A stretch of 64,000 nucleotides of DNA from a virus. Below the pieces are notes generated by a model. That model did no database searches. It was given only the letters and a program-made list of their open reading frames with translations, and was not told the DNA's origin. Below are positions 1-64,000 of this stretch, in pieces. Every line of letters begins with the position of its first letter. Within the stretch, counting starts at the first letter, position 1. A program made the translations under genes and the position numbers. The DNA is taken from the IMG/VR virus record IMGVR_UViG_3300029705_000062; one strand, written 5' to 3'.

Positions 1-1138
1 TGTCTTTATAACTCCTAATACAACTTTTATACCTGTAAGAAAAGCACAAAATATAAGACAATTTAGAGCATTATTTATAGATTTAGATATACAAAAATTA
101 GGTTACCATAAATCGGAAACTGTTTACATGGTTTGGGAGCTTTATTATCAAGATAAGATTCCTCAACCTACAATGGTAGTTGACAGTGGAAGAGGAGTGC
201 ATATTTATTGGAGAATAGAAAATGCACCGATACAAGCATGGAGTACTTGGCAAGAGTTAGAAGATTATCTATATTATCAATTAAGACATCTAGGAGCTGA
301 TAAACAAGCTACAGATAGTGTAAGAGTACTTAGATTACCTAGTTCAATTAACTCTAGGAATGGATCAGAGTGTAAGATACTTTATATAGATAATGAAACA
401 ACATACTCTATGTATGATTTAAGACAAACTTATTTAAACTATAAACCTAAAACAACCCAAATAAAAATGCTAGAGGTTAAAAGTACACCAACAGCAAAAG
501 TAATATCTAATAAATTCTTTACTTCTTATAGTTTACATTTAGCTAGAATAGAAGATATAGAAACTTTATGTAAATTAAGAAACTATAATGTAAAAGGATA
601 TAGAAACTTCATACTTCACTGTTATGCATATTGGCAAGGGGTTACTATTAGAGATGAAGAATCACTAAGAGAAGAAGTATATTCCTTAAATAATGCCTTT
701 AAAGAGCCTATGAAGGCTACTGAGGTAGATGCAATACTAAGATGCATACCAAAAGCTATAGATAAGTTTATAGCATATGAACAAGGTGTAAGAAGTGGTG
801 AAGTTAAAAGAGTTACTAAGGGTATGCGAGATAAGGGAGGTTACTGGTATAAGAATGAAACCTTAATTGAAAGGCTAGATATAACAGAAGCTGAACAAAA
901 GCATATGAAGACCATTATAGGTACAGAAGAAAAGTATACTAGAAGAAGAGATAAGGATAGAGAATATCAAAGAGCTAAGAGAAGAAATGAAAATGGTTTA
1001 ACTAAGAAACAACAGGAAAAGCAAGATATGATAAAAGAATTAGATTTATTGTTAAAGCAAGGGTTAAAAAATCAAGAGATATCAGAAAAGCTAAATATTT
1101 CTGTAAGACAAGTTCAAAGATTAAAAAAGGAACTTTAA
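1..1138 (+). CDS. AEP/prim-pol type replication initiator-primase with C-terminal HTH; 5' end outside window
   Basis: Frame of ORF 128..1138 stays open back to nt 2. FIDLD (DxD) and VVDSGRGVHIYW (sGxGxH) motifs of archaeo-eukaryotic primases. Basic tail ends in HTH-like ISEKLNISVRQVQRLKKEL. Confidence 0.65.
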   Translation, partial: VFITPNTTFIPVRKAQNIRQFRALFIDLDIQKLGYHKSETVYMVWELYYQDKIPQPTMVVDSGRGVHIYWRIENAPIQAWSTWQELEDYLYYQLRHLGADKQATDSVRVLRLPSSINSRNGSECKILYIDNETTYSMYDLRQTYLNYKPKTTQIKMLEVKSTPTAKVISNKFFTSYSLHLARIEDIETLCKLRNYNVKGYRNFILHCYAYWQGVTIRDEESLREEVYSLNNAFKEPMKATEVDAILRCIPKAIDKFIAYEQGVRSGEVKRVTKGMRDKGGYWYKNETLIERLDITEAEQKHMKTIIGTEEKYTRRRDKDREYQRAKRRNENGLTKKQQEKQDMIKELDLLLKQGLKNQEISEKLNISVRQVQRLKKEL

Positions 1139-1153
1139 TAAGGGGTGACAAAA

Positions 1154-1287
1154 AACATCGTCTTTATAAATGTGTGTATGTGGTTGTTAGGATGAATATC
1201 CTAACAACTTTTTTCTTTAGAATTACTCATACAATAAATAGGTAACATCATCTTTATAAATGTGGGGTGTAGTAATTTTTATAAAGA
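1154..1287. repeat. 21-bp direct repeat pair plus an inverted partial copy downstream of the rep gene
   Basis: AACATCGTCTTTATAAATGTG at 1154-1174 and AACATCATCTTTATAAATGTG at 1244-1264 (20/21 identical). Inverted core TTTATAAAGA at 1278-1287. Confidence 0.7.
1183..1214 (+). terminator. Rho-independent terminator after the rep gene
   Basis: GTTGTTAGG / CCTAACAAC 9-bp stem followed by a T6 run. Confidence 0.65.
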
Positions 1288-1404
1288 AAGAGCCACCCAA
1301 TAAATAATCAGCTACATTCTACTAGGAAGATTATCGGTATTACAAAAGATATGGTTATAGTCTAAATAAGAAGTAAGAGAATAATATAAAGGGGGATAAT
1401 AGTC

Positions 1405-1653
1405 ATGGATATGGTTAGTTTTGTACCTGAATCATTATTTATATTAGTTGTAGCAATAAATATATTAGGAACATTCTTAAAGAAGTTAGAACAAATAAAG
1501 GATAACTTCATACCTATCATATTATTAGGATTTTCTATTATATTTGCTATGTTATTAGAAGGGATGAGTCCTACAAGTTTCTTACAAGGTATAATAACTT
1601 GGGGAGTTGCTGTAGGTACACATCAAACAGTTCATCAAATAAAAAAAGGATGA
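1405..1653 (+). CDS. Holin-like small membrane protein
   Basis: 82 aa with 2-3 predicted TM helices and a charged C-terminus (HQIKKG). SD GGGGGA upstream. Adjacent to a second holin-like gene. Confidence 0.5.
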   Translation: MDMVSFVPESLFILVVAINILGTFLKKLEQIKDNFIPIILLGFSIIFAMLLEGMSPTSFLQGIITWGVAVGTHQTVHQIKKG

Positions 1654-1667
1654 TAGGGGGATAGGCA

Positions 1668-1928
1668 ATGCAAGAGTTAATTAAACTTATATTTACATCT
1701 ATTTTCTCAGAGTATGGTGTAATAGGTGCATGTTTTGTTGTATTGCTACTTTGGACTATGAAGGAGAATAAAGACAGAGAAGGTAAGTATCAAGAAACAA
1801 TAGCTAAAAATCAAGAAATAATTCTTGAACAGGCAAGAAACTTTGACATTGTAAAAGAGATTAGAGAAGATGTATCAGATTTAAAAATAGCTATAACAAC
1901 TGCAAAAGCTAAAAAAGAAAGTCATTAA
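1668..1928 (+). CDS. BhlA/UviB-family holin-like protein
   Basis: 86 aa with a single N-terminal TM (GVIGACFVVLLLWTM) followed by a charged coiled tail, as in BhlA/UviB proteins of Firmicute phages and plasmids. Confidence 0.5.
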   Translation: MQELIKLIFTSIFSEYGVIGACFVVLLLWTMKENKDREGKYQETIAKNQEIILEQARNFDIVKEIREDVSDLKIAITTAKAKKESH

Positions 1929-1951
1929 GACTTTCTTTTTTATTTATATAT
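1925..1951. terminator. Bidirectional terminator between convergent genes
   Basis: AAGAAAGTC / GACTTTCTT stem flanked by an A-run and a T-run; overlaps both stop codons. Confidence 0.55.
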
Positions 1952-2438
1952 GATTTAAAAAGTCTAAATTGTCATCTAAGATTACTCCATGTTCATCTAA
2001 CCATTTAATGGGTAGGGATTTTCTAGTTTCGGTTTGTCTGAACATTTCAACTTCCTTAGCATTTACAAAATAGGTCTTTTTTAATTCTTTAAAGTATATA
2101 AGGTAATAACACATATCAGTGTAATTTCTTATTTCATTACATAGATCAAATTGATGCTCCTTTATCATAGACAAAGGGAAACTTGTTTTATTGGCAGTAG
2201 ACTTAGCTTCTATGAAGATAGTTTTTCCATTACTTAAAACTCCTACAAAATCTAAAAAAGCTTTTTCTTTAGGGAAGGCTGAAACAATTTTAGCACCTCT
2301 TCTTAAAATAGTAAATTCAGTTGGTATTTTTATTATTAAAGCTTTATTTAACTTTCTATATTCAAGACATTTTTTAATTATTTTTTCTTCCCAAGCTTTT
2401 CCTAAATTAGCTTTATTTGATTTCTTATCAGTTGCCAT
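1944..2438 (-). CDS. recU: RecU-type Holliday junction resolvase
   Basis: DFVGVLSNGKTIFIEAKSTANKTSFPLSMIKEHQ closely matches the RecU catalytic core (D..G....g..i.fEaK.t...sFpl.n...HQ). Confidence 0.6.
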   Translation of the reverse strand: MATDKKSNKANLGKAWEEKIIKKCLEYRKLNKALIIKIPTEFTILRRGAKIVSAFPKEKAFLDFVGVLSNGKTIFIEAKSTANKTSFPLSMIKEHQFDLCNEIRNYTDMCYYLIYFKELKKTYFVNAKEVEMFRQTETRKSLPIKWLDEHGVILDDNLDFLNHI

Positions 2439-3016
2439 TAGCTTAAAGTAGAGTACATTTTAATACTCATCTCCAATACATCCATTGCATAATCTATAGA
2501 GTTAAAATCATTGCTTATTGCAAATCCTCCAAGTTCAAATATGTAATCAGCAACACCTTCAAAGTCTTCATTGTCTGCACCAAATCTTCTTATAAGTTCT
2601 TTAACATCTGAATCTCTATCTAGACCTCTTTTAAGTCTTGTTCTATCACTACAGCTTACATACACTGGTATAATCTTATATTCTTCCTTAGAGATACCAT
2701 GAGTAAGAGCAATAAGACCTTTTGGACTTAATACCATTACTATATTTTTACTAGAGCAATTATCTAAAGCTTTTTTCTCTACACCATAATTCCAATCTCT
2801 AAAAGATGTATACTGAATAAATTCACCTATATCAGCCATAGCTTTAAACTCATCATCATCTATGAAACGATAATCAACCCCATCTATTTCATTTATCCTT
2901 TTGGGTCTAGTTGTTGTCATAACAACATTAGATATATTTAATCTTTTACATATACCTTCAGCTAAAGTTGATTTTCCGCTACCTGATTTTCCTACAATAA
3001 CAAAAATATTTTTCAT
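2438..3016 (-). CDS. Guanylate-kinase-like deoxynucleoside monophosphate kinase
   Basis: P-loop GKSGSGKST plus TTTRPKRINEIDGVDYRFI (TTRP.R..E.dG.dY.F signature). Confidence 0.7.
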   Translation of the reverse strand: MKNIFVIVGKSGSGKSTLAEGICKRLNISNVVMTTTRPKRINEIDGVDYRFIDDDEFKAMADIGEFIQYTSFRDWNYGVEKKALDNCSSKNIVMVLSPKGLIALTHGISKEEYKIIPVYVSCSDRTRLKRGLDRDSDVKELIRRFGADNEDFEGVADYIFELGGFAISNDFNSIDYAMDVLEMSIKMYSTLS

Positions 3017-3055
3017 AGTACCTCCAATTAAAGATATTTTGAAATAAATTTCAAT

Positions 3056-3071
3056 TTCAATTATTTGCTTA
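3056..3071 (-). promoter_or_regulatory. AAGCAAATAATTRAAA motif copy 1
   Basis: Sense strand TAAGCAAATAATTGAA, 40-55 nt upstream of the 3016 start codon. A TTGATT-17-TATAAT promoter lies just upstream (3076-3104). Confidence 0.5.
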
Positions 3072-3110
3072 CAATATTAATTATAATAATAAAGTCGAAA
3101 AAAATCAATA

Positions 3111-3140
3111 AAAAAGAACTGAAAAAATCAGTTCTTTTTT
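3111..3140. terminator. Bidirectional terminator
   Basis: AGAACTGA / TCAGTTCT stem with an A-run before and a T-run after. Confidence 0.6.
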
Positions 3141-3142
3141 AT

Positions 3143-3700
3143 TTAAATATTTCTAAAGTTTTTTATTAATTTATGTTTTTCTTCTAATAGAGAAAGTAAC
3201 TTTTCTTTGTTACCTCCTATTTCTTTTAATAGCTCTATTTGTTCATCTATAACTTCTAATTCTAAAGTAAGAGTAAGGTATTTAACTATGTCTTCTTTAT
3301 CATCATCTGATTTTGAAAGTTCATTTAAAAGATTGCTTTCTGAACTATGCTTATCTATAACCTTCTCTACTCTAGCCTTCTCTACTCTATTAAGGTTTTT
3401 TTGATGTTCATCACATATTTCTTTAACTAAACTATTGGCAGAAGATTTTTGTAAATCTTCAAAGGCTTGTGCTATTAACTTTTCCTCAGACCTATGTAAA
3501 AAAGTTTTTTTGTTATCAAAGCTTATCTTACCATTTAGTATAATTATATTTTTATTATATGGTAATTCAAGAACAGATTCTTTACCTTCTTCAATGTCCT
3601 CCCAAAGCTTTTTATAAATAAAAGATTTTATCCCTTGAAATTCTTCTTCTATAAATTCATTAACCATCTCTTTTGCAATCTTTTCTCTTAGTAAATTCAT
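3143..3700 (-). CDS. Hypothetical coiled-coil protein
   Basis: 185-aa minus-strand ORF, charged and helical, no motif recognised. Confidence 0.5.
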   Translation of the reverse strand: MNLLREKIAKEMVNEFIEEEFQGIKSFIYKKLWEDIEEGKESVLELPYNKNIIILNGKISFDNKKTFLHRSEEKLIAQAFEDLQKSSANSLVKEICDEHQKNLNRVEKARVEKVIDKHSSESNLLNELSKSDDDKEDIVKYLTLTLELEVIDEQIELLKEIGGNKEKLLSLLEEKHKLIKNFRNI

Positions 3701-3712
3701 TATTAGCTTCTC

Positions 3713-4591
3713 CTATACTTCTATTTTTAAAGGTAATTTAACTCTTAAGCCTTTGTTAAATTCAACCCAAAACAGATAAGCTACATAAGAATCTATCTTA
3801 CCCTTAGTTGAATTTTCTCTCATATCATGAGCTTTAGATGTAATAGCCTTGTAATCAACTTTAGATAATCTATCCACTACTGTTTTAATATCTGTATCCC
3901 CAGTAAGTACATAATGTCTAACAAATATTGTCATACCATTAAACATTTGATTTGTTATTCCCTTAACTCCAACTGTATGCTTTAATATATATAAAGCTCT
4001 TTTAGTAACAAACATATTTTTATCTATAGAAGATAATAAAGTGGCTGAGTTTATTGACTTATATATAACAGACATACAACTTATTTTATTAGCTCCTGTT
4101 CCTGCTTCTAAATCTACAAAATCTAAACATTCTTTAACTCTAAGCCATTCAGTTATTTCACTTGAAACACCTATACGGTACTTATCTAAAGCAGATACTT
4201 TTGCAGATACTTCATTAACTTTTATGAAAGACTCCCCTTCTTCCTTAATTGAGTTATTTTTAATTACTATACAAGGAACTTCTTTTAATCCTAAACGTTT
4301 TGCACACTCTAATCTATGTTGACCATTAGAACAATAGTAGTACCCATCTTCTCTTAAGGATACAGTTAGTCTACCAAAAGCTTGAGGATCAAATTTCTTT
4401 AGTATTTTAGCTACATGATTTTCTTGCATTTCCCTTTGAACAGATATATCTATCTTTATAAGATTTACATCTATCCATCTATCTTCTCCAAACATATGCT
4501 TTTCATATTTTACAGATGATACATTTTTACTAATACTTTCTGTATCTATAAATTCATAATTATAATTATTATACCCTGATAATTCTTTCAT
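3713..4591 (-). CDS. ParB/Srx N-terminal domain protein
   Basis: SNGQHRLECAKRLGLKEVPCIV matches the ParB-like (DGQHR-type) box. Start moved to ATG 4591, which has SD AAGGAG 8 nt upstream; the ORF-track start at 4648 would overlap the predicted promoter. Confidence 0.55.
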   Translation of the reverse strand: MKELSGYNNYNYEFIDTESISKNVSSVKYEKHMFGEDRWIDVNLIKIDISVQREMQENHVAKILKKFDPQAFGRLTVSLREDGYYYCSNGQHRLECAKRLGLKEVPCIVIKNNSIKEEGESFIKVNEVSAKVSALDKYRIGVSSEITEWLRVKECLDFVDLEAGTGANKISCMSVIYKSINSATLLSSIDKNMFVTKRALYILKHTVGVKGITNQMFNGMTIFVRHYVLTGDTDIKTVVDRLSKVDYKAITSKAHDMRENSTKGKIDSYVAYLFWVEFNKGLRVKLPLKIEV

Positions 4592-4643
4592 TTTATTTAC
4601 TCCTTTTTGAAATTTTTTCCAATTATATATATAAATTACCACA

Positions 4644-4661
4644 TTCAATTATTTTTGTCAA
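4644..4661 (-). promoter_or_regulatory. Promoter with TTGACA fused to the AAATAATTGAA motif (copy 9, variant)
   Basis: Sense TTGACAAAAATAATTGAA, with TAATTT 17 nt downstream of the -35. Confidence 0.45.
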
Positions 4662-4706
4662 AAAAAAGAAAAACCCCTATATTATCAAAGAGTTTTTCCT
4701 AAATTA

Positions 4707-5204
4707 CTATAAATAGTTAATGATTTTTTTTGATTTTAAAGTTTTATTCACATCTATAATTCTTTGATTACTAGAGCCTCTTAAAACTAAAGATAAGTCC
4801 TTTAAATTCTTTTCAAATTTACCATCAATTAGAACATCAAAATTAAATATAGAAGAATCATATTTAATCAATAAATCTTCCCAAGTATACCCTGACCATA
4901 TAAATATTTTTGTACTTGGTCTAAACTTCTTAATGTATGAACATAGTTCTATAACACCATAAAAGTTCTCAGGACATAAAGGCTCACCACCTAAGATAGA
5001 TAAATCTCTATGAACTCCATCTGCATCTAAAAGTTCTAAAATAGTAAGCATATCTGATTTTGTAAATTCTTTACCTTTATTGAAATCCCAAGTGCTTTTA
5101 TTAAAACAACCTTCACAATAATGAGGACATCCCTGTGTCCATAAAGACACAGAGATACCTTCTCCATTTACTGAATCATTTGGTTTTATTAATGAATATC
5201 TCAT
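4707..5204 (-). CDS. nrdG: Anaerobic ribonucleotide reductase activating protein
   Basis: Radical-SAM CPHYCEGC (CxxxCxxC). Directly downstream of nrdD. Start set at ATG 5204 (TAATATG junction) rather than the overlapping ORF-track start. Confidence 0.85.
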   Translation of the reverse strand: MRYSLIKPNDSVNGEGISVSLWTQGCPHYCEGCFNKSTWDFNKGKEFTKSDMLTILELLDADGVHRDLSILGGEPLCPENFYGVIELCSYIKKFRPSTKIFIWSGYTWEDLLIKYDSSIFNFDVLIDGKFEKNLKDLSLVLRGSSNQRIIDVNKTLKSKKIINYL

Positions 5205-5205
5205 A

Positions 5206-7341
5206 TTATAAATGTAAAACCCTTTGTGCAATTTCTTGAGTTCTACCTTCTGACCATTCATTTGAACCGATATAACCACATGTCCTTCTCATTATTTGCA
5301 TTTTAGATGTATCTGTATTTTGACAGTTAGGACATCTCCAATTGATTTCATTAACTATTTCAGCTTCACCTTCATAACCACATTCAAAGCATACATCCGC
5401 CTTAGTATTTATCTCAGCATATTGTACGTTGTGGTATATGTAGTTTATAACTTGCTCTATTGCCTTAAGATTTTTTTGCATATTTGGCACTTCTATGTAG
5501 CTGATACAACCTCCTAAGCTTATGTTATGGAACTGAGACTCAAACTTTAATTTTTTGAAAGCATCTATTTCCTCAGTAACATGAACATGATAACTGTTTG
5601 TATAGTATTTTCTATCAGTTACATTTTTTACTTCTCCAAATTTTTGCTTATCTAATCTACAGAATCTTGAAGTTAAACTTTCTGCTGGTGTACCATATAA
5701 ACCAAATCCATAGCCAGTTTCTTCTTTCCACTTCTTACAAGTGTTATTTAAGTGATTCATTACTTTAAGAGCAAACTCTTCTCCTTCTTTAGTTGTATGA
5801 GATACACCTAACATTGCTTGTGTCATTTCATGTACTCCTACATATCCTAGAGAAACAGTAGCATATCCACCTTCAAGTAATTTATCTATAGTTTCACCTT
5901 TTTTAAGTCTTGCTATTCCTCCATATTGCCAATGGATAGGAGATACATCTGACTTAGTTCCTTTTAATAAATCTATTCTAGTTAATAGAGCTTCTTTACA
6001 AAGTTCTAATCTTTCATCAAGAACTCTCCAAAACTTATCCATATCTTTATTAACAGTTAGTGCAACTTGTACAAGGTTCAAGCTCACCACTCCACAATTA
6101 TACCTTCCGTACCACTTATGGTTTCCATTCTCATCTCTCCAAGGACTCAAGTGTGATCTACAACCCATTGCAGGGAAAGTGTGTCCTTCATAATTTTTTC
6201 TCATTATCTTAGCACTTTGGTAGTCAGGAACTAACCTCTTAGCATTACATTCTGCACATAGTTTTGTAATGTAATCATATCGACCACCTTCTAAGCAGTT
6301 GTGATGGTCTAATAAATATATAAGTTTAGGGAACTCTTCTCCTATATTATGACCTCTGTAAGACTTCATTCCTTCTATTCTTTGTCTTACCATCTCTTCA
6401 CATATAAGAGCCATTTCCTTTTCATATGGATGACCTTCTTCTATTTCTAAATAAATAGTTGTGAAAGGTGATTGTCCATTACTTGTCGAAAGTGTAGAAA
6501 GTTGGTAACGTATAGTTTGGATACCATTTCTTAATTGCTCCATCATTCTATCTTCTGCTAATTTAGTAGCAGTAGCTTCATCAAATTCTGTTATATACTT
6601 ATCGTAATATTTATCAAATGTATCTCTTAAGAATGGTGCTATATGCTTTATAGTTATACTATTTCCACCATATTGACCACTAGCTATTTGAGCTATTATT
6701 TGAGTAACTATTGTACAAGCTGTTTCAAATGACTTTGGTTTTTCCACCATTTTCTCATTTATAACAGTTCCATTCTGAAGCATATCCTCTAGGTTTATTA
6801 AGCAACAGTTAAAGATATTTTGCATTGTGTAATCAGCATCATGGAAATGAAGCACTCCATTGTCATGAGCTTGTACTATATGAGCAGGTATAAGCTTTCT
6901 TCTTGCTATATCTTTAGACACTTCCCCTGCTATTAAATCTCTCTGTGTACTTGCTAAGTAAGAGTTTTTATTAGAGTTTTCATTCATAACTTCTTTATTA
7001 GTAGAATTTAAAAGTCCCATTATACTTTCATCTGTAGTATTTACTTCTCTTTTAAATGATTGAACAGCTCTATATCCCTCATAAGCCTTTGCAGTTAATT
7101 CATGTTTATTTTCTATTAACTTATTGTAAACTATATCTTCTATTATAGTTATTGTAGTAACATCATGAGAAACTTGATTTTCTTTATGATGTTTCATTTC
7201 ATGTTCAATTTCATTAGATATTTTAGTAGCTATATCTTCATCATATATCCCACTACCATATTTCATTGCTTTAAGTATTGCAACTTCTATTTTGTTTTTA
7301 TCAAATTCAACTATTGTATTATTTCTTTTTATGACTAACAT
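5206..7341 (-). CDS. nrdD: Class III (anaerobic) ribonucleoside-triphosphate reductase
   Basis: 711 aa. C-terminal glycyl-radical motif RRTCGYIG and zinc ribbon CFECG...CPNC. Confidence 0.9.
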   Translation of the reverse strand: MLVIKRNNTIVEFDKNKIEVAILKAMKYGSGIYDEDIATKISNEIEHEMKHHKENQVSHDVTTITIIEDIVYNKLIENKHELTAKAYEGYRAVQSFKREVNTTDESIMGLLNSTNKEVMNENSNKNSYLASTQRDLIAGEVSKDIARRKLIPAHIVQAHDNGVLHFHDADYTMQNIFNCCLINLEDMLQNGTVINEKMVEKPKSFETACTIVTQIIAQIASGQYGGNSITIKHIAPFLRDTFDKYYDKYITEFDEATATKLAEDRMMEQLRNGIQTIRYQLSTLSTSNGQSPFTTIYLEIEEGHPYEKEMALICEEMVRQRIEGMKSYRGHNIGEEFPKLIYLLDHHNCLEGGRYDYITKLCAECNAKRLVPDYQSAKIMRKNYEGHTFPAMGCRSHLSPWRDENGNHKWYGRYNCGVVSLNLVQVALTVNKDMDKFWRVLDERLELCKEALLTRIDLLKGTKSDVSPIHWQYGGIARLKKGETIDKLLEGGYATVSLGYVGVHEMTQAMLGVSHTTKEGEEFALKVMNHLNNTCKKWKEETGYGFGLYGTPAESLTSRFCRLDKQKFGEVKNVTDRKYYTNSYHVHVTEEIDAFKKLKFESQFHNISLGGCISYIEVPNMQKNLKAIEQVINYIYHNVQYAEINTKADVCFECGYEGEAEIVNEINWRCPNCQNTDTSKMQIMRRTCGYIGSNEWSEGRTQEIAQRVLHL

Positions 7342-7356
7342 AAAAAATCCCCCTTT

Positions 7357-8196
7357 TTATTTTTTAGCTAGTTCAACTACATTTTCTATTAAAGATAAAA
7401 CTGTGGCAGTTCCAGTTGTATTAACTCTATCCCCAACCATACTACATTCACTAAATTCAAGCATTGCATTAACATTGTAATCTGTTTGTTGTTTAAAGTT
7501 TTCATCAACTGTTATACCAACACCTAATAAAACACTTCCTTTTTTCATCCATCTTGGATCAATTAAATCCATTTGACCAACACAAGATATAACTATATCT
7601 GCTTGTTGTATTTTACTTTTTAAATCCTTTGTTCTAGAATTACAAGTAGTTACTGTTGCACCTCTTTGAGTTAGCATAATAGATAAAGATAATCCAACAT
7701 GAACTGACCTACCTATAACAACAACATCCTTGCCCTGCACACATACATTATGGCAATCTAAAAGATTCATAACACCATTTGGAGTGCAAGGTTTAACTTT
7801 AGAATTTCCTTGAACTAAATCTCCTAATTTGGCAGAGCTAAAGCAATCTGCATCCTTGTATGGAGCTATGGCTTTAATTAATTTATTGCTATCCAAGTGT
7901 TTGTATACAGGTAACTGAAGTATTACTCCGTCAGTGTTCACATCATGATTTAATTGATGAATAGTTTCTAACATTTCTTCTGTAGTTACACTTTCATTTG
8001 ATTTTAAAACCTCAACAGTTAATCCAACTTCTTCTCCTATTTTTATCTTATTTCTTATGTAGTTTTCACTTGCTTTATCATCTGAAGCAGATAAAATAAC
8101 CAACTTTGGTTTTCTTCCTAACTTAGTTATCTCACTTCTTAACTCCTCAATCTTGTTTTCTTTTAATGTTTTTGCATTTATTAATATTGGTTTCAT
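7357..8196 (-). CDS. folD: Bifunctional methylene-THF dehydrogenase/methenyl-THF cyclohydrolase
   Basis: 279 aa. CTPNGVMNLL and VVVIGRSVHVGLSLSIML match FolD signatures. Confidence 0.8.
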   Translation of the reverse strand: MKPILINAKTLKENKIEELRSEITKLGRKPKLVILSASDDKASENYIRNKIKIGEEVGLTVEVLKSNESVTTEEMLETIHQLNHDVNTDGVILQLPVYKHLDSNKLIKAIAPYKDADCFSSAKLGDLVQGNSKVKPCTPNGVMNLLDCHNVCVQGKDVVVIGRSVHVGLSLSIMLTQRGATVTTCNSRTKDLKSKIQQADIVISCVGQMDLIDPRWMKKGSVLLGVGITVDENFKQQTDYNVNAMLEFSECSMVGDRVNTTGTATVLSLIENVVELAKK

Positions 8197-8229
8197 ATTT
8201 TACCCCCTAAAATATAAAATATTATCTAC

Positions 8230-9030
8230 CTAGAAATTAACCCATACAAACTCTTGTCCTTTATTTAGTTCACCTTCATTTGTCTTTTGGCTTCTCTTTG
8301 AATAATTTCCAAGTAGCTCCTTTTTCCAACCATGTTCGAGTAACTTATTGTATATTGGATGGTCATATCCACTTAGTATCACCTTGCCTTTTATATTCAA
8401 TAGAGTGTCAACTAATTCTTTGTGTTGAGTATCGTTCATTTCATGGTCATAAGATTTCTTTTGCTTTCTTGTTTCTGTTATGTATGGAGGGTCTAAGTAA
8501 AACAAAGTGTCATTTTTATCATATTTATTTATTAATTCAATTATATCTAGGTTTTCTATTTGAACTTCTTTTAATCTTTCAATTGCTCCACTTAAATTTT
8601 CCTCTATGTTACCCAACCATCTACTAACTGATTGGCACATACCTCTTCTACTTTTTGATTTAGCATAACACCAACCACCATTACTAGCTACACTTTGCAT
8701 AGTTCTAACATAGAATTTTCTTGCTTTTTCTATTTCATCAATTTCACTCATCCATAATTTACTATCTTCAAATTCTTTTCTTGAGTATGGAGTTAATGAT
8801 AGTTTTCTTATAAACTCTTTATTTTCTTCCCTAAGCATTTTAAAGATTAAATATAAACCACTATGTAAATCATTGTACACTTCCATTTCACTTCTATCTT
8901 TTCTAAAAAGAACATGACCTGCACCACCAAATCCCTCAACATACATTTTGTGAGGTGGAAATATGTCAATTATATCTTTAGCCATATAATATTTTCCTCC
9001 ATACCAATTCACAGGACTCTTAAACTTCAT
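8230..9030 (-). CDS. D12-class (Dam-like) N6-adenine DNA methyltransferase
   Basis: N-terminal NWYGGKYYMAKDI, FGGAGHV SAM site, catalytic DPPY (FYLDPPYI). Confidence 0.8.
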   Translation of the reverse strand: MKFKSPVNWYGGKYYMAKDIIDIFPPHKMYVEGFGGAGHVLFRKDRSEMEVYNDLHSGLYLIFKMLREENKEFIRKLSLTPYSRKEFEDSKLWMSEIDEIEKARKFYVRTMQSVASNGGWCYAKSKSRRGMCQSVSRWLGNIEENLSGAIERLKEVQIENLDIIELINKYDKNDTLFYLDPPYITETRKQKKSYDHEMNDTQHKELVDTLLNIKGKVILSGYDHPIYNKLLEHGWKKELLGNYSKRSQKTNEGELNKGQEFVWVNF

Positions 9031-9075
9031 ACTATACCCCCTAAATAAAAAGTGGAACAGATATCCCTATCCCAC

Positions 9076-9092
9076 TTTTAATTATTTGCTTA
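9076..9092 (-). promoter_or_regulatory. AAGCAAATAATTRAAA motif copy 2
   Basis: Sense TAAGCAAATAATTAAAA. Overlaps the stop codon of the upstream ATPase gene and lies 46-62 nt before the methylase start. Confidence 0.5.
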
Positions 9093-10001
9093 TAATTTAA
9101 GTTCTTCAACTTTTCCTTCTAATTCTGATAATATAACATCTAATATATCAGCTTGGTTTGGAGTTGCTTCAGTTATCTTTTTAGATACCCCTAAATACTT
9201 CTCTCCAATCTCAGTAACTATATCCATTCTGTTATTTGGTGCGAATTTTTCACCTACTAATTTTTTTATTTCATTCATAGTAGAATCAAAATCAACAACT
9301 CTTTCTTTTACTATTGCTTTCTTATCAGTTGTAAATCCATCAGGATTTTCATTTAATTCTTCTTCTATGGCTCTTTCCCAAGTGGCTTTAAATTCCTTTG
9401 CATTAAAAGGTATTTGAGAAGGAAGTTTACTAAATCTTGACCCTGCTGAGTAAGATAAAGTTTCTCTTGTGAATATAGTTCTTTCCTCTTGACCTTCTGC
9501 ATTTATTGTTATATACCCAAATAATATATTATCAACAAACTTAGAAACTATATTTAAAGTTCTTCTTTCAACAGAAGGTATATACTTTTGTATCTCTCCA
9601 CCTGTAGGAAGCTTTTCATTTTTCTCCTTAGCATGAGATATGAAGAACATTTTATATCCTAAGTTCTCCCAGTTTTTTATCATATCAAATATAAGGTCAT
9701 CAACCATAGCATAGCCTTTACCATGAGGTATATCCCCTAAAGCCTGAACACCTTCTCTTTGACATATTTGTTTTACTGCATATTTGTGCATTATATCAAC
9801 TGTATCTATAACTAAAACTTTAAATTTAGCTTTTATTTCAGGCATTTTTAACTGTTTATTTAATGCAACTAAATCTCCCCACTTAGTTATATCAACAGCC
9901 ATAACTCCACTTAAAGCTCCATATCCATTTTCACAAGCTAAGAATAAACACTCTTGTCCAAATGATTGGAAAGCAAATGTAGATTTTCCACTTTTAGCAT
10001 T
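9090..10001 (-). CDS. Sak4/RecA-like single-strand annealing ATPase, exon 2
   Basis: ORF 9090..10016 begins mid Walker A (..NAKSGKSTFA). Joining to exon 1 restores GNAKSGKST (GxxxxGKS/T). Confidence 0.6.
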   Translation of the reverse strand, partial: NAKSGKSTFAFQSFGQECLFLACENGYGALSGVMAVDITKWGDLVALNKQLKMPEIKAKFKVLVIDTVDIMHKYAVKQICQREGVQALGDIPHGKGYAMVDDLIFDMIKNWENLGYKMFFISHAKEKNEKLPTGGEIQKYIPSVERRTLNIVSKFVDNILFGYITINAEGQEERTIFTRETLSYSAGSRFSKLPSQIPFNAKEFKATWERAIEEELNENPDGFTTDKKAIVKERVVDFDSTMNEIKKLVGEKFAPNNRMDIVTEIGEKYLGVSKKITEATPNQADILDVILSELEGKVEELKL

Positions 10002-11304
10002 CAATTGTGTTATCATTGAGCTTTTTATCTCAACTTCTATATATTTCTATATAGTTCAGCATATGTTTTCAACCCTTATATACTTGGGGTTGCTCCGACC
10101 TCTTGGCTAGATTATATTTTAAGACATTTGTTTTTTTAATATTTCATCAAACTTTTCTTTTTTTCTTTCTAAAAAAATCTCAGGATTATCACTGTAAAAT
10201 AGGTTATATATTTTTTTACTTGACAGTTGACTATATAGAATATGATAAAGATTTCTATCCTTATATTTTTTTACACCAACCTTTGGGACACCATTCTTAT
10301 AAAGTTCTTCAACAATTTGACACATCATTTTTTCACTTCCACTAAAAAATCTAGTTCTAAGCATAGGTATCTTTGATTTTTTTGTCCATTGTTCACCAAC
10401 ACTTCCATCACCATCAAAATAACCTCTTATAAAATCAAGTTTATATTCACTTGGAACTTTATCCATAGTAACTGTAAGACTTTTTCTTTGTGTTACCCCT
10501 ATGTCAATTAAATCATTAACCATGTGCTTTGAAGATATTAATAACTCACAACTAGGGTGATATTTTTCCCCACATTTTTTCATTAGTGTTTTCACTTTAT
10601 AGGTGCTGTCAAGCTCTTTGTTTATTTTGTGCAATAGGTTAATATCTTGCTCTTGTAAAGCAATTCTTAGGTAACCATAGTCAGATATATAACCATCTGC
10701 TGAAAGAAAACCGACTATATAAGCCATATTTTTAGTCCATGTTTTAAAATATTCATGATTTAAAAAATATTTTCTACCATGCTTATCAGGATTATACTCT
10801 CTGTGTTCAAGTATTTTTGATTCACTTCTTGTTCTAAGTTTGATGTTGTTGCGAAGTAATCTAAGTTTTATAGTTCCATATGTAACACCATATTTTTTTC
10901 CAAGCTCCAATAGATTCATGCCATTTAAGTATAACTCTATCATTTCTTTTTCATCTATTTTATGAACTGTATGACTTTCACTTGCATTTCTCCTATTTAT
11001 ACCACAAATGTCTAATCTGTTTCTTATAGTACCTGTGCTGACATTATAAATCTTTGCAATTTCTTTCATAGATTTACCACTTAAATATAAGTTTACAATA
11101 TCTTCATTTTTAATATCTTTTCTCATAATAAACCTCCTTTCTTATATTATATGCCTTAATTTCACTAGCTATGCTTTGCCCCTGACTAAACTTTTAAATT
11201 TAGCCTTCGGTTCAAGTTACCATATCCTGTGGAAGGGACTTAGGCTTTCTTGCTTAATTTCGGAGTTATTCAATATACATTACTGTATAAGGTGGCACTT
11301 ATTT
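10002..11304 (-). mobile_element. Putative group I intron carrying a LAGLIDADG homing endonuclease
   Basis: Exon 1 ends in U. Intron nt 9-12 (GCCA) can pair with exon UGGU, giving the U.G wobble. The intron ends in G (10002). The non-coding arms (10017-10118, 11127-11304) are visibly GC-richer than their surroundings. Confidence 0.55.
10119..11126 (-). CDS. LAGLIDADG homing endonuclease with two N-terminal HTH repeats
   Basis: Two LAGLIDADG motifs, IVGFLSADGYI and IRGYFDGDGSV. Duplicated HTH (GKSMKEIAKIYNVSTGTIRNRL and LLELGKKYGVTYGTIKLRL). Own SD AAAGGAGG. Confidence 0.8.
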   Translation of the reverse strand: MRKDIKNEDIVNLYLSGKSMKEIAKIYNVSTGTIRNRLDICGINRRNASESHTVHKIDEKEMIELYLNGMNLLELGKKYGVTYGTIKLRLLRNNIKLRTRSESKILEHREYNPDKHGRKYFLNHEYFKTWTKNMAYIVGFLSADGYISDYGYLRIALQEQDINLLHKINKELDSTYKVKTLMKKCGEKYHPSCELLISSKHMVNDLIDIGVTQRKSLTVTMDKVPSEYKLDFIRGYFDGDGSVGEQWTKKSKIPMLRTRFFSGSEKMMCQIVEELYKNGVPKVGVKKYKDRNLYHILYSQLSSKKIYNLFYSDNPEIFLERKKEKFDEILKKQMS

Positions 11305-11379
11305 ACCATATAACATGCTATTATAATTATCTAATCCTGTTGAAACCTTATTTGGTTTTAAGTTTAATAAATCGAACAT
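11305..11379 (-). CDS. Sak4/RecA-like ATPase, exon 1 (25 codons)
   Basis: ATG at 11379 with SD AAGGGGGA. Encodes MFDLLNLKPNKVSTGLDNYNSMLYG, ending exactly at the first Gly of the Walker A. Confidence 0.5.
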
Positions 11380-11395
11380 AATAAATCCCCCTTGA

Positions 11396-11818
11396 TTATA
11401 ATGAAAATTCTTCCCATATATCTCCACACTTACAAGTAGAACAACTTGTAGGAGAAAACATATCTAAACATTTATTGCAACAATTTTTACTTATAAACTC
11501 TACATACTTTGCATAAATATAACCTTTATTTTCAGGTAACAATTCACCTATGCTTATATTAAAAACTTTCTCAAGATACTCTTCAAATGTAACTTTTAAG
11601 TTTTCATTAGCAGAAGTTATATGAGCTTCTGTGCTTGTTAAGTAAGTAAATATCATTTTAGATAAAGACATCAACTTTAACTTATCTTCTTCTATATCAC
11701 AAACTTTAATTTTTTCTTTTATGTAGTCATATATGGAATATAACTGATAAAGACTACACTTTAAAATTCCTGTATTGAAAAAATCATTTAAAGTATCCTC
11801 TATAAACTTATCATTCAT
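11396..11818 (-). CDS. Hypothetical protein with Cys-rich C-terminus
   Basis: 140-aa ORF abutting thyX. C-terminal CCNKC..C..CKC cluster. Confidence 0.45.
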   Translation of the reverse strand: MNDKFIEDTLNDFFNTGILKCSLYQLYSIYDYIKEKIKVCDIEEDKLKLMSLSKMIFTYLTSTEAHITSANENLKVTFEEYLEKVFNISIGELLPENKGYIYAKYVEFISKNCCNKCLDMFSPTSCSTCKCGDIWEEFSL

Positions 11819-12574
11819 TTATATATCCCATTTTGGAAGTGGCTTACCACAACACATTTTCCCTTCATGACATTTACCATATCTACAACTTGCACCTGCA
11901 TTTTTGAATAAAGCAGGAGCAACATCTTGAACTTCAGCTATCATAAGTCTAGCTAATTCCCTTATTTCTGCTTGAGACCTATTGCAATCTCTATGAGAGA
12001 AGAAGTTTAATAAGCTTCTACCGTTCATAGTAACAACAATTTTAGTTTCACAAGCATTTGGAAGAACAGCTCTAGCATTTTCATTGGCAACTTTTTCAGC
12101 ATTCATTCCATATGTGTGATAATTTGTAGACTCTACAAAGTCTTGTATATTTACTTGCCATTTCTTATACATATTATGTATAGTTTTCATATCCTCTTCA
12201 AACTCACCAACATATCTTGATCCATAAGCTTTGTCCATATCCTCTATTATAGAAGGAACTATAAAATCAAAAGTTTTATCAAGATTAACATACCTTTGAC
12301 TTTGTTGAGAATAACTAGCTAACCTATGTCTTACTATTTGATGAGAACATGCCCTAGATATTCCTTCTATTGCAAAAGTGAATGAACAATGTTCTAGTGG
12401 ACTTTCATGACCTATATCTGCCAACATATTTACAAATCTGCTTACATTTTCATCAGTTAATTTTTCTGATATGCCTTCCACTCCAACCTTGCTATAACAA
12501 AGTTTCCCTGCCTTTGCTACAACCTCATCAGGATTAGGAGTATGTGCAATAAGTTTTACTTTTAATTTACCCAA
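11819..12574 (-). CDS. thyX: Flavin-dependent thymidylate synthase
   Basis: ThyX signature RHRLASYSQQSQRY (RHRxxSxxxxSxRY). Confidence 0.9.
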   Translation of the reverse strand: MGKLKVKLIAHTPNPDEVVAKAGKLCYSKVGVEGISEKLTDENVSRFVNMLADIGHESPLEHCSFTFAIEGISRACSHQIVRHRLASYSQQSQRYVNLDKTFDFIVPSIIEDMDKAYGSRYVGEFEEDMKTIHNMYKKWQVNIQDFVESTNYHTYGMNAEKVANENARAVLPNACETKIVVTMNGRSLLNFFSHRDCNRSQAEIRELARLMIAEVQDVAPALFKNAGASCRYGKCHEGKMCCGKPLPKWDI

Positions 12575-12595
12575 TTTAACCCCTCACTTTATTTA

Positions 12596-13132
12596 TTATT
12601 TTTGTAAAGGTTTCTCATACTCCCAAGTGCATCCTGCATATGTTTTTCTAGTTCCATTTAAAACTCTACATATACATGACAAAGAGTAGTTTGTAACTCC
12701 TTCTTTACCTGCTTGATTTAAACTGCTCCAAACTTGAATAACTTCTTTGGTGTTAGCATCTCTTTGGACAATCCTTTTAGACCTTTTATTTGCTTCAGGA
12801 TTTAAGTTTGAATCTAATCTTTTATCTTCAACTTTTCTTTTTAATTCATCTTCAGAGAAATCTTCTTTTAAAATCCAAATACTATTCATAGAGCTTAATA
12901 TCCTTTTTTTATCACTCCAAGTTGGTCTCATAGCTAAACGTATACCGTTGTAATTCAAATTATTTTCTTCACATAAAAGTTTATTAAATTTAAATTCTCC
13001 TATAAAATTACCATTTAAATCATATCTATACACTTTTTTATAATTCAATTTTTTGTTTCGATTATAATAATATCCATCTTTATTAGCAGGTTTTCTTTTG
13101 TATGATGGAAGTATAAATATTTTAGAAGACAT
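12596..13132 (-). CDS. Homing-endonuclease-derived DNA-binding protein (NUMOD/IENR1-like repeats, no nuclease motif seen)
   Basis: VYRYDLNGNFIGEF and the C-terminal ...TYAGCTWEY resemble the DNA-binding modules of GIY-YIG/HNH homing endonucleases. No GIY-YIG, HNH or LAGLIDADG motif found. Confidence 0.4.
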   Translation of the reverse strand: MSSKIFILPSYKRKPANKDGYYYNRNKKLNYKKVYRYDLNGNFIGEFKFNKLLCEENNLNYNGIRLAMRPTWSDKKRILSSMNSIWILKEDFSEDELKRKVEDKRLDSNLNPEANKRSKRIVQRDANTKEVIQVWSSLNQAGKEGVTNYSLSCICRVLNGTRKTYAGCTWEYEKPLQK

Positions 13133-13230
13133 AAAAAACCACCTCTATTTCTTGAAAGTACTATACCTATTCACTCTATTATTTTACTACAAAATATACA
13201 ATTGCATAAGAGAAATAATAGAATAATATT

Positions 13231-13260
13231 ATTATAAACAATTTCAATTATTTGTGTCAA
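13231..13260 (-). promoter_or_regulatory. Sigma-70-like promoter containing motif copy 8 (variant)
   Basis: Sense TTGACACAAATAATTGAAATTGTTTATAAT: TTGACA, 18-nt spacer, TATAAT. Confidence 0.5.
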
Positions 13261-13263
13261 TAT

Positions 13264-13314
13264 TTATCAAAAATATGAATTTTTTCCCTTGTAAAAATTA
13301 TCAATTTTTGATAA
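13264..13314. promoter_or_regulatory. TTATCAA half-site and perfect palindrome upstream of parM (candidate parC/operator)
   Basis: TTATCAAAAATA at 13264-13275. Perfect inverted repeat TTATCAATTTTTGATAA at 13298-13314, overlapping the -35 region of a TGATATAAT extended -10 promoter. Confidence 0.5.
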
Positions 13315-13376
13315 CCTTAAACATATGATATAATAAAGATAAAATAAAAATTAATAAAAGGATTGGTGATAATATA

Positions 13377-14327
13377 ATGAAATACCGTAGATACTATAAA
13401 AGAAAAACTGTTGCTATTGACTCAGGGAAACATGCTCAAAAAATGTGTTGGGGATTAGAACCTGATGAGAGATTAATGTTTGATAATAAGGTTGAAGAGA
13501 TTAAAGAAAAATCTCCTGTGTATCATACAGTGGTTGAATTTAATGGTAAACTATATTCTGTTGCAGGTACAGGTGATAAGAACTGGGATTCTTCAAAAGA
13601 TGATGAACTACATCAAGTTGCTATATATTATGGATTAACTAGATTAGAGTTAAATGCAGATTGTCTGATAAATTTAGTTATAGGTACACCTGCTTTAAAA
13701 TTTAAAAACCCAGTTGCTAAACAATCTTATAGAGATAGAGTATACAATGGTGGTAATGCTGAAATAACTGTAAATGGAAGAAAGTTTAATTTATTAATAA
13801 ATGATGTGCTTGTGTTACCTGAAAGCTCAGGAATTATATATCAAGCTAAAAATTATTTAGAATATTCACAGGAGTTAATTGGAATTGTAGATATAGGCGG
13901 ATTAAATGCACAAGGTATAGTTTATGATAGAACTAATATAATAAGTGAAACTATATTCACAGAAAACCTTGGAGGAAATATATTAGAAGTATCAGCAAAA
14001 AATGCTTTAAATGAACATGATTATAACTTCCAAGTTTATCAAATGCATCATATACTAAGAAAGTTAGATAGAGAAGATGAAGATGTGCAAAGAATAGTTA
14101 AAGATGTTATGGAAAGGCATCTGAAAAAAATATTTGAAATGATGAAAGCGAATAATTGGAATATAAACCATATGGAAATAGTATTCACAGGTGGAGGTTC
14201 TTTACTTCTAAAAGATTTAATAGAAGAAAAAGGATTTAAAGTTTCTGATACATCAGTCTGGGATAATGTGTGTGGTTTCTACAATCTAGGGGTTAATTAC
14301 TTTGGAGAAGATGTAGCTTATGAGTAA
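13377..14327 (+). CDS. parM: Actin-like segregation ATPase (ParM/Alp family)
   Basis: Actin-fold phosphate and adenosine motifs VAIDSGK, VDIGGLNAQG and FTGGGSLLL. 316 aa. Confidence 0.7.
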   Translation: MKYRRYYKRKTVAIDSGKHAQKMCWGLEPDERLMFDNKVEEIKEKSPVYHTVVEFNGKLYSVAGTGDKNWDSSKDDELHQVAIYYGLTRLELNADCLINLVIGTPALKFKNPVAKQSYRDRVYNGGNAEITVNGRKFNLLINDVLVLPESSGIIYQAKNYLEYSQELIGIVDIGGLNAQGIVYDRTNIISETIFTENLGGNILEVSAKNALNEHDYNFQVYQMHHILRKLDREDEDVQRIVKDVMERHLKKIFEMMKANNWNINHMEIVFTGGGSLLLKDLIEEKGFKVSDTSVWDNVCGFYNLGVNYFGEDVAYE

Positions 14328-14691
14328 GAAAAAACCTGCTTACGTTGATGGCAAGTTTGTAGGGGATACTTTAAGTATATCTGTAAAACCACACTACCAA
14401 AAAGAGTATGAGTTTTTAAAAGCACACCACAATAGAAGTGGACTTATATGTGAGTTAGTTAGACAGTACATTGAAGGTGGAGGAATGTCTATTGGGTATC
14501 AACAACCTTATCAACCTGTTGCTACTCAACCTGTTTCACAATCTACTCCTCAACAAAAGGAGGAAGTAAAAAAAGACAAAGTAGAAGATAACAAACAGGA
14601 AATTAAGGAGTTTACTAATAGTAAACCAAAAGCAAAGGAAGAAAATAAACAAGTTCCTATAATGGCTATGCCTTCATTTTTAAATGGGTAG
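14320..14691 (+). CDS. ParR-like ribbon-helix-helix adaptor with low-complexity tail
   Basis: Overlaps the parM stop. N-terminus LSISVKPHYQKEYEFLKAHHNRSGLICELVRQYIE fits a beta-alpha-alpha RHH pattern, followed by a Q/P/K/E-rich tail. Confidence 0.45.
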   Translation: MSKKKPAYVDGKFVGDTLSISVKPHYQKEYEFLKAHHNRSGLICELVRQYIEGGGMSIGYQQPYQPVATQPVSQSTPQQKEEVKKDKVEDNKQEIKEFTNSKPKAKEENKQVPIMAMPSFLNG

Positions 14692-14753
14692 ATTTCTACC
14701 CTTCTTTATTTGGAGATGTAAAATAATATACAAAAGATAATTTGGAGAAAAGT

Positions 14754-15113
14754 ATGTTTTTAGATAAATTAAAAGAAAATGAAAGATTCATGATAGATTT
14801 AATGGGAGAATATGATAGAGGTACAAGATTACTTGAGTGGTTAGAGGTTGGAGAAAATATACATTTATCAATTCAAGCTAGTCCTATGCATTATTGTTCT
14901 CCTAGAGAAATGACAGATTTAGATAACTACACTCATTTTGAGTTAGCTTTAATAATTGATAATGAAATTAGTTATGATACTGATATAATAGAAGATTTCT
15001 CACAGTATGAAAAACTAATGCAACATTATGATGGTGGAATATTTTCATATGTTCCAAGAAAATTAATAAGTAAACTATACTGTTGGAGTTTAGATTATTT
15101 TAAAGAGAATTAA
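14754..15113 (+). CDS. Hypothetical protein
   Basis: ATG 14754 preceded by GGAG; the ORF-track start 14742 is a TTG. No motif recognised. Confidence 0.45.
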   Translation: MFLDKLKENERFMIDLMGEYDRGTRLLEWLEVGENIHLSIQASPMHYCSPREMTDLDNYTHFELALIIDNEISYDTDIIEDFSQYEKLMQHYDGGIFSYVPRKLISKLYCWSLDYFKEN

Positions 15114-15140
15114 AATCAAGCATTTACACATAAACCAATA

Positions 15141-15180
15141 AAAAGTAAAGGATAACTAATTTAGATATCCTTTACTTTTT
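15141..15180. terminator. Bidirectional terminator between convergent units
   Basis: AAAAGTAAAGGATA / TATCCTTTACTTTT stem with flanking A and T runs. Confidence 0.65.
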
Positions 15181-15210
15181 TCATGTAGTTAATACATACA
15201 CAATAATCCA

Positions 15211-15681
15211 TTATTTACCACTACTTCCTATTCCACCAACTCTTTTGTCAGAAATACATATATCATTATCTGCTGTTAAATATGTTTTAAAAATACCTTG
15301 ACATATTCTCTCTCCTGCTTCAAGAATAACTTCTTTATCAGATGTATTCCAAAGAGCAAGACCTATGTTCCCATCATTTCCTTCATTTGAGTAATAACTA
15401 GAGTCAATTATACCTGTTATATTTGATAAAATAACTCCTCTTTTTATTCCTATAGAACTTCTTACATGAAGCTCTAAGACTTCATTATCTTGCATATATG
15501 ATTTTATATCAGTCCATACAACTGTTCTTTCATTAGGTTGTAAAGTTACTGTAACAGGTGTTTTGATATCATAACCTGCACTTCTATTATCACCTCTAAC
15601 AGGCAACTCTATTTCTATATTAGAATGTTTTCTTTGTTCATCACAAACAACTTCAAATCCTCTTAATTTTAATTCTGACAT
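15211..15681 (-). CDS. dut: dUTP diphosphatase
   Basis: RSAGYDI, GIIDSSY and C-terminal RVGGIGSSGK motifs. Start at ATG 15681 in the TAAAATG junction with the upstream stop. Confidence 0.8.
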   Translation of the reverse strand: MSELKLRGFEVVCDEQRKHSNIEIELPVRGDNRSAGYDIKTPVTVTLQPNERTVVWTDIKSYMQDNEVLELHVRSSIGIKRGVILSNITGIIDSSYYSNEGNDGNIGLALWNTSDKEVILEAGERICQGIFKTYLTADNDICISDKRVGGIGSSGK

Positions 15682-15682
15682 T

Positions 15683-17989
15683 TTAAAATTCCCCTTCACA
15701 TTTTAATTTGTATAATATCATTCCTAAGAATGTAAACTTTAAACTATTTAAATTATTTGTACAACATCTATATAAAGCACTAGGCTCAGTTACAACTATT
15801 GCTTCATCCATTGCTCTTGTTATAGCAGTATATCCCCATTCACTTGATAATAAAGAATATCCACTCATATCCATTGCAACGATAGTATTTTTAAATTGTG
15901 AACCTTGTGATTTATGTACAGTTATTGCATATCCTAATTCTATGGTATTATATTTATTTTCTTTGAATCTAACCCTACCTATACCATCAATATTCATTTC
16001 AATATAACCTTCTCCAATTTCAGTGACAATACCTAAATTCCCATTAAAAACTGCACCTTCAACAAACTCTTTTTTCTCCTCATTCCATACTTCGGCAGAA
16101 TAGTTATTTTTAGTTACTAAGACTTTATCTCCTAGAGATATAACATAATGATAATTTGTAGAAACTTTTGTTATGATATAATCAACTCCTTCTTTGCTTT
16201 CCTCTGAAATTGGATTATACCATGCTTTGATAATTCTATTTATATTAAAGCAGGACAATTTACCTCTTAATCTTGTTGGACATACAACACATACATCCAT
16301 AACATTATTATATTTATTATATCCATTTTTAAAATATTCTAAAGCTTTATAAGGCAAAGATTCTTTATTATCATCAACATCAAGAGTTAAATCCTGTAAC
16401 TCTCCTAATGTCACAACTCCTTTAAAACCATAAGGAGTTATTAACTTATTCTCTCTCATTGCAATAGATTGAGTTATAATAGCACTTTTTTGAGCTTGTC
16501 TATGTATTTGAGTAAGTTCAACAACAGATACTATTCCTTTATTATTTAAAAGGTCAGTCATTATATTTCCAAGACCTATGCTTGGTAACTGTGCAGTGTC
16601 TCCTAAAAATATTACTTTTGTTGTGTTCTTTATAGCTTTTAATAAAGATAACATAAGTCTTGTATCAACCATAGATACTTCATCTATAATCACTATATCT
16701 GCACTTATTGGAAACTTATCATTTCTTGAAAAACCACCCTTTGGATTAAACTCTAAAAGTCTATGTATTGTACTGGCTTCTCTTCCTGTTACTTCCTTCA
16801 TTCTTAAACTAGCTTTACCTGAAAGACATGCTTGAGCTATAGTATAATTCTTTTTAGATAATATCCTAGACATAGCATTTGTAACAGTAGTTTTACCTGA
16901 ACCTGCTTTACCTACAACCATAACAAAGTTATCTCTAAGGGAAGTTAGTATACCATTTTTTTGTTCATCAGTATACTTCCAACCTTGCTCCATTTCTATT
17001 TGAGCAACTTCCTCTTCCCAACCATTGTAGTCAAAGTTATTTTTTTGTTTTGAAATTCTTATTATTTCTTTTGCTAGTGATTGCTCAAGTTTATATATTT
17101 CATGTAGTCCTATGTATTGTCTATCTTCACTCGCCCAAATAACTTCATTTTGTAACATATCAGATAAAACACTTCCAACTAAATTTCTATCTAAATTGCT
17201 TTCATTAGATTTATATATTTTTTCTACTATTTCATTTACAACATCTGAAAGAAATAGGTAGCTTTGACCTTCCATAGATTTAGAATTTAATGTATGATAA
17301 ATTAAACCTCTAATTCTTCTTGGATCAGTTTCACTCATACCTGCTTTTAAACCTAATTCATCTGCTTTTAAAAATCCTATTCCATCAACATCTTCTGCTA
17401 ATATATAAGGATTATCAGATAACTTAGATAAAATAACACCATAAGATTTATATCTATCTAAAAGTTTATTTCTCATAGCTTCGGATACACCAATAGATGA
17501 TAACCTAGCTATATAACTAGCATTTGCTTTATTTTCTGTGTAACTATTTATTATTTTAATGGCTGTTCCTTCTCCAATGCCTTTTATCTGAGTAAGAGCA
17601 TTAACATCCTTTTTATCTAAAATCATTTTTATTCCTGCAACCTTTTTTATTTTCTTGAATTGAGCAGGAGTTAAAACATCACTTAGGTATAGTTCAAAAT
17701 CTTTATCAGTTAAGTTATTTGTATATTCATCCATATACCCAACTTCACAACTGAAAGAACCTCTTTTCTCATCATATTTTTCAGTTCCTATAAATCGGTA
17801 TTTAGTATTACTTTTCATATAAGGCATATTACCTGTTATAACAATATTACCCCATTGAGAAATATGTGGTTGACCTTTTATTTCTTCATTTACAATGCAT
17901 GATACAATAGCAAAGTCCCCATCTTCATATTTAGTCTTTGGGAATAGTTGCTTGGATTTAGTAATTATTAATTCAACTATTTGCCCCAT
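15683..17989 (-). CDS. RecD2-like SF1 DNA helicase
   Basis: Walker A GKAGSGKTT, Walker B IVIIDEVSM, C-terminal ITVHKSQGSQF. Start ATG 17989 overlaps the upstream stop (TAATG). Confidence 0.8.
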   Translation of the reverse strand: MGQIVELIITKSKQLFPKTKYEDGDFAIVSCIVNEEIKGQPHISQWGNIVITGNMPYMKSNTKYRFIGTEKYDEKRGSFSCEVGYMDEYTNNLTDKDFELYLSDVLTPAQFKKIKKVAGIKMILDKKDVNALTQIKGIGEGTAIKIINSYTENKANASYIARLSSIGVSEAMRNKLLDRYKSYGVILSKLSDNPYILAEDVDGIGFLKADELGLKAGMSETDPRRIRGLIYHTLNSKSMEGQSYLFLSDVVNEIVEKIYKSNESNLDRNLVGSVLSDMLQNEVIWASEDRQYIGLHEIYKLEQSLAKEIIRISKQKNNFDYNGWEEEVAQIEMEQGWKYTDEQKNGILTSLRDNFVMVVGKAGSGKTTVTNAMSRILSKKNYTIAQACLSGKASLRMKEVTGREASTIHRLLEFNPKGGFSRNDKFPISADIVIIDEVSMVDTRLMLSLLKAIKNTTKVIFLGDTAQLPSIGLGNIMTDLLNNKGIVSVVELTQIHRQAQKSAIITQSIAMRENKLITPYGFKGVVTLGELQDLTLDVDDNKESLPYKALEYFKNGYNKYNNVMDVCVVCPTRLRGKLSCFNINRIIKAWYNPISEESKEGVDYIITKVSTNYHYVISLGDKVLVTKNNYSAEVWNEEKKEFVEGAVFNGNLGIVTEIGEGYIEMNIDGIGRVRFKENKYNTIELGYAITVHKSQGSQFKNTIVAMDMSGYSLLSSEWGYTAITRAMDEAIVVTEPSALYRCCTNNLNSLKFTFLGMILYKLKCEGEF

Positions 17990-18159
17990 TACCAACCACA
18001 CTCCTTACATATACATTCCCAATCTGATAAATAGCCATCTATACAATCTACACAAACTACTTTTCCACATTTAATACATTCAAAAAGCTTTGAATATTTA
18101 GATTTGCATACTTCACATTCATAAGCATGTAACTCAAAGAAAACTTCAGCTTCTCCCAT
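17989..18159 (-). CDS. Zinc-ribbon miniprotein
   Basis: 56 aa from ATG 18159 (SD GGAGGAG). CEVC..CIKCG..CVDC..CKEC cysteine pairs. Confidence 0.4.
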   Translation of the reverse strand: MGEAEVFFELHAYECEVCKSKYSKLFECIKCGKVVCVDCIDGYLSDWECICKECGW

Positions 18160-18245
18160 ATATAACTCCTCCAATAAAATATATTTTATATTCATTATCT
18201 TATAAGTTCTATTTTAAATGATTTTATTGGAGGTTTCAATAATGT

Positions 18246-18262
18246 TTTTAATTATTTGCTTA
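18246..18262 (-). promoter_or_regulatory. AAGCAAATAATTRAAA motif copy 3
   Basis: Sense TAAGCAAATAATTAAAA, followed by TTGAAA-17-TAAAAT. Confidence 0.5.
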
Positions 18263-18327
18263 AGTGGAATAGTATTTCATATAAAAGATGAAAGCAACTT
18301 CCTTTAAAGTTTTCATTTTAATGGAAC

Positions 18328-19470
18328 TTAACTTGCCACATTATTATATTCTTCAATTCTTTTATTTGCTATTTCTATATACTCTTTGTTTAAATCTATT
18401 CCCACATAATTTCTACCCAGTTCTTTTGCTACAACACCAGTAGTTCCACTTCCCATAAATATATCTAAAACTATTCCATTAGGAGGACAACAAGCCAATA
18501 TTGGAGTACGAATTAATTCCATTGGATAAGGTGCAAAATGACATCCTTTAAACGGTTTTGTATTTATTGACCAAACTGCTCTTTTAATTCTTCCTTTATG
18601 TATATTTTTATTTATATCATCTGTTTCATATTCTATATATGTTAGTTGGTAATCAATTAATTTAAATTCACTACTAAAATCATCTAATAAGTGTTTTACC
18701 TTATTCCAATCTTCAACAGCAGGGTAAGAAAAACCTTTAATATCCCTTCTAAACCAATGCTCTATCGTTGTTTTCTTTATATCTTTCACTTCATCACAAA
18801 GTTTTTTTAGTGTTATTCTACTTCTAAGAAAATTAACAAATTCTTCTTGAGTTGGAAGTTTTGGTCTAACTTCAATTAACTTTGTACCCCTTGTTTTGCT
18901 CATTCCTTGTCTTACACTTTTTTCTTGATTTTCATCTAAATATTTACTGTTTTTTGATTTAGAGTTTGATTTTGAATATTCAGTTTTTGCCTTCTCATAT
19001 TGAGTTTCAAAATAATATAAATCATCTTTTGTAAAGAAAAATATCTTTTCATAATCTGTATTAAATCTTGTTTTAGCACTTGAAGGCATTGCATTTGGCT
19101 TATGCCAAATTATTTCGTTTCTGCATAACCATCCATTATCTATCATATCAAGTTTAAATCTATCAGGTATACCTATTAAAGATTGTTTTTTTACCCCAAT
19201 AGAATTATTTTTTGAATAAACATCTCCTATATTTACCCAACAACTACCTTGTTTTTTCAATACTCTTTTTACTTCTTTAAAAATTTCTGATAGTTTCAAT
19301 AAATACTCTTTGTATGTTTCTTCATTTCCTAATTGTCCTTCTACTCCATAATCTCTTAACCCCCAATATGGTGGAGATGTTATACACATATCAATACTTT
19401 CAGAAGGTATATTTTTTAAAACATCTAAAACATCACCGTTGTATATTGTATTTAAATTTAATTTGTTCAT
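18328..19470 (-). CDS. N4-cytosine/N6-adenine DNA methyltransferase (beta class)
   Basis: Catalytic SPPY (CITSPPYWG) near the N-terminus and SAM site DIFMGSGTTG near the C-terminus. About 150-aa central insertion. Confidence 0.8.
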   Translation of the reverse strand: MNKLNLNTIYNGDVLDVLKNIPSESIDMCITSPPYWGLRDYGVEGQLGNEETYKEYLLKLSEIFKEVKRVLKKQGSCWVNIGDVYSKNNSIGVKKQSLIGIPDRFKLDMIDNGWLCRNEIIWHKPNAMPSSAKTRFNTDYEKIFFFTKDDLYYFETQYEKAKTEYSKSNSKSKNSKYLDENQEKSVRQGMSKTRGTKLIEVRPKLPTQEEFVNFLRSRITLKKLCDEVKDIKKTTIEHWFRRDIKGFSYPAVEDWNKVKHLLDDFSSEFKLIDYQLTYIEYETDDINKNIHKGRIKRAVWSINTKPFKGCHFAPYPMELIRTPILACCPPNGIVLDIFMGSGTTGVVAKELGRNYVGIDLNKEYIEIANKRIEEYNNVAS

Positions 19471-19507
19471 TCTTCAAATCCCCCAACTTCTAATTAAAAA
19501 CTTTATT

Positions 19508-19819
19508 TTAATGGAAAGTTAATGCTAATATTAAAGTTAAATAATGTATAACTTGGTCTAATATTAAAGCATTTGTTTCTCCAATTATCTTAGGTGTTAT
19601 ACCTCTTGCTTTTATATAGTCAACTGGTATATGTATTAATAATATTAACCAATACCATAATTGACTTATTTCATTTCCAAATATTAATCCTATTGCAAAC
19701 GTATAAAGTATTGCATGAATACATAATATATAATTATCCTTGCCTTTATTCATAGCTAGGTAATTAGTTTGTAAAAAGTAATCCCCTAAACTATGAGCCA
19801 TTAATAATTTTAATAACAT
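19508..19819 (-). CDS. DUF3307-like integral membrane protein
   Basis: 103 aa with 3 TM segments. LAHSLGDYFLQT start is typical of that family, from memory. Confidence 0.35.
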   Translation of the reverse strand: MLLKLLMAHSLGDYFLQTNYLAMNKGKDNYILCIHAILYTFAIGLIFGNEISQLWYWLILLIHIPVDYIKARGITPKIIGETNALILDQVIHYLTLILALTFH

Positions 19820-19854
19820 ATTATTGCCTCCATTTTTTAATTAAAAGTTTTATT

Positions 19855-20034
19855 TTAACGTAAATACTTATCAATGTCTTTAAGCATATCATCGCTTGGA
19901 TTATCTATCTTTTCCAATGTTAAAATATATCTATCTCCATCATAGTCTAATATTAGCTTATTATCGCTTTTGCTAGTGTATCCAGCTTCAAATCCTTTTA
20001 TCATATTAAATATTTCATATAATTTATGTCTCAT
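19855..20034 (-). CDS. Hypothetical 59-aa protein (not in ORF track)
   Basis: ATG 20034 with SD GAGGTAA. Encodes MRHKLYEIFNMIKGFEAG...DKYLR. Fills an otherwise empty gap. Confidence 0.35.
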   Translation of the reverse strand: MRHKLYEIFNMIKGFEAGYTSKSDNKLILDYDGDRYILTLEKIDNPSDDMLKDIDKYLR

Positions 20035-20066
20035 ATTTATTACCTCAACTTCCTTTAAAATTTTAA

Positions 20067-20258
20067 TTACTCTTCTATATCTTCATCACCACATGAACAT
20101 ACATCACATTCACAAAATATACATATAAAATCATCACACGAATTGTTTGTATTTTTTATGGTATGCCCATTAAATATACAACCCCATGAACCAAATGAAG
20201 TTGTAGAGTGAATACAATCACCACATCTATCATATTTATTTTCCTTTAAATTTTTCAT
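20067..20258 (-). CDS. Cys-rich miniprotein
   Basis: 63 aa with 9 Cys (CGDC..C..C..CIFCECDVCSC). Confidence 0.4.
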   Translation of the reverse strand: MKNLKENKYDRCGDCIHSTTSFGSWGCIFNGHTIKNTNNSCDDFICIFCECDVCSCGDEDIEE

Positions 20259-20269
20259 TTTTACGGTAT

Positions 20270-20869
20270 TTATCTGTCTATATTTACAAAAAAGTTATCT
20301 TTTAAATGCTTACAACTTTCCAAATATTGTTTTCTTATTCTATAATCTATTCTGCTATCTTCTAACATAAATATAAAAGATGTTATTATATCTTTTACTT
20401 CATCTATTTCAGTAGCTTTTACTTCTACAGTTAATCCACTAGCTTTAGGTTTATTTAATAAAGTTAATAATCTTGTTATATCACTCGGTTTATGTCCATC
20501 ATATTCTGGAGCATATTCTAACTCTTTTACATTAAACATATCCCAATTATCTTTATGATAATGATATGTATATTGTCCTTCTTCTGTATCTATTCCAACT
20601 ATAAAATAATCATCATACATAGTCCCATCATCATGCTTCCATGACTTCCAAGCTTTATCTTTATAAGTATTACATATTACTGAAAACAACACCATTCTAT
20701 GATGATATAACTCTTCAAAAGTGTGGTATCCATCACTCATTTTTTGAATACTTCCTAATTTAACTATCTTATAATTTAAGTTATCAAAGTTATCTCTTAA
20801 TACTTTTGATAAATCTACTGTTGTTATATCACTATCTTTTTCATCTATTACTACTACATATTTATTCAT
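20270..20869 (-). CDS. Hypothetical protein
   Basis: 199 aa. His/Trp-rich core (HTFEELYHHR..WKSWKHDDG..YTYHYH). No family assigned. Confidence 0.45.
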   Translation of the reverse strand: MNKYVVVIDEKDSDITTVDLSKVLRDNFDNLNYKIVKLGSIQKMSDGYHTFEELYHHRMVLFSVICNTYKDKAWKSWKHDDGTMYDDYFIVGIDTEEGQYTYHYHKDNWDMFNVKELEYAPEYDGHKPSDITRLLTLLNKPKASGLTVEVKATEIDEVKDIITSFIFMLEDSRIDYRIRKQYLESCKHLKDNFFVNIDR

Positions 20870-20900
20870 AATTACCTCCTACCCTATTAAAAACTTTATT

Positions 20901-21056
20901 TTATCGGAACTCTTTCCATCTTGATATATATTTATTCCAATCTATACATTCTGCTTTATATCCACATTCACATATAACTTTAACACCTTTTAATCCTTTA
21001 GATGTTTTTCTAGGAATGTTTAATTTTAAATATGTATTACACTTAGGACAATTCAT
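20901..21056 (-). CDS. Zinc-ribbon miniprotein, paralog of 21332..21529 (not in ORF track)
   Basis: MNCPKCNTYLKLNIP...VICECGYKAECIDW shares the CPxC..L.IP....V..C.CGY pattern with the neighbouring ORF. Confidence 0.4.
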   Translation of the reverse strand: MNCPKCNTYLKLNIPRKTSKGLKGVKVICECGYKAECIDWNKYISRWKEFR

Positions 21057-21060
21057 ATTT

Positions 21061-21366
21061 TTATTCACTCCAATAAATTATTTTTATACCATATTGTTTT
21101 GCACACTCGTGTTCTATCCTACATCCTCTATAATTTTCCCAATCTCCTATACACAGTAATACATCTGCATCAGCTAATATTTCTATTGATTTAGATAAGT
21201 ATTTTAAAGGTATGCTACCAGTTTGTGGATTATAATCCTCAAAATAACTATCCAATATCTCTACATTATAATTATTAATCATTAATAAATTTATAGCTTT
21301 GTTTCTTTCTTTTAGTATCTCTTCTTTTGACCTATTTCTCATAGGTTGACTTATAAAAACTTTCAT
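21061..21366 (-). CDS. Nucleoside 2-deoxyribosyltransferase-like (DUF4406-like) protein
   Basis: MKVFISQPMRN start and C-terminal GDWENYRGCRIEHECAKQYGIKI resemble the DUF4406/NDT fold signature. Start at ATG 21366 with SD AGGAGG. Confidence 0.45.
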   Translation of the reverse strand: MKVFISQPMRNRSKEEILKERNKAINLLMINNYNVEILDSYFEDYNPQTGSIPLKYLSKSIEILADADVLLCIGDWENYRGCRIEHECAKQYGIKIIYWSE

Positions 21367-21529
21367 TTTTACCTCCTGCATATATAAATATTGAGTTTAG
21401 ATATTCTATAAAATTTACTGAATATCCACACTTACATAATATTCTAACTTTACTTAACCTTATATGACTTGCTCTAAAAGGAATTTTTAACTCTCCTTCT
21501 TCTTTGCATATTGGACATTTAAAATACAT
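21332..21529 (-). CDS. Zinc-ribbon miniprotein
   Basis: MYFKCPICKEEGELKIPF...ILCKCGYS. Its 3' end overlaps the next gene. Confidence 0.4.
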   Translation of the reverse strand: MYFKCPICKEEGELKIPFRASHIRLSKVRILCKCGYSVNFIEYLNSIFIYAGGKNESFYKSTYEK

Positions 21530-21655
21530 ATTGTCACTCCTATTATCTCTGTCTTACTATTATTAAACACATTTGCATCACCATGTATTATATGACAACT
21601 TTTAACTATCCTCATAACTTCATCCTAACATCTTAAAAGTTTTATTTCAATAGAT

Positions 21656-21823
21656 TTATTTATCATTTAACATATCTTTGTTTACATAAAGAAACTTATC
21701 CTTATCTTCAATATTTTGCATTAAAACGATAGTATATTCTCCAAATCCTTCAATATATTTATCTTGAAATTCTATAATTTTATACTTACACCAATTATGA
21801 GTTATTACATCTCCTATATTCAT
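21656..21823 (-). CDS. Hypothetical 55-aa protein (not in ORF track)
   Basis: ATG 21823 preceded by GGGAAGTGA. Encodes MNIGDVITHNWCKYKIIEF... Confidence 0.3.
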   Translation of the reverse strand: MNIGDVITHNWCKYKIIEFQDKYIEGFGEYTIVLMQNIEDKDKFLYVNKDMLNDK

Positions 21824-21827
21824 ATTA

Positions 21828-22043
21828 TCACTTCCCTTGAAATCTATTATTATGTAAATCCTTTAAAATACATCTTAATGATTTTGATACATTATTATAT
21901 TTGTCTATTTCTCCTAACATATAATCAATTTCTTCTTTTGAATATTTATCATTATATCCAATCTCTATAGACAAACTAAATATTTGATATTCATAAAAAT
22001 CCATTAGCTTCATAATGAACTTTTCTTTTAAACGTTTAATCAT
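21828..22043 (-). CDS. Hypothetical protein
   Basis: ATG 22043 follows the conserved AAAGGAAGTTGAAT junction; the ORF-track start is a TTG 6 nt upstream. Confidence 0.35.
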   Translation of the reverse strand: MIKRLKEKFIMKLMDFYEYQIFSLSIEIGYNDKYSKEEIDYMLGEIDKYNNVSKSLRCILKDLHNNRFQGK

Positions 22044-22106
22044 ATTCAACTTCCTTTAAAATTTTGATTTTAACAACACTTAATATTGATATGTAGATTA
22101 ATATAC

Positions 22107-23482
22107 CTACATAGAACGTTCTAATGTAAGGTACATTAATCCATTTGGTTGAACACCTTCAATTCTATTTAAAGAATGTATATCCCCATATGCTCTAGCT
22201 CTAAATACATCTCCATCTCTAAATCCTCTTACTAAAAGCATAGTTCCCCTACTAAACCATGACTTTTCAATTACAGTTTTCTTACCTGTATTTTCATCAA
22301 CAGTAGATAATTGTTTATTATAAAAACTAAATGCTCCTTTTGAGAACTTTATATTAATAACACCATATTTTGTAAGTAAAGATACAAAATGCTTATTAGC
22401 ATCTTTATCTATAACTGTACCTATTAGAGTATCTATTTTAAACCTTTTAAACGGTCTGCCATTTCTACTTACACCCTCTTCTGATACTATAGGAACTTCA
22501 GGTAATTCAAAATAATTTACAATGCTATAAGATTCTTCATCTACATCTTCAAGCTCATGTCTATCATTGTAATAAGATACTGTTTCCATCTCCCAGTGTT
22601 CAACATTTGATGACTTAACATACTTTATCCAATCCTCTCTAAGAGTAAGTCTATTCGCAAGTTCTAAAGCTTCTTCACTAGATAGCCAATTTAAAAATTT
22701 AACAGCTTTTTGTTTAAAATATTTTTCAAGAGATTTATCAGATACTATCATTACACCTTCCTCAGTGAACATATAATCAACATCCTCTTCAAAGTCATTT
22801 AAAAAATGTTCTTCTAAAAATGGAAGTGCAGTTACAGGACAAACTCTATGCCATTTTTTTGTTCCAATAGTTTTATATAAAAATGATTTATCTGTAACAT
22901 ACTTTCTAAAGCTATATAAAGACAATTCATACTCAAATTCTTTAGGTATTTCACCATGAGCTGAAATCTGAGGTATATTAGCTGTAGTTAATTTATTCTT
23001 TAATTTATCGCAACTTAGGATTATAAAATCTTTCATAATTTCAATTCTTTGTTTAGACTCGATTTCATCAAAACATCCTGATTTAACTAGATTTACCATT
23101 TTACCTTTTGGTATATTATCTTTGTTTTTATCATAGAAATCTTTTAATGATGTATAAGGTCTATTTGAAATTATATGGTTTGCATCCTCATGATTTATTT
23201 TACTTATTCCTTTAAATCCAAATAGTATTCTGTTTTTATCTGTATCAGGGTTAAATAATAATTCAGAATAATTTATATTAGGTAAAGATACATTAACATT
23301 ATTTTTCTTCATATCTCCTATAGCAACACTTATCTTACCATAGTCTGTTGATCCATCTTCTGACCCTGCATTTACTATTAAACATGCTGTATTCCAATAC
23401 ATACTAGGATAATTCATATATAAATTCATAGTTTGTATAGCTATTATAGTGTAACTCAAGCTATGGAGCAAACTGAATGAAT
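22107..23482 (-). CDS. dnaE: DNA polymerase III alpha-type replicative polymerase, exon 2 (C-terminal part)
   Basis: Begins with ..SFSLLHSLSYTIIAIQTMNLYMNYP, homologous to the DnaE [25 protein letters not shown] region. The splice restores GY|SFSLLHS. Confidence 0.7.
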
Positions 23483-24872
23483 CGAATACACCCCCATTTT
23501 CATGGTACTTTAACAAGTTTTATTTCAAACTTGGGTCTAGACTATATCTTATTTTGTAAATTGTATTCATCTAAATACTGCCACTTGTAACCAAAAGCAG
23601 TTTTATGCCTTCCTTTTAATGCATGTAAAATATTACTACTCCATTTTTTAGCTCCAATGAATTTTAAAGCTTCTTCTTGACTTTTAAATTCCCTTATTTT
23701 TTCACCATTTAAACTAAGTTGAACAATGGGAGTTTCCTTTTTAAATGGATTTATTACTATTTCTATATTATTTTTTTTCTTGTAAATATAATCATCATAA
23801 AGCATCCAAAAATATCCATAAGCAACCCCATCTGATTTAAGCTTTCTTATAATTCGACCGTTATTTCTATCTCCACCACCAACAGATTTATAGGCTTCTG
23901 ATTCATCTTTAAATACATTTAATAATTCTCCTTCAAAGCTTAATTGAGCAATTTTACACCCCCTAAAATTAACCTTTGAATATTCATCAAAATTAATTTC
24001 ATTACAGTGAGAGAAAATATGAGTGCCTTTCACTATCTTTTTATTTATGCATTTTGTTATTGTACTATGTGAAAAACCTGATATTTGACATGCTTCTGTG
24101 ATAGAATTTACCTGAAATACAAGTTCACCAGTAATACGATAGCAATATACTTTTTTCATTTGCCCTAAAAGGCACATCTCAACTGCATGTTCCATATTTT
24201 CTTTCATAGATACAAGTTCTAGATTATCAACTCTATTGTCCCACTTTAAACCATTTTTATGATTAATATGATGTTCATTTTTAAAACCTTCTAAGAATAC
24301 TTCTGCCACTTTTCTATGATTGTTTTTAATTCTACCACAACTTAAATATCCATTAGATTGATTTACTGTTATATTCATAATTTTATTATTTTTTCTAAAT
24401 CTACCAAAATTACTAACTTCATATTTAGCAACCTTAGTTTTTTTGTAGTATCTCCACTCTTCTTGATGCAATTCACTTTCTGTTAGCTCTAGTGTGTATG
24501 TATTTTTCATACCTTCAATTTTTTTAAGTTTCATAGTTTTATCACCTCCTTTATATTATATGTAAAATAAATATTCTCATGCAAATATACATTCTGTTTA
24601 AATACAATTTACAAAACCTTGGCACTTCCAATGGTGTTGACCTCCATTGTACTTTACTCCCTTACATCTTTAAGATGTGGTTTCATTAGTCGTTGCACCT
24701 TCCTATTAGTAATAAATAGGCTTGGCACAGGATTATCATACCTTCTATACAATAGTGGCTTCAGACATCCCCTGTTAGCAACATCTCTATTTATCATTTC
24801 CTATAAATCCTAAACCGTAGATGTTACACCTCTTTAACATGAGTTCACCAAGTTTACCCTGAGCTATTTACA
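23483..24872 (-). mobile_element. Putative group I intron carrying an HNH homing endonuclease
   Basis: Exon 1 ends ..CUGGGU. Intron nt 9-14 (GCUCAG) can form a 6-bp P1 with a U.G wobble at the splice site. The intron ends in G (23483). The 330-nt 5' arm (24535-24872) is GC-richer and non-coding. Confidence 0.6.
23542..24534 (-). CDS. HNH homing endonuclease (I-HmuI-like) with NUMOD/IENR1 repeats
   Basis: EVSNFGRFR (NUMOD4-like), HHINHKNGLKWDNRVDNLELV (H-N-H), repeated ..GYFW / FGYKWQY DNA-binding modules. Confidence 0.8.
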   Translation of the reverse strand: MKLKKIEGMKNTYTLELTESELHQEEWRYYKKTKVAKYEVSNFGRFRKNNKIMNITVNQSNGYLSCGRIKNNHRKVAEVFLEGFKNEHHINHKNGLKWDNRVDNLELVSMKENMEHAVEMCLLGQMKKVYCYRITGELVFQVNSITEACQISGFSHSTITKCINKKIVKGTHIFSHCNEINFDEYSKVNFRGCKIAQLSFEGELLNVFKDESEAYKSVGGGDRNNGRIIRKLKSDGVAYGYFWMLYDDYIYKKKNNIEIVINPFKKETPIVQLSLNGEKIREFKSQEEALKFIGAKKWSSNILHALKGRHKTAFGYKWQYLDEYNLQNKI

Positions 24873-27321
24873 ACCCAGCTTGTGGCATTATTACCATATC
24901 CCATACATAATCTATTATATTAACTCTAAAACCTTTTTCTAAGGACACCTCATAAATAAGCTTTTTAAGATTATCTACATCTCTAAATTTCTTTTTTGCT
25001 ATTACTTTCCTAGCATAATTCGCATCCCTAAGACTTAAACCTATTGCCATAAGAGTTTTCATCATGGCTTCCTGTGTACTAGCAACACCATAATCAACTA
25101 ATAAATATTCCTCTAGAAGTTGCACTTCATCTTCCAACAGTCCATACCCTAACATCTCTTCATACCACTTGGATATATCAGATTTGAATAAAGTAAACTT
25201 ATCAAGTGGAGTTAATTGTCCTTCTTGTCCCATAAGTCTCATTAAGCAGTTTGTGGCTGTAGCTTCATACAAGTTTATAGGTTTAGTTTGTTTTATAGCA
25301 GATATCCCTACTTGTGTCGAAAACTGAAATAAGTCTACTATTTCTCCACTATATGCTTTTTCCCACATAGTTTTATCTAAATATTCTATTTTATCAGGAT
25401 GAAGATATTCATCATAGTTTGCTTTTAATGAGCCTTTGTCTTCAATAACACCCTTTTCTATCAACAGTTCTAAACATGTTTGCATTTTGGCTTGAGCTTC
25501 TGTCCACAGTATATCAATTTTTAATCCGCTTTGATAGTCTGAATCTTGCATTGAAAATTGAGTTATTGGAAGACCATTTGACGTTTTCATCATAGCATTA
25601 CAACTATATATTCCATCATTGAATATATATACTGCCGAAGCATGACTTGAACGTTTATCAATAAGACCTTCAAACATAAGAGCAGTTTCTTTAAGACCTT
25701 CATACTTTGCAACTTCATTTACAAACTCAGTAATAGGTTTTCTATCCTTTTCATCATTACCATTGAAACATTCATCAAGAGTCCATAAAGCACCTCTCTC
25801 TACAGGTATCATTGATGACAGATACATACCTATGTCATTATCTATGCCAAGTCCTCTACATGCAGATTGAATAGCTGATTTACTTGAGCAAGTTCCAAAT
25901 GTAGCACAGTTATATACATTGCCAAATTCTTTTCTAAACTCTTCCATTATTTCTTCTTTTTTCAATGGATTGAAGTCGCTGTCAATATCTGGCAATTCTA
26001 TTCTATCGACCGACAAAAATCTCCACCAAGTATCAAGACCATGTTTTATAGGGTCAACACCTGTAATATCCATTAAATAATTTGATAACCAACCGACTGC
26101 CGAACCTCTTCCCACACCCACAAGAGAATGTTTCCAAGCTAGTTCTATCATACGTTGAACAAGTATAAAGTATGAACTAAGTCTTTGTCCCATACCTTCA
26201 CTTACTAGATAAAGTTGTTCTGCTTCTATATTTAATCTACTTAAATATTCATCATTCCAAAGACCTTTTTCTTCTAGTGATTGTAGGCAATATCTTATCC
26301 AATAATTATCTTCTTTATGCTCTATATTTAATAACCTATCTATATGCTCATACCCTGTATTAAAATACCATTTAACTTTATTTAAGTCAAAGTTACATTT
26401 TGGAACTTGTTGAGGTTTATATAAACTATACATTTCACACTTATCTGCAATCCCAACAGAATTTAATCTCATTTGTTCTATTTCATCATCTGTAAATGAT
26501 ATACTAAGATAAGATTTTATTTCATCATATGGCATCATGTAAGTTGTCTTATAAAAATCATCAACCTCTCTATCTCCATCCTGTGAATTTAAAAAAGCTT
26601 TATGGAATATTTTATCTTCTTTATTTAAGTAATGAACATCATTAGCAAATGTCAAAGGCACATTATAGGCTTTAGATAATTTTTTTAAAGTATTGTTATA
26701 ATACACTTGTTCATCATCATCATTAGGTTGCACTTCAAAATAAAAGTCATCTCCAAATGCACTTATACAAGAGGTTATAAAGTTGTGCATTTCAAGTTTC
26801 ACAGGAAGCTCATCTTCATTATCCTCTATAACTTTTCTCCATATATTAACTTTCTTACCTAAGTAACTTCCAAGACATGCAGTTGTTGCAATTAAATGCC
26901 CTTTGTTTTCATTTACTATATTAAAAAATTCATTAAACTCTATAGGAACTCTATCCATGTTTTTATAATTATAACTATTTTCCCAAGCTGTTGTAGAAAT
27001 CTTTCTTAAAATTTCATGTCCTTTTAAATCCTTTGCTAATAAAACAAAATGATAATACTCACCTTTATTTTCAAGGTTTGGAGTTAAATAAATTTCCTCT
27101 CCTAATATAACTTTAAATCCTTCAGGTAATTTGTTGTTTTCAATTATTTGATTTATGTGTTTTTCTGCAAAAACATGAGAACTTAAACATGCATGGTCTG
27201 TAATTGCAATTCCATTTAAGTTCATTTCTATTGCTTTATCTATGGCTTTTTCAACTTTAACAATACTGTCTTTAAGTCTTATATTAGACAAGTCAGTGTG
27301 TAAATGTGTAACCGTATACAT
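24873..27321 (-). CDS. dnaE: DNA polymerase III alpha-type polymerase, exon 1 (PHP plus palm/fingers)
   Basis: N-terminal PHP motif THLHTDLSN..ITDHA. 816 codons plus the first nt of a Tyr codon completed by exon 2. Confidence 0.75.
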
Positions 27322-27328
27322 AAACTCC

Positions 27329-27874
27329 CTACTTTCTAACCTTTACTGATTTCATTCTTTTTATTGTCCTAAACTCTGCCCTAACCTTATCATTTGTAAG
27401 TTTATTATTTTTATCAAGCTTTAGGCATGTTACCACAAGTCTATCTGCCTGTGTTTCCTCAAATGGTAGAACAACTAAGTATTCTGTTTTTATTGAAAGT
27501 GTTCTTTTTACTACATCTCCTATACAAATATTTTTCTGCATAAGCAACTTTATATAATTAATTTCTCTTGGTAATCTAGCAGTATGAAGTGTTGACACAT
27601 ATTTTTTTACGGTGTCAACATCACTTAATGTAATTTCTCTAAAAGGTTTCTTACTTCCATTATCAGTTATTGTAAATTTCTTTAAATCAAAAAGAACTTG
27701 TCTTGATCCATATGTTTTTACCTCATATTGCTTTTCAATGTTTATATATAGATTTAAAGGAGAGTTGTATACTTCTAATACCTCTCCTATTTGCAGGTTT
27801 AATAAATCCTTTTTAGTTATTCTATCAACTTTAATAATTTGTTTTTCTTTTATTTTATTTATTCTATTTACCAA
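27329..27874 (-). CDS. Hypothetical protein
   Basis: 181-aa ORF immediately downstream of dnaE exon 1. No motif recognised. Confidence 0.45.
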   Translation of the reverse strand: MVNRINKIKEKQIIKVDRITKKDLLNLQIGEVLEVYNSPLNLYINIEKQYEVKTYGSRQVLFDLKKFTITDNGSKKPFREITLSDVDTVKKYVSTLHTARLPREINYIKLLMQKNICIGDVVKRTLSIKTEYLVVLPFEETQADRLVVTCLKLDKNNKLTNDKVRAEFRTIKRMKSVKVRK

Positions 27875-27917
27875 ACAATCACCTACTCTACGATTTTATT
27901 TAAATATTAAAATAAAA

Positions 27918-28085
27918 TTATATTAATGATATTAAAGTCATTGAATTTAAAAGTAAAGTTAAAATAAATACAATAACAAAAACTTTCCATAGTTTACTTT
28001 CAAATAAATCTGATAAGAATGTAATTATAAATACACCTAATGAAATATTAAATAAAATCACTCCTACTGATAAAAATATTTCCAA
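27918..28085 (-). CDS. Hydrophobic two-TM miniprotein, TTG start (not in ORF track)
   Basis: GAAGGTG SD 6 nt before the TTG. 55 aa: (M)EIFLSVGVILFNISLGVFIITFLSDLFESKLWKVFVIVFILTLLL... Confidence 0.3.
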   Translation of the reverse strand: MEIFLSVGVILFNISLGVFIITFLSDLFESKLWKVFVIVFILTLLLNSMTLISLI

Positions 28086-28380
28086 AAAAACACCTTCTTT
28101 GTTTTATTAAATTTTTTTAATTAATATACATTATACCATAAATTGCCAATTAGTTTTAATTATATGTTTTTATTAGTTGTATTTTTTAAAAATTTAATAT
28201 AATATATGATTAAAAATAAAGGAAGGTGAAACAGATTAATAAAAAAAATGTAACAACTGTAAAAATCTGCGACAATCAGTGTATATGAAATTGGAGGATG
28301 AAAATTGTGATAAACATCTAAATAACATAATGGATAAGTTAAAAGTCATTAAAATAAAATTAAAAGAATAGGTGTAAATT

Positions 28381-28560
28381 ATGATAAATATTGAATTACT
28401 TAAAAAATGTAAGATGTGTAATAATATGTCTAAAATAGAAAAGGTATATGTTGACGATAAAACAAGTGAAGAGGAGTTTTTAATTAAAGAGTATGTATGT
28501 ACTGAATGTGGTTATGTGATTACTGATAAAGAGTATATAAATTATATATTAGTTAGATAA
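28381..28560 (+). CDS. Zinc-ribbon miniprotein (not in ORF track)
   Basis: 59 aa with CKMC ... CTECG pairs. ATG preceded by AATAGGTG. Confidence 0.35.
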   Translation: MINIELLKKCKMCNNMSKIEKVYVDDKTSEEEFLIKEYVCTECGYVITDKEYINYILVR

Positions 28561-28714
28561 ATCAATATTTATAAGAGAAAATAAAAAGGAACAATAAGTA
28601 ACCTACACATAGCAACATAGGTTACTTATTATTATGAGTTATATATAATAATAAGGGCAAATTAACAGTCTACATTTTAATTATATTAATATAATTGATT
28701 TTGTCAATGTATAT

Positions 28715-28882
28715 TTAAGAAAGATTTTCCTCATCATCCATAGGTAAATATCCTTCCCATGTAGCTCCACATTGACTACAAGTATGAACTGATACTATAC
28801 CTTCTCCATCCAACATAAAATCTTCAAATGAGTAGTCACAACCCCAAATTAAATTTCCATCTCCACAAAAAAAACAATTCAT
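28715..28882 (-). CDS. Zinc-ribbon miniprotein (not in ORF track)
   Basis: 55 aa, MNCFFCGDG...CSQCG. Strong SD AGGAGG upstream of ATG 28882. Confidence 0.4.
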   Translation of the reverse strand: MNCFFCGDGNLIWGCDYSFEDFMLDGEGIVSVHTCSQCGATWEGYLPMDDEENLS

Positions 28883-28901
28883 AAAATTACCTCCTAAAAG
28901 C

Positions 28902-29687
28902 TTAATTAATTATCTCAAACCAAACTCTTCCTATATTTGTCCAATCCTTAGAATAAATAGCTTTTAAATTTACACCTTTTAAACTAGCTATTTTAATTAT
29001 TTCATCAATGAAGTTATCTACAGTAATATCTTCAATAGAGTTTATGTTACTATAATGCTTTGATATAAAATCTAATCTCTTCCACCTTCTATGACCTAGT
29101 TCTCCAAGTGTCATAACTAAACCATTTTCAGCTAACTTTAAAGCATCTTCTAAATATGTTATTGTTGCTCCAAAAGAATCTAAATCAACTATAGAAAATT
29201 TTTTATTTTCTTTAATCATTAATTTTAATAATTTATTTGCACTTAAGTTATACTCACATTGAATTTCTTTATTTATATCATTGTTGGTTGAGTTATATCC
29301 TCTTTTTGAATAAAACATTTCATATCCACAAAAAACATCTAATACATTATCTATAGTATATTTACTTGACATATACTCTAAATATAAATCATTAGTTTGA
29401 TATTTATCATCTCTATGCTTATCATTATATATATTGTATTTTTTCTTTAATCGTTTCATCTTAGTTCTAGTTGCTTGTTCTTCCCTACCTATGCTATAAG
29501 CTATCTCACTATACTTATATCCTTGAGTAAACAAATTCCAACACCAAGACTCTTCATCCTCTGTCCACTTAGTAGCTATAGTCCCATTATATTTAACAAA
29601 AAATTTAACTCCACTTTTAAATTCTTCAGGCATTAAAGGAACTTTATACTCTTGATTTTTCTTCATTTGTTGAAACTTCCTTTCCAT
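28902..29687 (-). CDS. Myb/SANT-like HTH fused to a Trm1-like amino-methyltransferase domain
   Basis: WTEDEESWCWNLFTQGYKYSEIAYSIG (Myb-like). VLDVFCGYE.. and FSIVDLDSFGATITYLEDALKLAENGLVMTLGE resemble the Trm1 IDLDPFGSP block. The start is uncertain; ATG 29666 has a better SD. Confidence 0.45.
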   Translation of the reverse strand: MERKFQQMKKNQEYKVPLMPEEFKSGVKFFVKYNGTIATKWTEDEESWCWNLFTQGYKYSEIAYSIGREEQATRTKMKRLKKKYNIYNDKHRDDKYQTNDLYLEYMSSKYTIDNVLDVFCGYEMFYSKRGYNSTNNDINKEIQCEYNLSANKLLKLMIKENKKFSIVDLDSFGATITYLEDALKLAENGLVMTLGELGHRRWKRLDFISKHYSNINSIEDITVDNFIDEIIKIASLKGVNLKAIYSKDWTNIGRVWFEIIN

Positions 29688-29832
29688 TATTTAAAGTGGA
29701 TTTAAATTTTTTTAATTGTTTTTCTAAATTATTTTCAATAGTTTTATTATCTTTACAAATCTTCTCGTATCTTCCTTGTTTATCCATTTTGACAACCCTG
29801 CAATATTTGTAATGAACCATATCTCTTCCCAT
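29644..29832 (-). CDS. Hypothetical small basic protein
   Basis: 62-aa ORF between recJ and the methyltransferase. Confidence 0.3.
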   Translation of the reverse strand: MGRDMVHYKYCRVVKMDKQGRYEKICKDNKTIENNLEKQLKKFKSTLNNGKEVSTNEEKSRV

Positions 29833-29844
29833 TTAATTTATCCC

Positions 29845-31530
29845 CTAAAAAATTAATTCTGTGTCAACACTACTTTTATAATCAACAATTTCAACCTTTG
29901 TTCCGTACTTATCTTTTTTAAATTTACATATTATATCAATAGATAAATTAGACTCCCCAAAACCTATTTCTTCTCTGCAAGTAAATTCATCTATGAAACT
30001 AGAAGGAGCAAAGTTCTTTACATAGAAGATATTGTTTTTAGTAAATCCAACCATATTAAAGCCTATTTTTCTTACATCCTTTGAATTTATTTTTATATTT
30101 TTTACAACGAATAATGGCTCATTTATTCCATTTCCCCAAAGGTGTTTAAAATCTCCTACGGTTTCAATTGTTTGCTTATTTAAATCTTTGCAATCAAATA
30201 TATAATCAACTTCATAAGATAAGTTATATTCAACATCCTTAAACTTTTCATTAAATATATCAACAACTTTATCTATATTATCAGGACTTATTTCAACCCC
30301 AAAGCTCTCTTGGTGTCCTGCACATAAAGAGAACAATCCTGTTTCTATACAAATATCCTTTAAATTTGAAACTCCATAACTTCTAGAACTTCCTGCACAT
30401 AAACCTTCACTAAGTTTATGAACTAACATAACAGGTCTTTTAAATGTTGAAGCAACCTTATTTGCAACAAGTCCTGTAATACCTTTATCAACTTTATTTG
30501 TTATATCTATGATAAGTACCTTATTGTCTTCAAGTTCGTTTTCAATTATTTGTTTATTTATATATTCCATAGCTTTATTTGTTGCTGTACGTTGTCTAGA
30601 TTTAGCATTGTTACCTAATCTTATAACTGCATCTGCTAATGATTGTTGAGTTTCTGCTTTTCCTCTAGGTTTATATGTAACTAGATATTCCTCTCCTGAT
30701 AAGCAATCAAACATCATTTTCTTTTCCTCTGCTGTACCAACTCTAATAATAGCATTCATAAGAGGTGCGATTTTAAATCCTACATCTAAGATAGTTGGAT
30801 CATCTAATTCCTCTTTTTTAAATAATGCTTTAAAGAATGGATTTTGTATATTTTTTAGACCTTTACTACATAACATTCTTGTTTCTAAATTCCTTAAATC
30901 CATAACATCTCCTATATTCCCAACAGCAACTAGGTCTAGGAACTTATCACAAAAGCCTGTTATACCTAATCTATTATCAAGAGCTTGACAGAATTTATAT
31001 ACTATCCCTACTCCTGATAAATCCTTATTTAAAAAGTCTTTTGAAGATTGATTATTAACTATTATCGCAGGACTACTACCCTCTACTTCATGATGGTCTA
31101 GTATTATTAAATCTATTCCACTAGAGATTAATGTTTCATGTGTAACACCTTCTGAACTTGAAGCATCAGGTATTATAATTAGTTGAGGATTAACTTCTTC
31201 TATGTACCTTATTGCATCAGGTGTTATACCATGTTGCTTACCACTATGTATATGTATTATTGGCTCAAGATTTATTTCTCTCATATAGTTACATAGTAGA
31301 GCAGAGCTAGTGTATCCATCAGTATCTGAGTCAACTATAACCAATATCTTAGAACCTTGTTTAGCATGTTTTATAAATGTATCAACAGCTTTATCCATAT
31401 TATCCAGTAGGCTATAGTGTGTTTCAGAAACAACAGGATTTAAAAATAGATGCACATTTTCTATGTTTCTATTAACAAGAACAGTTTCAACAACTTGTCC
31501 TTGCATTTGATTTTTTAAATTGTATTTCAT
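29845..31530 (-). CDS. recJ: RecJ-like DHH-family single-strand exonuclease
   Basis: DHH motifs VIVDSDTDGYTS, GDVMDL and LIILDHHEV. Confidence 0.75.
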   Translation of the reverse strand: MKYNLKNQMQGQVVETVLVNRNIENVHLFLNPVVSETHYSLLDNMDKAVDTFIKHAKQGSKILVIVDSDTDGYTSSALLCNYMREINLEPIIHIHSGKQHGITPDAIRYIEEVNPQLIIIPDASSSEGVTHETLISSGIDLIILDHHEVEGSSPAIIVNNQSSKDFLNKDLSGVGIVYKFCQALDNRLGITGFCDKFLDLVAVGNIGDVMDLRNLETRMLCSKGLKNIQNPFFKALFKKEELDDPTILDVGFKIAPLMNAIIRVGTAEEKKMMFDCLSGEEYLVTYKPRGKAETQQSLADAVIRLGNNAKSRQRTATNKAMEYINKQIIENELEDNKVLIIDITNKVDKGITGLVANKVASTFKRPVMLVHKLSEGLCAGSSRSYGVSNLKDICIETGLFSLCAGHQESFGVEISPDNIDKVVDIFNEKFKDVEYNLSYEVDYIFDCKDLNKQTIETVGDFKHLWGNGINEPLFVVKNIKINSKDVRKIGFNMVGFTKNNIFYVKNFAPSSFIDEFTCREEIGFGESNLSIDIICKFKKDKYGTKVEIVDYKSSVDTELIF

Positions 31531-31555
31531 ATTTTCTCCTTGATTGTAAATATAT

Positions 31556-31810
31556 CTATATTATCCTTTGAATTTCATCAAAGTTTTGACCATAACTTAT
31601 ACCAATTATTTTTATATTAGGATTAGATTTTAAAGTTAAATCATGGTTATATGCTTGTTTATAATAATTTAGTTTTTCTATTATATTGCAACGAGGATTT
31701 ATAATAAATTCATCCCCTTCTCCAACTCCTCTAATTCGTACTCCTACATAATTACAATTACATCTATAAGCAGATAAAAATATATCTTCTAACATTTTTA
31801 AATTATACAT
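31556..31810 (-). CDS. Hypothetical protein
   Basis: 84-aa ORF with SD GGGGGTA. Confidence 0.4.
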   Translation of the reverse strand: MYNLKMLEDIFLSAYRCNCNYVGVRIRGVGEGDEFIINPRCNIIEKLNYYKQAYNHDLTLKSNPNIKIIGISYGQNFDEIQRII

Positions 31811-31836
31811 ATATACCCCCTAAATTTTTATTTTAA

Positions 31837-32013
31837 TTATAAGTGATATTCATTTTCCACATATATTATGGTTGAATATGTCATATTCTCATCTGACCAA
31901 GTATTTACACTAACTACAGTTATATGTTTCCTACTTTCTATCCAATGTTTTATTTTACTTTGCACTTTCTCTGCTTTATTACTATTTATATTTTTAACTT
32001 TATATTTAACCAT
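31837..32013 (-). CDS. Hypothetical 58-aa protein (not in ORF track)
   Basis: ATG 32013 with SD AAGGAGGAA. Encodes MVKYKVKNINSNKAEKVQSKIKHW... Confidence 0.35.
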   Translation of the reverse strand: MVKYKVKNINSNKAEKVQSKIKHWIESRKHITVVSVNTWSDENMTYSTIIYVENEYHL

Positions 32014-32036
32014 ATTTCCTCCTTAAAAATTTTACT

Positions 32037-32876
32037 TTAATTAATATTAGGAATTTTCTTTTTTAATAAATCTATTATGTGATACTGTTTAATCCTACAC
32101 ATAGCTGTTGAATTTAACTCCCTTTTCCAATTTGTATTAATTAAAATATTTATAATATCATCTTTTAATTCTTCATTATGGATTTTTATTTTATATTCTC
32201 CACTGTATGTTTCATCATCAGATAATATTTTTCCTGCTGTGGCATCTCCCCAGTAACACATTCTAATATCATATTCAAAATCTTTATACCTTTTACTATC
32301 TTGTCTTATTATCTCAACATCTTTTAATTTATTTATTTTCTTTTTATTTAGTCCATTATTTGGTCTAACATATACGTTTAGACAACAATGAACTTTCCTT
32401 TCTCCACTGAATGTAAGCTCTCCTAAATCTTCTGAATATAATAAATTAAATTGATAAAAGGTTTGAGTGTTATTTAACTGACTAATAGGAAGTATGAATA
32501 CTATATAATCTCCTATTTCTATTGATTTTTTAAAAAATTTATTAGCTAAACTTAATCTATTTCCATATGGAGGATTGCCAATTACACATCTACCTCTAAC
32601 ATACTCTAATGGATACTCTAAGAAATCTGCTTTTATAATATCTTCTCCATCAGGTTCTATATCTATGGCAATAACATCTAGTCCACTTGTAGCGAGATAA
32701 TTACTAAAAACTCCTGCTCCTGCACTTGGCTCAAGAAATTCAGATATACTATATCCATTGTCCTTTAATATATCCCATGCTTTATTAACACAGTATTCCA
32801 TATCATCATAAGAAGTATAGTATTTATCTAGATTTAATTTATTGCTATTTTTACTTTCTATATATTTAAATTTCAT
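32037..32876 (-). CDS. Gamma-class N6-adenine DNA methyltransferase
   Basis: SAM site EPSAGAGVF followed by catalytic NPPY (VIGNPPYG). Start moved to ATG 32876 (SD AGAGGTGG). Confidence 0.65.
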   Translation of the reverse strand: MKFKYIESKNSNKLNLDKYYTSYDDMEYCVNKAWDILKDNGYSISEFLEPSAGAGVFSNYLATSGLDVIAIDIEPDGEDIIKADFLEYPLEYVRGRCVIGNPPYGNRLSLANKFFKKSIEIGDYIVFILPISQLNNTQTFYQFNLLYSEDLGELTFSGERKVHCCLNVYVRPNNGLNKKKINKLKDVEIIRQDSKRYKDFEYDIRMCYWGDATAGKILSDDETYSGEYKIKIHNEELKDDIINILINTNWKRELNSTAMCRIKQYHIIDLLKKKIPNIN

Positions 32877-33582
32877 TTTCCACCTCTTGTGATGTAGATA
32901 AATATTCGTTTTCAATTCTTTGCTTGGCTATATTGAAATAATTTTCATCAACTTCACTGCCAACAAATCGTCTATTTAATTGTTTACAAGCTAATGCAAC
33001 AGCACCTACTCCAAAGAAAGGGTCTCCAACAACATCTCCTTCTTGGCTACTGTTTTCAATGAGTATTTTCATAAGCTCAATAGGTTTCTCTGTATCGTGG
33101 ATATTTTTTCCGTCTACACCCTTTGTTTTCTTATTTGGAACACTTAATATGTCAGGAGTTCCACATTTATTAATTCTTTTACCTTTACCTTTTCTAAAGA
33201 ATAATATATATTCAAATTGTGACATATAGTATTGTCCCATTATTTTATTACCTTTATCCCAAACTAAAGATTTTATAAAGTGGAAACCACATTCCTTAGC
33301 TACATTAAGCATTTCTATTAGATTAACATGATTTGTCATTATATAACAATGTGAACCGTCTTTTAATACTCTATATAATTCAGGTATAAAATCCGATATT
33401 TTAACATCATTATATTTAAATACTTTCCCTTGCATATTAATTTTCTTTAGCAACATACCACCTGTATTACCTGTATTTCCTCTTGATGTAACTTTGTATG
33501 GAGGGTCTGTAATTATAAGGTCTAAACTGTTGTCAGGTATTGTTGAAAAAACTATTCTAAAATCTTCATTAAATATATTCAA
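32866..33582 (-). CDS. Beta-class N4-C/N6-A DNA methyltransferase
   Basis: DPPY (LIITDPPYKV) at the N-terminus, DPFFGVGAVA SAM site at the C-terminus. Confidence 0.75.
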   Translation of the reverse strand: MNIFNEDFRIVFSTIPDNSLDLIITDPPYKVTSRGNTGNTGGMLLKKINMQGKVFKYNDVKISDFIPELYRVLKDGSHCYIMTNHVNLIEMLNVAKECGFHFIKSLVWDKGNKIMGQYYMSQFEYILFFRKGKGKRINKCGTPDILSVPNKKTKGVDGKNIHDTEKPIELMKILIENSSQEGDVVGDPFFGVGAVALACKQLNRRFVGSEVDENYFNIAKQRIENEYLSTSQEVENEI

Positions 33583-33583
33583 A

Positions 33584-33769
33584 TTAATTACCCCTCTTAA
33601 AATTATTTATTCCATTCTTGAAGATAGCATTATTTCTCTTGCATAGTTCTACTATTTCATTTTCCATTTTATTTAAAATGACTAATCCTTCTTCCCTATC
33701 TATACTTTCTTTAAATTCAATTTCAAATTTAAAATTAATTCCAATAACATTTTTTTCTAACATATACAT
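33584..33769 (-). CDS. Hypothetical protein
   Basis: 61-aa ORF between the primase and methylase genes. Confidence 0.35.
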   Translation of the reverse strand: MYMLEKNVIGINFKFEIEFKESIDREEGLVILNKMENEIVELCKRNNAIFKNGINNFKRGN

Positions 33770-34839
33770 CCCTCACTTAAATCTAAAATATATTCTCTAG
33801 CTTGTAAAAGTCTTTCAAAGGTTTCTTTCCCTTTGTCTGTAGGAGCATCTTTGTATTCTAATAAACCATTTTCAATATCATCCCATATTACACTAACCCT
33901 ACAAAAAGGCAAGAGATGTTTTAATGATTTATAGATTTTCTTTCTCCATAGATTTTTTTCTTCTAAGGTTTTATATTGCTTATCAAAAGCAATAACAACT
34001 TCCTCTACTCCAAGTTCAATTAACATCCTAGCATGAGCTTTATGTATTTTTGATCCACATACTGCTACTGAACAATTAAACTCACCGTAAAAGCTATCCA
34101 TCAAAAGAACAGATTTTTCTCCTTCAAAAACAATAACTTTCTTTGTATTTTTAATTGTTTGCTTGGTGAAATTAAGTCCATATAAATTATGCATAAGAGA
34201 ATGGGCATAACCTTTATTACCTATGTAAATGGGCATATATTTTTGACCTCTATCTAAGTCCTCTTTTAGTAATGCTCTACCTCTAACACCAACAAGACCA
34301 CCATCAGCATTGTGGTGAGGAATTATTATTTTATGTTGGTCTAGATAATACATTATAGAGTACTTAGACATGGTTTCATGTGAAATACCTTCTACTAACC
34401 ATTCAGTGCAATGAAACTTTAGAAAAAGACTTAATATATTGTTATCAAGTACAGGTAAAATAACCTCAACATCCTCTTCCTCCTGTTCATCAACTATCCT
34501 TGCACAAGGTATGTTACCAAAGCCAACAGGAGCAAGTGTATTTTGAATATTTAAAAACTTAGCTAGATAAGAAATAGCTTTTTTAAAATCTAAGTCTAAA
34601 GCACTTTCAACCAATCCAAAAATATCTAAGTTTTGGCAATTTGTGTAACAGTAGAAAGTCTTACTACTTTTATAATAATATAATTTATAACTACCACTTC
34701 CGTCATGGTTATGACACACAGTAGAATAGATATTATATTCATCTACATCTGCTCCCTTGCTACCTCCTAAAGAATAGATAAGTCTATCAACATCTTCAGT
34801 TGTTAGCTGATTTTTGATTTTTTCAACTAAATGCTTCAT
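33757..34839 (-). CDS. dnaG: DnaG-type DNA primase
   Basis: CHC2 zinc finger CHNHDGSGS..FYCYTNC and TOPRIM VIVFEGEKS ... AFDKQ. Confidence 0.75.
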   Translation of the reverse strand: MKHLVEKIKNQLTTEDVDRLIYSLGGSKGADVDEYNIYSTVCHNHDGSGSYKLYYYKSSKTFYCYTNCQNLDIFGLVESALDLDFKKAISYLAKFLNIQNTLAPVGFGNIPCARIVDEQEEEDVEVILPVLDNNILSLFLKFHCTEWLVEGISHETMSKYSIMYYLDQHKIIIPHHNADGGLVGVRGRALLKEDLDRGQKYMPIYIGNKGYAHSLMHNLYGLNFTKQTIKNTKKVIVFEGEKSVLLMDSFYGEFNCSVAVCGSKIHKAHARMLIELGVEEVVIAFDKQYKTLEEKNLWRKKIYKSLKHLLPFCRVSVIWDDIENGLLEYKDAPTDKGKETFERLLQAREYILDLSEGCIC

Positions 34840-36431
34840 CCATTAAGCCACCTCAACCATTCATCTGCATTTGGAACAGAAGGAACTATTATATTTGCAA
34901 TTTGTAAGGTTTGATTTAAAGGAGTTAAGTCTTGATTTGTTACACAAATAACTTCTTCTCTAAGAGTTCCTAAGTTTAAATGTGAGAATATTCTTATATC
35001 CTTTAACCTTCCTCCTCTATTTTTTACAATTACATGACATATATTAGGTAGCTTTTTATCTTTAAAACCTTCTTCAGTTATAAATCCATTATCTCTTAAC
35101 ACATCTATATCTGCTTCAGTTACTTTTACTGATAAGATACCTTGGTCTACTTTATCTCCTATTGCAAAACTTCCTCTAAATGAATGGAATCCCTCTTGGT
35201 TGTCCGTATCTTTACTAGACCTGTTAAGCTGAGAACCAACCCACATAAATATACCATAGGTATTACAAATTTCCTTTAACCTTGACATAAAAAGCAGAAT
35301 TATTAAATCTTCTCTATTTACTCCACCTCCACTTGTCATTTCCTGTATTATGGAAGGTGTTAAATGTAGGTAATCATAAAATACATATTTTGTTCCATAT
35401 TTTAATATGTGAGATTCAATAATGTTTTCAATATCATTAGAGTTAAAATCAGGTATGTAAACTATATGAAGCTGAGAGTTTTCAAGTAATGCGATAGCTT
35501 TGTCTATAACTTCTTCTTCAAATTCACTTAAGCAACCTTCAACTATTTTATGCTCATTAATTCCTGTTATAGCAGATAAAATAGTTGGTTGAACTTCATC
35601 TAACTGAAGTTCCGTTGTTATATATAAAACGGATTCTGCCATTCCATTTGCAACCCATTGACCATCAATAAATAAAAAAGGCATAGATAATTTAACTGCA
35701 TTTGCAATAGCTTGTCTAGATTTTCCAAATCCACTAGGAGAGCCATGTATAAGTAATTTACTTAACCTAGCACCTCTAAAAGCTGTTGAAAGAACAGGAT
35801 TAAATAATGGTAAACCGAAGTCAGGACTTTCCTTTAGGCTTTTAATAAGTTCTCTAACACCTAAAGCAGAATGAACATTAAGACCTTTTTGATTTAAACC
35901 TGTCCATTTTGTTCTTAGGTTATTAACTGTTTTCCCTAATATGTCTAAAATATCATCAATAGTTACTTCCTCAAATTTTAAATTCAATTCTTTGTTTGAG
36001 TTTGTTATATCATAAATTCCACTGATATCAACTCCCATATTGACCATATCCCTAAGCATTGCAAATTTTCTAACCCTATTATAATGATAAGTAAAATTAT
36101 CTAGGTTTGCTTGTTGCTTAATAACTTCAATGTAATTATTATCTATATCAAAACGTTCATACACATCTAACCATGTTGAATTAAAGTTCTTTAGATATTC
36201 CTTTACAGCTATACTATCAACTATTTTTAAATCACATTTAACCATATTTACAACACTAGAAAAGACTACTTTATGAAAATTAGATAAAAAATCTTCACTG
36301 CTAAGTTTATATTGATTTTTACTTGTAAGTTCTGTATTTATACATATGCAACCTAAAACCTGCATTGCATCATAAGAAGGATACAAAGCTTTTAAAATTT
36401 CATCTTTAGACATCATCAAATCCTCCTTCAA
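34836..36431 (-). CDS. dnaB: DnaB-type replicative helicase
   Basis: Walker A HGSPSGFGKS, RecA-like C-terminal domain. Translationally coupled to the primase gene. Confidence 0.75.
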   Translation of the reverse strand: MKEDLMMSKDEILKALYPSYDAMQVLGCICINTELTSKNQYKLSSEDFLSNFHKVVFSSVVNMVKCDLKIVDSIAVKEYLKNFNSTWLDVYERFDIDNNYIEVIKQQANLDNFTYHYNRVRKFAMLRDMVNMGVDISGIYDITNSNKELNLKFEEVTIDDILDILGKTVNNLRTKWTGLNQKGLNVHSALGVRELIKSLKESPDFGLPLFNPVLSTAFRGARLSKLLIHGSPSGFGKSRQAIANAVKLSMPFLFIDGQWVANGMAESVLYITTELQLDEVQPTILSAITGINEHKIVEGCLSEFEEEVIDKAIALLENSQLHIVYIPDFNSNDIENIIESHILKYGTKYVFYDYLHLTPSIIQEMTSGGGVNREDLIILLFMSRLKEICNTYGIFMWVGSQLNRSSKDTDNQEGFHSFRGSFAIGDKVDQGILSVKVTEADIDVLRDNGFITEEGFKDKKLPNICHVIVKNRGGRLKDIRIFSHLNLGTLREEVICVTNQDLTPLNQTLQIANIIVPSVPNADEWLRWLNG

Positions 36432-37023
36432 AGTTTATATCAGTGATAAGAATTTTATTAATCCTGTTATCAGTTGTTGGTTTTAAAATAATATCTCTTT
36501 TCTCAAAGAAGTTAATTTTTGTATAATCTATACTTAAAGCTTTTTCTTGTCTTTTAAGTTTTTTAATATACTCTTGTTTTGCATTATCATAATGCCAAGC
36601 AATTATACCAACAGTATCAAGCTCTAAATTCTTTTTTAAAGTATTTGTAATATATTCAAGTGTTAATAACATACCTTTGTATGTAAAATTATTTTTAGAT
36701 TTAAACTGATTTATTTGCATATAAATTCTGTTATTAAGTTTATCTGTTTTATGATATTGTTTTAGCCATTTATCTAATTCATCTAAATCTAAACGGTCTT
36801 GGATAAGATTATCATAACACTCTTGGGAGCAAAAGTTTTTCTTTTTATCTTTGCTTTCCATATCATTGCAAGTAAACTCTGATCCTCTTACAAAGCTTTT
36901 CTTACATACAGAACAACTTGCTTTTAAAGTTAAGTATTCTGAAAGACAATCTTTACAATACCTCTTACCTTTGTATTCAAATGTATCTTCAAATTTTTTA
37001 CCACATCTAGTACATTTTTTCAT
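36406..37023 (-). CDS. Double zinc-ribbon protein, possible helicase loader/replisome organiser
   Basis: CTRCGKKF..YCKDC and CSVCKK..C..C. Position directly upstream of dnaB. Start ATG 37023 with SD AGGAGGTG. Confidence 0.35.
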   Translation of the reverse strand: MKKCTRCGKKFEDTFEYKGKRYCKDCLSEYLTLKASCSVCKKSFVRGSEFTCNDMESKDKKKNFCSQECYDNLIQDRLDLDELDKWLKQYHKTDKLNNRIYMQINQFKSKNNFTYKGMLLTLEYITNTLKKNLELDTVGIIAWHYDNAKQEYIKKLKRQEKALSIDYTKINFFEKRDIILKPTTDNRINKILITDINFEGGFDDV

Positions 37024-37081
37024 ATTAACACCTCCTATAATTACAAAGTATATCATATATGTATATAAATTTGCATTATAT

Positions 37082-37098
37082 TTTTAATTATTTGCTTT
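37082..37098 (-). promoter_or_regulatory. AAGCAAATAATTRAAA motif copy 4
   Basis: Sense AAAGCAAATAATTAAAA, followed by TGCAAA-17-TATACT with an extended TG. Confidence 0.5.
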
Positions 37099-37263
37099 AA
37101 TAAAGAGAAAAATATTTATCCTACATTGAAATTTACCAATAAATATCTTTTCAAAATAATAATATTATGATAATATATTTATTGTTATTAACTTTATTGT
37201 TAAAAGCTCCTTAAAATCGGAGTTGGATTTTTGTATATTAAAAGTGTGTATTTAGTAAATAAT

Positions 37264-37291
37264 AAAAGGTGCTATAATTATAGCACCTTTT
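37264..37291. terminator. Bidirectional terminator
   Basis: AAAAGGTGCTATAATTATAGCACCTTTT perfect palindrome. Confidence 0.65.
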
Positions 37292-37292
37292 A

Positions 37293-38858
37293 TTATGCTT
37301 TAAGCAAGTTATATTTCTTTAGTAGTTCAGTAACTTCTCCATTATCTTCATCTAGGAAAAAACCTTGAAACTCTTCAATTTTTGTATCTATAAGACACCC
37401 ATGTCCCTTACCTCTAAGTTTAGTTGCATCAAATTTATCATCTGTTAATAATGAAGATTCTTTTGAATCTGCAACTGCGAAACAAAGTCTATTCATTAGA
37501 TGAGTAGAAATATTTCTAGGTATATATGCATTCATTAAACGTTGAGAAGTTATCATTGCTCCTATACCTGCACCTCTACATCTACTTAAAAGAAGACCTA
37601 ATTTATCTATATAGTTTTCTTTTTCTTCTTCTTCTGCTCCTTTTTTCTTACCTCCACTTTTCTTATTGCCTGTAACAAGTGGACTTGTAGTAAATCCATA
37701 AATTTCTTCTATACAAAATAATATATAAGGGAATTGCTCATTTTTTGGAACAAGTTTGTTATAAGCAGATATTTTTCTAACTCCTTTTTCTTTCATTTTT
37801 TTATATCTGTATTCCATAACCTCAGTTAGTTTATCTATCATAGCCATTGTTTCCTCAACAGTATCTCCATAATATTTAACATGTTTTAGCTTTTGTAGAT
37901 GAATTAACTCAACAACCTTTAAGTCAATAAGCCACATTTCCAATTCACTAGGAGAATAGTTTAATGCCAAATCTGCTATTATAGCATTTACACAAATCGA
38001 CTTGCCCGTACCTACAGCCCCTCCAATAAATACGTTATGAACTCCACTAAGAAGTCTCATCCTCTTCCAACCTGTATGACCTTTACCTAATACAACTTCT
38101 AATTCTTCTCTCTTTTCTCTTTTTATGTTTTGATATTTTACTAGCTTAGGTAATTCTTTTAGGTATGATTTTATTTGCATTGTACTTTTACTAGGACTGG
38201 TAATATCTATTCTACTTGCTCCTAACCATTCTTTAAGAGTTGTATCCACTTGATTTACATTATAAGTTGATATACCTATAGGCATACTAAATGTATATAT
38301 CTTTCCACTTTCCCATTCTTGAATATTTGTTAGTTGAGGATAGATAAATCCATTTTCCTTATCTCCTGCACCTTTTTTAGTTTTAATCCAAAACTCAGTC
38401 CATTTTTCATTTTCATCTTTAATTTCTTTTGGAGTTTCAATTTTTTCTTCTTCCTCTATGTTTTTAGTAACTGTAATATATGCTAAATTATCTTTGTAAT
38501 GAGTAAATTCAACATCATCTGAATTTGAAAGTTCTCTTATTTGGTCTTTGCACTTTGACATTGTATTAGTAGTTATACCAACAGGATATTTAAATAAATA
38601 TTTTATACCATTATTTAAGTAATATGAACCAAGTAAAACAGGCATTTTAATTTCATCTTCACATATTATTTTAACAGAATTATATTTCCAAATGTCATCC
38701 CACATTTCTTCTTTAATTTCATTTTCTATTATTTCTTTAGGAGTATTATTTATAAACACATTTTCCTTTTTTTGAGGTTTTATTTTTTTACATATTTCAC
38801 TACCTGCAAAAGTAACAACTCCACCTATTGCACCTATTATAACACTTTCTAATAACAT
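37293..38858 (-). CDS. Membrane-anchored FtsK/SpoIIIE-family DNA translocase-like ATPase
   Basis: N-terminal TM, two similar ~90-aa domains, Walker A GGAVGTGKS, Walker B-like ILFCIEE. Confidence 0.65.
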   Translation of the reverse strand: MLLESVIIGAIGGVVTFAGSEICKKIKPQKKENVFINNTPKEIIENEIKEEMWDDIWKYNSVKIICEDEIKMPVLLGSYYLNNGIKYLFKYPVGITTNTMSKCKDQIRELSNSDDVEFTHYKDNLAYITVTKNIEEEEKIETPKEIKDENEKWTEFWIKTKKGAGDKENGFIYPQLTNIQEWESGKIYTFSMPIGISTYNVNQVDTTLKEWLGASRIDITSPSKSTMQIKSYLKELPKLVKYQNIKREKREELEVVLGKGHTGWKRMRLLSGVHNVFIGGAVGTGKSICVNAIIADLALNYSPSELEMWLIDLKVVELIHLQKLKHVKYYGDTVEETMAMIDKLTEVMEYRYKKMKEKGVRKISAYNKLVPKNEQFPYILFCIEEIYGFTTSPLVTGNKKSGGKKKGAEEEEKENYIDKLGLLLSRCRGAGIGAMITSQRLMNAYIPRNISTHLMNRLCFAVADSKESSLLTDDKFDATKLRGKGHGCLIDTKIEEFQGFFLDEDNGEVTELLKKYNLLKA

Positions 38859-38901
38859 ATCTACTCCTCCTAAATTTTTATATTTATATTATATTTATCT
38901 T

Positions 38902-39198
38902 CTATTTCTTCTTGCTATCTTCATTATTATCTTTATCATCATTACCCATAAGTTCTTTTCCTAAAGTTAAAGTAAAGTAAACTCCTCCTCCTGTCATCAA
39001 TGCATAACCTACTCCTGTAACAATGTTAGCTATATTACTTAAAGAGGGAAGGGTTGCACTAGGGTAAGCCATTGGAGCTATTGCAATAAGGGTAGCAACA
39101 CCAACACCTAATTTACCTATATCAATTCCTTTATCTTTATCTTCATTCTTAGCACTTGATAAAATTTTAAAAACTTCTGATTTCTTTTCTTTTTTCAT
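38902..39198 (-). CDS. Small membrane protein
   Basis: 98 aa with two Gly/Ala-rich TM helices between charged termini. Confidence 0.45.
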   Translation of the reverse strand: MKKEKKSEVFKILSSAKNEDKDKGIDIGKLGVGVATLIAIAPMAYPSATLPSLSNIANIVTGVGYALMTGGGVYFTLTLGKELMGNDDKDNNEDSKKK

Positions 39199-39354
39199 AT
39201 ATAAACCTCCTAATAATCTTTATAGTTATATATATGCAAACAATTAAACAAAGTTGATAAAAATTATTAATTTTTATTAATTAAATATTCTAAGTGAAAA
39301 AAAAGGAAGTAAAGGATATTGGAAATATATTTACAAAACTTGTAAATATAGACA

Positions 39355-39394
39355 AGAAAAAAGCTGACTCACAAAGGGAACAGTGAATCAGCTT
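39355..39394 (-). terminator. Rho-independent terminator (minus-strand sense)
   Basis: AAGCTGACTCAC / GTGAATCAGCTT stem with the U-run on the minus strand. Confidence 0.55.
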
Positions 39395-39606
39395 AATTGA
39401 AATATGCATTATTATTAATATTTAACTTAACGGGCGGAATTCCCCTTCCTCAATGAGCTTTAGCTCATAGGTGGGGGATGGATAGCCCTTTTTGTATCTG
39501 TAAACAGAAGATACTGAGTAAAATTTTTACTATAGTAATACGAATAAATATATTAAAATGTGATATAATATAATTAGTATATTACTAGGTTAGGAGGTGA
39601 TTTTGT

Positions 39607-40848
39607 ATGGTTGATAGTCAAAATTGGATAAAGAAAAATAAAGGATTCAAATATCTTTTATTACCAACTGATAGTCAAGTTGAATATTTATGTAAAGCTT
39701 TTGGTTGTAAACGTAAAATGTATAATGAGTACGTTTCAAAAATGATAGATAAACTTGAAGAGGATGGTTTTGAAAATGGAAAAATAACTTATTCTAAACT
39801 TAACTTACCTAGTCCAGCTAAGATTAAAAAAGAGTTTCCATTTATGAAAGAAGTTGATTCTCTCGTTTTTTGTAATGCTGAAATATCTTTCAAAAATGCT
39901 GTGACTAAATATAATGACAATGCTTATAAAAAGCAATATATAAAGAGTGCATTAAAAAAACAAAAAACAATAGGTAGAAAATTAACTTTCAGAGATTTGA
40001 AAGGTTTACCTTCTTTCAAATCAAAAAAAGACGGTTTTGATTCTTTTACTACTAATAACCAAAATACTGCAAGTGGCGAGACTATCAAAGTTGAAGGTAA
40101 TTATATAAAAATACCAAAACTTAAAACTCCAATAAAATTTATCAAACATAGAGAATTGCCTCCTGATGGAGTAATCAAAAATATTACTATTTCAAAAGAT
40201 AGTAAAGGTAAATTCTATATATCTATAAACGTAGAATATTATGTTTTAGATAATAAAGTAAATACAAATAAAGATAAAGTTGTAGGTTTAGATTATTCTC
40301 AATCTGATTTTTATTATAGTTCAGACGATAAGATAGCCAATTATCCAAAGTACTATAAAAAATTAGAAGAAAGATTAATTAAAGAGCAAAGAAAATTATC
40401 TTCAAAAAAATATAATTCAAACAACTGGCTTCGTCAAAAGAAAGTTGTAAACAGACTCCAAACTAAAATAGCTAATCAACGAAAGGATTGGTTACATAAA
40501 GAAAGCTATCGCTTAGCCGAAAATTATGATGCAGTCATAGTTGAGGATTTAGACTTAAGAAACTTGGCACAATGTTTATCTTTAGGTAAAAATCTTCACG
40601 ATAACGGATTTGGTATGTTTAGAACTTTCCTTCAATATAAACTTGAAGATAGAGGTAAACAACTAATTAAGATAGATAAATGGTTTGCATCTAGCAAGAC
40701 GTGTTCTTCTTGCGGAACTAAACATGAAGAGTTAAAACTAAAAGACAGAATATTTGAGTGTAAAAAATGCAAACTTACTATAAATAGAGATTATAATGCT
40801 AGTCTTAATATAAGAAATGAAGGCTTAAAAATATTAGGATTAGTATAA
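39607..40848 (+). CDS. tnpB: TnpB RNA-guided endonuclease
   Basis: RuvC D (VVGLDYS), E (VIVEDLDL), D (NRDYNAS). Zinc finger CSSCG...CKKC. Confidence 0.85.
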   Translation: MVDSQNWIKKNKGFKYLLLPTDSQVEYLCKAFGCKRKMYNEYVSKMIDKLEEDGFENGKITYSKLNLPSPAKIKKEFPFMKEVDSLVFCNAEISFKNAVTKYNDNAYKKQYIKSALKKQKTIGRKLTFRDLKGLPSFKSKKDGFDSFTTNNQNTASGETIKVEGNYIKIPKLKTPIKFIKHRELPPDGVIKNITISKDSKGKFYISINVEYYVLDNKVNTNKDKVVGLDYSQSDFYYSSDDKIANYPKYYKKLEERLIKEQRKLSSKKYNSNNWLRQKKVVNRLQTKIANQRKDWLHKESYRLAENYDAVIVEDLDLRNLAQCLSLGKNLHDNGFGMFRTFLQYKLEDRGKQLIKIDKWFASSKTCSSCGTKHEELKLKDRIFECKKCKLTINRDYNASLNIRNEGLKILGLV

Positions 40849-41012
40849 ATAAAATGCTCCTGAGCATGAGTATAAACTACTTCGGGGTGTGGTTCATGCC
40901 TCGTAAGTTGGTTGCCGATTCGTTAGGCTTAAAATATCCGACCGTTAGGTGGTACAGAGTTCCCACGAAGCTCCCACCTCAAGACCGAAAGGTCTAGGTG
41001 GCGAGTAGTTCA
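40849..41012 (+). ncRNA. Putative omega (RE-derived) guide RNA scaffold of TnpB
   Basis: GC-rich structured segment directly 3' of tnpB, ending at the RE hairpin. The true 5' end probably lies inside tnpB. Confidence 0.5.
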
Positions 41013-41066
41013 CTGAAATATAAAATCAGTATAGCAAAAAACGACATATTTTGCAATAGTATAAAT

Positions 41067-41098
41067 AAAAAGCACCTAACTATTAGTTAAGTGCTTTT
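41067..41098. terminator. Bidirectional terminator downstream of the SSB-like gene
   Basis: AAAAGCACCTAAC / GTTAAGTGCTTTT. Confidence 0.6.
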
Positions 41099-41157
41099 AC
41101 TCGATAAAAATTTTTAAAAAGAATAATGACAGTAATTAAATTATACCATAATTTATG

Positions 41158-42051
41158 CTAAAAAGGAATACTTGAATTTAATTGTTTGCTTGGATTTCCT
41201 TGCGATCCAAATCCAAATTGAGGTGTAACAGGTGCAGTTACAGGTTTTGATTTTAGCTCAACTATTTTTTGGTTTAATAGTTTTATACCTTCTTGTATTT
41301 CTTCTTGAGTATAGAATTGTTGCTCATTCATACCTTCTAAAACATGACCACCTGTAACTAGAAGCTCTCTAACTCTTACAGTTGAAGTTTTTAATTCAGG
41401 CATAACACCAAAACCTACTTGTTCAGTTTTTTCTTGTTTAGTTTCAACTTTATTTATTATTTGTCCACCAACTTTAACAACTTCCCACTTTTGGAAAGAT
41501 TCCATTATATAATCAAATGCAGACTTTTCTCTTATTACTACTTCAACCTGCTCTATTTGATTATTAAATCCTCTTGGTATATTTAATTTAACTTTTATTA
41601 ATTCTGTTTCCCCTTCTTCATCTGTTTTTAAGCTTACAGAATCAACTACACCTACTAATGAAAATTCTGCTCTTGCATTAAAGTCCCCATTTTCATGTCT
41701 GTTGCAGAACTTAGTAGATATTTGAGTTTGCTCAATTAAATCTCCCATTTTAGATATATATCTATTTGTTGATATTTCACCTTGATTTACATGAACTCTA
41801 TCTGCATTTTCTATTCCAACAACATCTGCTGATTTATAATCATTAGCTACAGTCATTGTACTTTCATATAATTTTGATACATTTCCATCTTTAGTAAGTT
41901 TATTTGAGAACATTTTTACTTTATGTTCAGAGCTTTCATCTGTTCTTAAAGTAAGTTCTACTGAAACATACTCCCCATTCTTACCTATGCCATTTTTAAC
42001 TTGCTTACCAACAAGAACTCCACTTACACATACTATATTTGTTAAACTCAT
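41158..42051 (-). CDS. SSB-like protein with C-terminal IPF tip
   Basis: 297 aa, ends ..NSSIPF like the DDDIPF tail of bacterial SSBs. Gly/Pro/Gln-rich linker. The OB fold was not verified. Confidence 0.45.
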   Translation of the reverse strand: MSLTNIVCVSGVLVGKQVKNGIGKNGEYVSVELTLRTDESSEHKVKMFSNKLTKDGNVSKLYESTMTVANDYKSADVVGIENADRVHVNQGEISTNRYISKMGDLIEQTQISTKFCNRHENGDFNARAEFSLVGVVDSVSLKTDEEGETELIKVKLNIPRGFNNQIEQVEVVIREKSAFDYIMESFQKWEVVKVGGQIINKVETKQEKTEQVGFGVMPELKTSTVRVRELLVTGGHVLEGMNEQQFYTQEEIQEGIKLLNQKIVELKSKPVTAPVTPQFGFGSQGNPSKQLNSSIPF

Positions 42052-42269
42052 ATTTATCTCTCCCCTATTAATTGTTTATATAATTAAGAATTTCTTCTAA
42101 TTCTTCTTCTGAAAATGCAAAAAAATCTTCATCTTCTTCCCTTAATTCAAGTATTAACTCCTTCACTGAACTCCCTCCTGCATAATAACAATTTTTACCA
42201 CCAATTAAATATAATTTTAACATAGTAGTTCAATAAAAGTCAATGTATAACAATTTAAGAATTATTTTT

Positions 42270-44189
42270 CTATTTACACATTTCTAATAATTCTAATTCT
42301 GTTATTATTGGAGTTCCTAAATGTTTAGCTTTTTTATATTTTGAGCTATCTTCTTCTTGGTTACATATTAAATAACTTGTATTAGATGTTACAGAAGATG
42401 TTACTGTACCACCATTTTCTTCTATATATTTTTTTAATTCATTTCTATTAGTAAAATGCTTACAAGAGCCTGTTAAACAAAACTTCTTATCTTCTAACTT
42501 AGATTTTTGATTTTTAAATTCATCTTCTATATGTAAATTAGAAAGAAGTAGAGATATATATATCATATTTTTTGATATATAATCACTAATTGATAGACCT
42601 TTTGATTCTCCTAGAAGTTCAATCCATTGAGATTTAGACATTGAAAGGAATTTATCAACTGTCTTAACTTTTAAACTTATATCTTTAGATGTTGTTGAGC
42701 CAATATTATGAATACCTAATGAACTTATAAACCTACTTAAAGTTGTATTCTTTGAAGTTTCTATATTTTTAATTATTGCTTTGGCACTCTTTTGACCTAA
42801 ACCATCTATAGATGATATATATTGTTCACTTTTATGTAAGTTATATATATCTATGGCACTAGATAATAAATTATGCTTAACAAAAGTTCTAAGAAGTTGC
42901 TCTGATAATCCTGTTATATTCATACAATTTCTACTAACATAATAAGATAAGTTCATAACCAATCTTTCACAACAATCCTCATTTGAACATTTAAGTATCT
43001 TACTAAGATTATCCATCCTAATCTCCGTATCTTCTCCACAGAAAGGACATTTTGAAGGCACATCAACTTCCCCAACTTTTTCTACAACCTCTGTGATTTG
43101 AGGTATTATTTGATTTGATTTTACAACTTTAACTGTTGATCCAACTGCACCAAGATTTAATTTTTCTATGTGAGATATGTTGTGTAAACTTGCTCTTGCT
43201 ACACAAGTCCCATCCAATTCTACCTCATCAAAAATTGCAACAGGTGTTAAAACTCCTGTTCTACCCATAGTCCATTCTATACCTAAGATGTTTGTTTCTT
43301 CACTTTCATCTGCAAATTTATAGGCTATTGCTCCATGAGGATATTTTGAGTTTTGCCCCATGATTTCATATTTATCATTGTTATTTATTCTAACAACTAC
43401 TCCATCTATTCCAAAGCCTGTTAATTGAGCATATTTTTTCAACTGTTCAAAAATAACAAGACCTGTACCACTAACATTAGGGACAGTATTAAATCCTAAA
43501 CCACTTAAAAAATTTAATGTTTCTAAATAAGTTTCTTGCTTATGTTCTGCATCTATTTTAGTTACATCAAAAGCAACAAACCTTACATTTCTATCTTTTG
43601 TAACTTTACTATTTAGATTTCTAACTGTTCCTGCAACTGCATTTCTAGGATTTTTAAACTGTTCTTCTTTAGGTAATTTACTATTCATATGATTAAAATC
43701 ACCTTGTTTAATAATAGATTCCCCAACAACAGTTATATCTATTTTCTTAGTTAATTTTAAAGGTATATTCTTATATACTTTAATACTATGGGTTATATCC
43801 TCTCCTGTTGTTCCATCTCCCCTAGTAGAAGCTCTGAATAACTCTCCTTTTTTATATTCAATTTCAGTTGTAAGACCATCTAGTTTAAGAGAAGATATGC
43901 AATCTTCTTTCCCCATTCTTCCAAGTATATCTGAAATATTTTTAGTTTTACGAAGAGACATTAACTTTCTTTTATGTTTTACTTTTTTTAAGTCTGATAC
44001 AACCTCAAAACCTACATTTCTTGTAGGAGAATTTGAAAGTACATACCCTGTTTCTTCTTCTAATCTTACAAGTTCATCATATAAAGCATCAAATTCACTA
44101 TCTTCTATAATAGCAACTCGATTGTAATATGCATCACTATATACATTTAATTTTTTTACTAACTGCTCTATTTTTTCTTTTACTTCCAT
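42270..44189 (-). CDS. ligA: NAD-dependent DNA ligase
   Basis: Adenylation KLDG, zinc finger CPFCG..C..C, HhH region, C-terminal BRCT (KKFCLTGS). Confidence 0.9.
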   Translation of the reverse strand: MEVKEKIEQLVKKLNVYSDAYYNRVAIIEDSEFDALYDELVRLEEETGYVLSNSPTRNVGFEVVSDLKKVKHKRKLMSLRKTKNISDILGRMGKEDCISSLKLDGLTTEIEYKKGELFRASTRGDGTTGEDITHSIKVYKNIPLKLTKKIDITVVGESIIKQGDFNHMNSKLPKEEQFKNPRNAVAGTVRNLNSKVTKDRNVRFVAFDVTKIDAEHKQETYLETLNFLSGLGFNTVPNVSGTGLVIFEQLKKYAQLTGFGIDGVVVRINNNDKYEIMGQNSKYPHGAIAYKFADESEETNILGIEWTMGRTGVLTPVAIFDEVELDGTCVARASLHNISHIEKLNLGAVGSTVKVVKSNQIIPQITEVVEKVGEVDVPSKCPFCGEDTEIRMDNLSKILKCSNEDCCERLVMNLSYYVSRNCMNITGLSEQLLRTFVKHNLLSSAIDIYNLHKSEQYISSIDGLGQKSAKAIIKNIETSKNTTLSRFISSLGIHNIGSTTSKDISLKVKTVDKFLSMSKSQWIELLGESKGLSISDYISKNMIYISLLLSNLHIEDEFKNQKSKLEDKKFCLTGSCKHFTNRNELKKYIEENGGTVTSSVTSNTSYLICNQEEDSSKYKKAKHLGTPIITELELLEMCK

Positions 44190-44210
44190 AATAAACCCCT
44201 TAAAATATTT

Positions 44211-45101
44211 TTATTTATTTCTCATCATTTGAATAGCTCTATACATTGTATTAGCTTGAATTGTTTCTGCTCCAACTACACTAGCAAATGAATTTATATC
44301 TTGTATAGATAATTGCTTTTTAAACTTTTTCTCTAATTTTAGATATTTTTCAGCACATCCACTATAATAAAGAGTTTTTCCATTAGCATGAGTTAATCCA
44401 ATAACTTTTGTAAGAGAGTCTAATCGTCTTTGAAGACCTGTAACTTTATAAGGTGTCATACCATTTTTAGTAGATACAAGCATTCTAGTTTTAAATACAT
44501 ATGGACTATTCATATTAACTGAATACTCTGTATCAAAGTTTGGTTGGTCATGTTTCCAAATTATCTTTGTAACAGTATCTTCTTGTTTTACTTGTTCTAA
44601 TAAATTTAAAGTATCTTTTGATAAAGTTACAGCTCTATTTTCTAAAGTAACTTTTCCTGTTTGGAAATCTATGTCTTCAAATTTTAAGTTACAGATTTCT
44701 TTATATCCTTTACCACCAACTCCATCAAATAATAAGAATAATAAAGCTTGATGAGATGCACTTTCTAAAACAGAAACCTTGCTTTTTAGTTCTTCTCTAG
44801 TTACATATCTGACATCAGCTTCAACAATATAATCTTTTAAGTCATTAGATGTTATTGTATCAACAAAAGGATTATTAAAATGTTTTAAATATTTTTTTGT
44901 AACTCCCCATTTAGTATGAACTGAATTATAACTTCTTCCTTTTAATTCTTCTAAAACTAAAAGTAATTCATCTCTATTAAAGTCTTTTAGGTCTTTACCT
45001 AATCTATCTTCTAAAGGAGAAACCTTTTTAAATATCATTTTAAAACTTTCTTTAACACTATCACTACACTCTAATTTATTTATAAAATCTGTTTTTATCA
45101 T
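44211..45101 (-). CDS. Tyrosine-recombinase-like protein with degenerate catalytic residues
   Basis: SAM-like N-domain and integrase-like C-domain layout, but the box I Arg and HxxR positions read GGKGYKEI and HANGK. Confidence 0.4.
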   Translation of the reverse strand: MIKTDFINKLECSDSVKESFKMIFKKVSPLEDRLGKDLKDFNRDELLLVLEELKGRSYNSVHTKWGVTKKYLKHFNNPFVDTITSNDLKDYIVEADVRYVTREELKSKVSVLESASHQALLFLLFDGVGGKGYKEICNLKFEDIDFQTGKVTLENRAVTLSKDTLNLLEQVKQEDTVTKIIWKHDQPNFDTEYSVNMNSPYVFKTRMLVSTKNGMTPYKVTGLQRRLDSLTKVIGLTHANGKTLYYSGCAEKYLKLEKKFKKQLSIQDINSFASVVGAETIQANTMYRAIQMMRNK

Positions 45102-45723
45102 AATTTTTTTTCACCTCTTCAATTCTTTCCCACAGTTCAGATTTTTTCTTTAAGATAACATTGGTATCTAAAAATCTTGAGTCTCTTCTTGCCAACTCCA
45201 CACTTTTGGTTTTTATCTTACTCTTTCTTTTTTTAATAGAAGTTAATTTTACATAAGTTGATTTTTTATTTAGAGTTAGATGTTTTTTTATACTCATATA
45301 GCTTTTATTAAGGTTGCAATCTGCACACATTATTGTTAGATTATCTTCTCTCCAACAAGTTTCCCAACTTTGTTTATCTCTATATTTTCCATTCTTTTTA
45401 AATTTTAAAATAGGTATTAAATGGTCAACTGTTACATCTTTTTTATCTATATATCTACCACAAGAAGAACATATCCAATTACCATATTTATTTTTTTTAT
45501 TTTGTTTAAAGTTGTATATTATAAGTCTTTCACAAGATACTCTATGAGCTTCCTCATAAGAAGTATATAACCAATCTTTTTTTAATAATATACTTTCTCC
45601 ATTTGGCAAGAGTATCTTGATTTTCTCTTGTTTGTTGTTTAAATCTTTACTTTTAACTTCAATTTTTTTTATTGAAAATTTAACTTCTTTTCCTTTTTCT
45701 TTAAGTACTACATATCTTGTCAA
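45076..45723 (-). CDS. HNH endonuclease
   Basis: CSSCGRY..VDHLIPI...NLTIMCADCNLNKS. Confidence 0.7.
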   Translation of the reverse strand: MTRYVVLKEKGKEVKFSIKKIEVKSKDLNNKQEKIKILLPNGESILLKKDWLYTSYEEAHRVSCERLIIYNFKQNKKNKYGNWICSSCGRYIDKKDVTVDHLIPILKFKKNGKYRDKQSWETCWREDNLTIMCADCNLNKSYMSIKKHLTLNKKSTYVKLTSIKKRKSKIKTKSVELARRDSRFLDTNVILKKKSELWERIEEVKKNYDKNRFYK

Positions 45724-45760
45724 CTGTGTACACTCTTTTCCCCCTACCTCTGTAAAGAAT

Positions 45761-45789
45761 ATTGTAGTGTGTTTTCAATTATTTGTCAA
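45761..45789 (-). promoter_or_regulatory. Consensus sigma-70 promoter with motif copy 5 (variant)
   Basis: Sense TTGACAAATAATTGAAAACACACTACAAT: TTGACA, 17 nt, TACAAT. Confidence 0.65.
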
Positions 45790-45837
45790 TGAAAACTCGA
45801 TACTTGTCGAAGGAAAGTGCATTAGGCAGAAACTAAT

Positions 45838-46746
45838 TTATGCAAATGATGGCATTAACCTACTCTTTTTAAGTCCTATATCTAATGTATGTCTATATCC
45901 TTCTGTTGTTGATAGGTGCTTATGTCTTAACATTCCTTGCAATTCTTCATCTGAACAAGTTCCACTACCAACCATTTGGGTTGCGAAGGTATGTCTAAGC
46001 TTGTGGGAACTAACTTTCTTTCCTGCCATTTCACTGTATTCTTCTACTATTTGTTGCAATCTTCTTTTAGAAATATTTGTACCTCTATTTGAAATAAATA
46101 GGTAGTCTTCATGACCTTCTTTTATCTTTAATTTACTTCTTATCTCTAACCATTCTTGTAATGTATTAAGAGTTCTTGGAGGTAGATATAAATCTCCTTC
46201 TATATCTCCTTTACCAATTACATGAATACTTCCTTCTTTGAAATTAAAGTCCTGTAGCTTAATCTTTTGAACTTCAAATATTCTAAGACCTGCACTTAAA
46301 CAAATTTGTATAACTAAAGCATCTCTAACTCCTAGATATCCTCTATCTTTTTTTAATCTATCTGCTAAATCTAGTAAAACATCCATTTCATCTGTTTCTA
46401 AGAATTGATATTTTACAGGAGGAACAGTTATTTTTCTTCTTTCATATATTAAACTTTCCTTTATATATCCACTTGAAACTAAAAATGCAAAGTAAACTTT
46501 AAGAACTGCTATGTTGTGATTTACTGTTGTTGGAGAATAGTTATCAATAAGTTCATTTATATAGTCAGTAGCTACATCTCTTTTGCTTAGTTTATTTAAA
46601 TCTTCTAGGGTATTTAAACCTAATCTTTCATGAAATCTATCAACATCTCTTTTGTAAGATTCTAAAGTTAAAGGTTTTTTACCATCTTTCTTTAATTGCT
46701 CAATAAATTCATTTCCAACTTTTATCATTTCCATATTACATACCAT
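45838..46746 (-). CDS. XerC/XerD-like tyrosine recombinase
   Basis: AGLRIFEV (Arg I), HKLRHTFAT (HxxR), LRHKHLSTTEGYRH (His and Tyr). Confidence 0.8.
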   Translation of the reverse strand: MVCNMEMIKVGNEFIEQLKKDGKKPLTLESYKRDVDRFHERLGLNTLEDLNKLSKRDVATDYINELIDNYSPTTVNHNIAVLKVYFAFLVSSGYIKESLIYERRKITVPPVKYQFLETDEMDVLLDLADRLKKDRGYLGVRDALVIQICLSAGLRIFEVQKIKLQDFNFKEGSIHVIGKGDIEGDLYLPPRTLNTLQEWLEIRSKLKIKEGHEDYLFISNRGTNISKRRLQQIVEEYSEMAGKKVSSHKLRHTFATQMVGSGTCSDEELQGMLRHKHLSTTEGYRHTLDIGLKKSRLMPSFA

Positions 46747-46786
46747 CCTTTTTAATAAAATTTTATTTGCTATTTTAATTATTAAC

Positions 46787-46803
46787 TTTTAATTATTTGC
46801 TTA
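46787..46803 (-). promoter_or_regulatory. AAGCAAATAATTRAAA motif copy 6
   Basis: Sense TAAGCAAATAATTAAAA, 41-57 nt upstream of the recombinase start. Partial second copy (GCAAATAAAA) at 46761-46776. Confidence 0.5.
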
Positions 46804-46875
46804 TACATTATATGCATAAAAAATAAAAAAGTTTCCTATTTTATATTAATAAATAGGAAACTTTTAAATATTATA

Positions 46876-47022
46876 TTAAAGTCTGTACTCTGATATTAAC
46901 TCTTCTAGCTTTTCTTTAAATTCATCATAATCTCTTCCACTTACAACAAATTCATCTTCTATTTTTATTTGATATTCTGATATGTCTTCAAATCTTTCTA
47001 TCTTTACTATTTCTATGCTCAT
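46876..47022 (-). CDS. Acidic 48-aa protein (not in ORF track)
   Basis: Strong SD AAGGAGGTGA. Encodes MSIEIVKIERFEDISEYQIKIEDEF... Confidence 0.45.
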   Translation of the reverse strand: MSIEIVKIERFEDISEYQIKIEDEFVVSGRDYDEFKEKLEELISEYRL

Positions 47023-47057
47023 GTTGTTCACCTCCTTTATCTTACGTTGAATATACT

Positions 47058-47510
47058 TTACATTAAACTTTCTAAATCACTTTTTAGCTTTTTCATGTGT
47101 TCTATAAATTTTTCTACTGTATTTATATTTTCATATTGAATACATATTATATCTTCAATAAATTCTATATTAGAGAAAAATCTTTCCCACTCTTCTTTGT
47201 TTGATCCATCTTCCATTTCATTTATATGCTCATAAACATCATTTGTTAATTCTTCTATATCTCTTTTAATATCCATTATCTCTTCATCATGGGTAAAGTA
47301 ATCATCTAATATCTCTTGCATCATTTTTTCAGTGTCAAAACTATTAGGAACAATACATCTATCTTCTAAATAGCAATATAAATCATCTATTTTCTCATAT
47401 GTTTCTTTCATTATTTTTTTCTCATATTTTTCTATGCCATTAATACTTTTATCTATTGCTTCTACGATATCTTTTAATCTGCTATTTCTTTCTTTTTTAT
47501 CCATTTTCAT
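47058..47510 (-). CDS. Hypothetical acidic coiled-coil protein
   Basis: 150-aa ORF, no motif recognised. Confidence 0.45.
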   Translation of the reverse strand: MKMDKKERNSRLKDIVEAIDKSINGIEKYEKKIMKETYEKIDDLYCYLEDRCIVPNSFDTEKMMQEILDDYFTHDEEIMDIKRDIEELTNDVYEHINEMEDGSNKEEWERFFSNIEFIEDIICIQYENINTVEKFIEHMKKLKSDLESLM

Positions 47511-47515
47511 TTCTC

Positions 47516-47755
47516 CTATAATCTATAAGCATAAATATCTAAAACATAATTAACAATATCATCTCTATTACTTGTTACTAGGTTGATAGATTCACTTACA
47601 TCTTCAAGTAAATAGCCACCATCAAAACTTGAAATTGTAATTCCTGTTTCTATAAGTTCTATAACATCAGAATTATTACAACCATTTTCTAATATACCTC
47701 TTGAAACAAGTTCTGTTTTTATATATTCCATTCCTATTGCAGACACTACTCCCAA
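47516..47755 (-). CDS. Hypothetical protein
   Basis: 79-aa ORF with SD GGGGGTTGGGAG. Confidence 0.4.
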   Translation of the reverse strand: MGVVSAIGMEYIKTELVSRGILENGCNNSDVIELIETGITISSFDGGYLLEDVSESINLVTSNRDDIVNYVLDIYAYRL

Positions 47756-47810
47756 CCCCCTGTATTATTAAATTTTATAATGTTTTATAATATCACCTAA
47801 AACTTTAAAT

Positions 47811-47999
47811 TCATATTTCATTTTTATTACATCCTTTTTGTGTATTTTTAGATGACATACTATATAATATATTATCTAATTTATCTCTAAGAGATTCTAC
47901 TTTGTTATACCATGTTGGGTTATCTTCTCTTTCAAAATAATTATGGTAATCAAGTATTATATCTAACATTAAATCAATATCTGATTTTCTTAGTTTCAT
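47811..47999 (-). CDS. Hypothetical protein
   Basis: Start moved to ATG 47999 (SD AGGAGG 7 nt upstream). Confidence 0.4.
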   Translation of the reverse strand: MKLRKSDIDLMLDIILDYHNYFEREDNPTWYNKVESLRDKLDNILYSMSSKNTQKGCNKNEI

Positions 48000-48027
48000 A
48001 TATAAACCTCCTAGTTTTATACATCTA

Positions 48028-48444
48028 CTAAAACATTGGTAAAATATTTTTCTCAATTAAAGTCTTATTCTTATAATTTAATTCATTGTGAATTTCAACA
48101 CAATCTCCAACTATATCCCAATGCTCTTTGTTATCTTGACTTCCATTAACTCTTACACATGAACCTGCATACTCAAAGAAACCATACATTATGTCTTTGT
48201 CAAAGTTATATTGCATATGCTTTCTATCTATATCAAAGGAAAAATAATTATCCTTATTTCCATGAACTTCATACATAACTATAAAGCTTACATCCGATTC
48301 TTTTACCCAATCTTCAAAATCTATCATATCTATTACTCTAACAAAGTCCTCATTCACTTCAATCTCTAATCTTTTTGCTATCTCTAAAGCTGTGTTAGTA
48401 AGTTCGTTCTCCATGTTCTCCATATTTATTCTCATGTACTTCAT
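48028..48444 (-). CDS. Hypothetical acidic protein
   Basis: 138-aa ORF with SD AAAGGAGG. Confidence 0.45.
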   Translation of the reverse strand: MKYMRINMENMENELTNTALEIAKRLEIEVNEDFVRVIDMIDFEDWVKESDVSFIVMYEVHGNKDNYFSFDIDRKHMQYNFDKDIMYGFFEYAGSCVRVNGSQDNKEHWDIVGDCVEIHNELNYKNKTLIEKNILPMF

Positions 48445-48478
48445 AAAAATACCTCCTTTATAATATATAATTTATATT

Positions 48479-48724
48479 CTATATTTCTAAATAAACTCCA
48501 ATAAAAGAAATACTATACTCCATTTCAATCTCATGTAGTACACTCTTTAATTCATCTACTAATACACCATCAATGGAATTTAAAGTCATTGTTGTTTTAT
48601 TTATTTCTATTGATCCATCTTCTTTTCTGTTTACACCTTCAAATCTTATTCTTCCTATGTCTATACATTCTCTGCTATTAAACATTGATTTTCTTATAAG
48701 ATTTTTTATTTTATTATTTGTCAT
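48479..48724 (-). CDS. Hypothetical protein
   Basis: 81-aa ORF. Confidence 0.4.
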   Translation of the reverse strand: MTNNKIKNLIRKSMFNSRECIDIGRIRFEGVNRKEDGSIEINKTTMTLNSIDGVLVDELKSVLHEIEMEYSISFIGVYLEI

Positions 48725-48732
48725 ATCTTCAC

Positions 48733-49647
48733 CTACTTTAATTTATATAATTTTGGTTTCTTTTCTCCAACATTTTCTTTAGCATAACAGGTTGTTGATT
48801 TAATCCATTTTCTTTCACCATTTCTTAAAGTTCTGAAATGACCTACTCTAGTCCATTCAGATGTCTGCCTGTCATAGCTTTCTCTTTTAGCTCTTTCTTG
48901 TTCATCTCTTATTCTTTTTATCTTAGCACCATCAATTTTAATATATCTTATCAACTTAGTTTTCTTAGGTTGTTTCTTTTTCTTCTTACTTGCATTCTTA
49001 GGTTTAATATCTACTCTTCTTGAAGTTTCAGTTATAACTTCCTTACTTCTATGGAATAGCTCATTAACTAATAGGAAGTATAATAAGCAATTCATTAAAC
49101 TTCTATTAGCTATTGTTTGCCTATCTGTTGGAAGACCTTCTTCAATATGATTTTTTAAAAATATATTAAAATATCTATCTGATATAGCACCTAATGGAAT
49201 AAATTTTGCATCTCTTATGCATATAGTTCCTCCAACAATACTATTTCCAAGAATATCTTCAGAATATAAGAATATATTGTCATTTTCTTCTATACTGAAA
49301 TACATTTTATATACTAATCTATTATTTACCTTTAAATTTAATATACAACTTTTTAAGAAAAAGTTATCTAAAACATCAAATGTATAGATGTTTATATTTT
49401 TCCATGCATTTTCTCTAAAGTTCTCATCTATAAGATGTTCTTCAACTTCGACTTCATCTTTATCTTCAAACCATTTTTTTACATTCCTAGCTTTAGAGAG
49501 ATATGCTATATGAGTTTTATCTAAATTATCAATATCAGTAAAATTAAATTTTTCATCTCCTACTGTTGTAGTGGATTTAATAATTTTATTTACTTTTTGT
49601 AGCAATTCTTTTGTTTTATCTAAAGTAATCTCGTTCATATTCAGCAC
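48733..49647 (-). CDS. Hypothetical protein with lysine-rich linker and basic C-terminal domain
   Basis: 304 aa. ASKKKKKQPKKTK tract, then WTRVGHFRTLRNGERKWIKS. Confidence 0.45.
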   Translation of the reverse strand: MLNMNEITLDKTKELLQKVNKIIKSTTTVGDEKFNFTDIDNLDKTHIAYLSKARNVKKWFEDKDEVEVEEHLIDENFRENAWKNINIYTFDVLDNFFLKSCILNLKVNNRLVYKMYFSIEENDNIFLYSEDILGNSIVGGTICIRDAKFIPLGAISDRYFNIFLKNHIEEGLPTDRQTIANRSLMNCLLYFLLVNELFHRSKEVITETSRRVDIKPKNASKKKKKQPKKTKLIRYIKIDGAKIKRIRDEQERAKRESYDRQTSEWTRVGHFRTLRNGERKWIKSTTCYAKENVGEKKPKLYKLK

Positions 49648-49672
49648 CTCGTATGAATTTTAAGTTAATATT

Positions 49673-50065
49673 TTATCCAAAAATAATTTTATCAAATAAA
49701 GCATATTGGATTATACAATCCATATCGTTTGCATCCTCATTACCTTCTTCAAAGATTTCATTAATGTTATAACATCTTCCACTTTCTATGAACTTTTCAA
49801 CACCTTTTAATAATCTGTCATAAGTTAGAAAATATTTTCCATCTTCCTCTTCTATGTCCTTAAATATCATTGGCTTACCATCTTTTAATGCTCTTGCATA
49901 AACATCTTCTATGCAATCATCTTCTTTTCTATATTTTTTATACATTCCTTCTTCTAAACCCATTTCTGAACACCAATAGCTTATACCATAACTAGCACCA
50001 CTCATTATTGTTACAATATCATTTTCAGTTAATTCTGAAACTTTAACTTTTAATTCAAATTTCAT
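49673..50065 (-). CDS. Hypothetical acidic protein
   Basis: 130-aa ORF. Confidence 0.45.
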   Translation of the reverse strand: MKFELKVKVSELTENDIVTIMSGASYGISYWCSEMGLEEGMYKKYRKEDDCIEDVYARALKDGKPMIFKDIEEEDGKYFLTYDRLLKGVEKFIESGRCYNINEIFEEGNEDANDMDCIIQYALFDKIIFG

Positions 50066-50151
50066 TTTATCACCTTTCCTTTTTAAAATTTATATAATAA
50101 AAATATTATCAATACTTATTTAGATATTAAGAAGACCTATAACTCTTTTAT

Positions 50152-50502
50152 CTAAAGCTGATTAATAATATTTTTTATTAGCAAGATATCAATATCTTTT
50201 AAACTAGATAATATTTTATTTCTGTCAATTCTTTTAACATCTAATATATAATCATACAACTCATCTAATTTACTGTCAAATTTATCAACTAAATCTATTA
50301 TTTCATTAAAAGAACTCCTATAATTTTCTAACATACTTTCATATGCTTCAAACTCACTTTGTAGGTTAAGATACTTCTCTTGAATATCTGTAGTATCTAC
50401 TGTTGATAGATGTTCAATTACTTCATATATATCTTCGGATACCTTATCTCTTAAATCCTCCACCTTATTAACATATATTCCTAAGCTATCTACATATACC
50501 AT
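50152..50502 (-). CDS. Helical acidic protein downstream of hicA
   Basis: 116 aa, coiled-coil-like. Lacks the RHH/HTH tail expected of HicB. Confidence 0.45.
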   Translation of the reverse strand: MVYVDSLGIYVNKVEDLRDKVSEDIYEVIEHLSTVDTTDIQEKYLNLQSEFEAYESMLENYRSSFNEIIDLVDKFDSKLDELYDYILDVKRIDRNKILSSLKDIDILLIKNIINQL

Positions 50503-50533
50503 AATTTTTCACAACCCCTTTATATTATTTAAA

Positions 50534-50740
50534 CTATGAATATTTTAACAAAACTTTTTTACTGATACCTGTTTGCCTACATATAGCTGAAATAGTTCCA
50601 TGTGCCAACTGTCTACTAGCTCTATATGGCACTGTTGTTGTCTTACCTTCGTCATTTTTTAATTTTATATGATCTCCATTTGTACTAACTTGTTTCCAAC
50701 CTAGTCTTTTTAGTGCTTTTAAAATATCTTTACAGTTCAA
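50534..50740 (-). CDS. hicA: HicA-family mRNA interferase toxin
   Basis: ILKALKRLGWKQVSTNGDHIKLKN..GKTTTVPY....LAHGTISAICRQTGI fits the HicA dsRBD-like signature with the catalytic His. Start set at TTG 50740 (SD AAGGGGTGG). Confidence 0.65.
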   Translation of the reverse strand: MNCKDILKALKRLGWKQVSTNGDHIKLKNDEGKTTTVPYRASRQLAHGTISAICRQTGISKKVLLKYS

Positions 50741-50783
50741 CAGTTCCACCCCTTTTCTTTTGATAATTTTATTAACCACACCC

Positions 50784-50806
50784 TAAACACACATCTATAA
50801 GGTTTA
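50784..50806 (-). promoter_or_regulatory. Conserved-loop hairpin copy 1
   Basis: TAAAC / GTTTA stem enclosing the + strand loop ACACATCTATAAG. Confidence 0.5.
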
Positions 50807-50868
50807 AATGTAGTTAAATAAATCTTTCATAGCCATATGAAAAACTTATTTAATTACATTTAAAATAT

Positions 50869-50895
50869 ATAGGAGTGGATATTAGCCACCCCTAT
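50869..50895. terminator. Terminator-like hairpin
   Basis: ATAGGAGTGG / CCACCCCTAT stem. Confidence 0.45.
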
Positions 50896-50917
50896 TTAAA
50901 TATATTTTACTCTTTTA

Positions 50918-52777
50918 TTAGCAATATAACACTATATTTCCATTACATTCTATATAAGATACAGTAGTTTCTTTTTCCATATAAGAATCTATATCCATAT
51001 AATCTAAAACATTGTTAGGCAACTTCATTTCTTTTTCTAAATAAAGTCTATAAGCATCTTCTAAATCATATTCAAAGTAACAATATATATCAACTGAATT
51101 AGCCCAACTGTTTAAATCACAACTAAAGCTTAGTAAACTTCTTAATATACTAAAATCATCTCCTAATTCATCTAAAACACTTGTTAAATCTCCAATTAGC
51201 AAATTGATTTCAATACCCAAATATTTTTTTAGCATTCCATTTAATATTCTATCGTCAACTTTAAACTCTTCTATATCTCCTTCAGTATCAATTTTTAATA
51301 TATCTTCTATTTTATCAACTTTGTAGTACTTATCAGATACTTTTATATATGAGTTAGGAATTTCTTGCTCTTGTAAAACTAATTGTATTTCATCAAGTAA
51401 TTCATCTGTTGCTATACCATACCAATATTTTATATCAGACATATGATATATTACATTATTTATTTCCACAAATCTAATGTAATATCTTTCACCTTTTAAA
51501 ACATATAGAGCCTTTGCTAATTCTAACTTTTCATCTTTTACACATGGTATTCCTTTACATTCTATTTTATGACATTGCACAACTCCAACAAATTCTGTTC
51601 CTTTGTATTGTAAATCTATATCATATTTAACTTGTAATGTATTCATACCATTCACTAACTCCTCTTCTATTTTATCTTCACTATCTTTTATTTTATTTAT
51701 AAAGTCTATAAGTTCATCATCATTTTCAAATAAGTGCTTAGTAAGACTACAGTGGTCTTCTAATATCCATTCATTAAGACCTTCAACAACACTATACTCT
51801 AAACTTCCATCTTCGATAGAAACTTCAATGTAATCTCCACCACAATTTATATCAACCTTTAAAATTTCACCCTCTACAACCTTATCCTCTTTATGTTCTG
51901 TAAGATTTATTGATTTATATTCTATACTGTAGCTATTTAGTAGATTTTTAAGATTTTCTACAGTCTTTTCTTTTACAAATCTATCTATATTATCATCAAA
52001 AGTATATCCATTTTTCTCAATCTCTTTATCAACATATTTTGTTATTAAATCAAATGTCCAATCTGAATATTCATAAGCTATATCTAATGAATAATCAATT
52101 AATTGTTGCATAGGTTCTTTATATTGGCTCATGTTATACCCTATGTTAGCATACACCTCTTCATCAAACTCTTCCCAATTAACATTTTCATAAAATTCTC
52201 TACTTTTTATTTCATCTCTTACATATTTTCCTATGCTTGATAACTCTTCCCTATATTCTTTTATCATAGATATATAGTCTTTCATAGAAATTATCATATT
52301 TATTAGAGAAGATTTTCTATATTCATTATCTTCACTATCTATTAGAGCATTTATTTCATCAATGAAACATCTACAGTAGCTATCCATTTTATTTACTGTT
52401 GTTTTACCTTCTTTTTCACAAGTTATAATAACTTCAAAGTCATGTTCTGATTCTATTTGTGTTATAGGAATATCTATAACCTGTGAGTATGAACGTACTA
52501 CATCTATAGCTTTATTTGTTATAACACCTCTAATAAAATCCATTTCATCTTTTATCCAAGTAGTGTATTGATTTATTTCATTATAGTATTCATGATTTTT
52601 ATTTGACTCCAATAATGTGTCATACCAATCAGATAAAGCATTATCTATATTTTCATATTCAAGATGATAATCTTCATTTTGATGACATATTATTTTTCCA
52701 TTTTCTTCAGTAAGCTTATATCCATAAAAATCACATATTTCTTTCATTAATTCATATTTTTTATTATTTGTATTCAT
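50918..52777 (-). CDS. Large acidic hypothetical protein
   Basis: 619-aa ORF, D/E/Y/I-rich, no motif recognised. Confidence 0.5.
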   Translation of the reverse strand: MNTNNKKYELMKEICDFYGYKLTEENGKIICHQNEDYHLEYENIDNALSDWYDTLLESNKNHEYYNEINQYTTWIKDEMDFIRGVITNKAIDVVRSYSQVIDIPITQIESEHDFEVIITCEKEGKTTVNKMDSYCRCFIDEINALIDSEDNEYRKSSLINMIISMKDYISMIKEYREELSSIGKYVRDEIKSREFYENVNWEEFDEEVYANIGYNMSQYKEPMQQLIDYSLDIAYEYSDWTFDLITKYVDKEIEKNGYTFDDNIDRFVKEKTVENLKNLLNSYSIEYKSINLTEHKEDKVVEGEILKVDINCGGDYIEVSIEDGSLEYSVVEGLNEWILEDHCSLTKHLFENDDELIDFINKIKDSEDKIEEELVNGMNTLQVKYDIDLQYKGTEFVGVVQCHKIECKGIPCVKDEKLELAKALYVLKGERYYIRFVEINNVIYHMSDIKYWYGIATDELLDEIQLVLQEQEIPNSYIKVSDKYYKVDKIEDILKIDTEGDIEEFKVDDRILNGMLKKYLGIEINLLIGDLTSVLDELGDDFSILRSLLSFSCDLNSWANSVDIYCYFEYDLEDAYRLYLEKEMKLPNNVLDYMDIDSYMEKETTVSYIECNGNIVLYC

Positions 52778-52813
52778 CTCTATTCAACAATCCTTTTTAT
52801 ATTTATAATATTT

Positions 52814-53470
52814 TTATAAACTTTTACTATCACTACATTCTTTGTACTTATGATTAATAAAGTTATTAATTTCTTCAACTGTAAAAACTCCAAAAGTTTT
52901 TTTCAGCTCTTCATAATCATCTTTATACATCCATTTGTAGCCAAAAGCACTTTGTTTATTTCTTCTTCCTCTACAACAAGCATATATGTCATTTCTATTA
53001 GGTGCTTTACCTAATTCAAGTGTTGCCTTTCTAGTATGGGGATATTCTGCTATAAAAGAGCCATCAGTTTTAGAAAGTTTTACAACAGGTCTAAGTTCAT
53101 TAACTCCACACTTACCTTCTCTTTCAATTCTTCTTATCTGTCCTTTGCTCATGTTAAGTCTTTGCTCTTTACTAAATTCACATCCTTTTTTTCTACCTGC
53201 AACAACTTTATTTTCACCAAACTTATTTAAAAGCTTAGTTTTTATTTTTGATAATGTATTGTATATTATCTTTTCACTTACTGTATTTTCTACAGTATTT
53301 CTAGCATGATTTGGATTTAAAGAATACTCAAATTTATCAAATCTTTGTGGTATTCTAACTTTAAAAATTTCCCCTAGAATAATTACATCCTCTTGCTCTA
53401 GTGGAATGCACTCTCTAAAGTTCGCCCACTCCAATGCATTGTTAATAATATCTTCTCTTGTTTTTTCCAT
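52814..53470 (-). CDS. NUMOD3/IENR1-containing DNA-binding protein (homing-endonuclease-derived)
   Basis: GRKKGCEFSKEQRLNMSKGQ (NUMOD3-like) and ..SAFGYKWMY. No nuclease motif seen. Confidence 0.4.
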   Translation of the reverse strand: MEKTREDIINNALEWANFRECIPLEQEDVIILGEIFKVRIPQRFDKFEYSLNPNHARNTVENTVSEKIIYNTLSKIKTKLLNKFGENKVVAGRKKGCEFSKEQRLNMSKGQIRRIEREGKCGVNELRPVVKLSKTDGSFIAEYPHTRKATLELGKAPNRNDIYACCRGRRNKQSAFGYKWMYKDDYEELKKTFGVFTVEEINNFINHKYKECSDSKSL

Positions 53471-53486
53471 ATGTCTTACCTTCTCC

Positions 53487-53939
53487 CTATCGAATATTTT
53501 TTCTCTCCCAAAATCTATATGAATAAGATATATATGCTTCTTTGATGATTTGTTCCTCAGTTAGTCCACTTGCCCAAGGTTGATTTTTTTCTCTATCTAG
53601 TAAATTATTAAATATATCTACTTCATTCATATCTTTCATTTGTTTATCTAAAGCATCAAACCATTCTTTTTTACTCATGGTCTTTTTATTTTTTAATACA
53701 ATTTTTTCTACTAAAGTACTAATTTTTTTATTAGTGTACAAATCTCTGTAAGAATGTTCTTGATAAGTTGAATAACTGAAAGCATAAGGATTATCAAATG
53801 CCTTATCCTCATTCTTTAAAGAAGGTTTGATATAATAGGTGGTTCTATCACCATTTGGATAACTATCTATAATTTCATATTCCTTATATTCTTCTATATC
53901 AGATATTTTATATCCTTTAAATACATCAACTCTTTTCAT
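53487..53939 (-). CDS. Hypothetical protein
   Basis: Start moved to ATG 53939 (SD AGGTGGAG). The ORF-track extension runs up to the IS right end. Confidence 0.45.
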   Translation of the reverse strand: MKRVDVFKGYKISDIEEYKEYEIIDSYPNGDRTTYYIKPSLKNEDKAFDNPYAFSYSTYQEHSYRDLYTNKKISTLVEKIVLKNKKTMSKKEWFDALDKQMKDMNEVDIFNNLLDREKNQPWASGLTEEQIIKEAYISYSYRFWERKNIR

Positions 53940-53965
53940 ATCTCCACCTAGTTGATTGTAAAATT

Positions 53966-54051
53966 TGAACTTCCCCACCTTAACTACCTACGGTGACGTT
54001 TGAAGGTGGGGATTCCTGTTCGATAGTACTATTGTACTAAGCATCCACAGG
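53966..54051 (-). ncRNA. Putative omega RNA scaffold of the second TnpB
   Basis: Structured GC-richer segment 3' of tnpB with a CCCCACCTT / AAGGTGGGG hairpin at the RE. Confidence 0.45.
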
Positions 54052-55182
54052 CTAATAAGCTTGTTCCAAGCTCACTAATCTTAATCCTTCTTTTAGGATA
54101 TTTTTACTAGCATTTACATCTCTATCATGTTCTTCTCCACATTCAGGACAAGTCCATTTCCTAAGTGCTAGATTCTTTACATCTTTATTTCTATATCCAC
54201 ATACATTACATAGTTGACTTGATGGATATGTTTTATCTATTACTGATATAGTTCTCCCATACCAATTAGCTTTATATTCCAACATTCTTCTGAACTCATA
54301 CCAAGATACTTCACTTATTGCACCAGCTAATTTATGATTTTTCATCATATTACTTACTTTTAAATCTTCTAAACAAATTATTTGGTTTTCTTTAATTAGT
54401 TTAGTTGATATTTTATGCAAATAATCTTTTCTTTGATTTGTAATTCTTTCATGTATCTTAGCAATTTTAATTCTTTGTTTATTCCAATTATTACTGAACT
54501 TTTGCATTTTCGATAATTTTCTTTGTTCTAGCTTTAATCTATAATTAGCCTTTCTTAACCACTTAGGATTATCAAAAACATCTCCATTAGAACATATTGC
54601 AAATTCCTTTAATCCTAAATCTATTCCTACATTAGAATCTACTTTTGAAAGTTGTTCTATATCAACTTTACAACATAGGCTAACAAAATATTTTCCTGTA
54701 GGTGTTTTAGATACTGTCGCATTAAGTATTTTACCTTCTACAACTTGGGAAATCTTTGCTCTAATCCATTTTAGTTTAGGTAACTTAATTAGATTATCTT
54801 TAATGGTTATATTATTATTAACACATTTACTTTCAAAACTTCTCTTTGGATTTCTCTTAGTTTTGAATTTTGGAAATCCTTGATTATTACCTTTTTTAAT
54901 TTCTCTAAAAAAGTTTTGATATGCACTATCTAAATCATCAATAGTAGCCTGTAAACAAGTAGAATCTACTTCTTTAAGCCATTCATATTCTTTTTTTAGT
55001 AATGGTATCATCTTAACTAAATCATACTTTGAATACGATTTACCTTGTTCTTCATATGTTTTAATTTGTAATGCTAACATATTATTATATATGAATCTAC
55101 TACATCCAAATGATTTTTCTATCAGCTGTTTCTGTATCTCACTTGGATATATTCTAAATTTATATGCTTTCATTTGTTCCAT
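54052..55182 (-). CDS. tnpB: TnpB RNA-guided endonuclease
   Basis: RuvC D (VGIDLGL), E (IICLEDLKV), D (DRDVNAS). Zinc finger CNVCG...CPECG. Confidence 0.85.
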
Positions 55183-55268
55183 TGATTTTTTACCTCCTTT
55201 TGTGTATTATTTTGATATATATATTATATCATGTATTATTTTAATGCACAATACTTAGGAGGAAAATT

Positions 55269-55409
55269 ATGTTACAAGTAGTTAATATGAAATACCCAAA
55301 ACAATTGTTAGATAGAATAGACAAGTTTAAAGAAGATATGGGATTTACAACAAGAACTAATGCAATTATTCACTTGATTCTAAATTCATTAGAAACTAAA
55401 GGTTATTAG
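55269..55409 (+). CDS. 46-aa ribbon-helix-helix (CopG/Arc-like) protein inside the IS (not in ORF track)
   Basis: AGGAGG SD 7 nt upstream. MLQVVNMKYPKQLLDRIDKFKEDMGFTTRTNAIIHLILNSLETKGY fits a beta-alpha-alpha RHH pattern. Divergent from tnpB. Confidence 0.55.
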   Translation: MLQVVNMKYPKQLLDRIDKFKEDMGFTTRTNAIIHLILNSLETKGY

Positions 55410-55467
55410 TACCTACGGTTAGGCTTACATCCCCACCCTGCTACGCTGAGGATGGGGTATTACGCCT

Positions 55468-55635
55468 TTAAAAGATAAATTCTATTTCTTCTAAATCACA
55501 AAGAAGCTTATCAAATGAAGGTAAGTATTTAGGATAAGTTATAAGGTTTGCACCTTCTTCATACAATACACCTAAAAATTCATACATTGATTTCATCATT
55601 TCTTTTTTTGCTTTTTCTAATCTTTCAGTATTCAT
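55468..55635 (-). CDS. Hypothetical 55-aa protein (not in ORF track)
   Basis: SD AAGGTGGTAA. Encodes MNTERLEKAKKEMMKSMYEF... The stop codon abuts the IS left end. Confidence 0.4.
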   Translation of the reverse strand: MNTERLEKAKKEMMKSMYEFLGVLYEEGANLITYPKYLPSFDKLLCDLEEIEFIF

Positions 55636-55670
55636 ATTTTTACCACCTTATATTATTATTTTTATCTAAA

Positions 55671-55709
55671 CATTTTTATATCAACACATCTATAGGTGAT
55701 TAAAAAATG
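55671..55709 (-). promoter_or_regulatory. Conserved-loop hairpin copy 2
   Basis: CATTTTTATATCA / TGATTAAAAAATG arms enclosing ACACATCTATAGG. Confidence 0.55.
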
Positions 55710-55762
55710 TAGATAAATAACTCTTTAAATTATAGTCATTTAAAAAGTTATTTATTCACATT

Positions 55763-55779
55763 TTTTAATTATTTGCTTA
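55763..55779 (-). promoter_or_regulatory. AAGCAAATAATTRAAA motif copy 7
   Basis: Sense TAAGCAAATAATTAAAA, about 70 nt upstream of hairpin copy 2. Confidence 0.5.
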
Positions 55780-55823
55780 TGGAATATATTATGCTCATAG
55801 AACATAATATATTCCAATTTATT

Positions 55824-56096
55824 TTATAAAACTTCTATTTTTATAACCTTACTATCTAAACATTCTCCGTCAAACTCATCATTGCAATCAATTACATTAT
55901 CTGTATCAAAATCATTTATAAATTCTGAAGTAGCATTTTCAAAATTACAACTATCTGTTACATATGTGTACGTTCTTTTTGCATAAAGTTCTTCATCAAA
56001 TTCCTTATCAAAATCTTCTTCATTTATATAAGAAACCTTGCATATTTCAGTAACTCTAAGTTCTATCTTTTCATTATTTTTATATAAATTAACCAT
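55824..56096 (-). CDS. Highly acidic small protein
   Basis: 90 aa, about 24 D/E versus 9 K/R by hand count. Confidence 0.5.
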   Translation of the reverse strand: MVNLYKNNEKIELRVTEICKVSYINEEDFDKEFDEELYAKRTYTYVTDSCNFENATSEFINDFDTDNVIDCNDEFDGECLDSKVIKIEVL

Positions 56097-56108
56097 ATTT
56101 ATATCCTC

Positions 56109-56261
56109 CTATTTTACAAATACATCTTTATATCCTATTTCTATAAAAGTTTCTTTAACTTTATCTGCATTGCTCTTACATTTAACTTTAGCTAGTAGTA
56201 TTACTCCATCTTCTTTGTATTGACCATATCCCCATATTTCATACCATACTTTAGTAGCCAT
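56109..56261 (-). CDS. Hypothetical 50-aa protein (not in ORF track)
   Basis: GGTGAAATAAT-ATG initiation block. Encodes MATKVWYEIWGYGQYKEDG... Confidence 0.4.
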   Translation of the reverse strand: MATKVWYEIWGYGQYKEDGVILLAKVKCKSNADKVKETFIEIGYKDVFVK

Positions 56262-56262
56262 A

Positions 56263-56469
56263 TTATTTCACCAACTTTCTAGCACAACTTTTAGCTTCAG
56301 TTAATGTTGCTACACTTAGTTTTGTACATCCTTGATAATCTACTCTATATCTAACTTTATCCTTACCTAGAGGATTGTATTCATACACTCTAATAATATC
56401 TGCACACTCACCATTTTTATCATTGAAGGCAATATATTTACCTTCATGTTCTTTATTTATTCTAATCAT
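56263..56469 (-). CDS. Hypothetical protein
   Basis: 68-aa ORF abutting the upstream stop. Confidence 0.4.
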   Translation of the reverse strand: MIRINKEHEGKYIAFNDKNGECADIIRVYEYNPLGKDKVRYRVDYQGCTKLSVATLTEAKSCARKLVK

Positions 56470-57465
56470 TTATAACACCACCTTTTCTAAAGATACTTGA
56501 ATATGACATATACCTTCTAAAAATAGTTCAAAGTACATTATATTATTATTTTCATATTCATTAACTTCATCTGAACTATCAAGTTCATAACCATCATCTA
56601 AAAATGATTGTTTGTATTCTTCAATAATTAAATCAAAGTTTTTCATACCTTCCTCTTTAGTTCTATAATGAAATACGTTTACTGTGTCTTCATAGCAATT
56701 TTCATTAACACTATGGTCTATTAAAGTATAAAACTCCATTTTTGGCTCTTCCTTAACTTCAACTTCTTCCTCTTTGTCTTTTATTTTAAGTGATAATTTA
56801 ATTTGTAGACTTCCTTCATCATGTAATAGTAAAAACTCATCTCTCTCTCTGTAGTCTATCATATATTTTTTTACTTCCATTTCATTAGAGAAATCAGTAG
56901 TATTATCACTATCATAATCATCATGCTCTATATTATAATGTTCCATTGTAAACTCAATACTCTTTTTTATATCCTTATAGGCATCTACTTCATTAGAAAA
57001 AACTTCTACTGTAGTATCATCAGTAGTGGAAAAATTACCTCTGCTTGAATATGAAACAACATAAACTTTATTTTTATTTCTATCTAAATATCTACTATAT
57101 AAGTCTGAAACTAAGTTCATTGCAATACCACAATCAAATGCTTGTTCTTCTTCACCATTTTCCCAATATTCTTCATATAGTTCTTCTAGCATTTCCCAAC
57201 CATATGATAATTCATATCCTATGTCATTAATTGATACATATTCTTCATTAGTTTCATCTATATCTCCTAGTTCACTACCACAAGAGTCAAATCTAATAAA
57301 CATATTATCTTTTAAGTTTCTAGCAAATAATTCATATCCATGACCTTCAAATACATCATAAAATGCTTTTATTTCATTATCTGTTGCTCCAACAACTCCA
57401 TTATTTTCTAAAAACTCTCTCATAGTGCTTACTTCATGTAAATATACCATATCTTTTAATTTCAT
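56470..57465 (-). CDS. Acidic hypothetical protein
   Basis: Start at ATG 57465 after AAAAAGGAATGGTGAATAAT. Confidence 0.5.
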   Translation of the reverse strand: MKLKDMVYLHEVSTMREFLENNGVVGATDNEIKAFYDVFEGHGYELFARNLKDNMFIRFDSCGSELGDIDETNEEYVSINDIGYELSYGWEMLEELYEEYWENGEEEQAFDCGIAMNLVSDLYSRYLDRNKNKVYVVSYSSRGNFSTTDDTTVEVFSNEVDAYKDIKKSIEFTMEHYNIEHDDYDSDNTTDFSNEMEVKKYMIDYRERDEFLLLHDEGSLQIKLSLKIKDKEEEVEVKEEPKMEFYTLIDHSVNENCYEDTVNVFHYRTKEEGMKNFDLIIEEYKQSFLDDGYELDSSDEVNEYENNNIMYFELFLEGICHIQVSLEKVVL

Positions 57466-57514
57466 ATTATTCACCATTCCTTTTTATATATAGTGTATAC
57501 CTTTATATATTTAA

Positions 57515-57928
57515 CTATCTAATAAATGTATTGTAATCAAATTCTTTAAATACTGTGCATATTTGAACACATAGGTTTATATCTTTTATATCTTGTTCAG
57601 TTAAATTTAAGTTTGAATTTAATTTATTGTATAGACCTTGCCAATAATCTAAACCATCATCATCATTATCATATTCTGCATCTGCACAAAATCTTAAAAT
57701 TGAATCAAACATTTCTTCTTTAAAGCAAACTTTTTTAAGAGTTTTACAAACTTCTTCACAAGTGTCATAAAGTCTTAATTCTTCTTCAATACCATTGAAA
57801 TAAGTTGCTTTTACATCTGTTATAAAATAATATCCTCCAATAGACTTATCCCTATGTTTTAACTCTTCATTTAAAACCTCAATTTTTTCAATATCTTTAC
57901 CAATGTTGTTTATTACCATTCTTTCCAC
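57515..57928 (-). CDS. Hypothetical protein
   Basis: Start uncertain: GTG 57928 by alignment to the conserved RBS block, with 57937 or 57919 as alternatives. Confidence 0.4.
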   Translation of the reverse strand: MERMVINNIGKDIEKIEVLNEELKHRDKSIGGYYFITDVKATYFNGIEEELRLYDTCEEVCKTLKKVCFKEEMFDSILRFCADAEYDNDDDGLDYWQGLYNKLNSNLNLTEQDIKDINLCVQICTVFKEFDYNTFIR

Positions 57929-57946
57929 TTTGTTCACCCTTCCCTT

Positions 57947-58027
57947 TTATAATAATCTTTTAAAATTCTTTATTGTATAAACACATATATAGGCTATCAA
58001 TAAAGAACTTTATGAAGATTATTATAA
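57947..58027 (-). promoter_or_regulatory. Conserved-loop hairpin copy 3 (81-nt two-tier hairpin)
   Basis: Outer arms TTATAATAATCTT / AAGATTATTATAA, inner arms TTCTTTATTG / CAATAAAGAA. The loop contains AACACATATATAGG. Confidence 0.6.
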
Positions 58028-58061
58028 GACTACAGTAAAATTGCTGTAGTCTTATTTTTTT
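58026..58061. terminator. AAGACTA-family terminator hairpin
   Basis: AAGACTACAG / CTGTAGTCTT. The T-run lies on the + strand side. Confidence 0.5.
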
Positions 58062-58066
58062 ATATT

Positions 58067-58351
58067 TTATACATCATAATATTCTGTAAAAGTTACATGA
58101 TTTTTCTTATAATCTACATATACAGTGTGAACTTCCCCTGTGCAATCATACATAGAATTTATATGATAATATTCAGTTTCCATAGGATAATGATTTTGAA
58201 TTAACCAATATTTTATCATTTTCTTTGACCATTTTTTAGGAAAAGCTAGTGTAGTTATTTTTCTCTCATAATCTCCATCAGTTTTAATAATCTGAACACT
58301 TGCTTTTTTAATCTTATCTTTTACTTTAAGTGAAAGTGTATTTACATCCAT
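58067..58351 (-). CDS. Hypothetical protein
   Basis: Start at ATG 58351 after AAAGGATTGGTGAATATA. Confidence 0.45.
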   Translation of the reverse strand: MDVNTLSLKVKDKIKKASVQIIKTDGDYERKITTLAFPKKWSKKMIKYWLIQNHYPMETEYYHINSMYDCTGEVHTVYVDYKKNHVTFTEYYDV

Positions 58352-58374
58352 TATATTCACCAATCCTTTTATAA

Positions 58375-58761
58375 TTATATTGTTATTTCTACAACATCAA
58401 AATTCTCAATAATATCCTTATTATTAAGCCATATATCAAAATTACCTTCTTCATTAATAAAATTTTGTCTACTATTTTTTAGTTCAGTTAAATATAGAAC
58501 ACTTTTACCTTCTTCTTCTATGAACTTATACCAACCTTCATTACTATTTAAATCTTTTACATAAGCCATATTTTTATCAATAGATATTATCTTATAAGCA
58601 ACATTTTCATTGTAAGCTATATCAACCTCTATTTCCATGCTAGTATCATTTACTGATACTAACTTTGAAGGAAAGAAAATATATTCTTCATTTTTATAAA
58701 CATTATCTAAATTCTTGCCTTCTTTAAGTTTCATTACTAAAGTGTTTACAGTATTATTCAT
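58375..58761 (-). CDS. Hypothetical protein
   Basis: 128-aa ORF after AAAAAGGATTGGTGATAAGAAA. Confidence 0.45.
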   Translation of the reverse strand: MNNTVNTLVMKLKEGKNLDNVYKNEEYIFFPSKLVSVNDTSMEIEVDIAYNENVAYKIISIDKNMAYVKDLNSNEGWYKFIEEEGKSVLYLTELKNSRQNFINEEGNFDIWLNNKDIIENFDVVEITI

Positions 58762-58789
58762 TTTCTTATCACCAATCCTTTTTATAATT

Positions 58790-58870
58790 TTATAATAATC
58801 TTTTTAAATGCTCCACATCATAAACACATATATAGGTTATATGTGAAACACTTAATTAAGACTATTATAA
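58790..58870 (-). promoter_or_regulatory. Conserved-loop hairpin copy 4 (two-tier)
   Basis: Outer arms TTATAATAATCTT / AAGACTATTATAA, inner arms CACATCATAA / TTATATGTG, loop ACACATATATAGG. Confidence 0.55.
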
Positions 58871-58900
58871 GACTACAGTAGTAGTTACTGTAGTCTTTTT
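58869..58900. terminator. AAGACTA-family terminator hairpin
   Basis: AAGACTACAGTA / TACTGTAGTCTT plus a + strand T-run. Confidence 0.5.
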
Positions 58901-58904
58901 ATTC

Positions 58905-59396
58905 TTATACTATCTTAGATTTTAACAACTCAATATGATTATCATGTATTTCTTCATTAGCTATATCTTTTTTTAGTTCTTCATTTAACTTTTGAAAATA
59001 TTTATCTAAAGTATTTAATATTTTAGTGGCATTACCTTTTGTTTTTCTATATCTTAATTTTCTTCTACTGTAGCATAAATATTTGTCTTGTGGCTTTATT
59101 AAATATGAATTATCTAAAATCTTTAATTCCAAGTTATTAGGAACTTCACTATTTAAAGTTATGTCTTTATCAAACTCTTTCCCTTCAACATCTATCATAA
59201 ATGCTACACTAAGCATATCATTTTGCCATATTCCATTAGCAACTTCACTATTATTATTAGATAGTAAACATCTTACAGAAATACTTCTATATAAACTTTT
59301 ATTTAAACCTACTAAACATCTACTATCAGTAAAGTATTTTCCATAACTTTTTTGAATATTTTCTAAAAAATTTTGAACTGTCATATTATTTTCCAT
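58905..59396 (-). CDS. Hypothetical protein
   Basis: 163-aa ORF after AAAAAGGATTAGGTGAATAGAT. Confidence 0.45.
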   Translation of the reverse strand: MENNMTVQNFLENIQKSYGKYFTDSRCLVGLNKSLYRSISVRCLLSNNNSEVANGIWQNDMLSVAFMIDVEGKEFDKDITLNSEVPNNLELKILDNSYLIKPQDKYLCYSRRKLRYRKTKGNATKILNTLDKYFQKLNEELKKDIANEEIHDNHIELLKSKIV

Positions 59397-59440
59397 ATCT
59401 ATTCACCTAATCCTTTTTAATTATTTTTAGGTATCTTTTT

Positions 59441-59463
59441 TATCAACACATATATAGGTGATA
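59441..59463 (-). promoter_or_regulatory. Conserved-loop hairpin copy 5
   Basis: TATCA / TGATA stem, loop ACACATATATAGG. Confidence 0.5.
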
Positions 59464-59550
59464 TTTAAGTTACCTTATCAATCTATAATCTTTTTATAGA
59501 CTGATAAGAGAACTTAAACAGTCCTCTTATAAATATATTTATCTTTTGTA

Positions 59551-60138
59551 TTAATAATTTAAACTTTCATAGTACACTTCACAAACATTTTTTGCCTGTT
59601 CCATATTTGCACATGGATAAGGTAGTTCATTTCCAAAGATAGGTAAGTATACATCATTTCCTTCAACATCCTCTGAAGTTATAACTTCTATTCCATTACT
59701 TAAGAATATAGAACAACATTCTTTGTCAAATGTTATATTCTTATTATCATATTTTTCATAGTCATATTTATGTTCTATGTATAACTCTAAGTATTCTAGT
59801 AAATCCCCATATGTTGCACAAGGAACAGACCAATCTTGTAATTCTTCCACAAATAACTCATAAATACCTTCTTTTGTATTTATAACAACTGTTGCTCCAA
59901 TATTAAGTTCAAATATATTACTTTTTAATGTTGGACTTTTTGATGTTTTTGTAATCTTAACATCTTTATTCTTTAGTAAAAGTGCAAATAATGACTTTGG
60001 TTGACTATTGGCTATTTGTAAAAAATTAGAGTTTTGTAATTCACTAGAGTTTGGATAAGCACAACTTTCAGAATACATCATTGAACTTGTTATTAAAGTT
60101 GCTCCAATAATACCTATCATTTTGTTTTTTAATTTCAT
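59551..60138 (-). CDS. Secreted hypothetical protein (N-terminal signal peptide)
   Basis: MKLKNKMIGIIGATLITSSMMYS hydrophobic leader. The only signal peptide I noticed in the accessory island. Confidence 0.45.
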   Translation of the reverse strand: MKLKNKMIGIIGATLITSSMMYSESCAYPNSSELQNSNFLQIANSQPKSLFALLLKNKDVKITKTSKSPTLKSNIFELNIGATVVINTKEGIYELFVEELQDWSVPCATYGDLLEYLELYIEHKYDYEKYDNKNITFDKECCSIFLSNGIEVITSEDVEGNDVYLPIFGNELPYPCANMEQAKNVCEVYYESLNY

Positions 60139-60230
60139 ATCTATTCACCAATCCTTTTTAATTATTTAGAGTATAGTCTTTAATACTCTTTTAAACCTAC
60201 AATTTACATTGTAGATATAAGAGAATATTA

Positions 60231-60259
60231 AAGACTATGTATTTCTACATAGTCTTTTT
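60231..60259. terminator. AAGACTA-family terminator hairpin
   Basis: AAGACTATGTA / TACATAGTCTT plus a + strand T-run. Confidence 0.5.
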
Positions 60260-60263
60260 ATCC

Positions 60264-60428
60264 TTACATTATTTCCTTTATCTTATTTCTTAGATTATAG
60301 AATTGTTCCATAACTTCCATATCTAAAACATCTTTGTCATTAATTTTACGAGCATATTCTTCTCTATCATCTATAAATACTTCTATAGCTATAGATATAT
60401 TTTCAAGTTCTTCTTTACTGAATATCAT
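60264..60428 (-). CDS. Hypothetical 54-aa protein (not in ORF track)
   Basis: GGTGAATAAAT-ATG block. Encodes MIFSKEELENISIAIEVFIDD... Confidence 0.4.
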   Translation of the reverse strand: MIFSKEELENISIAIEVFIDDREEYARKINDKDVLDMEVMEQFYNLRNKIKEIM

Positions 60429-60443
60429 ATTTATTCACCTTCC

Positions 60444-61094
60444 TTACATTACTTCTTCATAGTTGTCAACATCTATTTCTATACCATCTTTTGTAAAGTA
60501 ATAGTTATTTTCTTCAAGATATTCAATTATATATTCGTCATTTTCATAACTTTCAGATATATCATATCCTATACTTTCAAGTTCACCTGATATGTCTTTT
60601 ACATCATATTTAATAAATTCTTCTAATTCATATACAGAATTAGTCATTTCTTCTACATCACTGTCTTTTGCTCTATAACTCATATATTCGTCAACATAAC
60701 CATTTACTTCAACTATCATAGTATTATAATGGTCATACAAGTGAAAATATTGATTTTTTCTAATATCTATTGTAAGTCCTTCTTTAGCAATATATTTTAC
60801 TCTTCTTAAATCATGCTTAGATAAACTTTTTTCTAATTCTTCATGTCTTATTTGAATAAATTCTTCTAAATCTATTGTTCCATAAAATGCCATACCATCA
60901 CCTTGACAATGATTTAAACTGTATCTTATATCATCAGTTGGATAACCTTTTTCTTCTAGTCTTTGTATAAACTCATCTTTTATGTCAAAGTTTACAATAT
61001 CATTGAAATCATATCTATGTTTATCTATAACTTTTGCTTTAACCTTATCTGATAACTCACTTACTTTGTAAACATCTAATCCTATTTTTTTCAT
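60444..61094 (-). CDS. Acidic hypothetical protein
   Basis: 216-aa ORF after AAAAAAGGATTAGGTGAATAGAT. Confidence 0.5.
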   Translation of the reverse strand: MKKIGLDVYKVSELSDKVKAKVIDKHRYDFNDIVNFDIKDEFIQRLEEKGYPTDDIRYSLNHCQGDGMAFYGTIDLEEFIQIRHEELEKSLSKHDLRRVKYIAKEGLTIDIRKNQYFHLYDHYNTMIVEVNGYVDEYMSYRAKDSDVEEMTNSVYELEEFIKYDVKDISGELESIGYDISESYENDEYIIEYLEENNYYFTKDGIEIDVDNYEEVM

Positions 61095-61132
61095 ATCTAT
61101 TCACCTAATCCTTTTTTAATAATATTTTCTAA

Positions 61133-61182
61133 AAGACTACAATAACATTTAACACATCTATAGGTAAATTTATTGTAATCTT
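61133..61182 (-). promoter_or_regulatory. Conserved-loop hairpin copy 6
   Basis: AAGACTACAATAACATTTA / TAAATTTATTGTAATCTT arms (1 mismatch, 1 bulge), loop ACACATCTATAGG. Confidence 0.6.
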
Positions 61183-61190
61183 TATATAAA

Positions 61191-61218
61191 ATACTATTAA
61201 AGAGGACATAATTTTGTG
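61191..61218. terminator. Terminator hairpin
   Basis: AGAGGACATA / TATGTCCTCT. Confidence 0.5.
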
Positions 61219-61235
61219 TATGTCCTCTATGCTTT

Positions 61236-61718
61236 TTACCAATTTTGACTACAATATATCACATAGTCTTCAAAATCAATAAAACTATCTAGACAAGTAT
61301 TTTTAAATTCATTTTCAAGTTCTCTATATCCATCACCTTGGAAAGTCCATACTTCGTCTTCATTTCCATTACATATTGATAAGAACTCAAAACTACTTTC
61401 GTGGTCAATCCAAGTATTTTCATCACTTTCCCAAGTTTCTACAGTAGATTTTACATCTTTAACAATATTTCTAAAATTTTCACCTTCTATTTTTTTGTAA
61501 TATTGAAAAGTAGTTTTTGCTTTTTTATAGTCATCAAAGTAATGTCCCCATACTAAATTATGATTTTCTTCAGTGTGTCCATAACCTTTAGTGTGTATTG
61601 AATATTCAATTTTAACTTCTAAATCACCATTAGTATATACTGTACTATCTATCCATTGAACAAGAACTTTATTATCCATACCTTCATCTAGTATTGTACT
61701 TATCTTTTTACTTATCAT
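61236..61718 (-). CDS. Hypothetical protein
   Basis: 160-aa ORF after AAAAAGGATTAGGTGAATAGAT. Confidence 0.45.
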   Translation of the reverse strand: MISKKISTILDEGMDNKVLVQWIDSTVYTNGDLEVKIEYSIHTKGYGHTEENHNLVWGHYFDDYKKAKTTFQYYKKIEGENFRNIVKDVKSTVETWESDENTWIDHESSFEFLSICNGNEDEVWTFQGDGYRELENEFKNTCLDSFIDFEDYVIYCSQNW

Positions 61719-61747
61719 ATCTATTCACCTAATCCTTTTTAATTATT

Positions 61748-61791
61748 TGTGTTATCTTATACTAACATCTATAGTAGTAATTTGTAACACA
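61748..61791 (-). promoter_or_regulatory. Conserved-loop hairpin copy 7 (divergent)
   Basis: TGTGTTA / TAACACA outer arms and TACTA / TAGTA inner arms around CTAACATCTATAGTA. Confidence 0.4.
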
Positions 61792-61851
61792 TTCAAGCAC
61801 TCAAAATAGTTTCACATAAAACATTTTGAGTACTCAATCTATTACAATTTA

Positions 61852-62187
61852 CTATTCTTCACATTCTTCATAGTATTCTTCAAGTTCAATTTCTATTTCT
61901 TCCCATACCTTCTCACATTGTTCTTCAAGTTGTTCTTCTAGTTGCAATGCTTGTTCTTCAGTATCACAACTTATATAATATGAGTAGTCTTCATAGGTAT
62001 CTACTCTATCCTTAAATTTAGGATTAATTTCAATAAACTTACTAATGATATCCTCGAATTTATCAACTAGACTTACAACATCATAGTTATCTAATTCTAA
62101 TGCAACATCTAATAGATGTTCTCTAGCATCTGAAAACTTGAACTTAACATCTTTTTTATACTCATCATTTACACTTACATACCACAT
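61852..62187 (-). CDS. Extremely acidic small protein
   Basis: 111 aa, about 35 D/E versus 11 K/R by hand count. C-terminal EEQLEEQCEKVWEEIEIELEEYYEECEE. Confidence 0.5.
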   Translation of the reverse strand: MWYVSVNDEYKKDVKFKFSDAREHLLDVALELDNYDVVSLVDKFEDIISKFIEINPKFKDRVDTYEDYSYYISCDTEEQALQLEEQLEEQCEKVWEEIEIELEEYYEECEE

Positions 62188-62201
62188 ATTTATTCACCTT
62201 C

Positions 62202-62393
62202 CTATATTAAATATTTTAAAGTTTCATTATCAAAGTCATAACTTTGTAATTTTTTAAAGTAACTTTTATCTTTATTAATTACATTCTCAATAAAGTCATT
62301 TATTTCTTTTAGTAGTTCTTTATCTTCACTAATCTTATATTCTGTCATCATACCTACTAACTTTATTAAATTATTTTTTGTTACTCTCTTCAT
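62202..62393 (-). CDS. Hypothetical protein
   Basis: 63-aa ORF after AAAAAGGATTAGGTGATTAAAT. Confidence 0.4.
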   Translation of the reverse strand: MKRVTKNNLIKLVGMMTEYKISEDKELLKEINDFIENVINKDKSYFKKLQSYDFDNETLKYLI

Positions 62394-62413
62394 ATTTAAT
62401 CACCTAATCCTTT

Positions 62414-62491
62414 TTATAATAATCTTTAAAAGAGTATGATTTTAAACACATCTATAAGTTAAAATCATACTCTTTATTAAGATTATTATAA
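62414..62491 (-). promoter_or_regulatory. Conserved-loop hairpin copy 8 (78 nt, ~30-bp stem)
   Basis: TTATAATAATCTTTAAAAGAGTATGATTTTA pairs with TAAAATCATACTCTTTATTAAGATTATTATAA. Loop AACACATCTATAAGT. Confidence 0.6.
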
Positions 62492-62492
62492 T

Positions 62493-62517
62493 AAGAGTGT
62501 GAGAATATCACACTCTT
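62493..62517. terminator. Terminator hairpin
   Basis: AAGAGTGTG / CACACTCTT. Confidence 0.5.
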
Positions 62518-62531
62518 TTATAATTAACATT

Positions 62532-62861
62532 CTATTTAATTATTGAAATATTTTTCTCTACAAATATATTAAAAAGTTCAATCAGTGACTTAGCTTTATT
62601 TTCTACTGTATCACCTTCTTTTACTGATTTTAAAAGGTTATCAATATTAAAAGGCATATTTGTAATAAAATATTTGTCATCTTTTTTAAAGTTCACAATA
62701 ACAGATTTTAATTTATTATTTTCTAATTTCTCAATAATATTTTGATAACATTTTTTACTTTGCCAAACATGAGTATCATTCATTCTATTATCATTGCAAA
62801 CTATAGTTTGGATATAACTTCTATTATTTTTGTATTTTCCTATTATTTCAATTTTTAACAT
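62532..62861 (-). CDS. Hypothetical protein
   Basis: 109-aa ORF after AAAAAGGATTAGGTGATTAAAT. Confidence 0.45.
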   Translation of the reverse strand: MLKIEIIGKYKNNRSYIQTIVCNDNRMNDTHVWQSKKCYQNIIEKLENNKLKSVIVNFKKDDKYFITNMPFNIDNLLKSVKEGDTVENKAKSLIELFNIFVEKNISIIK

Positions 62862-62894
62862 ATTTAATCACCTAATCCTTTTTATAATTTTATT

Positions 62895-62957
62895 TTATAG
62901 CATACCAACAAGGGAATAGCCTACAGTTAATATTGCTATTAATTTTAAAACATCCAT
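62895..62957 (-). CDS. 20-aa hydrophobic micro-ORF (not in ORF track)
   Basis: GGTGAATAAAAT-ATG block identical in style to neighbouring genes. Encodes MDVLKLIAILTVGYSLVGML. Confidence 0.25.
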   Translation of the reverse strand: MDVLKLIAILTVGYSLVGML

Positions 62958-63106
62958 ATTTTATTCACCTTCTTTTATGCTAATCTTAAAGAACTATTAT
63001 TTTTTTTAGTTCTCTTAAAAAATCATAATCTTTTAAAAATTATAATCTTTTAAGGGAACTAAAAAAGACTATAGTCTTTTAACTATAGTCTTTTATTCCT
63101 AATCTT

Positions 63107-63541
63107 TTAACCTACAACTTGTAAATCCATGTTTAATGTGAAACTATGTGATACCCCATTATCATTGTCATTGAAGAACTCTAAATACTCATTTTCATTG
63201 TTTTTATTACATCTAACATAAGTAACATTATTTAAAGTTTCTTTTTCTCTGTTACCTAAATTATTTTTTAATGCTTTGTTTAGAGTTTTTACATAGTCTT
63301 TAGCCATATTTAAACTTGGAAATTGTTCTAAAGTACAAACATCATGGTCAGTAGTAAATATTCTTACCATATATACTCTTTTAGTTCTATCATAGTTATC
63401 AACTGAATCTATAAATAAACCATTTACATATGTTGAATGAATAATACCACTCCATACCTTCATAGTACTTTTACTAAAGAAATGATGTCCTTTAGCTTGA
63501 TTTAAATTTCTCATTTCAGTTATAGTATATTTTCTACTCAT
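63107..63541 (-). CDS. Hypothetical protein
   Basis: 144-aa ORF after AAAAAAGGATTAGGTGATTAATT. Confidence 0.45.
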   Translation of the reverse strand: MSRKYTITEMRNLNQAKGHHFFSKSTMKVWSGIIHSTYVNGLFIDSVDNYDRTKRVYMVRIFTTDHDVCTLEQFPSLNMAKDYVKTLNKALKNNLGNREKETLNNVTYVRCNKNNENEYLEFFNDNDNGVSHSFTLNMDLQVVG

Positions 63542-63587
63542 AATTAATCACCTAATCCTTTTTTAAAATTTATTTTTTAGGTATGTA

Positions 63588-63611
63588 TTAGACAACATTT
63601 ATAGCATCTAA
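63588..63611 (-). promoter_or_regulatory. Conserved-loop hairpin copy 9 (divergent)
   Basis: TTAGA / TCTAA stem, loop CAACATTTATAGCA. Confidence 0.4.
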
Positions 63612-63732
63612 CTTTATACCCTTCAAAGTACACAAATATATTAACCTTTATGTACTTTGAAGGATAGACAATACCAAGTATTTTGATATTATCCATACCT
63701 TTTAAAGGATTAAAAGGAATAAAATTTGGTGA

Positions 63733-63775
63733 TTTCCGACAAATTCAATTATTGCTTTGGTAAATTTGTCGGAAA
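63733..63775 (-). promoter_or_regulatory. 13-bp-stem hairpin displaying a degenerate AAGCAATAATTGAA motif in its loop
   Basis: TTTCCGACAAATT / AAATTTGTCGGAAA. The loop in sense reads ACCAAAGCAATAATTG. Confidence 0.45.
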
Positions 63776-63810
63776 AATACGATAGGATAAATTATGCACT
63801 AGGTCGCAGT

Positions 63811-63827
63811 GTGATACAGTGTATCAC
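63811..63827. promoter_or_regulatory. Perfect 17-bp palindrome
   Basis: GTGATACAGTGTATCAC, inside a GC-richer ORF-free stretch at the window edge. Confidence 0.5.
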
Positions 63828-64000
63828 CAAGAGTACAGATAGGATTAACTAGAGCAAATCATTCAAACCGACCAAGATAACAGAGCCTTTAAACCTATGC
63901 GATACAAGAGCATAGAAGGAATAATAAATTAGTACACATGATAAAACAGGCTATACAGTGCAAGTAGTTCAAGTCTTGCAAAGAGCAACAGAAAGAGCCA

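Follow-up and report, generated by a model that had tools for sequence, protein, structure and literature searches.

Hairpins with a near-invariant loop and covarying stems precede the gene units of a small-gene array in an uncultivated SPbeta-like phage

An uncultivated SPbeta-like phage carries an array of small genes in which a hairpin stands ahead of each unit, its loop of 10-13 bases almost invariant and the sequence of its stem free to vary. This arrangement raises the question of what the constant loop does on such changing stems, and whether the hairpin matters as RNA or as DNA. We examined it in the window, that is, the whole stretch of 64,000 nucleotides under analysis, and in related metagenomic phages.

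Sequence and distribution of the conserved loop

A sequence-only reading of the window had described nine hairpins sharing one 13-nt loop. The 13-mer C[CT]TATA[GT]ATGTGT (minus strand) was found seven times, against none expected from 100 dinucleotide shuffles, with exact matches (n = 7) of ACACATMTATARG on the plus strand at 50789, 55684, 57981, 58824, 59446, 61152 and 62446. All nine hairpins were recovered, but those at 61748-61791 and 63588-63611 lack the 13-mer and carry only the 10-nt core YTATAKATGT, in the minus-strand variants CTATAGATGT (61765-61774) and CTATAAATGT (63595-63604), respectively. The conserved unit is the 10-nt core and not the 13-mer. This core is asymmetric and intergenic, occurs about ten times in a single orientation and forms the tip of an inverted repeat in every copy; the element is restricted to the small-gene array. 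Each of seven related metagenomic phages contains 8-12 copies. Rfam gave no match at the gathering score for the whole window or for locus L120, and none at E<=1 in 50000-64000; by these searches, the loop-hairpin motif matches no described RNA family.

Folding of the hairpin copies

With the core forced unpaired, all nine copies fold with it at the tip. Stability, calculated from arm-to-arm pairs only and compared with 1500 random positions, was extreme in four of the nine (z -6.9 to -11.8, matched by at most 0.13% of random positions), moderate in two (z -2.5 and -3.6) and weak in three (z -1.4 to -1.9), the latter being no more stable than shuffles; all nine fall in the best 18% of random positions, with a Fisher combination of about 1e-9. 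Stems comprise 32-35 pairs in four window copies, 23-25 in two and 13-18, interrupted, in three. The closing stems, previously given as 5 to about 30 bp, are longer than described and reach 13-35 pairs with the outer imperfect stem included, the 'short' stems being the inner part of longer imperfect hairpins such as 50765-50824, 55655-55721 and 59429-59475. A loop of exactly 13 nt, reported for five copies, does occur, but loops of 10 and 14 nt occur too.

All copies lie on the minus strand. Copy 9 (63579..63621), which heads the first gene of the array, encoding a DUF7447 protein (63107-63541), is a variant with the loop CTATAAATGT and a z of -1.5, its pairing being kept in the L124 and L127 orthologues. 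Copy 8 (62409..62496; loop CTTATAGATGTGT, about 35 pairs, z -11.8) has the outer stem TTATAATAATCTT/AAGATTATTATAA and shows compensatory changes in L124, L126 and L127. The second variant, copy 7 (61748..61791; 10-nt loop CTATAGATGT, z -1.4), reaches a covariance model score of 14.1 bits only, and in its orthologues the paired segments are conserved and the internal loop is variable. Copy 6 (61115..61201; loop CCTATAGATGTGT, about 33 pairs, z -8.4) is more stable in the sense than in the antisense strand (-24.1 vs -16.0 kcal/mol). The loop CCTATATATGTGT is common to copy 5 (59429..59475; z -3.6), copy 4 (58790..58870; about 32 pairs, several of them G:U, z -7.2; sense -26.9 vs antisense -13.5 kcal/mol) and copy 3 (57947..58027; about 32 pairs, z -6.9); in copy 5 the inner stem TATCA/TGATA, enclosed by an outer GGTA..CTT/AAG..TACC, becomes TACTA/TAGTA in orthologues. 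Copy 2 (55655..55721) has the loop CCTATAGATGTGT, about 23 pairs and a z of -1.9. Copy 1 (50765..50824; loop CTTATAGATGTGT, about 25 pairs including 4 G:U, z -2.5; sense -14.8 vs antisense -7.0 kcal/mol) heads an operon running from hicA through an integrase gene to an mrpR-like gene. Two further copies are decayed: the one at about 60168..60191 has lost some 16-20 nt (loop and inner right arm) relative to L126 and L132, retaining a 7-bp remnant hairpin, and the one at about 62984..63017 is shorter than its L127 and L132 counterparts by a deletion of about 19 nt that took the loop with it.

Stem covariation and strand bias

In a set of 49 non-redundant copies from eight loci, which are related by descent and therefore do not yield independent counts, the five loop-adjacent pairs were paired in 86-98% of copies, and each position showed 3-4 Watson-Crick pair types. 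For covariation, the score was 0.721 vs 0.203 in shuffles, with none of 500 shuffles reaching the observed value, and dropped to 0.08-0.15 when the partners were slid. A compensatory change in the outer stem of L127 5848 suggests that the base of the long hairpins pairs too. Pairing is maintained through compensatory changes, and the earlier view that a constant loop on varying stems denotes a selected structure, beyond a promoter hexamer, is borne out by the strength of this covariation.

The tolerated mismatches favour one strand. Read on the gene-sense strand, the five loop-adjacent pairs contain 18 G:U-type against 1 A:C-type, and the whole stems 54 G:U-type against 15 (46 vs 15 distinct contexts, p=4e-5). 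Out-of-register controls give ratios of 0.8-1.1, so this wobble bias is not a matter of base composition; part of it could come from a strand-specific transition bias. The sense hairpin was the more stable one in 41 of 57 copies (mean -16.7 vs -13.2 kcal/mol). From the G:U excess on the sense strand, together with the stability of the sense hairpin, we infer a structured RNA in the 5' leader, the pairing most likely being kept at the RNA level; it is the wobble bias, and only that, which points to transcription through the left arm. Of the four candidate roles among which no choice had been made, a 5'-UTR operator or a processing site is favoured by the wobble asymmetry, which speaks against a cruciform promoter.

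Position of the hairpins and proposed role

Across 56 copies, the distance from the beginning of the core to the start codon is 50-78 nt; the earlier reading had given 50-69 nt from the loop centre to the first start codon. The hicA unit conforms as well, given a TTG start of its 68-aa product. The order of elements is a terminator-like hairpin, the conserved-loop hairpin and a strong Shine-Dalgarno site. The first of these ('hairpin 1') is a G+C-richer stem-loop directly ahead of the conserved-loop hairpin, exemplified at 58024..58055, with others at 58869-58897, 60230-60257, 61201-61228 and 62493-62517; its T-run is better on the plus strand than on the gene strand, and terminator-like sites number 7 vs 1.1 expected, 5 of them called on the plus strand. 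A conserved leader with the ribosome-binding site follows 3' of the hairpin, for example AAAAAGGATTAGGTGAATAGATATG at 59397..59421 (minus strand), and AAGGATTAGGTGA recurs exactly at 59403, 61101, 61725, 62400, 62868 and 63548. Behind one of the loop-less copies, a conserved 195-aa gene (59551-60138) is intact, which fits read-through expression.

We propose tentatively, with a little less than even confidence, that each hairpin is an intercistronic control point, subject to RNase III-type cutting, in an array transcribed largely as read-through polycistronic RNA. The stem-loop would form in the sense (minus-strand) RNA between the terminator-like hairpin and the Shine-Dalgarno site, where a stem of 13-35 pairs and free sequence would display the loop (CC)(U)UAUAKAUGU(GU) single-stranded to one common reader, which could be a protein of either phage or host, or else a nuclease or an RNA. 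The long duplexes would serve as RNase III-type substrates, with the loop setting recognition or register, and cutting would divide the transcript into its cistrons and set how stable each cassette mRNA is and how it is translated, as in the early RNA of SP82 and T7. Judged from sequence and worded broadly, the most likely role is processing, stability or read-through control of the polycistronic array. Stems of up to 35 pairs, which lie within the size range of RNase III substrates, exceed the need of a simple protein operator and were counted in favour of RNase III-type reading; counted against the proposal were the fact that RNase III normally needs no conserved loop and the failure to find a candidate loop-reading protein among the array proteins.

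A bolder version of the proposal, possible but doubtful, is a dedicated loop-reading system whose reader, a protein or nuclease encoded by phage or host, would recognise (CC)UAUAKAUGU(GU) at the tip of any stem and would switch, cut or anti-terminate the whole array, the elements doubling as joints for cassette swapping. Early, mostly acidic, exchangeable genes of anti-defence type would then be controlled all at once, by a loop-reading system of a kind not described in Firmicute phages.

Alternative explanations

The alternative that survives best, though we consider it unlikely, is a DNA-level promoter, in which the core (TATAGAT, TATATAT or TATAAAT) would serve host sigma-A RNA polymerase or a phage factor as a promoter, either -10-like or of a single block. 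The repeat would extrude or pre-melt it, which would make the element a Gram-positive equivalent of the N4 hairpin promoters, or would be incidental. The core contains a TATA-type hexamer and is the sole conserved block between terminator-like hairpin and ribosome-binding site, the position of the promoter in T4 PeSL cassettes (PMC4122927). The terminator-like stem-loop ahead of each hairpin likewise marks the promoter spot of such cassettes, an observation counted against the RNA reading. TTGAAT or TTGAAG lies 17 bp upstream of the hexamer in copies 7 and 9, and core-like sequences devoid of a hairpin precede both the holin genes and the first late-strand genes (63-aa and 362-aa ORFs). Canonical TTGACA-N16-18-TATAAT promoters are found elsewhere in the window and none in the array, whose transcription must then depend on something else. 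Nor did a strong promoter turn up upstream of the array, a point against the RNA reading. The 50-64 kb segment shows no excess of promoter-like sites (97 vs 114 expected). A plain TATAGA -10 box with +1 beyond the hairpin, the refuting scenario named in the earlier reading, is disfavoured on sequence grounds, however, since the core hexamer is without the conserved T at -7, no second conserved block stands at a fixed distance from the core, and a -35 element is not enriched (best match 4/6, in 27% of copies vs 15% of controls, none 5/6). Extrusion as a cruciform would require both strands to fold, whereas G:T strongly predominates among the mismatches of just one strand, and hairpins of the N4 type use the template strand, whereas the non-template strand is favoured here. 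About 77 kb of genome yielded neither a phage RNA polymerase nor a sigma factor, tblastn detected no YonO homologue in the sequence examined, and the core has been lost in two cassettes in which the gene behind is still present.

It is improbable that the element is mainly a recombination joint, with loop, outer stem and leader as homology or site-specific targets in the manner of PeSL or attC, and with any effect on expression secondary. In its favour, hairpins of one family stand ahead of as many as four or five unrelated gene families across phages, different families can precede one and the same gene, hairpin order is kept throughout, the genes beside a given family differing among the eight loci, and the phage has a tyrosine recombinase gene (45838-46746). 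Homologous exchange, however, requires neither a hairpin nor compensatory upkeep of its stem, attC has a conserved base and a variable centre, the reverse of the pattern here, the hairpins do not consistently travel with the gene on one particular side, and the fixed orientation and the 50-78 nt to the start codon indicate a role in expression.

Slightly less probable again is that the core is the operator of a DNA-binding repressor, as the counterpart of SPBRE (MrpR/YopR) or as a mycobacteriophage 'stoperator'-like site, since the dyad of SPBRE is fixed and has no stems that vary, protein binding to a duplex would not account for covariation in the flanks or for wobble biased to one strand, and motif-2, AAGCAAATAATTRAAA, is a better operator candidate. 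The idea draws on the asymmetric, singly oriented core, on an MrpR homologue encoded at 44211-45101 (Pfam MrpR_N_CB 5.5e-13, 49.8 bits vs a cut-off of 27; 23% identity to YopR by BLASTP, E=2e-7), on the presence of an mrpR-like gene in the operon headed by copy 1 and on the precedent of SPbeta, where MrpR binds a 15-bp element at about ten promoter regions of lytic genes (PMC10516654). The core is unlike an SPBRE-type dyad CAAATACAAAWAATATGTATATA at or near sigma-A promoters, a description that motif-2 answers instead. Motif-2 matches at 19 sites throughout the window (1.9 expected), 18 in gene-strand orientation, and has CAAATA in common with SPBRE. It occupies the spacer of TTGACA-N17-TACAAT immediately ahead of the mrpR-like operon and would be a better candidate operator than the core for an MrpR-type repressor. 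Ahead of copy 2 lie another hairpin, whose loop contains TATAAT, and motif-2 at 55763-55778.

Comparison with known systems

Intercistronic RNase III sites are known from SP82/SPO1 (Bs-RNase III) and from T7 early mRNA. They resemble the hairpins described here as stem-loops between cistrons of an early polycistronic region, and those of the Firmicute phages SP82/SPO1 also by standing beside a strong polypurine Shine-Dalgarno leader. An RNase III site takes roughly two turns (about 20 bp or more) of mostly paired RNA on the transcribed strand, a length that the longer of the present stems would offer. In contrast, the known sites are not defined by an invariant apical loop of 10-13 nt, and here the sites are predicted only and several copies have short, interrupted stems. 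A constant loop on arbitrary stems is found in the substrates of yeast Rnt1p, whose AGNN tetraloop is a ruler for RNase III cleavage, the reader there being a double-strand-specific nuclease; with a eukaryotic enzyme and a 4-nt loop, the likeness is an analogy only, and a counterpart of this ruler in bacteria or phages is not known.

The lambda N/boxB (nut) and HK022 put sites are likewise small early-leader hairpins whose loop carries specificity in terminator-punctuated regions, but a genome has one or two of them, directly behind its early promoters, and the boxB stem of 5 bp carries a loop of 5 nt; here, neither an N-like protein nor a boxA nor an Rfam match was found. SPbeta belongs to the same lineage (YorL-like polymerase, MrpR homologue, BhlA holin), and its SPBRE is similar in being a short motif placed in about ten copies before lytic-cycle genes, although SPBRE is a duplex-DNA site of fixed dyad symmetry that often falls within a sigma-A promoter (PMC10516654), and the motif here is asymmetric and on covarying stems. 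The virion RNA polymerase promoters of phage N4 also have a conserved sequence at a hairpin tip upstream of early genes; they form on the template strand, with 3 nt in the loop and 5-7 bp in the stem, and depend on a giant virion RNA polymerase (PMC4496689). In the present phage, loops measure 10-14 nt, folding is favoured on the non-template strand and a polymerase of this kind was not seen. Integron attC sites each travel with the gene upstream of them and carry conserved core sites at the hairpin base; here it is the tip that is conserved and the stem that varies, and hairpin families do not consistently stay with the gene upstream.

The T4 PeSL cassettes, proposed earlier as an analogue, combine a terminator stem-loop with, behind it, a recognisable early promoter of the sigma-70 type (-35, 17-bp spacer, -10) (Arbiol 2010 PMC2839356; Comeau 2014 PMC4122927). 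The analogy is supported in one respect, in that hairpin families keep their order while adjacent genes are exchanged, just as PeSL cassettes are conserved and the genes between them swapped among relatives. Both are short composite intergenic cassettes with an adjacent stem-loop, placed before small orphan genes of a hyperplastic early region. Unlike PeSL, the cassettes of this phage have no -35/-10 pair, and their conserved block is in the loop of a second hairpin, on a covarying stem.

Genome and array of an uncultivated SPbeta-like phage

The window, with 27% G+C and genes almost all on the minus strand, encodes a PolIII-alpha polymerase with 42-43% identity to YorL of SPbeta, together with a DnaB-type helicase, primase, RecJ, NAD-dependent ligase, NrdD and ThyX. 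It also carries genes for a tyrosine integrase (45838-46746, -), for a 296-aa homologue of the SPbeta master repressor MrpR/YopR (44211-45101, -; Pfam MrpR_N_CB 5.5e-13, BLASTP to YopR E=2e-7) and, between these, for an HNH-domain protein (45076-45723, -); this row of recombinase-fold repressor, HNH protein and integrase echoes yopP-yopQ-yopR of SPbeta. The same genome was present in two JGI metagenomes, as contigs of 125,973 and 125,962 bp which, beyond the window and on the opposite strand, encode a BhlA-type holin, an amidase and tail-fibre genes. Taken with the SPbeta-like gene set, these identify an uncultivated SPbeta-like temperate phage. The polymerase is encoded in two pieces, ORFs of 817 and 469 aa, with an HNH/NUMOD homing-endonuclease gene between them (22107-23516, 23542-24534 and 24868-27321, all -), and a LAGLIDADG/HTH protein (10119-11126) and NUMOD1 traces (12596-13132) also suggest several homing elements. 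An actin-family protein resembling ParM/ALP in weak Pfam matches is encoded at 13377-14327 (+), on the strand opposite to its neighbours and adjoining a perfect sigma-A promoter; this gene and the circular-looking 126-kb assemblies raise the possibility of a plasmid-like prophage state.

The hairpin elements lie in an array that takes up the initial 13 kb of the 64 kb read in the early-to-middle direction, and whose products are small and mostly acidic, with family matches only for HicA, a TnpB and DUF7447. Two IS605-family OrfB/TnpB-type genes were seen, one inside the array (54052-55182, -) and one at 39607-40848 (+). The former has 82.5% DNA identity to a stretch of Clostridioides phage HGP05, the region's sole nucleotide match among deposited phages, the phage collection having yielded nothing apart from this gene. 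Structured G+C-rich flanks of TnpB (e.g. 11998-12100 of L120, a compared contig extending past window position 64000) may be a guide RNA or a transposon end. The divergent late and early gene directions are separated by a 1.6-kb gene-free region (L120 2290-3200, window 63611-64000) with AT-rich iteron-like repeats (TATATAG and ACTATA units; L120 ~2730-2880), which may be a replication origin. A large non-coding RNA in the G+C-richer stretch of this region, upstream of the array, was rejected (structure z=-1.2, poor conservation in the related contig L124), and by tblastn the 63-aa and 362-aa ORFs on the other strand, in the position of SPbeta yonK/yonJ, had no similarity to either.

Element copies in the window and in related phages

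The sequence-only reading had described nine hairpins presenting one 13-nt loop; seven sites carry the 13-mer, a number that chance would not give, and the other two contain only the 10-nt core YTATAKATGT. Display of the loop was borne out: when the core is kept single-stranded in folding, it comes to lie at the tip in all nine copies (between 50765 and 63621, -), and with arm-to-arm pairs only all nine rank in the best 18% of 1500 random positions, four being extreme (z -6.9 to -11.8), two moderate and three weak. The short stems, at the lower end of the proposed 5 to about 30 bp, are actually inner segments of hairpins that extend further, with interruptions. Copies at two further intergenic regions (~60168-60191 and 62984-63017) have lost the loop together with the inner stem. 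The core stands 50-78 nt upstream of the start codon. A covariance model of the kind proposed earlier, trained on the copies with 13-nt loops, matched only the seven class-A copies of the window, all in its training set, and nothing elsewhere in the window or across 10 kb of late-region sequence. Upstream of copy 2, an extra perfect hairpin with TATAAT in its loop (55722-55760, -; e.g. CTCTTTAAgttaatataaTTTAAAGAG) has counterparts at ~860-900 and 2940-2985 of L129, the most distant related contig; the right arm of this extra hairpin shares sequence with the left arm of the conserved-loop one, and the pair may thus be alternative folds.

A 335-aa array protein had 28 homologues in the protein collection, and the contigs of seven of them were fetched for comparison. 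Each contains 8-12 element copies, except L129 (40% protein identity), in which one canonical copy is accompanied by three altered loops, CCTTATAAGTGTGT, CCTTATTGATGTGT and CCTATGTATGTGT, reducing the invariant part across all loci to UAU-NNN-UGU. Protein-seeded scans of IMG/VR with the 335-aa protein and a 619-aa protein found no close relatives. A 15-mer motif scan of IMG/VR gave 119 single matches and a core-plus-RBS pattern gave five in GTDB representative genomes, all judged to be chance. The element had no match in Rfam, even at E<=1, and the motif was not found in a relevant context in the literature. On the late strand outside the window, a duplicated 20-mer, AACATC(G/A)TCTTTATAAATGTG, lies upstream of holin genes (11763 and 11853 of the related contig L141) and contains the core-like TTATAAATGT without a hairpin; the same strand has a further core-like sequence, TTATAGATGT, at L120 2638, with the first late-strand ORF (63 aa; the yonK position in SPbeta) following ~350 nt downstream. 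These sequences could be fortuitous, or could hint at an additional DNA-level role of the core.

Covariation and strand of the hairpin

Among 49 non-redundant copies, with loop lengths of 10, 13 or 14 nt allowed for, the five loop-adjacent positions are paired in 94, 98, 98, 92 and 86%, with three or four Watson-Crick types at each, against 6-59% in out-of-register controls. Because the loop-length classes fell out of register when all 49 copies were aligned with MAFFT, the formal pair count was restricted to the 20 copies with 13-nt loops, the others being covered by a manually gapped alignment. In these 20, 82.5% of cells were paired (57% when shuffled, 32-47% with partners slid) and the covariation score was 0.721, compared with 0.203 on shuffling (0/500 reached the observed value) and 0.08-0.15 on sliding. 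Orthologous copies show clean double changes, TATCA/TGATA to TACTA/TAGTA and GAGTAT/ATACTC to GACTAT/ATAGTC or GGATAT/ATATCC. The hairpin structure is under selection.

Since each G:U pair appears as an A:C mismatch in the complementary strand, the two mismatch kinds can be compared between strands. Sense-type wobbles outnumber antisense-type ones by 18 to 1 in the five loop-adjacent pairs, by 54 to 15 over whole stems and by 46 to 15 (p=4e-5) with each sequence context counted once, in copies that share descent and for which a strand-specific transition bias is possible. The same arms out of register gave ratios of 0.8-1.1, so base composition is not the cause. In 41 of 57 copies the sense hairpin also has the greater stability. 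The simplest reading of these sequence counts is that the hairpin would form in the sense RNA. A cruciform would penalise both mismatch kinds equally, unlike the sense-biased wobbles seen, and an N4-type hairpin, formed on the template strand, would give the opposite bias. A promoter in the palindrome, whether exposed by it or simply lying inside it, is a reading that we regard as unlikely.

Transcription of the array

Anchored on the core, the alignment has aCCTATAGATGTGTT as its sole conserved block; anchored on start codons, the RBS leader is the sole conserved part. Matches to a -35 box upstream of TATAKA reach at most four of six positions, barely over background. Canonical promoters stand elsewhere (TTGACA-16-TATAAT at 28707, TTGACA-18-TATAAT at 13260, TTGACA-17-TACAAT at 45789) and the array shows no enrichment of sigma-70-type sites; it must therefore be read through from upstream or driven unorthodoxly. 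No strong promoter was found upstream of the first copy, and this weakens every model. A conserved 195-aa gene (59551-60138) is intact behind a copy with a lost loop, which fits read-through expression. Should the hairpin loop prove to display a promoter, N4-type promoters would gain their first counterpart outside that family.

Other promoter arrangements were rejected. The right arm could supply a -10 box, or the core could occupy a -35/-10 spacer, in single copies only, with no conservation there, and a T7/SP6-like promoter (CTATAG) lacks a conserved upstream specificity region on either strand. A tblastn search of the window and related loci found no homologue of a YonO-type RNA polymerase; the SPbeta region upstream of yonK lacks a core-like motif, and YonO drives a single late operon anyway. 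The 619-aa protein, considered as a hidden polymerase, is highly acidic, reads without a DxDGD-type motif and has no Pfam, PHROG or PDB sequence match.

A terminator-like hairpin, with the better T-run on the plus strand, directly precedes each element, and 5 of the 7 terminators predicted in 50-64 kb were called on that strand. Such hairpins after array genes (58024-58055, 58869-58897, 60230-60257, 61201-61228 and 62493-62517) carry their T-run on the plus strand, antisense to all genes, the gene strand having an A-run; the roles considered were stopping antisense transcription, bidirectional action or mere 3'-end stabilisation.

Cassette exchange and a candidate repressor operator

Clustering hairpins by arm sequence and flanking proteins by BLASTP showed that one hairpin family can stand before three to five gene families that are unrelated, depending on the phage, and that one gene family can follow different hairpins; along the array the hairpin families nevertheless keep their order. 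The promoter-early stem-loop (PeSL) cassettes of T4 have the same pattern of kept joints and swapped genes (PMC2839356; PMC4122927). The analogy drawn in the sequence-only reading thus holds for hairpin order and gene exchange but not for the joints, which here have no recognisable -35/-10 promoter. That recombination is the main role of these joints seems improbable to us.

SPbeta MrpR binds a 15-bp repeated element, SPBRE, at about ten promoter regions (PMC10516654). We recovered SPBRE as CAAATACAAAWAATATGTATATA, a fixed dyad without variable stems, often inside a sigma-A promoter; the core is unlike it. A second repeated sequence of the window, motif-2 (AAGCAAATAATTRAAA), resembles SPBRE, CAAATA being common to both. 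With up to two mismatches it has 19 matches across the whole 64 kb (1.9 expected), 18 of them on the minus (gene) strand, standing at the heads of multi-gene units. Exact sites on the gene strand are 3055-3070, 9076-9091, 18246-18261, 37082-37097, 46787-46802 and 55763-55778; further ones, at 13242-13257 and ~45770-45785, fall inside the spacers of the perfect TTGACA-N17/18-TA(T/C)AAT promoters at 13260 and 45789, the latter just upstream of the operon with the MrpR-like gene. Motif-2 is a likely operator for the MrpR-like repressor, and as the better candidate it makes less probable the reading of the hairpin loop as repressor operator, which ranks lowest of those considered here.

A probable RNA-level element

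The element probably acts at the RNA level, where a stem of arbitrary sequence would display a constant loop to one reader and serve intercistronic processing and the control of stability or translation inside read-through transcripts. Our specific reading, held with a little under even confidence, is of a sense-RNA hairpin that may be an intercistronic control point of read-through RNA with an RNase III-type cut. The processing and stability role is proposed because the stems reach 35 pairs, the position is intercistronic, a polypurine SD leader follows each copy, and SP82 and T7 offer a precedent for early-RNA processing. Close alternatives at the RNA level, by analogy, would be antitermination as at boxB or put sites and a translational operator of the RegA or MS2 type. 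No reader protein was identified, the array proteins being without informative matches. A mini-ORF from the loop AUG was rejected (no SD, length as chance predicts), as were loop self-pairing, in which CUAUAG is lost in K=U copies, and a complementary partner for the loop, whose sole complementary site lies inside a methyltransferase gene.

Early accessory arrays are the usual site of phage host-takeover and anti-defence genes. If the element is an RNA signal, it would provide one handle on the coordinated control of such an array as a whole in the SPbeta-like phages of low-G+C anaerobes, a large and uncultivated group, and would add a phage-specific structured RNA motif absent from Rfam. Its clear covariation signature and ~10 copies per genome make reporter and pull-down tests straightforward. 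Both kinds of element are familiar, the cis-regulatory hairpin with a specific loop and the shufflable intergenic cassette; their combination here is not previously described. The PeSL idea, that conserved regulatory joints permit cassette shuffling, would extend beyond the T4-like phages, whose hosts are Gram-negative, to a temperate lineage of Gram-positive hosts with a different kind of joint.

Follow-up and report, generated by a model that had tools for sequence, protein, structure and literature searches.

The locus described here raises the question of what a gene of 46 codons, divergent from tnpB, may be doing inside a transposable element of the IS605 family. The element lies in a phage-like, AT-rich window, by which we mean the whole 64-kb stretch of viral DNA that was analysed. 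The initial annotation read the small gene, hereafter arc, as encoding a ribbon-helix-helix (RHH) protein, knew of no such accessory gene in the family and offered several possible functions, namely repression of tnpB or omega RNA expression, binding to the ends of the insertion sequence, and an addiction or antitoxin remnant. Based on our data, repression of tnpB appears to be the best supported of these proposals, and below we present the evidence for it together with the evidence bearing on the alternatives.

The element, its ends and its mobility

Comparison of independent insertions places the element at 53965-55473. The initial annotation had rightly recognised a TnpB element of the IS605 family, although the bounds it gave (53966-55466) need to be slightly widened. 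The parts of the element that bear on its mobility are the following.

53965-54051, minus strand: right end (RE), running from the stop codon of tnpB as far as the terminus, ending in ...GTTCAA on the tnpB strand
53973-54011, minus strand: RE hairpin, which folds better than shuffled sequence (z = -2.7 on the tnpB strand)
54052-55182, minus strand: tnpB, 376 aa, from Pfam matches and alignment with the ISDra2 TnpB
55410-55473, minus strand: left end (LE), kept in all arc-bearing copies, with flanks diverging just outside
55421-55467, minus strand: imperfect LE hairpin, which folds better than shuffled sequence (z = -2.2 on the tnpB strand)
55474-55479, minus strand: TAM-like motif TTTATC on the tnpB strand, part of the flank and outside the element

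At the RE terminus, the sequences of six independent insertions diverge exactly at position 53965, where a megablast match also begins, and the RE flank is different in 6/6 copies compared. The LE and RE hairpins, already noticed in the initial annotation, are subterminal and have a common stem, CCCCACC(C/T)T / AGG(A/T)TGGGG. No terminal inverted repeats were found in the element. Directly 5' of LE, every independent insertion shows TTTATC, TTTATA or TTTGTA, and the arc-tnpB unit adjoins at least 12 different flanks, each with a TTTAT-like TAM. Searches for an empty insertion site found none, and neither the arc segment nor the flanks gave matches by megablast or blastn against a phage collection.

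No open reading frame of the window matches a Y1 (HUH) TnpA (best E-value 5.8). The element is therefore a non-autonomous, tnpA-less, IS1341-like member of the IS200/IS605 family, which must be mobilised in trans. In its subterminal hairpins, the TAM 5' of LE, the lack of terminal inverted repeats and the full-length homology of its TnpB, it is much like ISDra2 and IS1341-type elements, and its RE ends in TCAA as does that of IS608. Unlike ISDra2 and IS1341-type elements, it has an extra segment of about 215 nt, with a regulator gene and its promoters, between LE and tnpB, and it has no tnpA.

TnpB is apparently an RNA-guided nuclease with an intact catalytic site, as predicted from its sequence. 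Its Pfam matches are far beyond the cut-offs (OrfB_IS605, 3.4e-30; TNB, that is, Cas12f1-like_TNB, 1.5e-25; HTH_OrfB_IS605, 2.5e-17), and it aligns end to end with the ISDra2 TnpB (8exa, E = 5e-105). In this alignment the RuvC D/E/D triad (GIDLG, LEDL, HDRD) and both CxxC pairs of the zinc finger (CxxC...CxxC) are conserved, in agreement with what had been read from the letters. The omega-RNA scaffold is presumed, from what is known of the family, to lie in RE, which is conserved among the copies compared and structured by folding; it is placed there by analogy because no Rfam family matches, either in the window as a whole (gathering threshold) or in the element (E <= 1). Since group I introns are included in this null result (gathering threshold or E <= 1), we also rejected the identification of the element as an IStron.

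A small gene under purifying selection

55269-55409, plus strand: arc-like gene (141 nt, 46 aa), between tnpB and LE, divergent from tnpB

The reading frame, its strand, the AGGAGG Shine-Dalgarno sequence (6 nt upstream of the ATG) and the translation are all exactly as the initial annotation quoted them. Homologues of the protein formed 44 clusters in the first protein search, most of them exactly 46 aa long. Scans with DNA patterns returned no loci in IMG/VR and one in the JGI metagenomes, and further copies were obtained through look-ups of the exact protein. In 39/39 close DNA copies the 141-nt frame is intact and arc lies between tnpB and LE; in four of them a nested cassette separates the two genes. 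The median pairwise dN/dS is 0.088 (60 pairs), with synonymous sites near saturation. The arc reading frame is a real gene under purifying selection, inside a mobile unit.

That the frame should have arisen by chance or be the remnant of a decaying gene, unexpressed or without function, is thus a practically negligible alternative. Its very short length, the lack of a significant Pfam match and its absence from some close relatives would be in keeping with such a reading, but a dN/dS of 0.09 at near-saturated synonymous sites, the 39/39 intact copies, the consensus Shine-Dalgarno sequence and the confidently predicted fold of the product all argue against it. As to an absence or disruption of the frame in other copies, which the initial annotation had named as evidence against its reading, all 39 close copies have it intact and the relatives L001-L003 and L019 do not have it.

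The LE hairpin starts 11 nt past the arc stop codon, and the strand of arc carries nothing further downstream, so that no co-directional partner ORF can follow. The suggested antitoxin remnant thus finds no support, and we also rejected a type II toxin-antitoxin system in which the RHH protein would be the antitoxin, as there can be no adjacent toxin gene in the same operon.

The short distance between arc and LE raises another possibility, in which the RHH protein would bind the element ends, on or close to the LE hairpin, and would influence excision or integration by TnpA instead of transcription. Besides the 11 nt of separation, a decamer, TACCTACGGT, present just after arc (55411-55420) and again in the loop of the RE hairpin (53985-53994), could be taken in its favour. 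The decamer, however, is not conserved at the LE of other arc-bearing copies, for example L010, L193 and L018. Moreover, TnpA works on single-stranded hairpins, but RHH proteins recognise double-stranded DNA through its major groove, and the conserved repeats are found in the promoter region. We regard a role at the ends as highly improbable.

The product as a predicted ribbon-helix-helix protein

The arc product is predicted to be a small stand-alone RHH protein and a dimeric repressor. Its AF2 model (pLDDT 93) has an extended N-terminal segment followed by helices at residues 8-24 and 29-43, that is, the strand-helix-helix layout of the fold, and Foldseek ranks P22 Arc, NikR and CopG as the nearest solved structures, with E-values that are not significant for so short a monomer (all E > 0.8). 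The top match is P22 Arc (1myk_B), with TMq 0.67 and 28% identity at E > 0.8. By sequence, the protein matches PHROG 4738, "transcriptional repressor" (E = 1.6e-8), and hhalign aligns it with P22 Arc (P = 1e-4, probability 58%), placing N6/K8/Y9/P10 opposite N11/R13/W14/P15 in a pattern xN-hydrophobic-[KR]-[YW]-P-[KR]xxLLD. These predictions agree with the CopG/Arc-type reading of the initial annotation. The HMM searches that it proposed gave little, as no Pfam RHH model is significant on the 46-aa protein (the best match is a HicB-like C-terminus, E = 0.24). NCBIfam gave weak NikR matches only (NikR RHH domain, E ~ 0.02), and a profile search of PDB sequences returned nothing relevant. Relatives of the protein are named 'ribbon-helix-helix domain-containing protein' at NCBI.

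Like P22 Arc, then, the protein is predicted to have an RHH fold and would repress divergent or overlapping promoters as dimers on repeated half-sites. The similarity is distant, the operator sequence is unrelated, and the gene belongs to an insertion sequence, whereas that of P22 belongs to the immunity region.

Predicted promoters and candidate operators in the intergenic region

The initial annotation placed the arc start 86 nt from that of tnpB and took the stretch between them as a divergent promoter region common to both genes. This distance is correct, and promoter-like sites are predicted on both strands of the region, which contains the following features.

55183-55268, between the genes: divergent intergenic region of 86 nt, the gap between the start codons of tnpB and arc
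55212-55239, plus strand: predicted arc promoter, TTGATA-16-TATTAT (10 of 12 in a promoter scan)
~55222-55230 (plus coordinates), minus strand: extended -10 of the predicted tnpB promoter, TTGTGC-17-TGATATAAT, read directly from the sequence
55202-55219, no strand assigned: box 1, GTGTATTATTTTGATATA, candidate Arc operator, adjoining the tnpB ribosome-binding site and overlapping the arc -35 hexamer
55231-55249, no strand assigned: box 2, ATGTATTATTTTAATGCAC, candidate Arc operator, overlapping two hexamers, the -10 of arc and the -35 of tnpB

The form of the tnpB promoter is conserved across copies, and the two genes appear to share a divergent promoter-like region within which the exact assignment of promoters is ambiguous. 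Boxes 1 and 2 form a direct repeat, in an AT-rich region where short repeats and TATA-like palindromes are easily found by chance. Among eight distinct intergenic sequences, whose arc genes are near saturation at synonymous sites, the mean pairwise identity is 84% for box 1 and 81% for box 2 vs 59% for the adjacent arc leader. In the relatives L193 and L010, boxes 1 and 2 are perfect reverse complements along 18 nt and so make an inverted repeat of that length. We consider the two boxes as candidate operators to which Arc would bind.

It seems likely that the Arc-like protein represses both the tnpB and the arc promoters through the two boxes of this 86-nt region. Arc dimers would bind boxes 1 and 2, which overlap promoter elements of both genes, and this binding would repress tnpB, together with whatever omega RNA derives from its transcript, and at the same time autoregulate arc. 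The strong internal promoter of the element would in this way be kept at a low set point. DNA binding and repression are here extrapolated from published experiments on other IS605-family Arc proteins.

Arc proteins and other regulators of transposon-encoded nucleases

Arc-like ORFs were already reported in IS605 and IS607 IStrons and IS elements (Zedaveinyte et al., bioRxiv 10.1101/2023.11.20.567912; Science 2024). In Moon et al. (bioRxiv 10.64898/2026.09.24.754181), a combination of ChIP-seq, RFP reporters and mutagenesis showed the IS605 Arc to bind the bidirectional promoter of the transposon and to repress that of tnpB, and their September 2026 preprint also tested elements with arc and tnpB only. 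An RHH accessory gene, of which the initial annotation knew none in this family, is therefore not new to it: the literature already describes Arc genes in IS605-family elements and the repression that they exert, and the element described here is a new example and not a new kind of system.

The likeness to the published IS605 and IStron Arc systems extends over several features. The arc gene encodes an RHH protein of about 50 aa or smaller, is part of a transposon and is divergent from tnpB; the intergenic region holds divergent promoters and paired motifs, which are predicted in the case of our element; versions with arc and tnpB only exist in both; and there is an association with homing endonuclease genes, here in the relatives L216 and L007. 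The differences are that our element is tnpA-less and carried by a phage-like genome, and that the predicted DNA-contact residues of its Arc are M/V4, N6 and K8, vs N5/N7/T9 as published. Because the contact residues differ, the arc gene studied here probably belongs to another Arc subfamily, whose operator would differ as well. Published Arc proteins include WP_094548610.1 of P. xylanilyticum and WP_003367503.1 of C. botulinum, and the transposon-associated clade has 362 members (n = 362).

The RHH protein might instead act on TnpB itself, blocking its complex with omega RNA in the manner of an antitoxin or an anti-nuclease. RHH antitoxins often neutralise a partner protein besides binding DNA, a dual role that favours such a reading. 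An anti-TnpB role was proposed for the archaeal RHH/MazE-TnpB pairs, which were interpreted as toxin-antitoxin systems (PMC10691335), and it is an open model in Moon et al. (bioRxiv 10.64898/2026.09.24.754181). In the archaeal pairs the small gene is co-directional with tnpB and upstream of it, the pair is non-mobile, and the RuvC-III aspartate is changed to histidine (Altae-Tran et al. 2023, PMC10691335). Although our element resembles them in having a small RHH or AbrB-type gene adjoining tnpB, we rejected its membership in this group, since its genes are divergent, its HDRD motif is canonical and the unit is mobile. The canonical RuvC-III aspartate, the mobility and the divergent arrangement, which does not form an operon, also speak against an anti-TnpB role, and in the AF2 model the 46-aa protein has no C-terminal extension past the RHH core for toxin binding. 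We therefore find an action on TnpB very unlikely.

The regulatory logic of repression by Arc is analogous to that of CvkR, a transposon-encoded repressor of its element's own effector and transposase genes, but neither its protein family nor its class of transposon is related to ours, and its fold is a MerR-type winged helix.

The element provides a natural example of the Arc regulatory layer in TnpB transposons, from a tnpA-less element in a phage-like genome, and its Arc, with 46 residues, is short enough to be missed by annotation. The comparative data, that is, the boxes, the purifying selection, the repeated loss of arc and the phage homologue outside any IS, could guide work on a second Arc subfamily and may help in the design of compact self-repressing TnpB expression cassettes.

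Relatives with and without arc

A second TnpB element in the window, with tnpB at 39607-40848, had been called a sister of the one studied here. Its 174-nt leader indeed contains no RHH ORF, but its TnpB is only 33% identical to that encoded at 54052-55182, so that this element is a different TnpB lineage and not a sister copy, and not much can be learnt from its missing ORF. A more telling comparison is offered by close relatives, at 82% nucleotide or 88% protein identity, in which the segment of about 215 nt that contains arc is missing. These arc-less relatives are L001-L003 and L019, the latter nested inside the arc-bearing clade. Their persistence indicates that arc is dispensable, not essential. 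We also observed that arc has been repeatedly lost among close relatives.

Homologous RHH genes beside tnpB, of the kind for which the initial annotation had suggested a survey, were found in Bacillales, Alkalibacterium, Exiguobacterium and Bacillus phage SPG24, the last three with the same RHH-tnpB arrangement. In Bacillales, RHH homologues stand in the same divergent position beside TnpBs 51-54% identical to ours, and in two of these loci (L038 and L042) the RHH gene is followed by a degraded tnpA. Among the related TnpB loci, 60/160 have a tnpA.

The distribution of homologues bears on the possibility that the RHH gene is regulatory cargo of phage origin, simply carried along by the insertion sequence, with a product that would act mainly in trans on promoters of the phage or the host, for instance in the control of early genes or of a replication module. 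A homologue 68% identical to Arc (P0044) is an ordinary phage gene between the genes of an ERF recombinase and a DEAD-box helicase, with no IS nearby; the best family match of the arc protein is a phage repressor PHROG; and many copies of arc are in phage-like contigs. On the other hand, the operator-like motif is not enriched elsewhere in the 64-kb window (4 matches with <= 3 mismatches vs 4.85 expected), and the pairing of arc with tnpB is found again in widely different hosts and insertion sites, in chromosomes and in phages. The recurrence of the pair and the confinement of the motif to the element fit a function tied to the element, and we take the cargo explanation as unlikely.

Starting from the same 68%-identical homologue in the ERF/helicase module, one may speculate, as a rather doubtful proposition, that arc is a recently captured phage early-region regulator that cross-talks with phage operators, and that the promoter region is perhaps a landing pad for nested genes. 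An arc gene captured in this way would link the expression of TnpB and omega RNA to the infection cycle of the phage. The landing-pad idea comes from some relatives in which a cassette with GIY-YIG-like and HTH genes sits exactly at the arc-controlled promoter region. In L216, the HTH gene is part of a nested cassette, with arc on one side and, on the other, a tnpB whose product is 93% identical to the TnpB of 54052-55182. L007 had been considered as an arc without tnpB, possibly in an ancestral context, and this was rejected, as L216 places the same HTH gene in the nested cassette.

Element structure

The element comprises tnpB and a divergent small gene, arc:

54052-55182, minus strand: tnpB, 376-aa product
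55269-55409, plus strand: arc-like ORF with AGGAGG upstream, product MLQVVNMKYPKQLLDRIDKFKEDMGFTTRTNAIIHLILNSLETKGY

The 376-aa TnpB matched the Pfam families HTH_OrfB_IS605 (E = 2.5e-17), OrfB_IS605 (3.4e-30) and Cas12f1-like_TNB (1.5e-25), and ISDra2 TnpB (8exa/8h1j) aligned with it over the full length (E = 5e-105), the RuvC motifs GIDLG, LEDL and HDRD and both CxxC pairs being kept. The hairpins at the left (LE) and right (RE) ends share a common stem, CCCCACC(C/T)T / AGG(A/T)TGGGG, and on the tnpB strand their folding beats that of shuffled sequence. The Pfam matches, the 8exa alignment and the shared stem agree with the initial annotation, which described a TnpB element with LE and RE hairpins and an intact RuvC triad and zinc finger. 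Its ends, placed there at 53966 and 55466, had to be moved to 53965 and 55473, boundaries set from the comparison of independent insertions.

The RE terminus reads ...GTTCAA on the tnpB strand, a TCAA-like end as in IS608. Beyond the LE terminus stands TTTATC and, since this hexamer is always TTTATC, TTTATA or TTTGTA in independent insertions, it resembles a TAM, the short target motif 5' of LE. The element has no Y1 transposase gene (tnpA) and must be mobilised in trans; none is encoded elsewhere in the 64-kb window either. A search of Rfam found no group I intron or other family.

The decamer TACCTACGGT occurs on one strand both in the RE hairpin loop (53985-53994) and directly after the arc stop codon (55411-55420); in other copies it is conserved at RE and present at LE only in some. 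In one related copy (L009:1153-1220) the stems of the LE hairpin are unchanged but its loop is inverted (tcaacgatagt vs actatcgttga), as though it had been turned round.

The arc gene and its product

The coordinates of the 46-aa ORF, its Shine-Dalgarno sequence and the 86 nt between its start codon and that of tnpB were all found as first annotated. The first protein search gave 44 clusters of homologues with 68-91% identity, mostly of exactly 46 aa, and the frame is intact in 39/39 fetched close-clade DNA copies, which represent 12 distinct coding sequences. The median pairwise Nei-Gojobori dN/dS was 0.088 (60 pairs). The small ORF is a gene under strong purifying selection on its protein, because dS between the window arc and other copies is 0.37-1.56 while dN is 0.03-0.19.

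Pfam gave no significant match for the protein, the best being the RHH-containing C-terminus of HicB-like antitoxins (E = 0.24). The other lines of evidence converge on a predicted ribbon-helix-helix (RHH) fold. PHROG 4738, "transcriptional repressor", matched with E = 1.6e-8 and the NikR N-terminal RHH domain with E ~0.02; tblastn matches included haloarchaeal NikR and CopG genes, and NCBI and JGI label wider relatives as "ribbon-helix-helix domain-containing protein" or "CopG/Arc/MetJ family transcriptional regulator". The AlphaFold2 model (30-sequence alignment as input, pLDDT 93) has an extended N-terminus (residues 1-7), a helix (8-24), a turn (G25-T30) and a second helix (29-43). Foldseek ranked P22 Arc (1myk_B, TMq 0.67, 28% identity), NikR and CopG at the top, all with non-significant E-values for this 46-residue monomer. 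Against the P22 Arc sequence, hhalign gave P = 1e-4 and a probability of 58%, with N11/R13/W14/P15 of P22 Arc in register with N6/K8/Y9/P10 of the window Arc. The original reading of a CopG/Arc-type RHH agrees with this predicted fold.

Promoters and candidate operators

A promoter scan predicted an arc promoter, TTGATA-16-TATTAT (10/12). On the opposite strand, a putative tnpB promoter with an extended -10 can be read from the sequence, TTGTGC-17-TGATATAAT, its form being kept in other copies. The intergenic region also contains two candidate Arc operators:

55202-55219: box 1, GTGTATTATTTTGATATA, direct repeat with box 2
55231-55249: box 2, ATGTATTATTTTAATGCAC, direct repeat with box 1

Across eight distinct intergenic sequences, identity was 84% and 81% in the boxes, 69% in the centre and 59% in the arc leader, in a comparison where arc synonymous sites are near saturation. 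In two copies (L193 and L010) box 2 is the exact reverse complement of box 1 across 18 nt. Elsewhere in the window there is no enrichment of the motif (4 matches at <=3 mismatches vs 4.85 expected). In more distant arc-tnpB elements the corresponding position holds paired repeats of their own, of the type GTATATAC / TGATATAC, which we treat with caution because AT-rich promoter DNA readily gives short palindromes.

The likeliest mechanism, which we consider quite probable, is that Arc dimers bind boxes 1 and 2, and that this occupancy represses the tnpB promoter and autoregulates arc. Such repression and autoregulation would keep the internally promoted module of TnpB and a presumed omega RNA at a low, self-limited level. 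We regard it as less likely that Arc inhibits TnpB by binding the protein itself.

Arc inside the mobile unit

In 35/39 copies arc is directly divergent from tnpB, with a gap of ~86-90 nt, and the LE hairpin then follows arc in all copies. The arc-bearing copies lie in at least 12 distinct flank contexts beyond the TAM, and the RE flanks likewise vary; arc belongs to the mobile element. A role of Arc at the neighbouring ends, as a modulator of transposition, seems less likely than repression of the tnpB promoter.

The remaining 4/39 copies (L007, L207, L216 and L218) gave the first impression of arc without tnpB. This was ruled out in L216, where a TnpB 93% identical to that of the window lies beyond a nested cassette of ~830 bp (L216:1138-1959). 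The cassette, shared by all four, sits between arc and tnpB in the promoter region that Arc is predicted to control. One of its two ORFs encodes 171 aa and is weakly similar to GIY-YIG (Pfam E = 0.03, below cut-off); the other encodes a 62-aa HTH_26/HTH_3 regulator. Its junctions are identical despite three arc alleles (P0001, P0015 and P0037) and three insertion sites, which suggests that it spreads between element copies.

At the window insertion site, a 55-aa flanking ORF (55468-55635, minus strand) takes its last codon and stop codon from LE, so the insertion falls where a small gene ends; the probable ATG (53939) of a 150-aa gene follows ~25 nt downstream. With the flanks rejoined, the 55-aa ORF would gain ~12 codons and overlap the beginning of the gene that follows.

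Relation to published systems

The initial annotation knew of no RHH accessory gene in the IS605 family, but such genes were already described. Zedaveinyte et al. (bioRxiv 10.1101/2023.11.20.567912) reported hundreds of homologues with TnpB, homing endonucleases, other mobile elements and toxin-antitoxin systems. Moon et al. (bioRxiv 10.64898/2026.09.24.754181, 28 September 2026) described tnpB facing one way and tnpA with arc the other, separated by a bidirectional promoter on which ChIP-seq peaks lie. Their Arc represses a tnpB-promoter reporter, mutation of beta-strand residues or of the binding motif abolishing repression; elements with arc and tnpB alone were also tested, and some Arc homologues of <=50 aa were absent from existing annotations. 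The window element agrees with this kind on the defining features that could be tested computationally: a small predicted RHH protein, encoded inside the transposon next to tnpB and divergent from it across promoter-like sites. The published contact residues are N5/N7/T9, whereas M/V4, N6 and K8 are expected in the window Arc; by this comparison, it probably belongs to another subfamily and has a different operator. In contrast, the RHH/MazE-TnpB pairs described from archaea (Altae-Tran et al. 2023, PMC10691335) are co-directional and immobile, with a rearranged RuvC-III site, features that the window element lacks. It is a sound example that illustrates the IS605-family Arc system well, and an ordinary one given the 2023-2026 literature.

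Distribution and possible losses of arc

Among 160 loci encoding TnpB relatives (37-89% identity), 60 had a Y1 tnpA facing the same way as tnpB, five had a homologous RHH gene in divergent orientation, and the other 95 had neither. The five comprise L018, from a Clostridium MAG (TnpB identity 89%), and four loci of Bacillales (51-54%), two of which (L038 and L042) have a degraded tnpA after the RHH gene on its strand, as in the arc-tnpA / tnpB layout of published Arc elements. The divergent pair was also found in Alkalibacterium, where its contexts vary and include a phage. Two further, distant elements lie in Exiguobacterium, where the insertion separates the HepT-like gene of a toxin-antitoxin pair from the MNT-like one (L185:1062-3432), and in Bacillus phage SPG24 (Herelleviridae), with the gene for the head-maturation protease on one side and the portal gene on the other (L190:1286-2647). 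The small arc ORF is unannotated in several phage records.

Three Clostridioides copies (L001-L003, 82% nucleotide identity) are without arc, having 18 nt against ~215 nt in the window, and so is L019 (88% protein identity). Since L019 falls inside the arc-bearing clade of an uncorroborated neighbour-joining TnpB tree, this suggests at least one loss of arc. The arc-less copies carry two different short replacements, of ~41 nt (L019:1300-1510) and 18 nt (L001-L003:3700-3800), and the strong predicted extended -10 tnpB promoter is missing from them as well.

A 48-aa homologue (P0044, 68% identical to Arc) is an ordinary phage gene (L012-L017, e.g. L012:1491-1637). Its neighbours are an ERF recombinase/65-aa gene on one side and a DEAD-box helicase on the other; tnpB, LE and insertion sequences are all absent from its vicinity. 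It is possibly a source of, or a sink for, the IS-carried arc. That the window Arc is itself phage cargo acting in trans is less likely than its repressing tnpB.

A second TnpB element is present in the window:

39433-41012, plus strand: tnpB at 39607-40848, 413 aa, PHROG 506 'transposase'

It has no arc-like ORF, as was first annotated, but the description as a sister element does not hold: its TnpB is unrelated, with only 33% identity to the first, and so the window, which has no tnpA, holds TnpBs of two separate lineages. The second element has end hairpins of its own and a G+C-rich 3' region (40850-41012).
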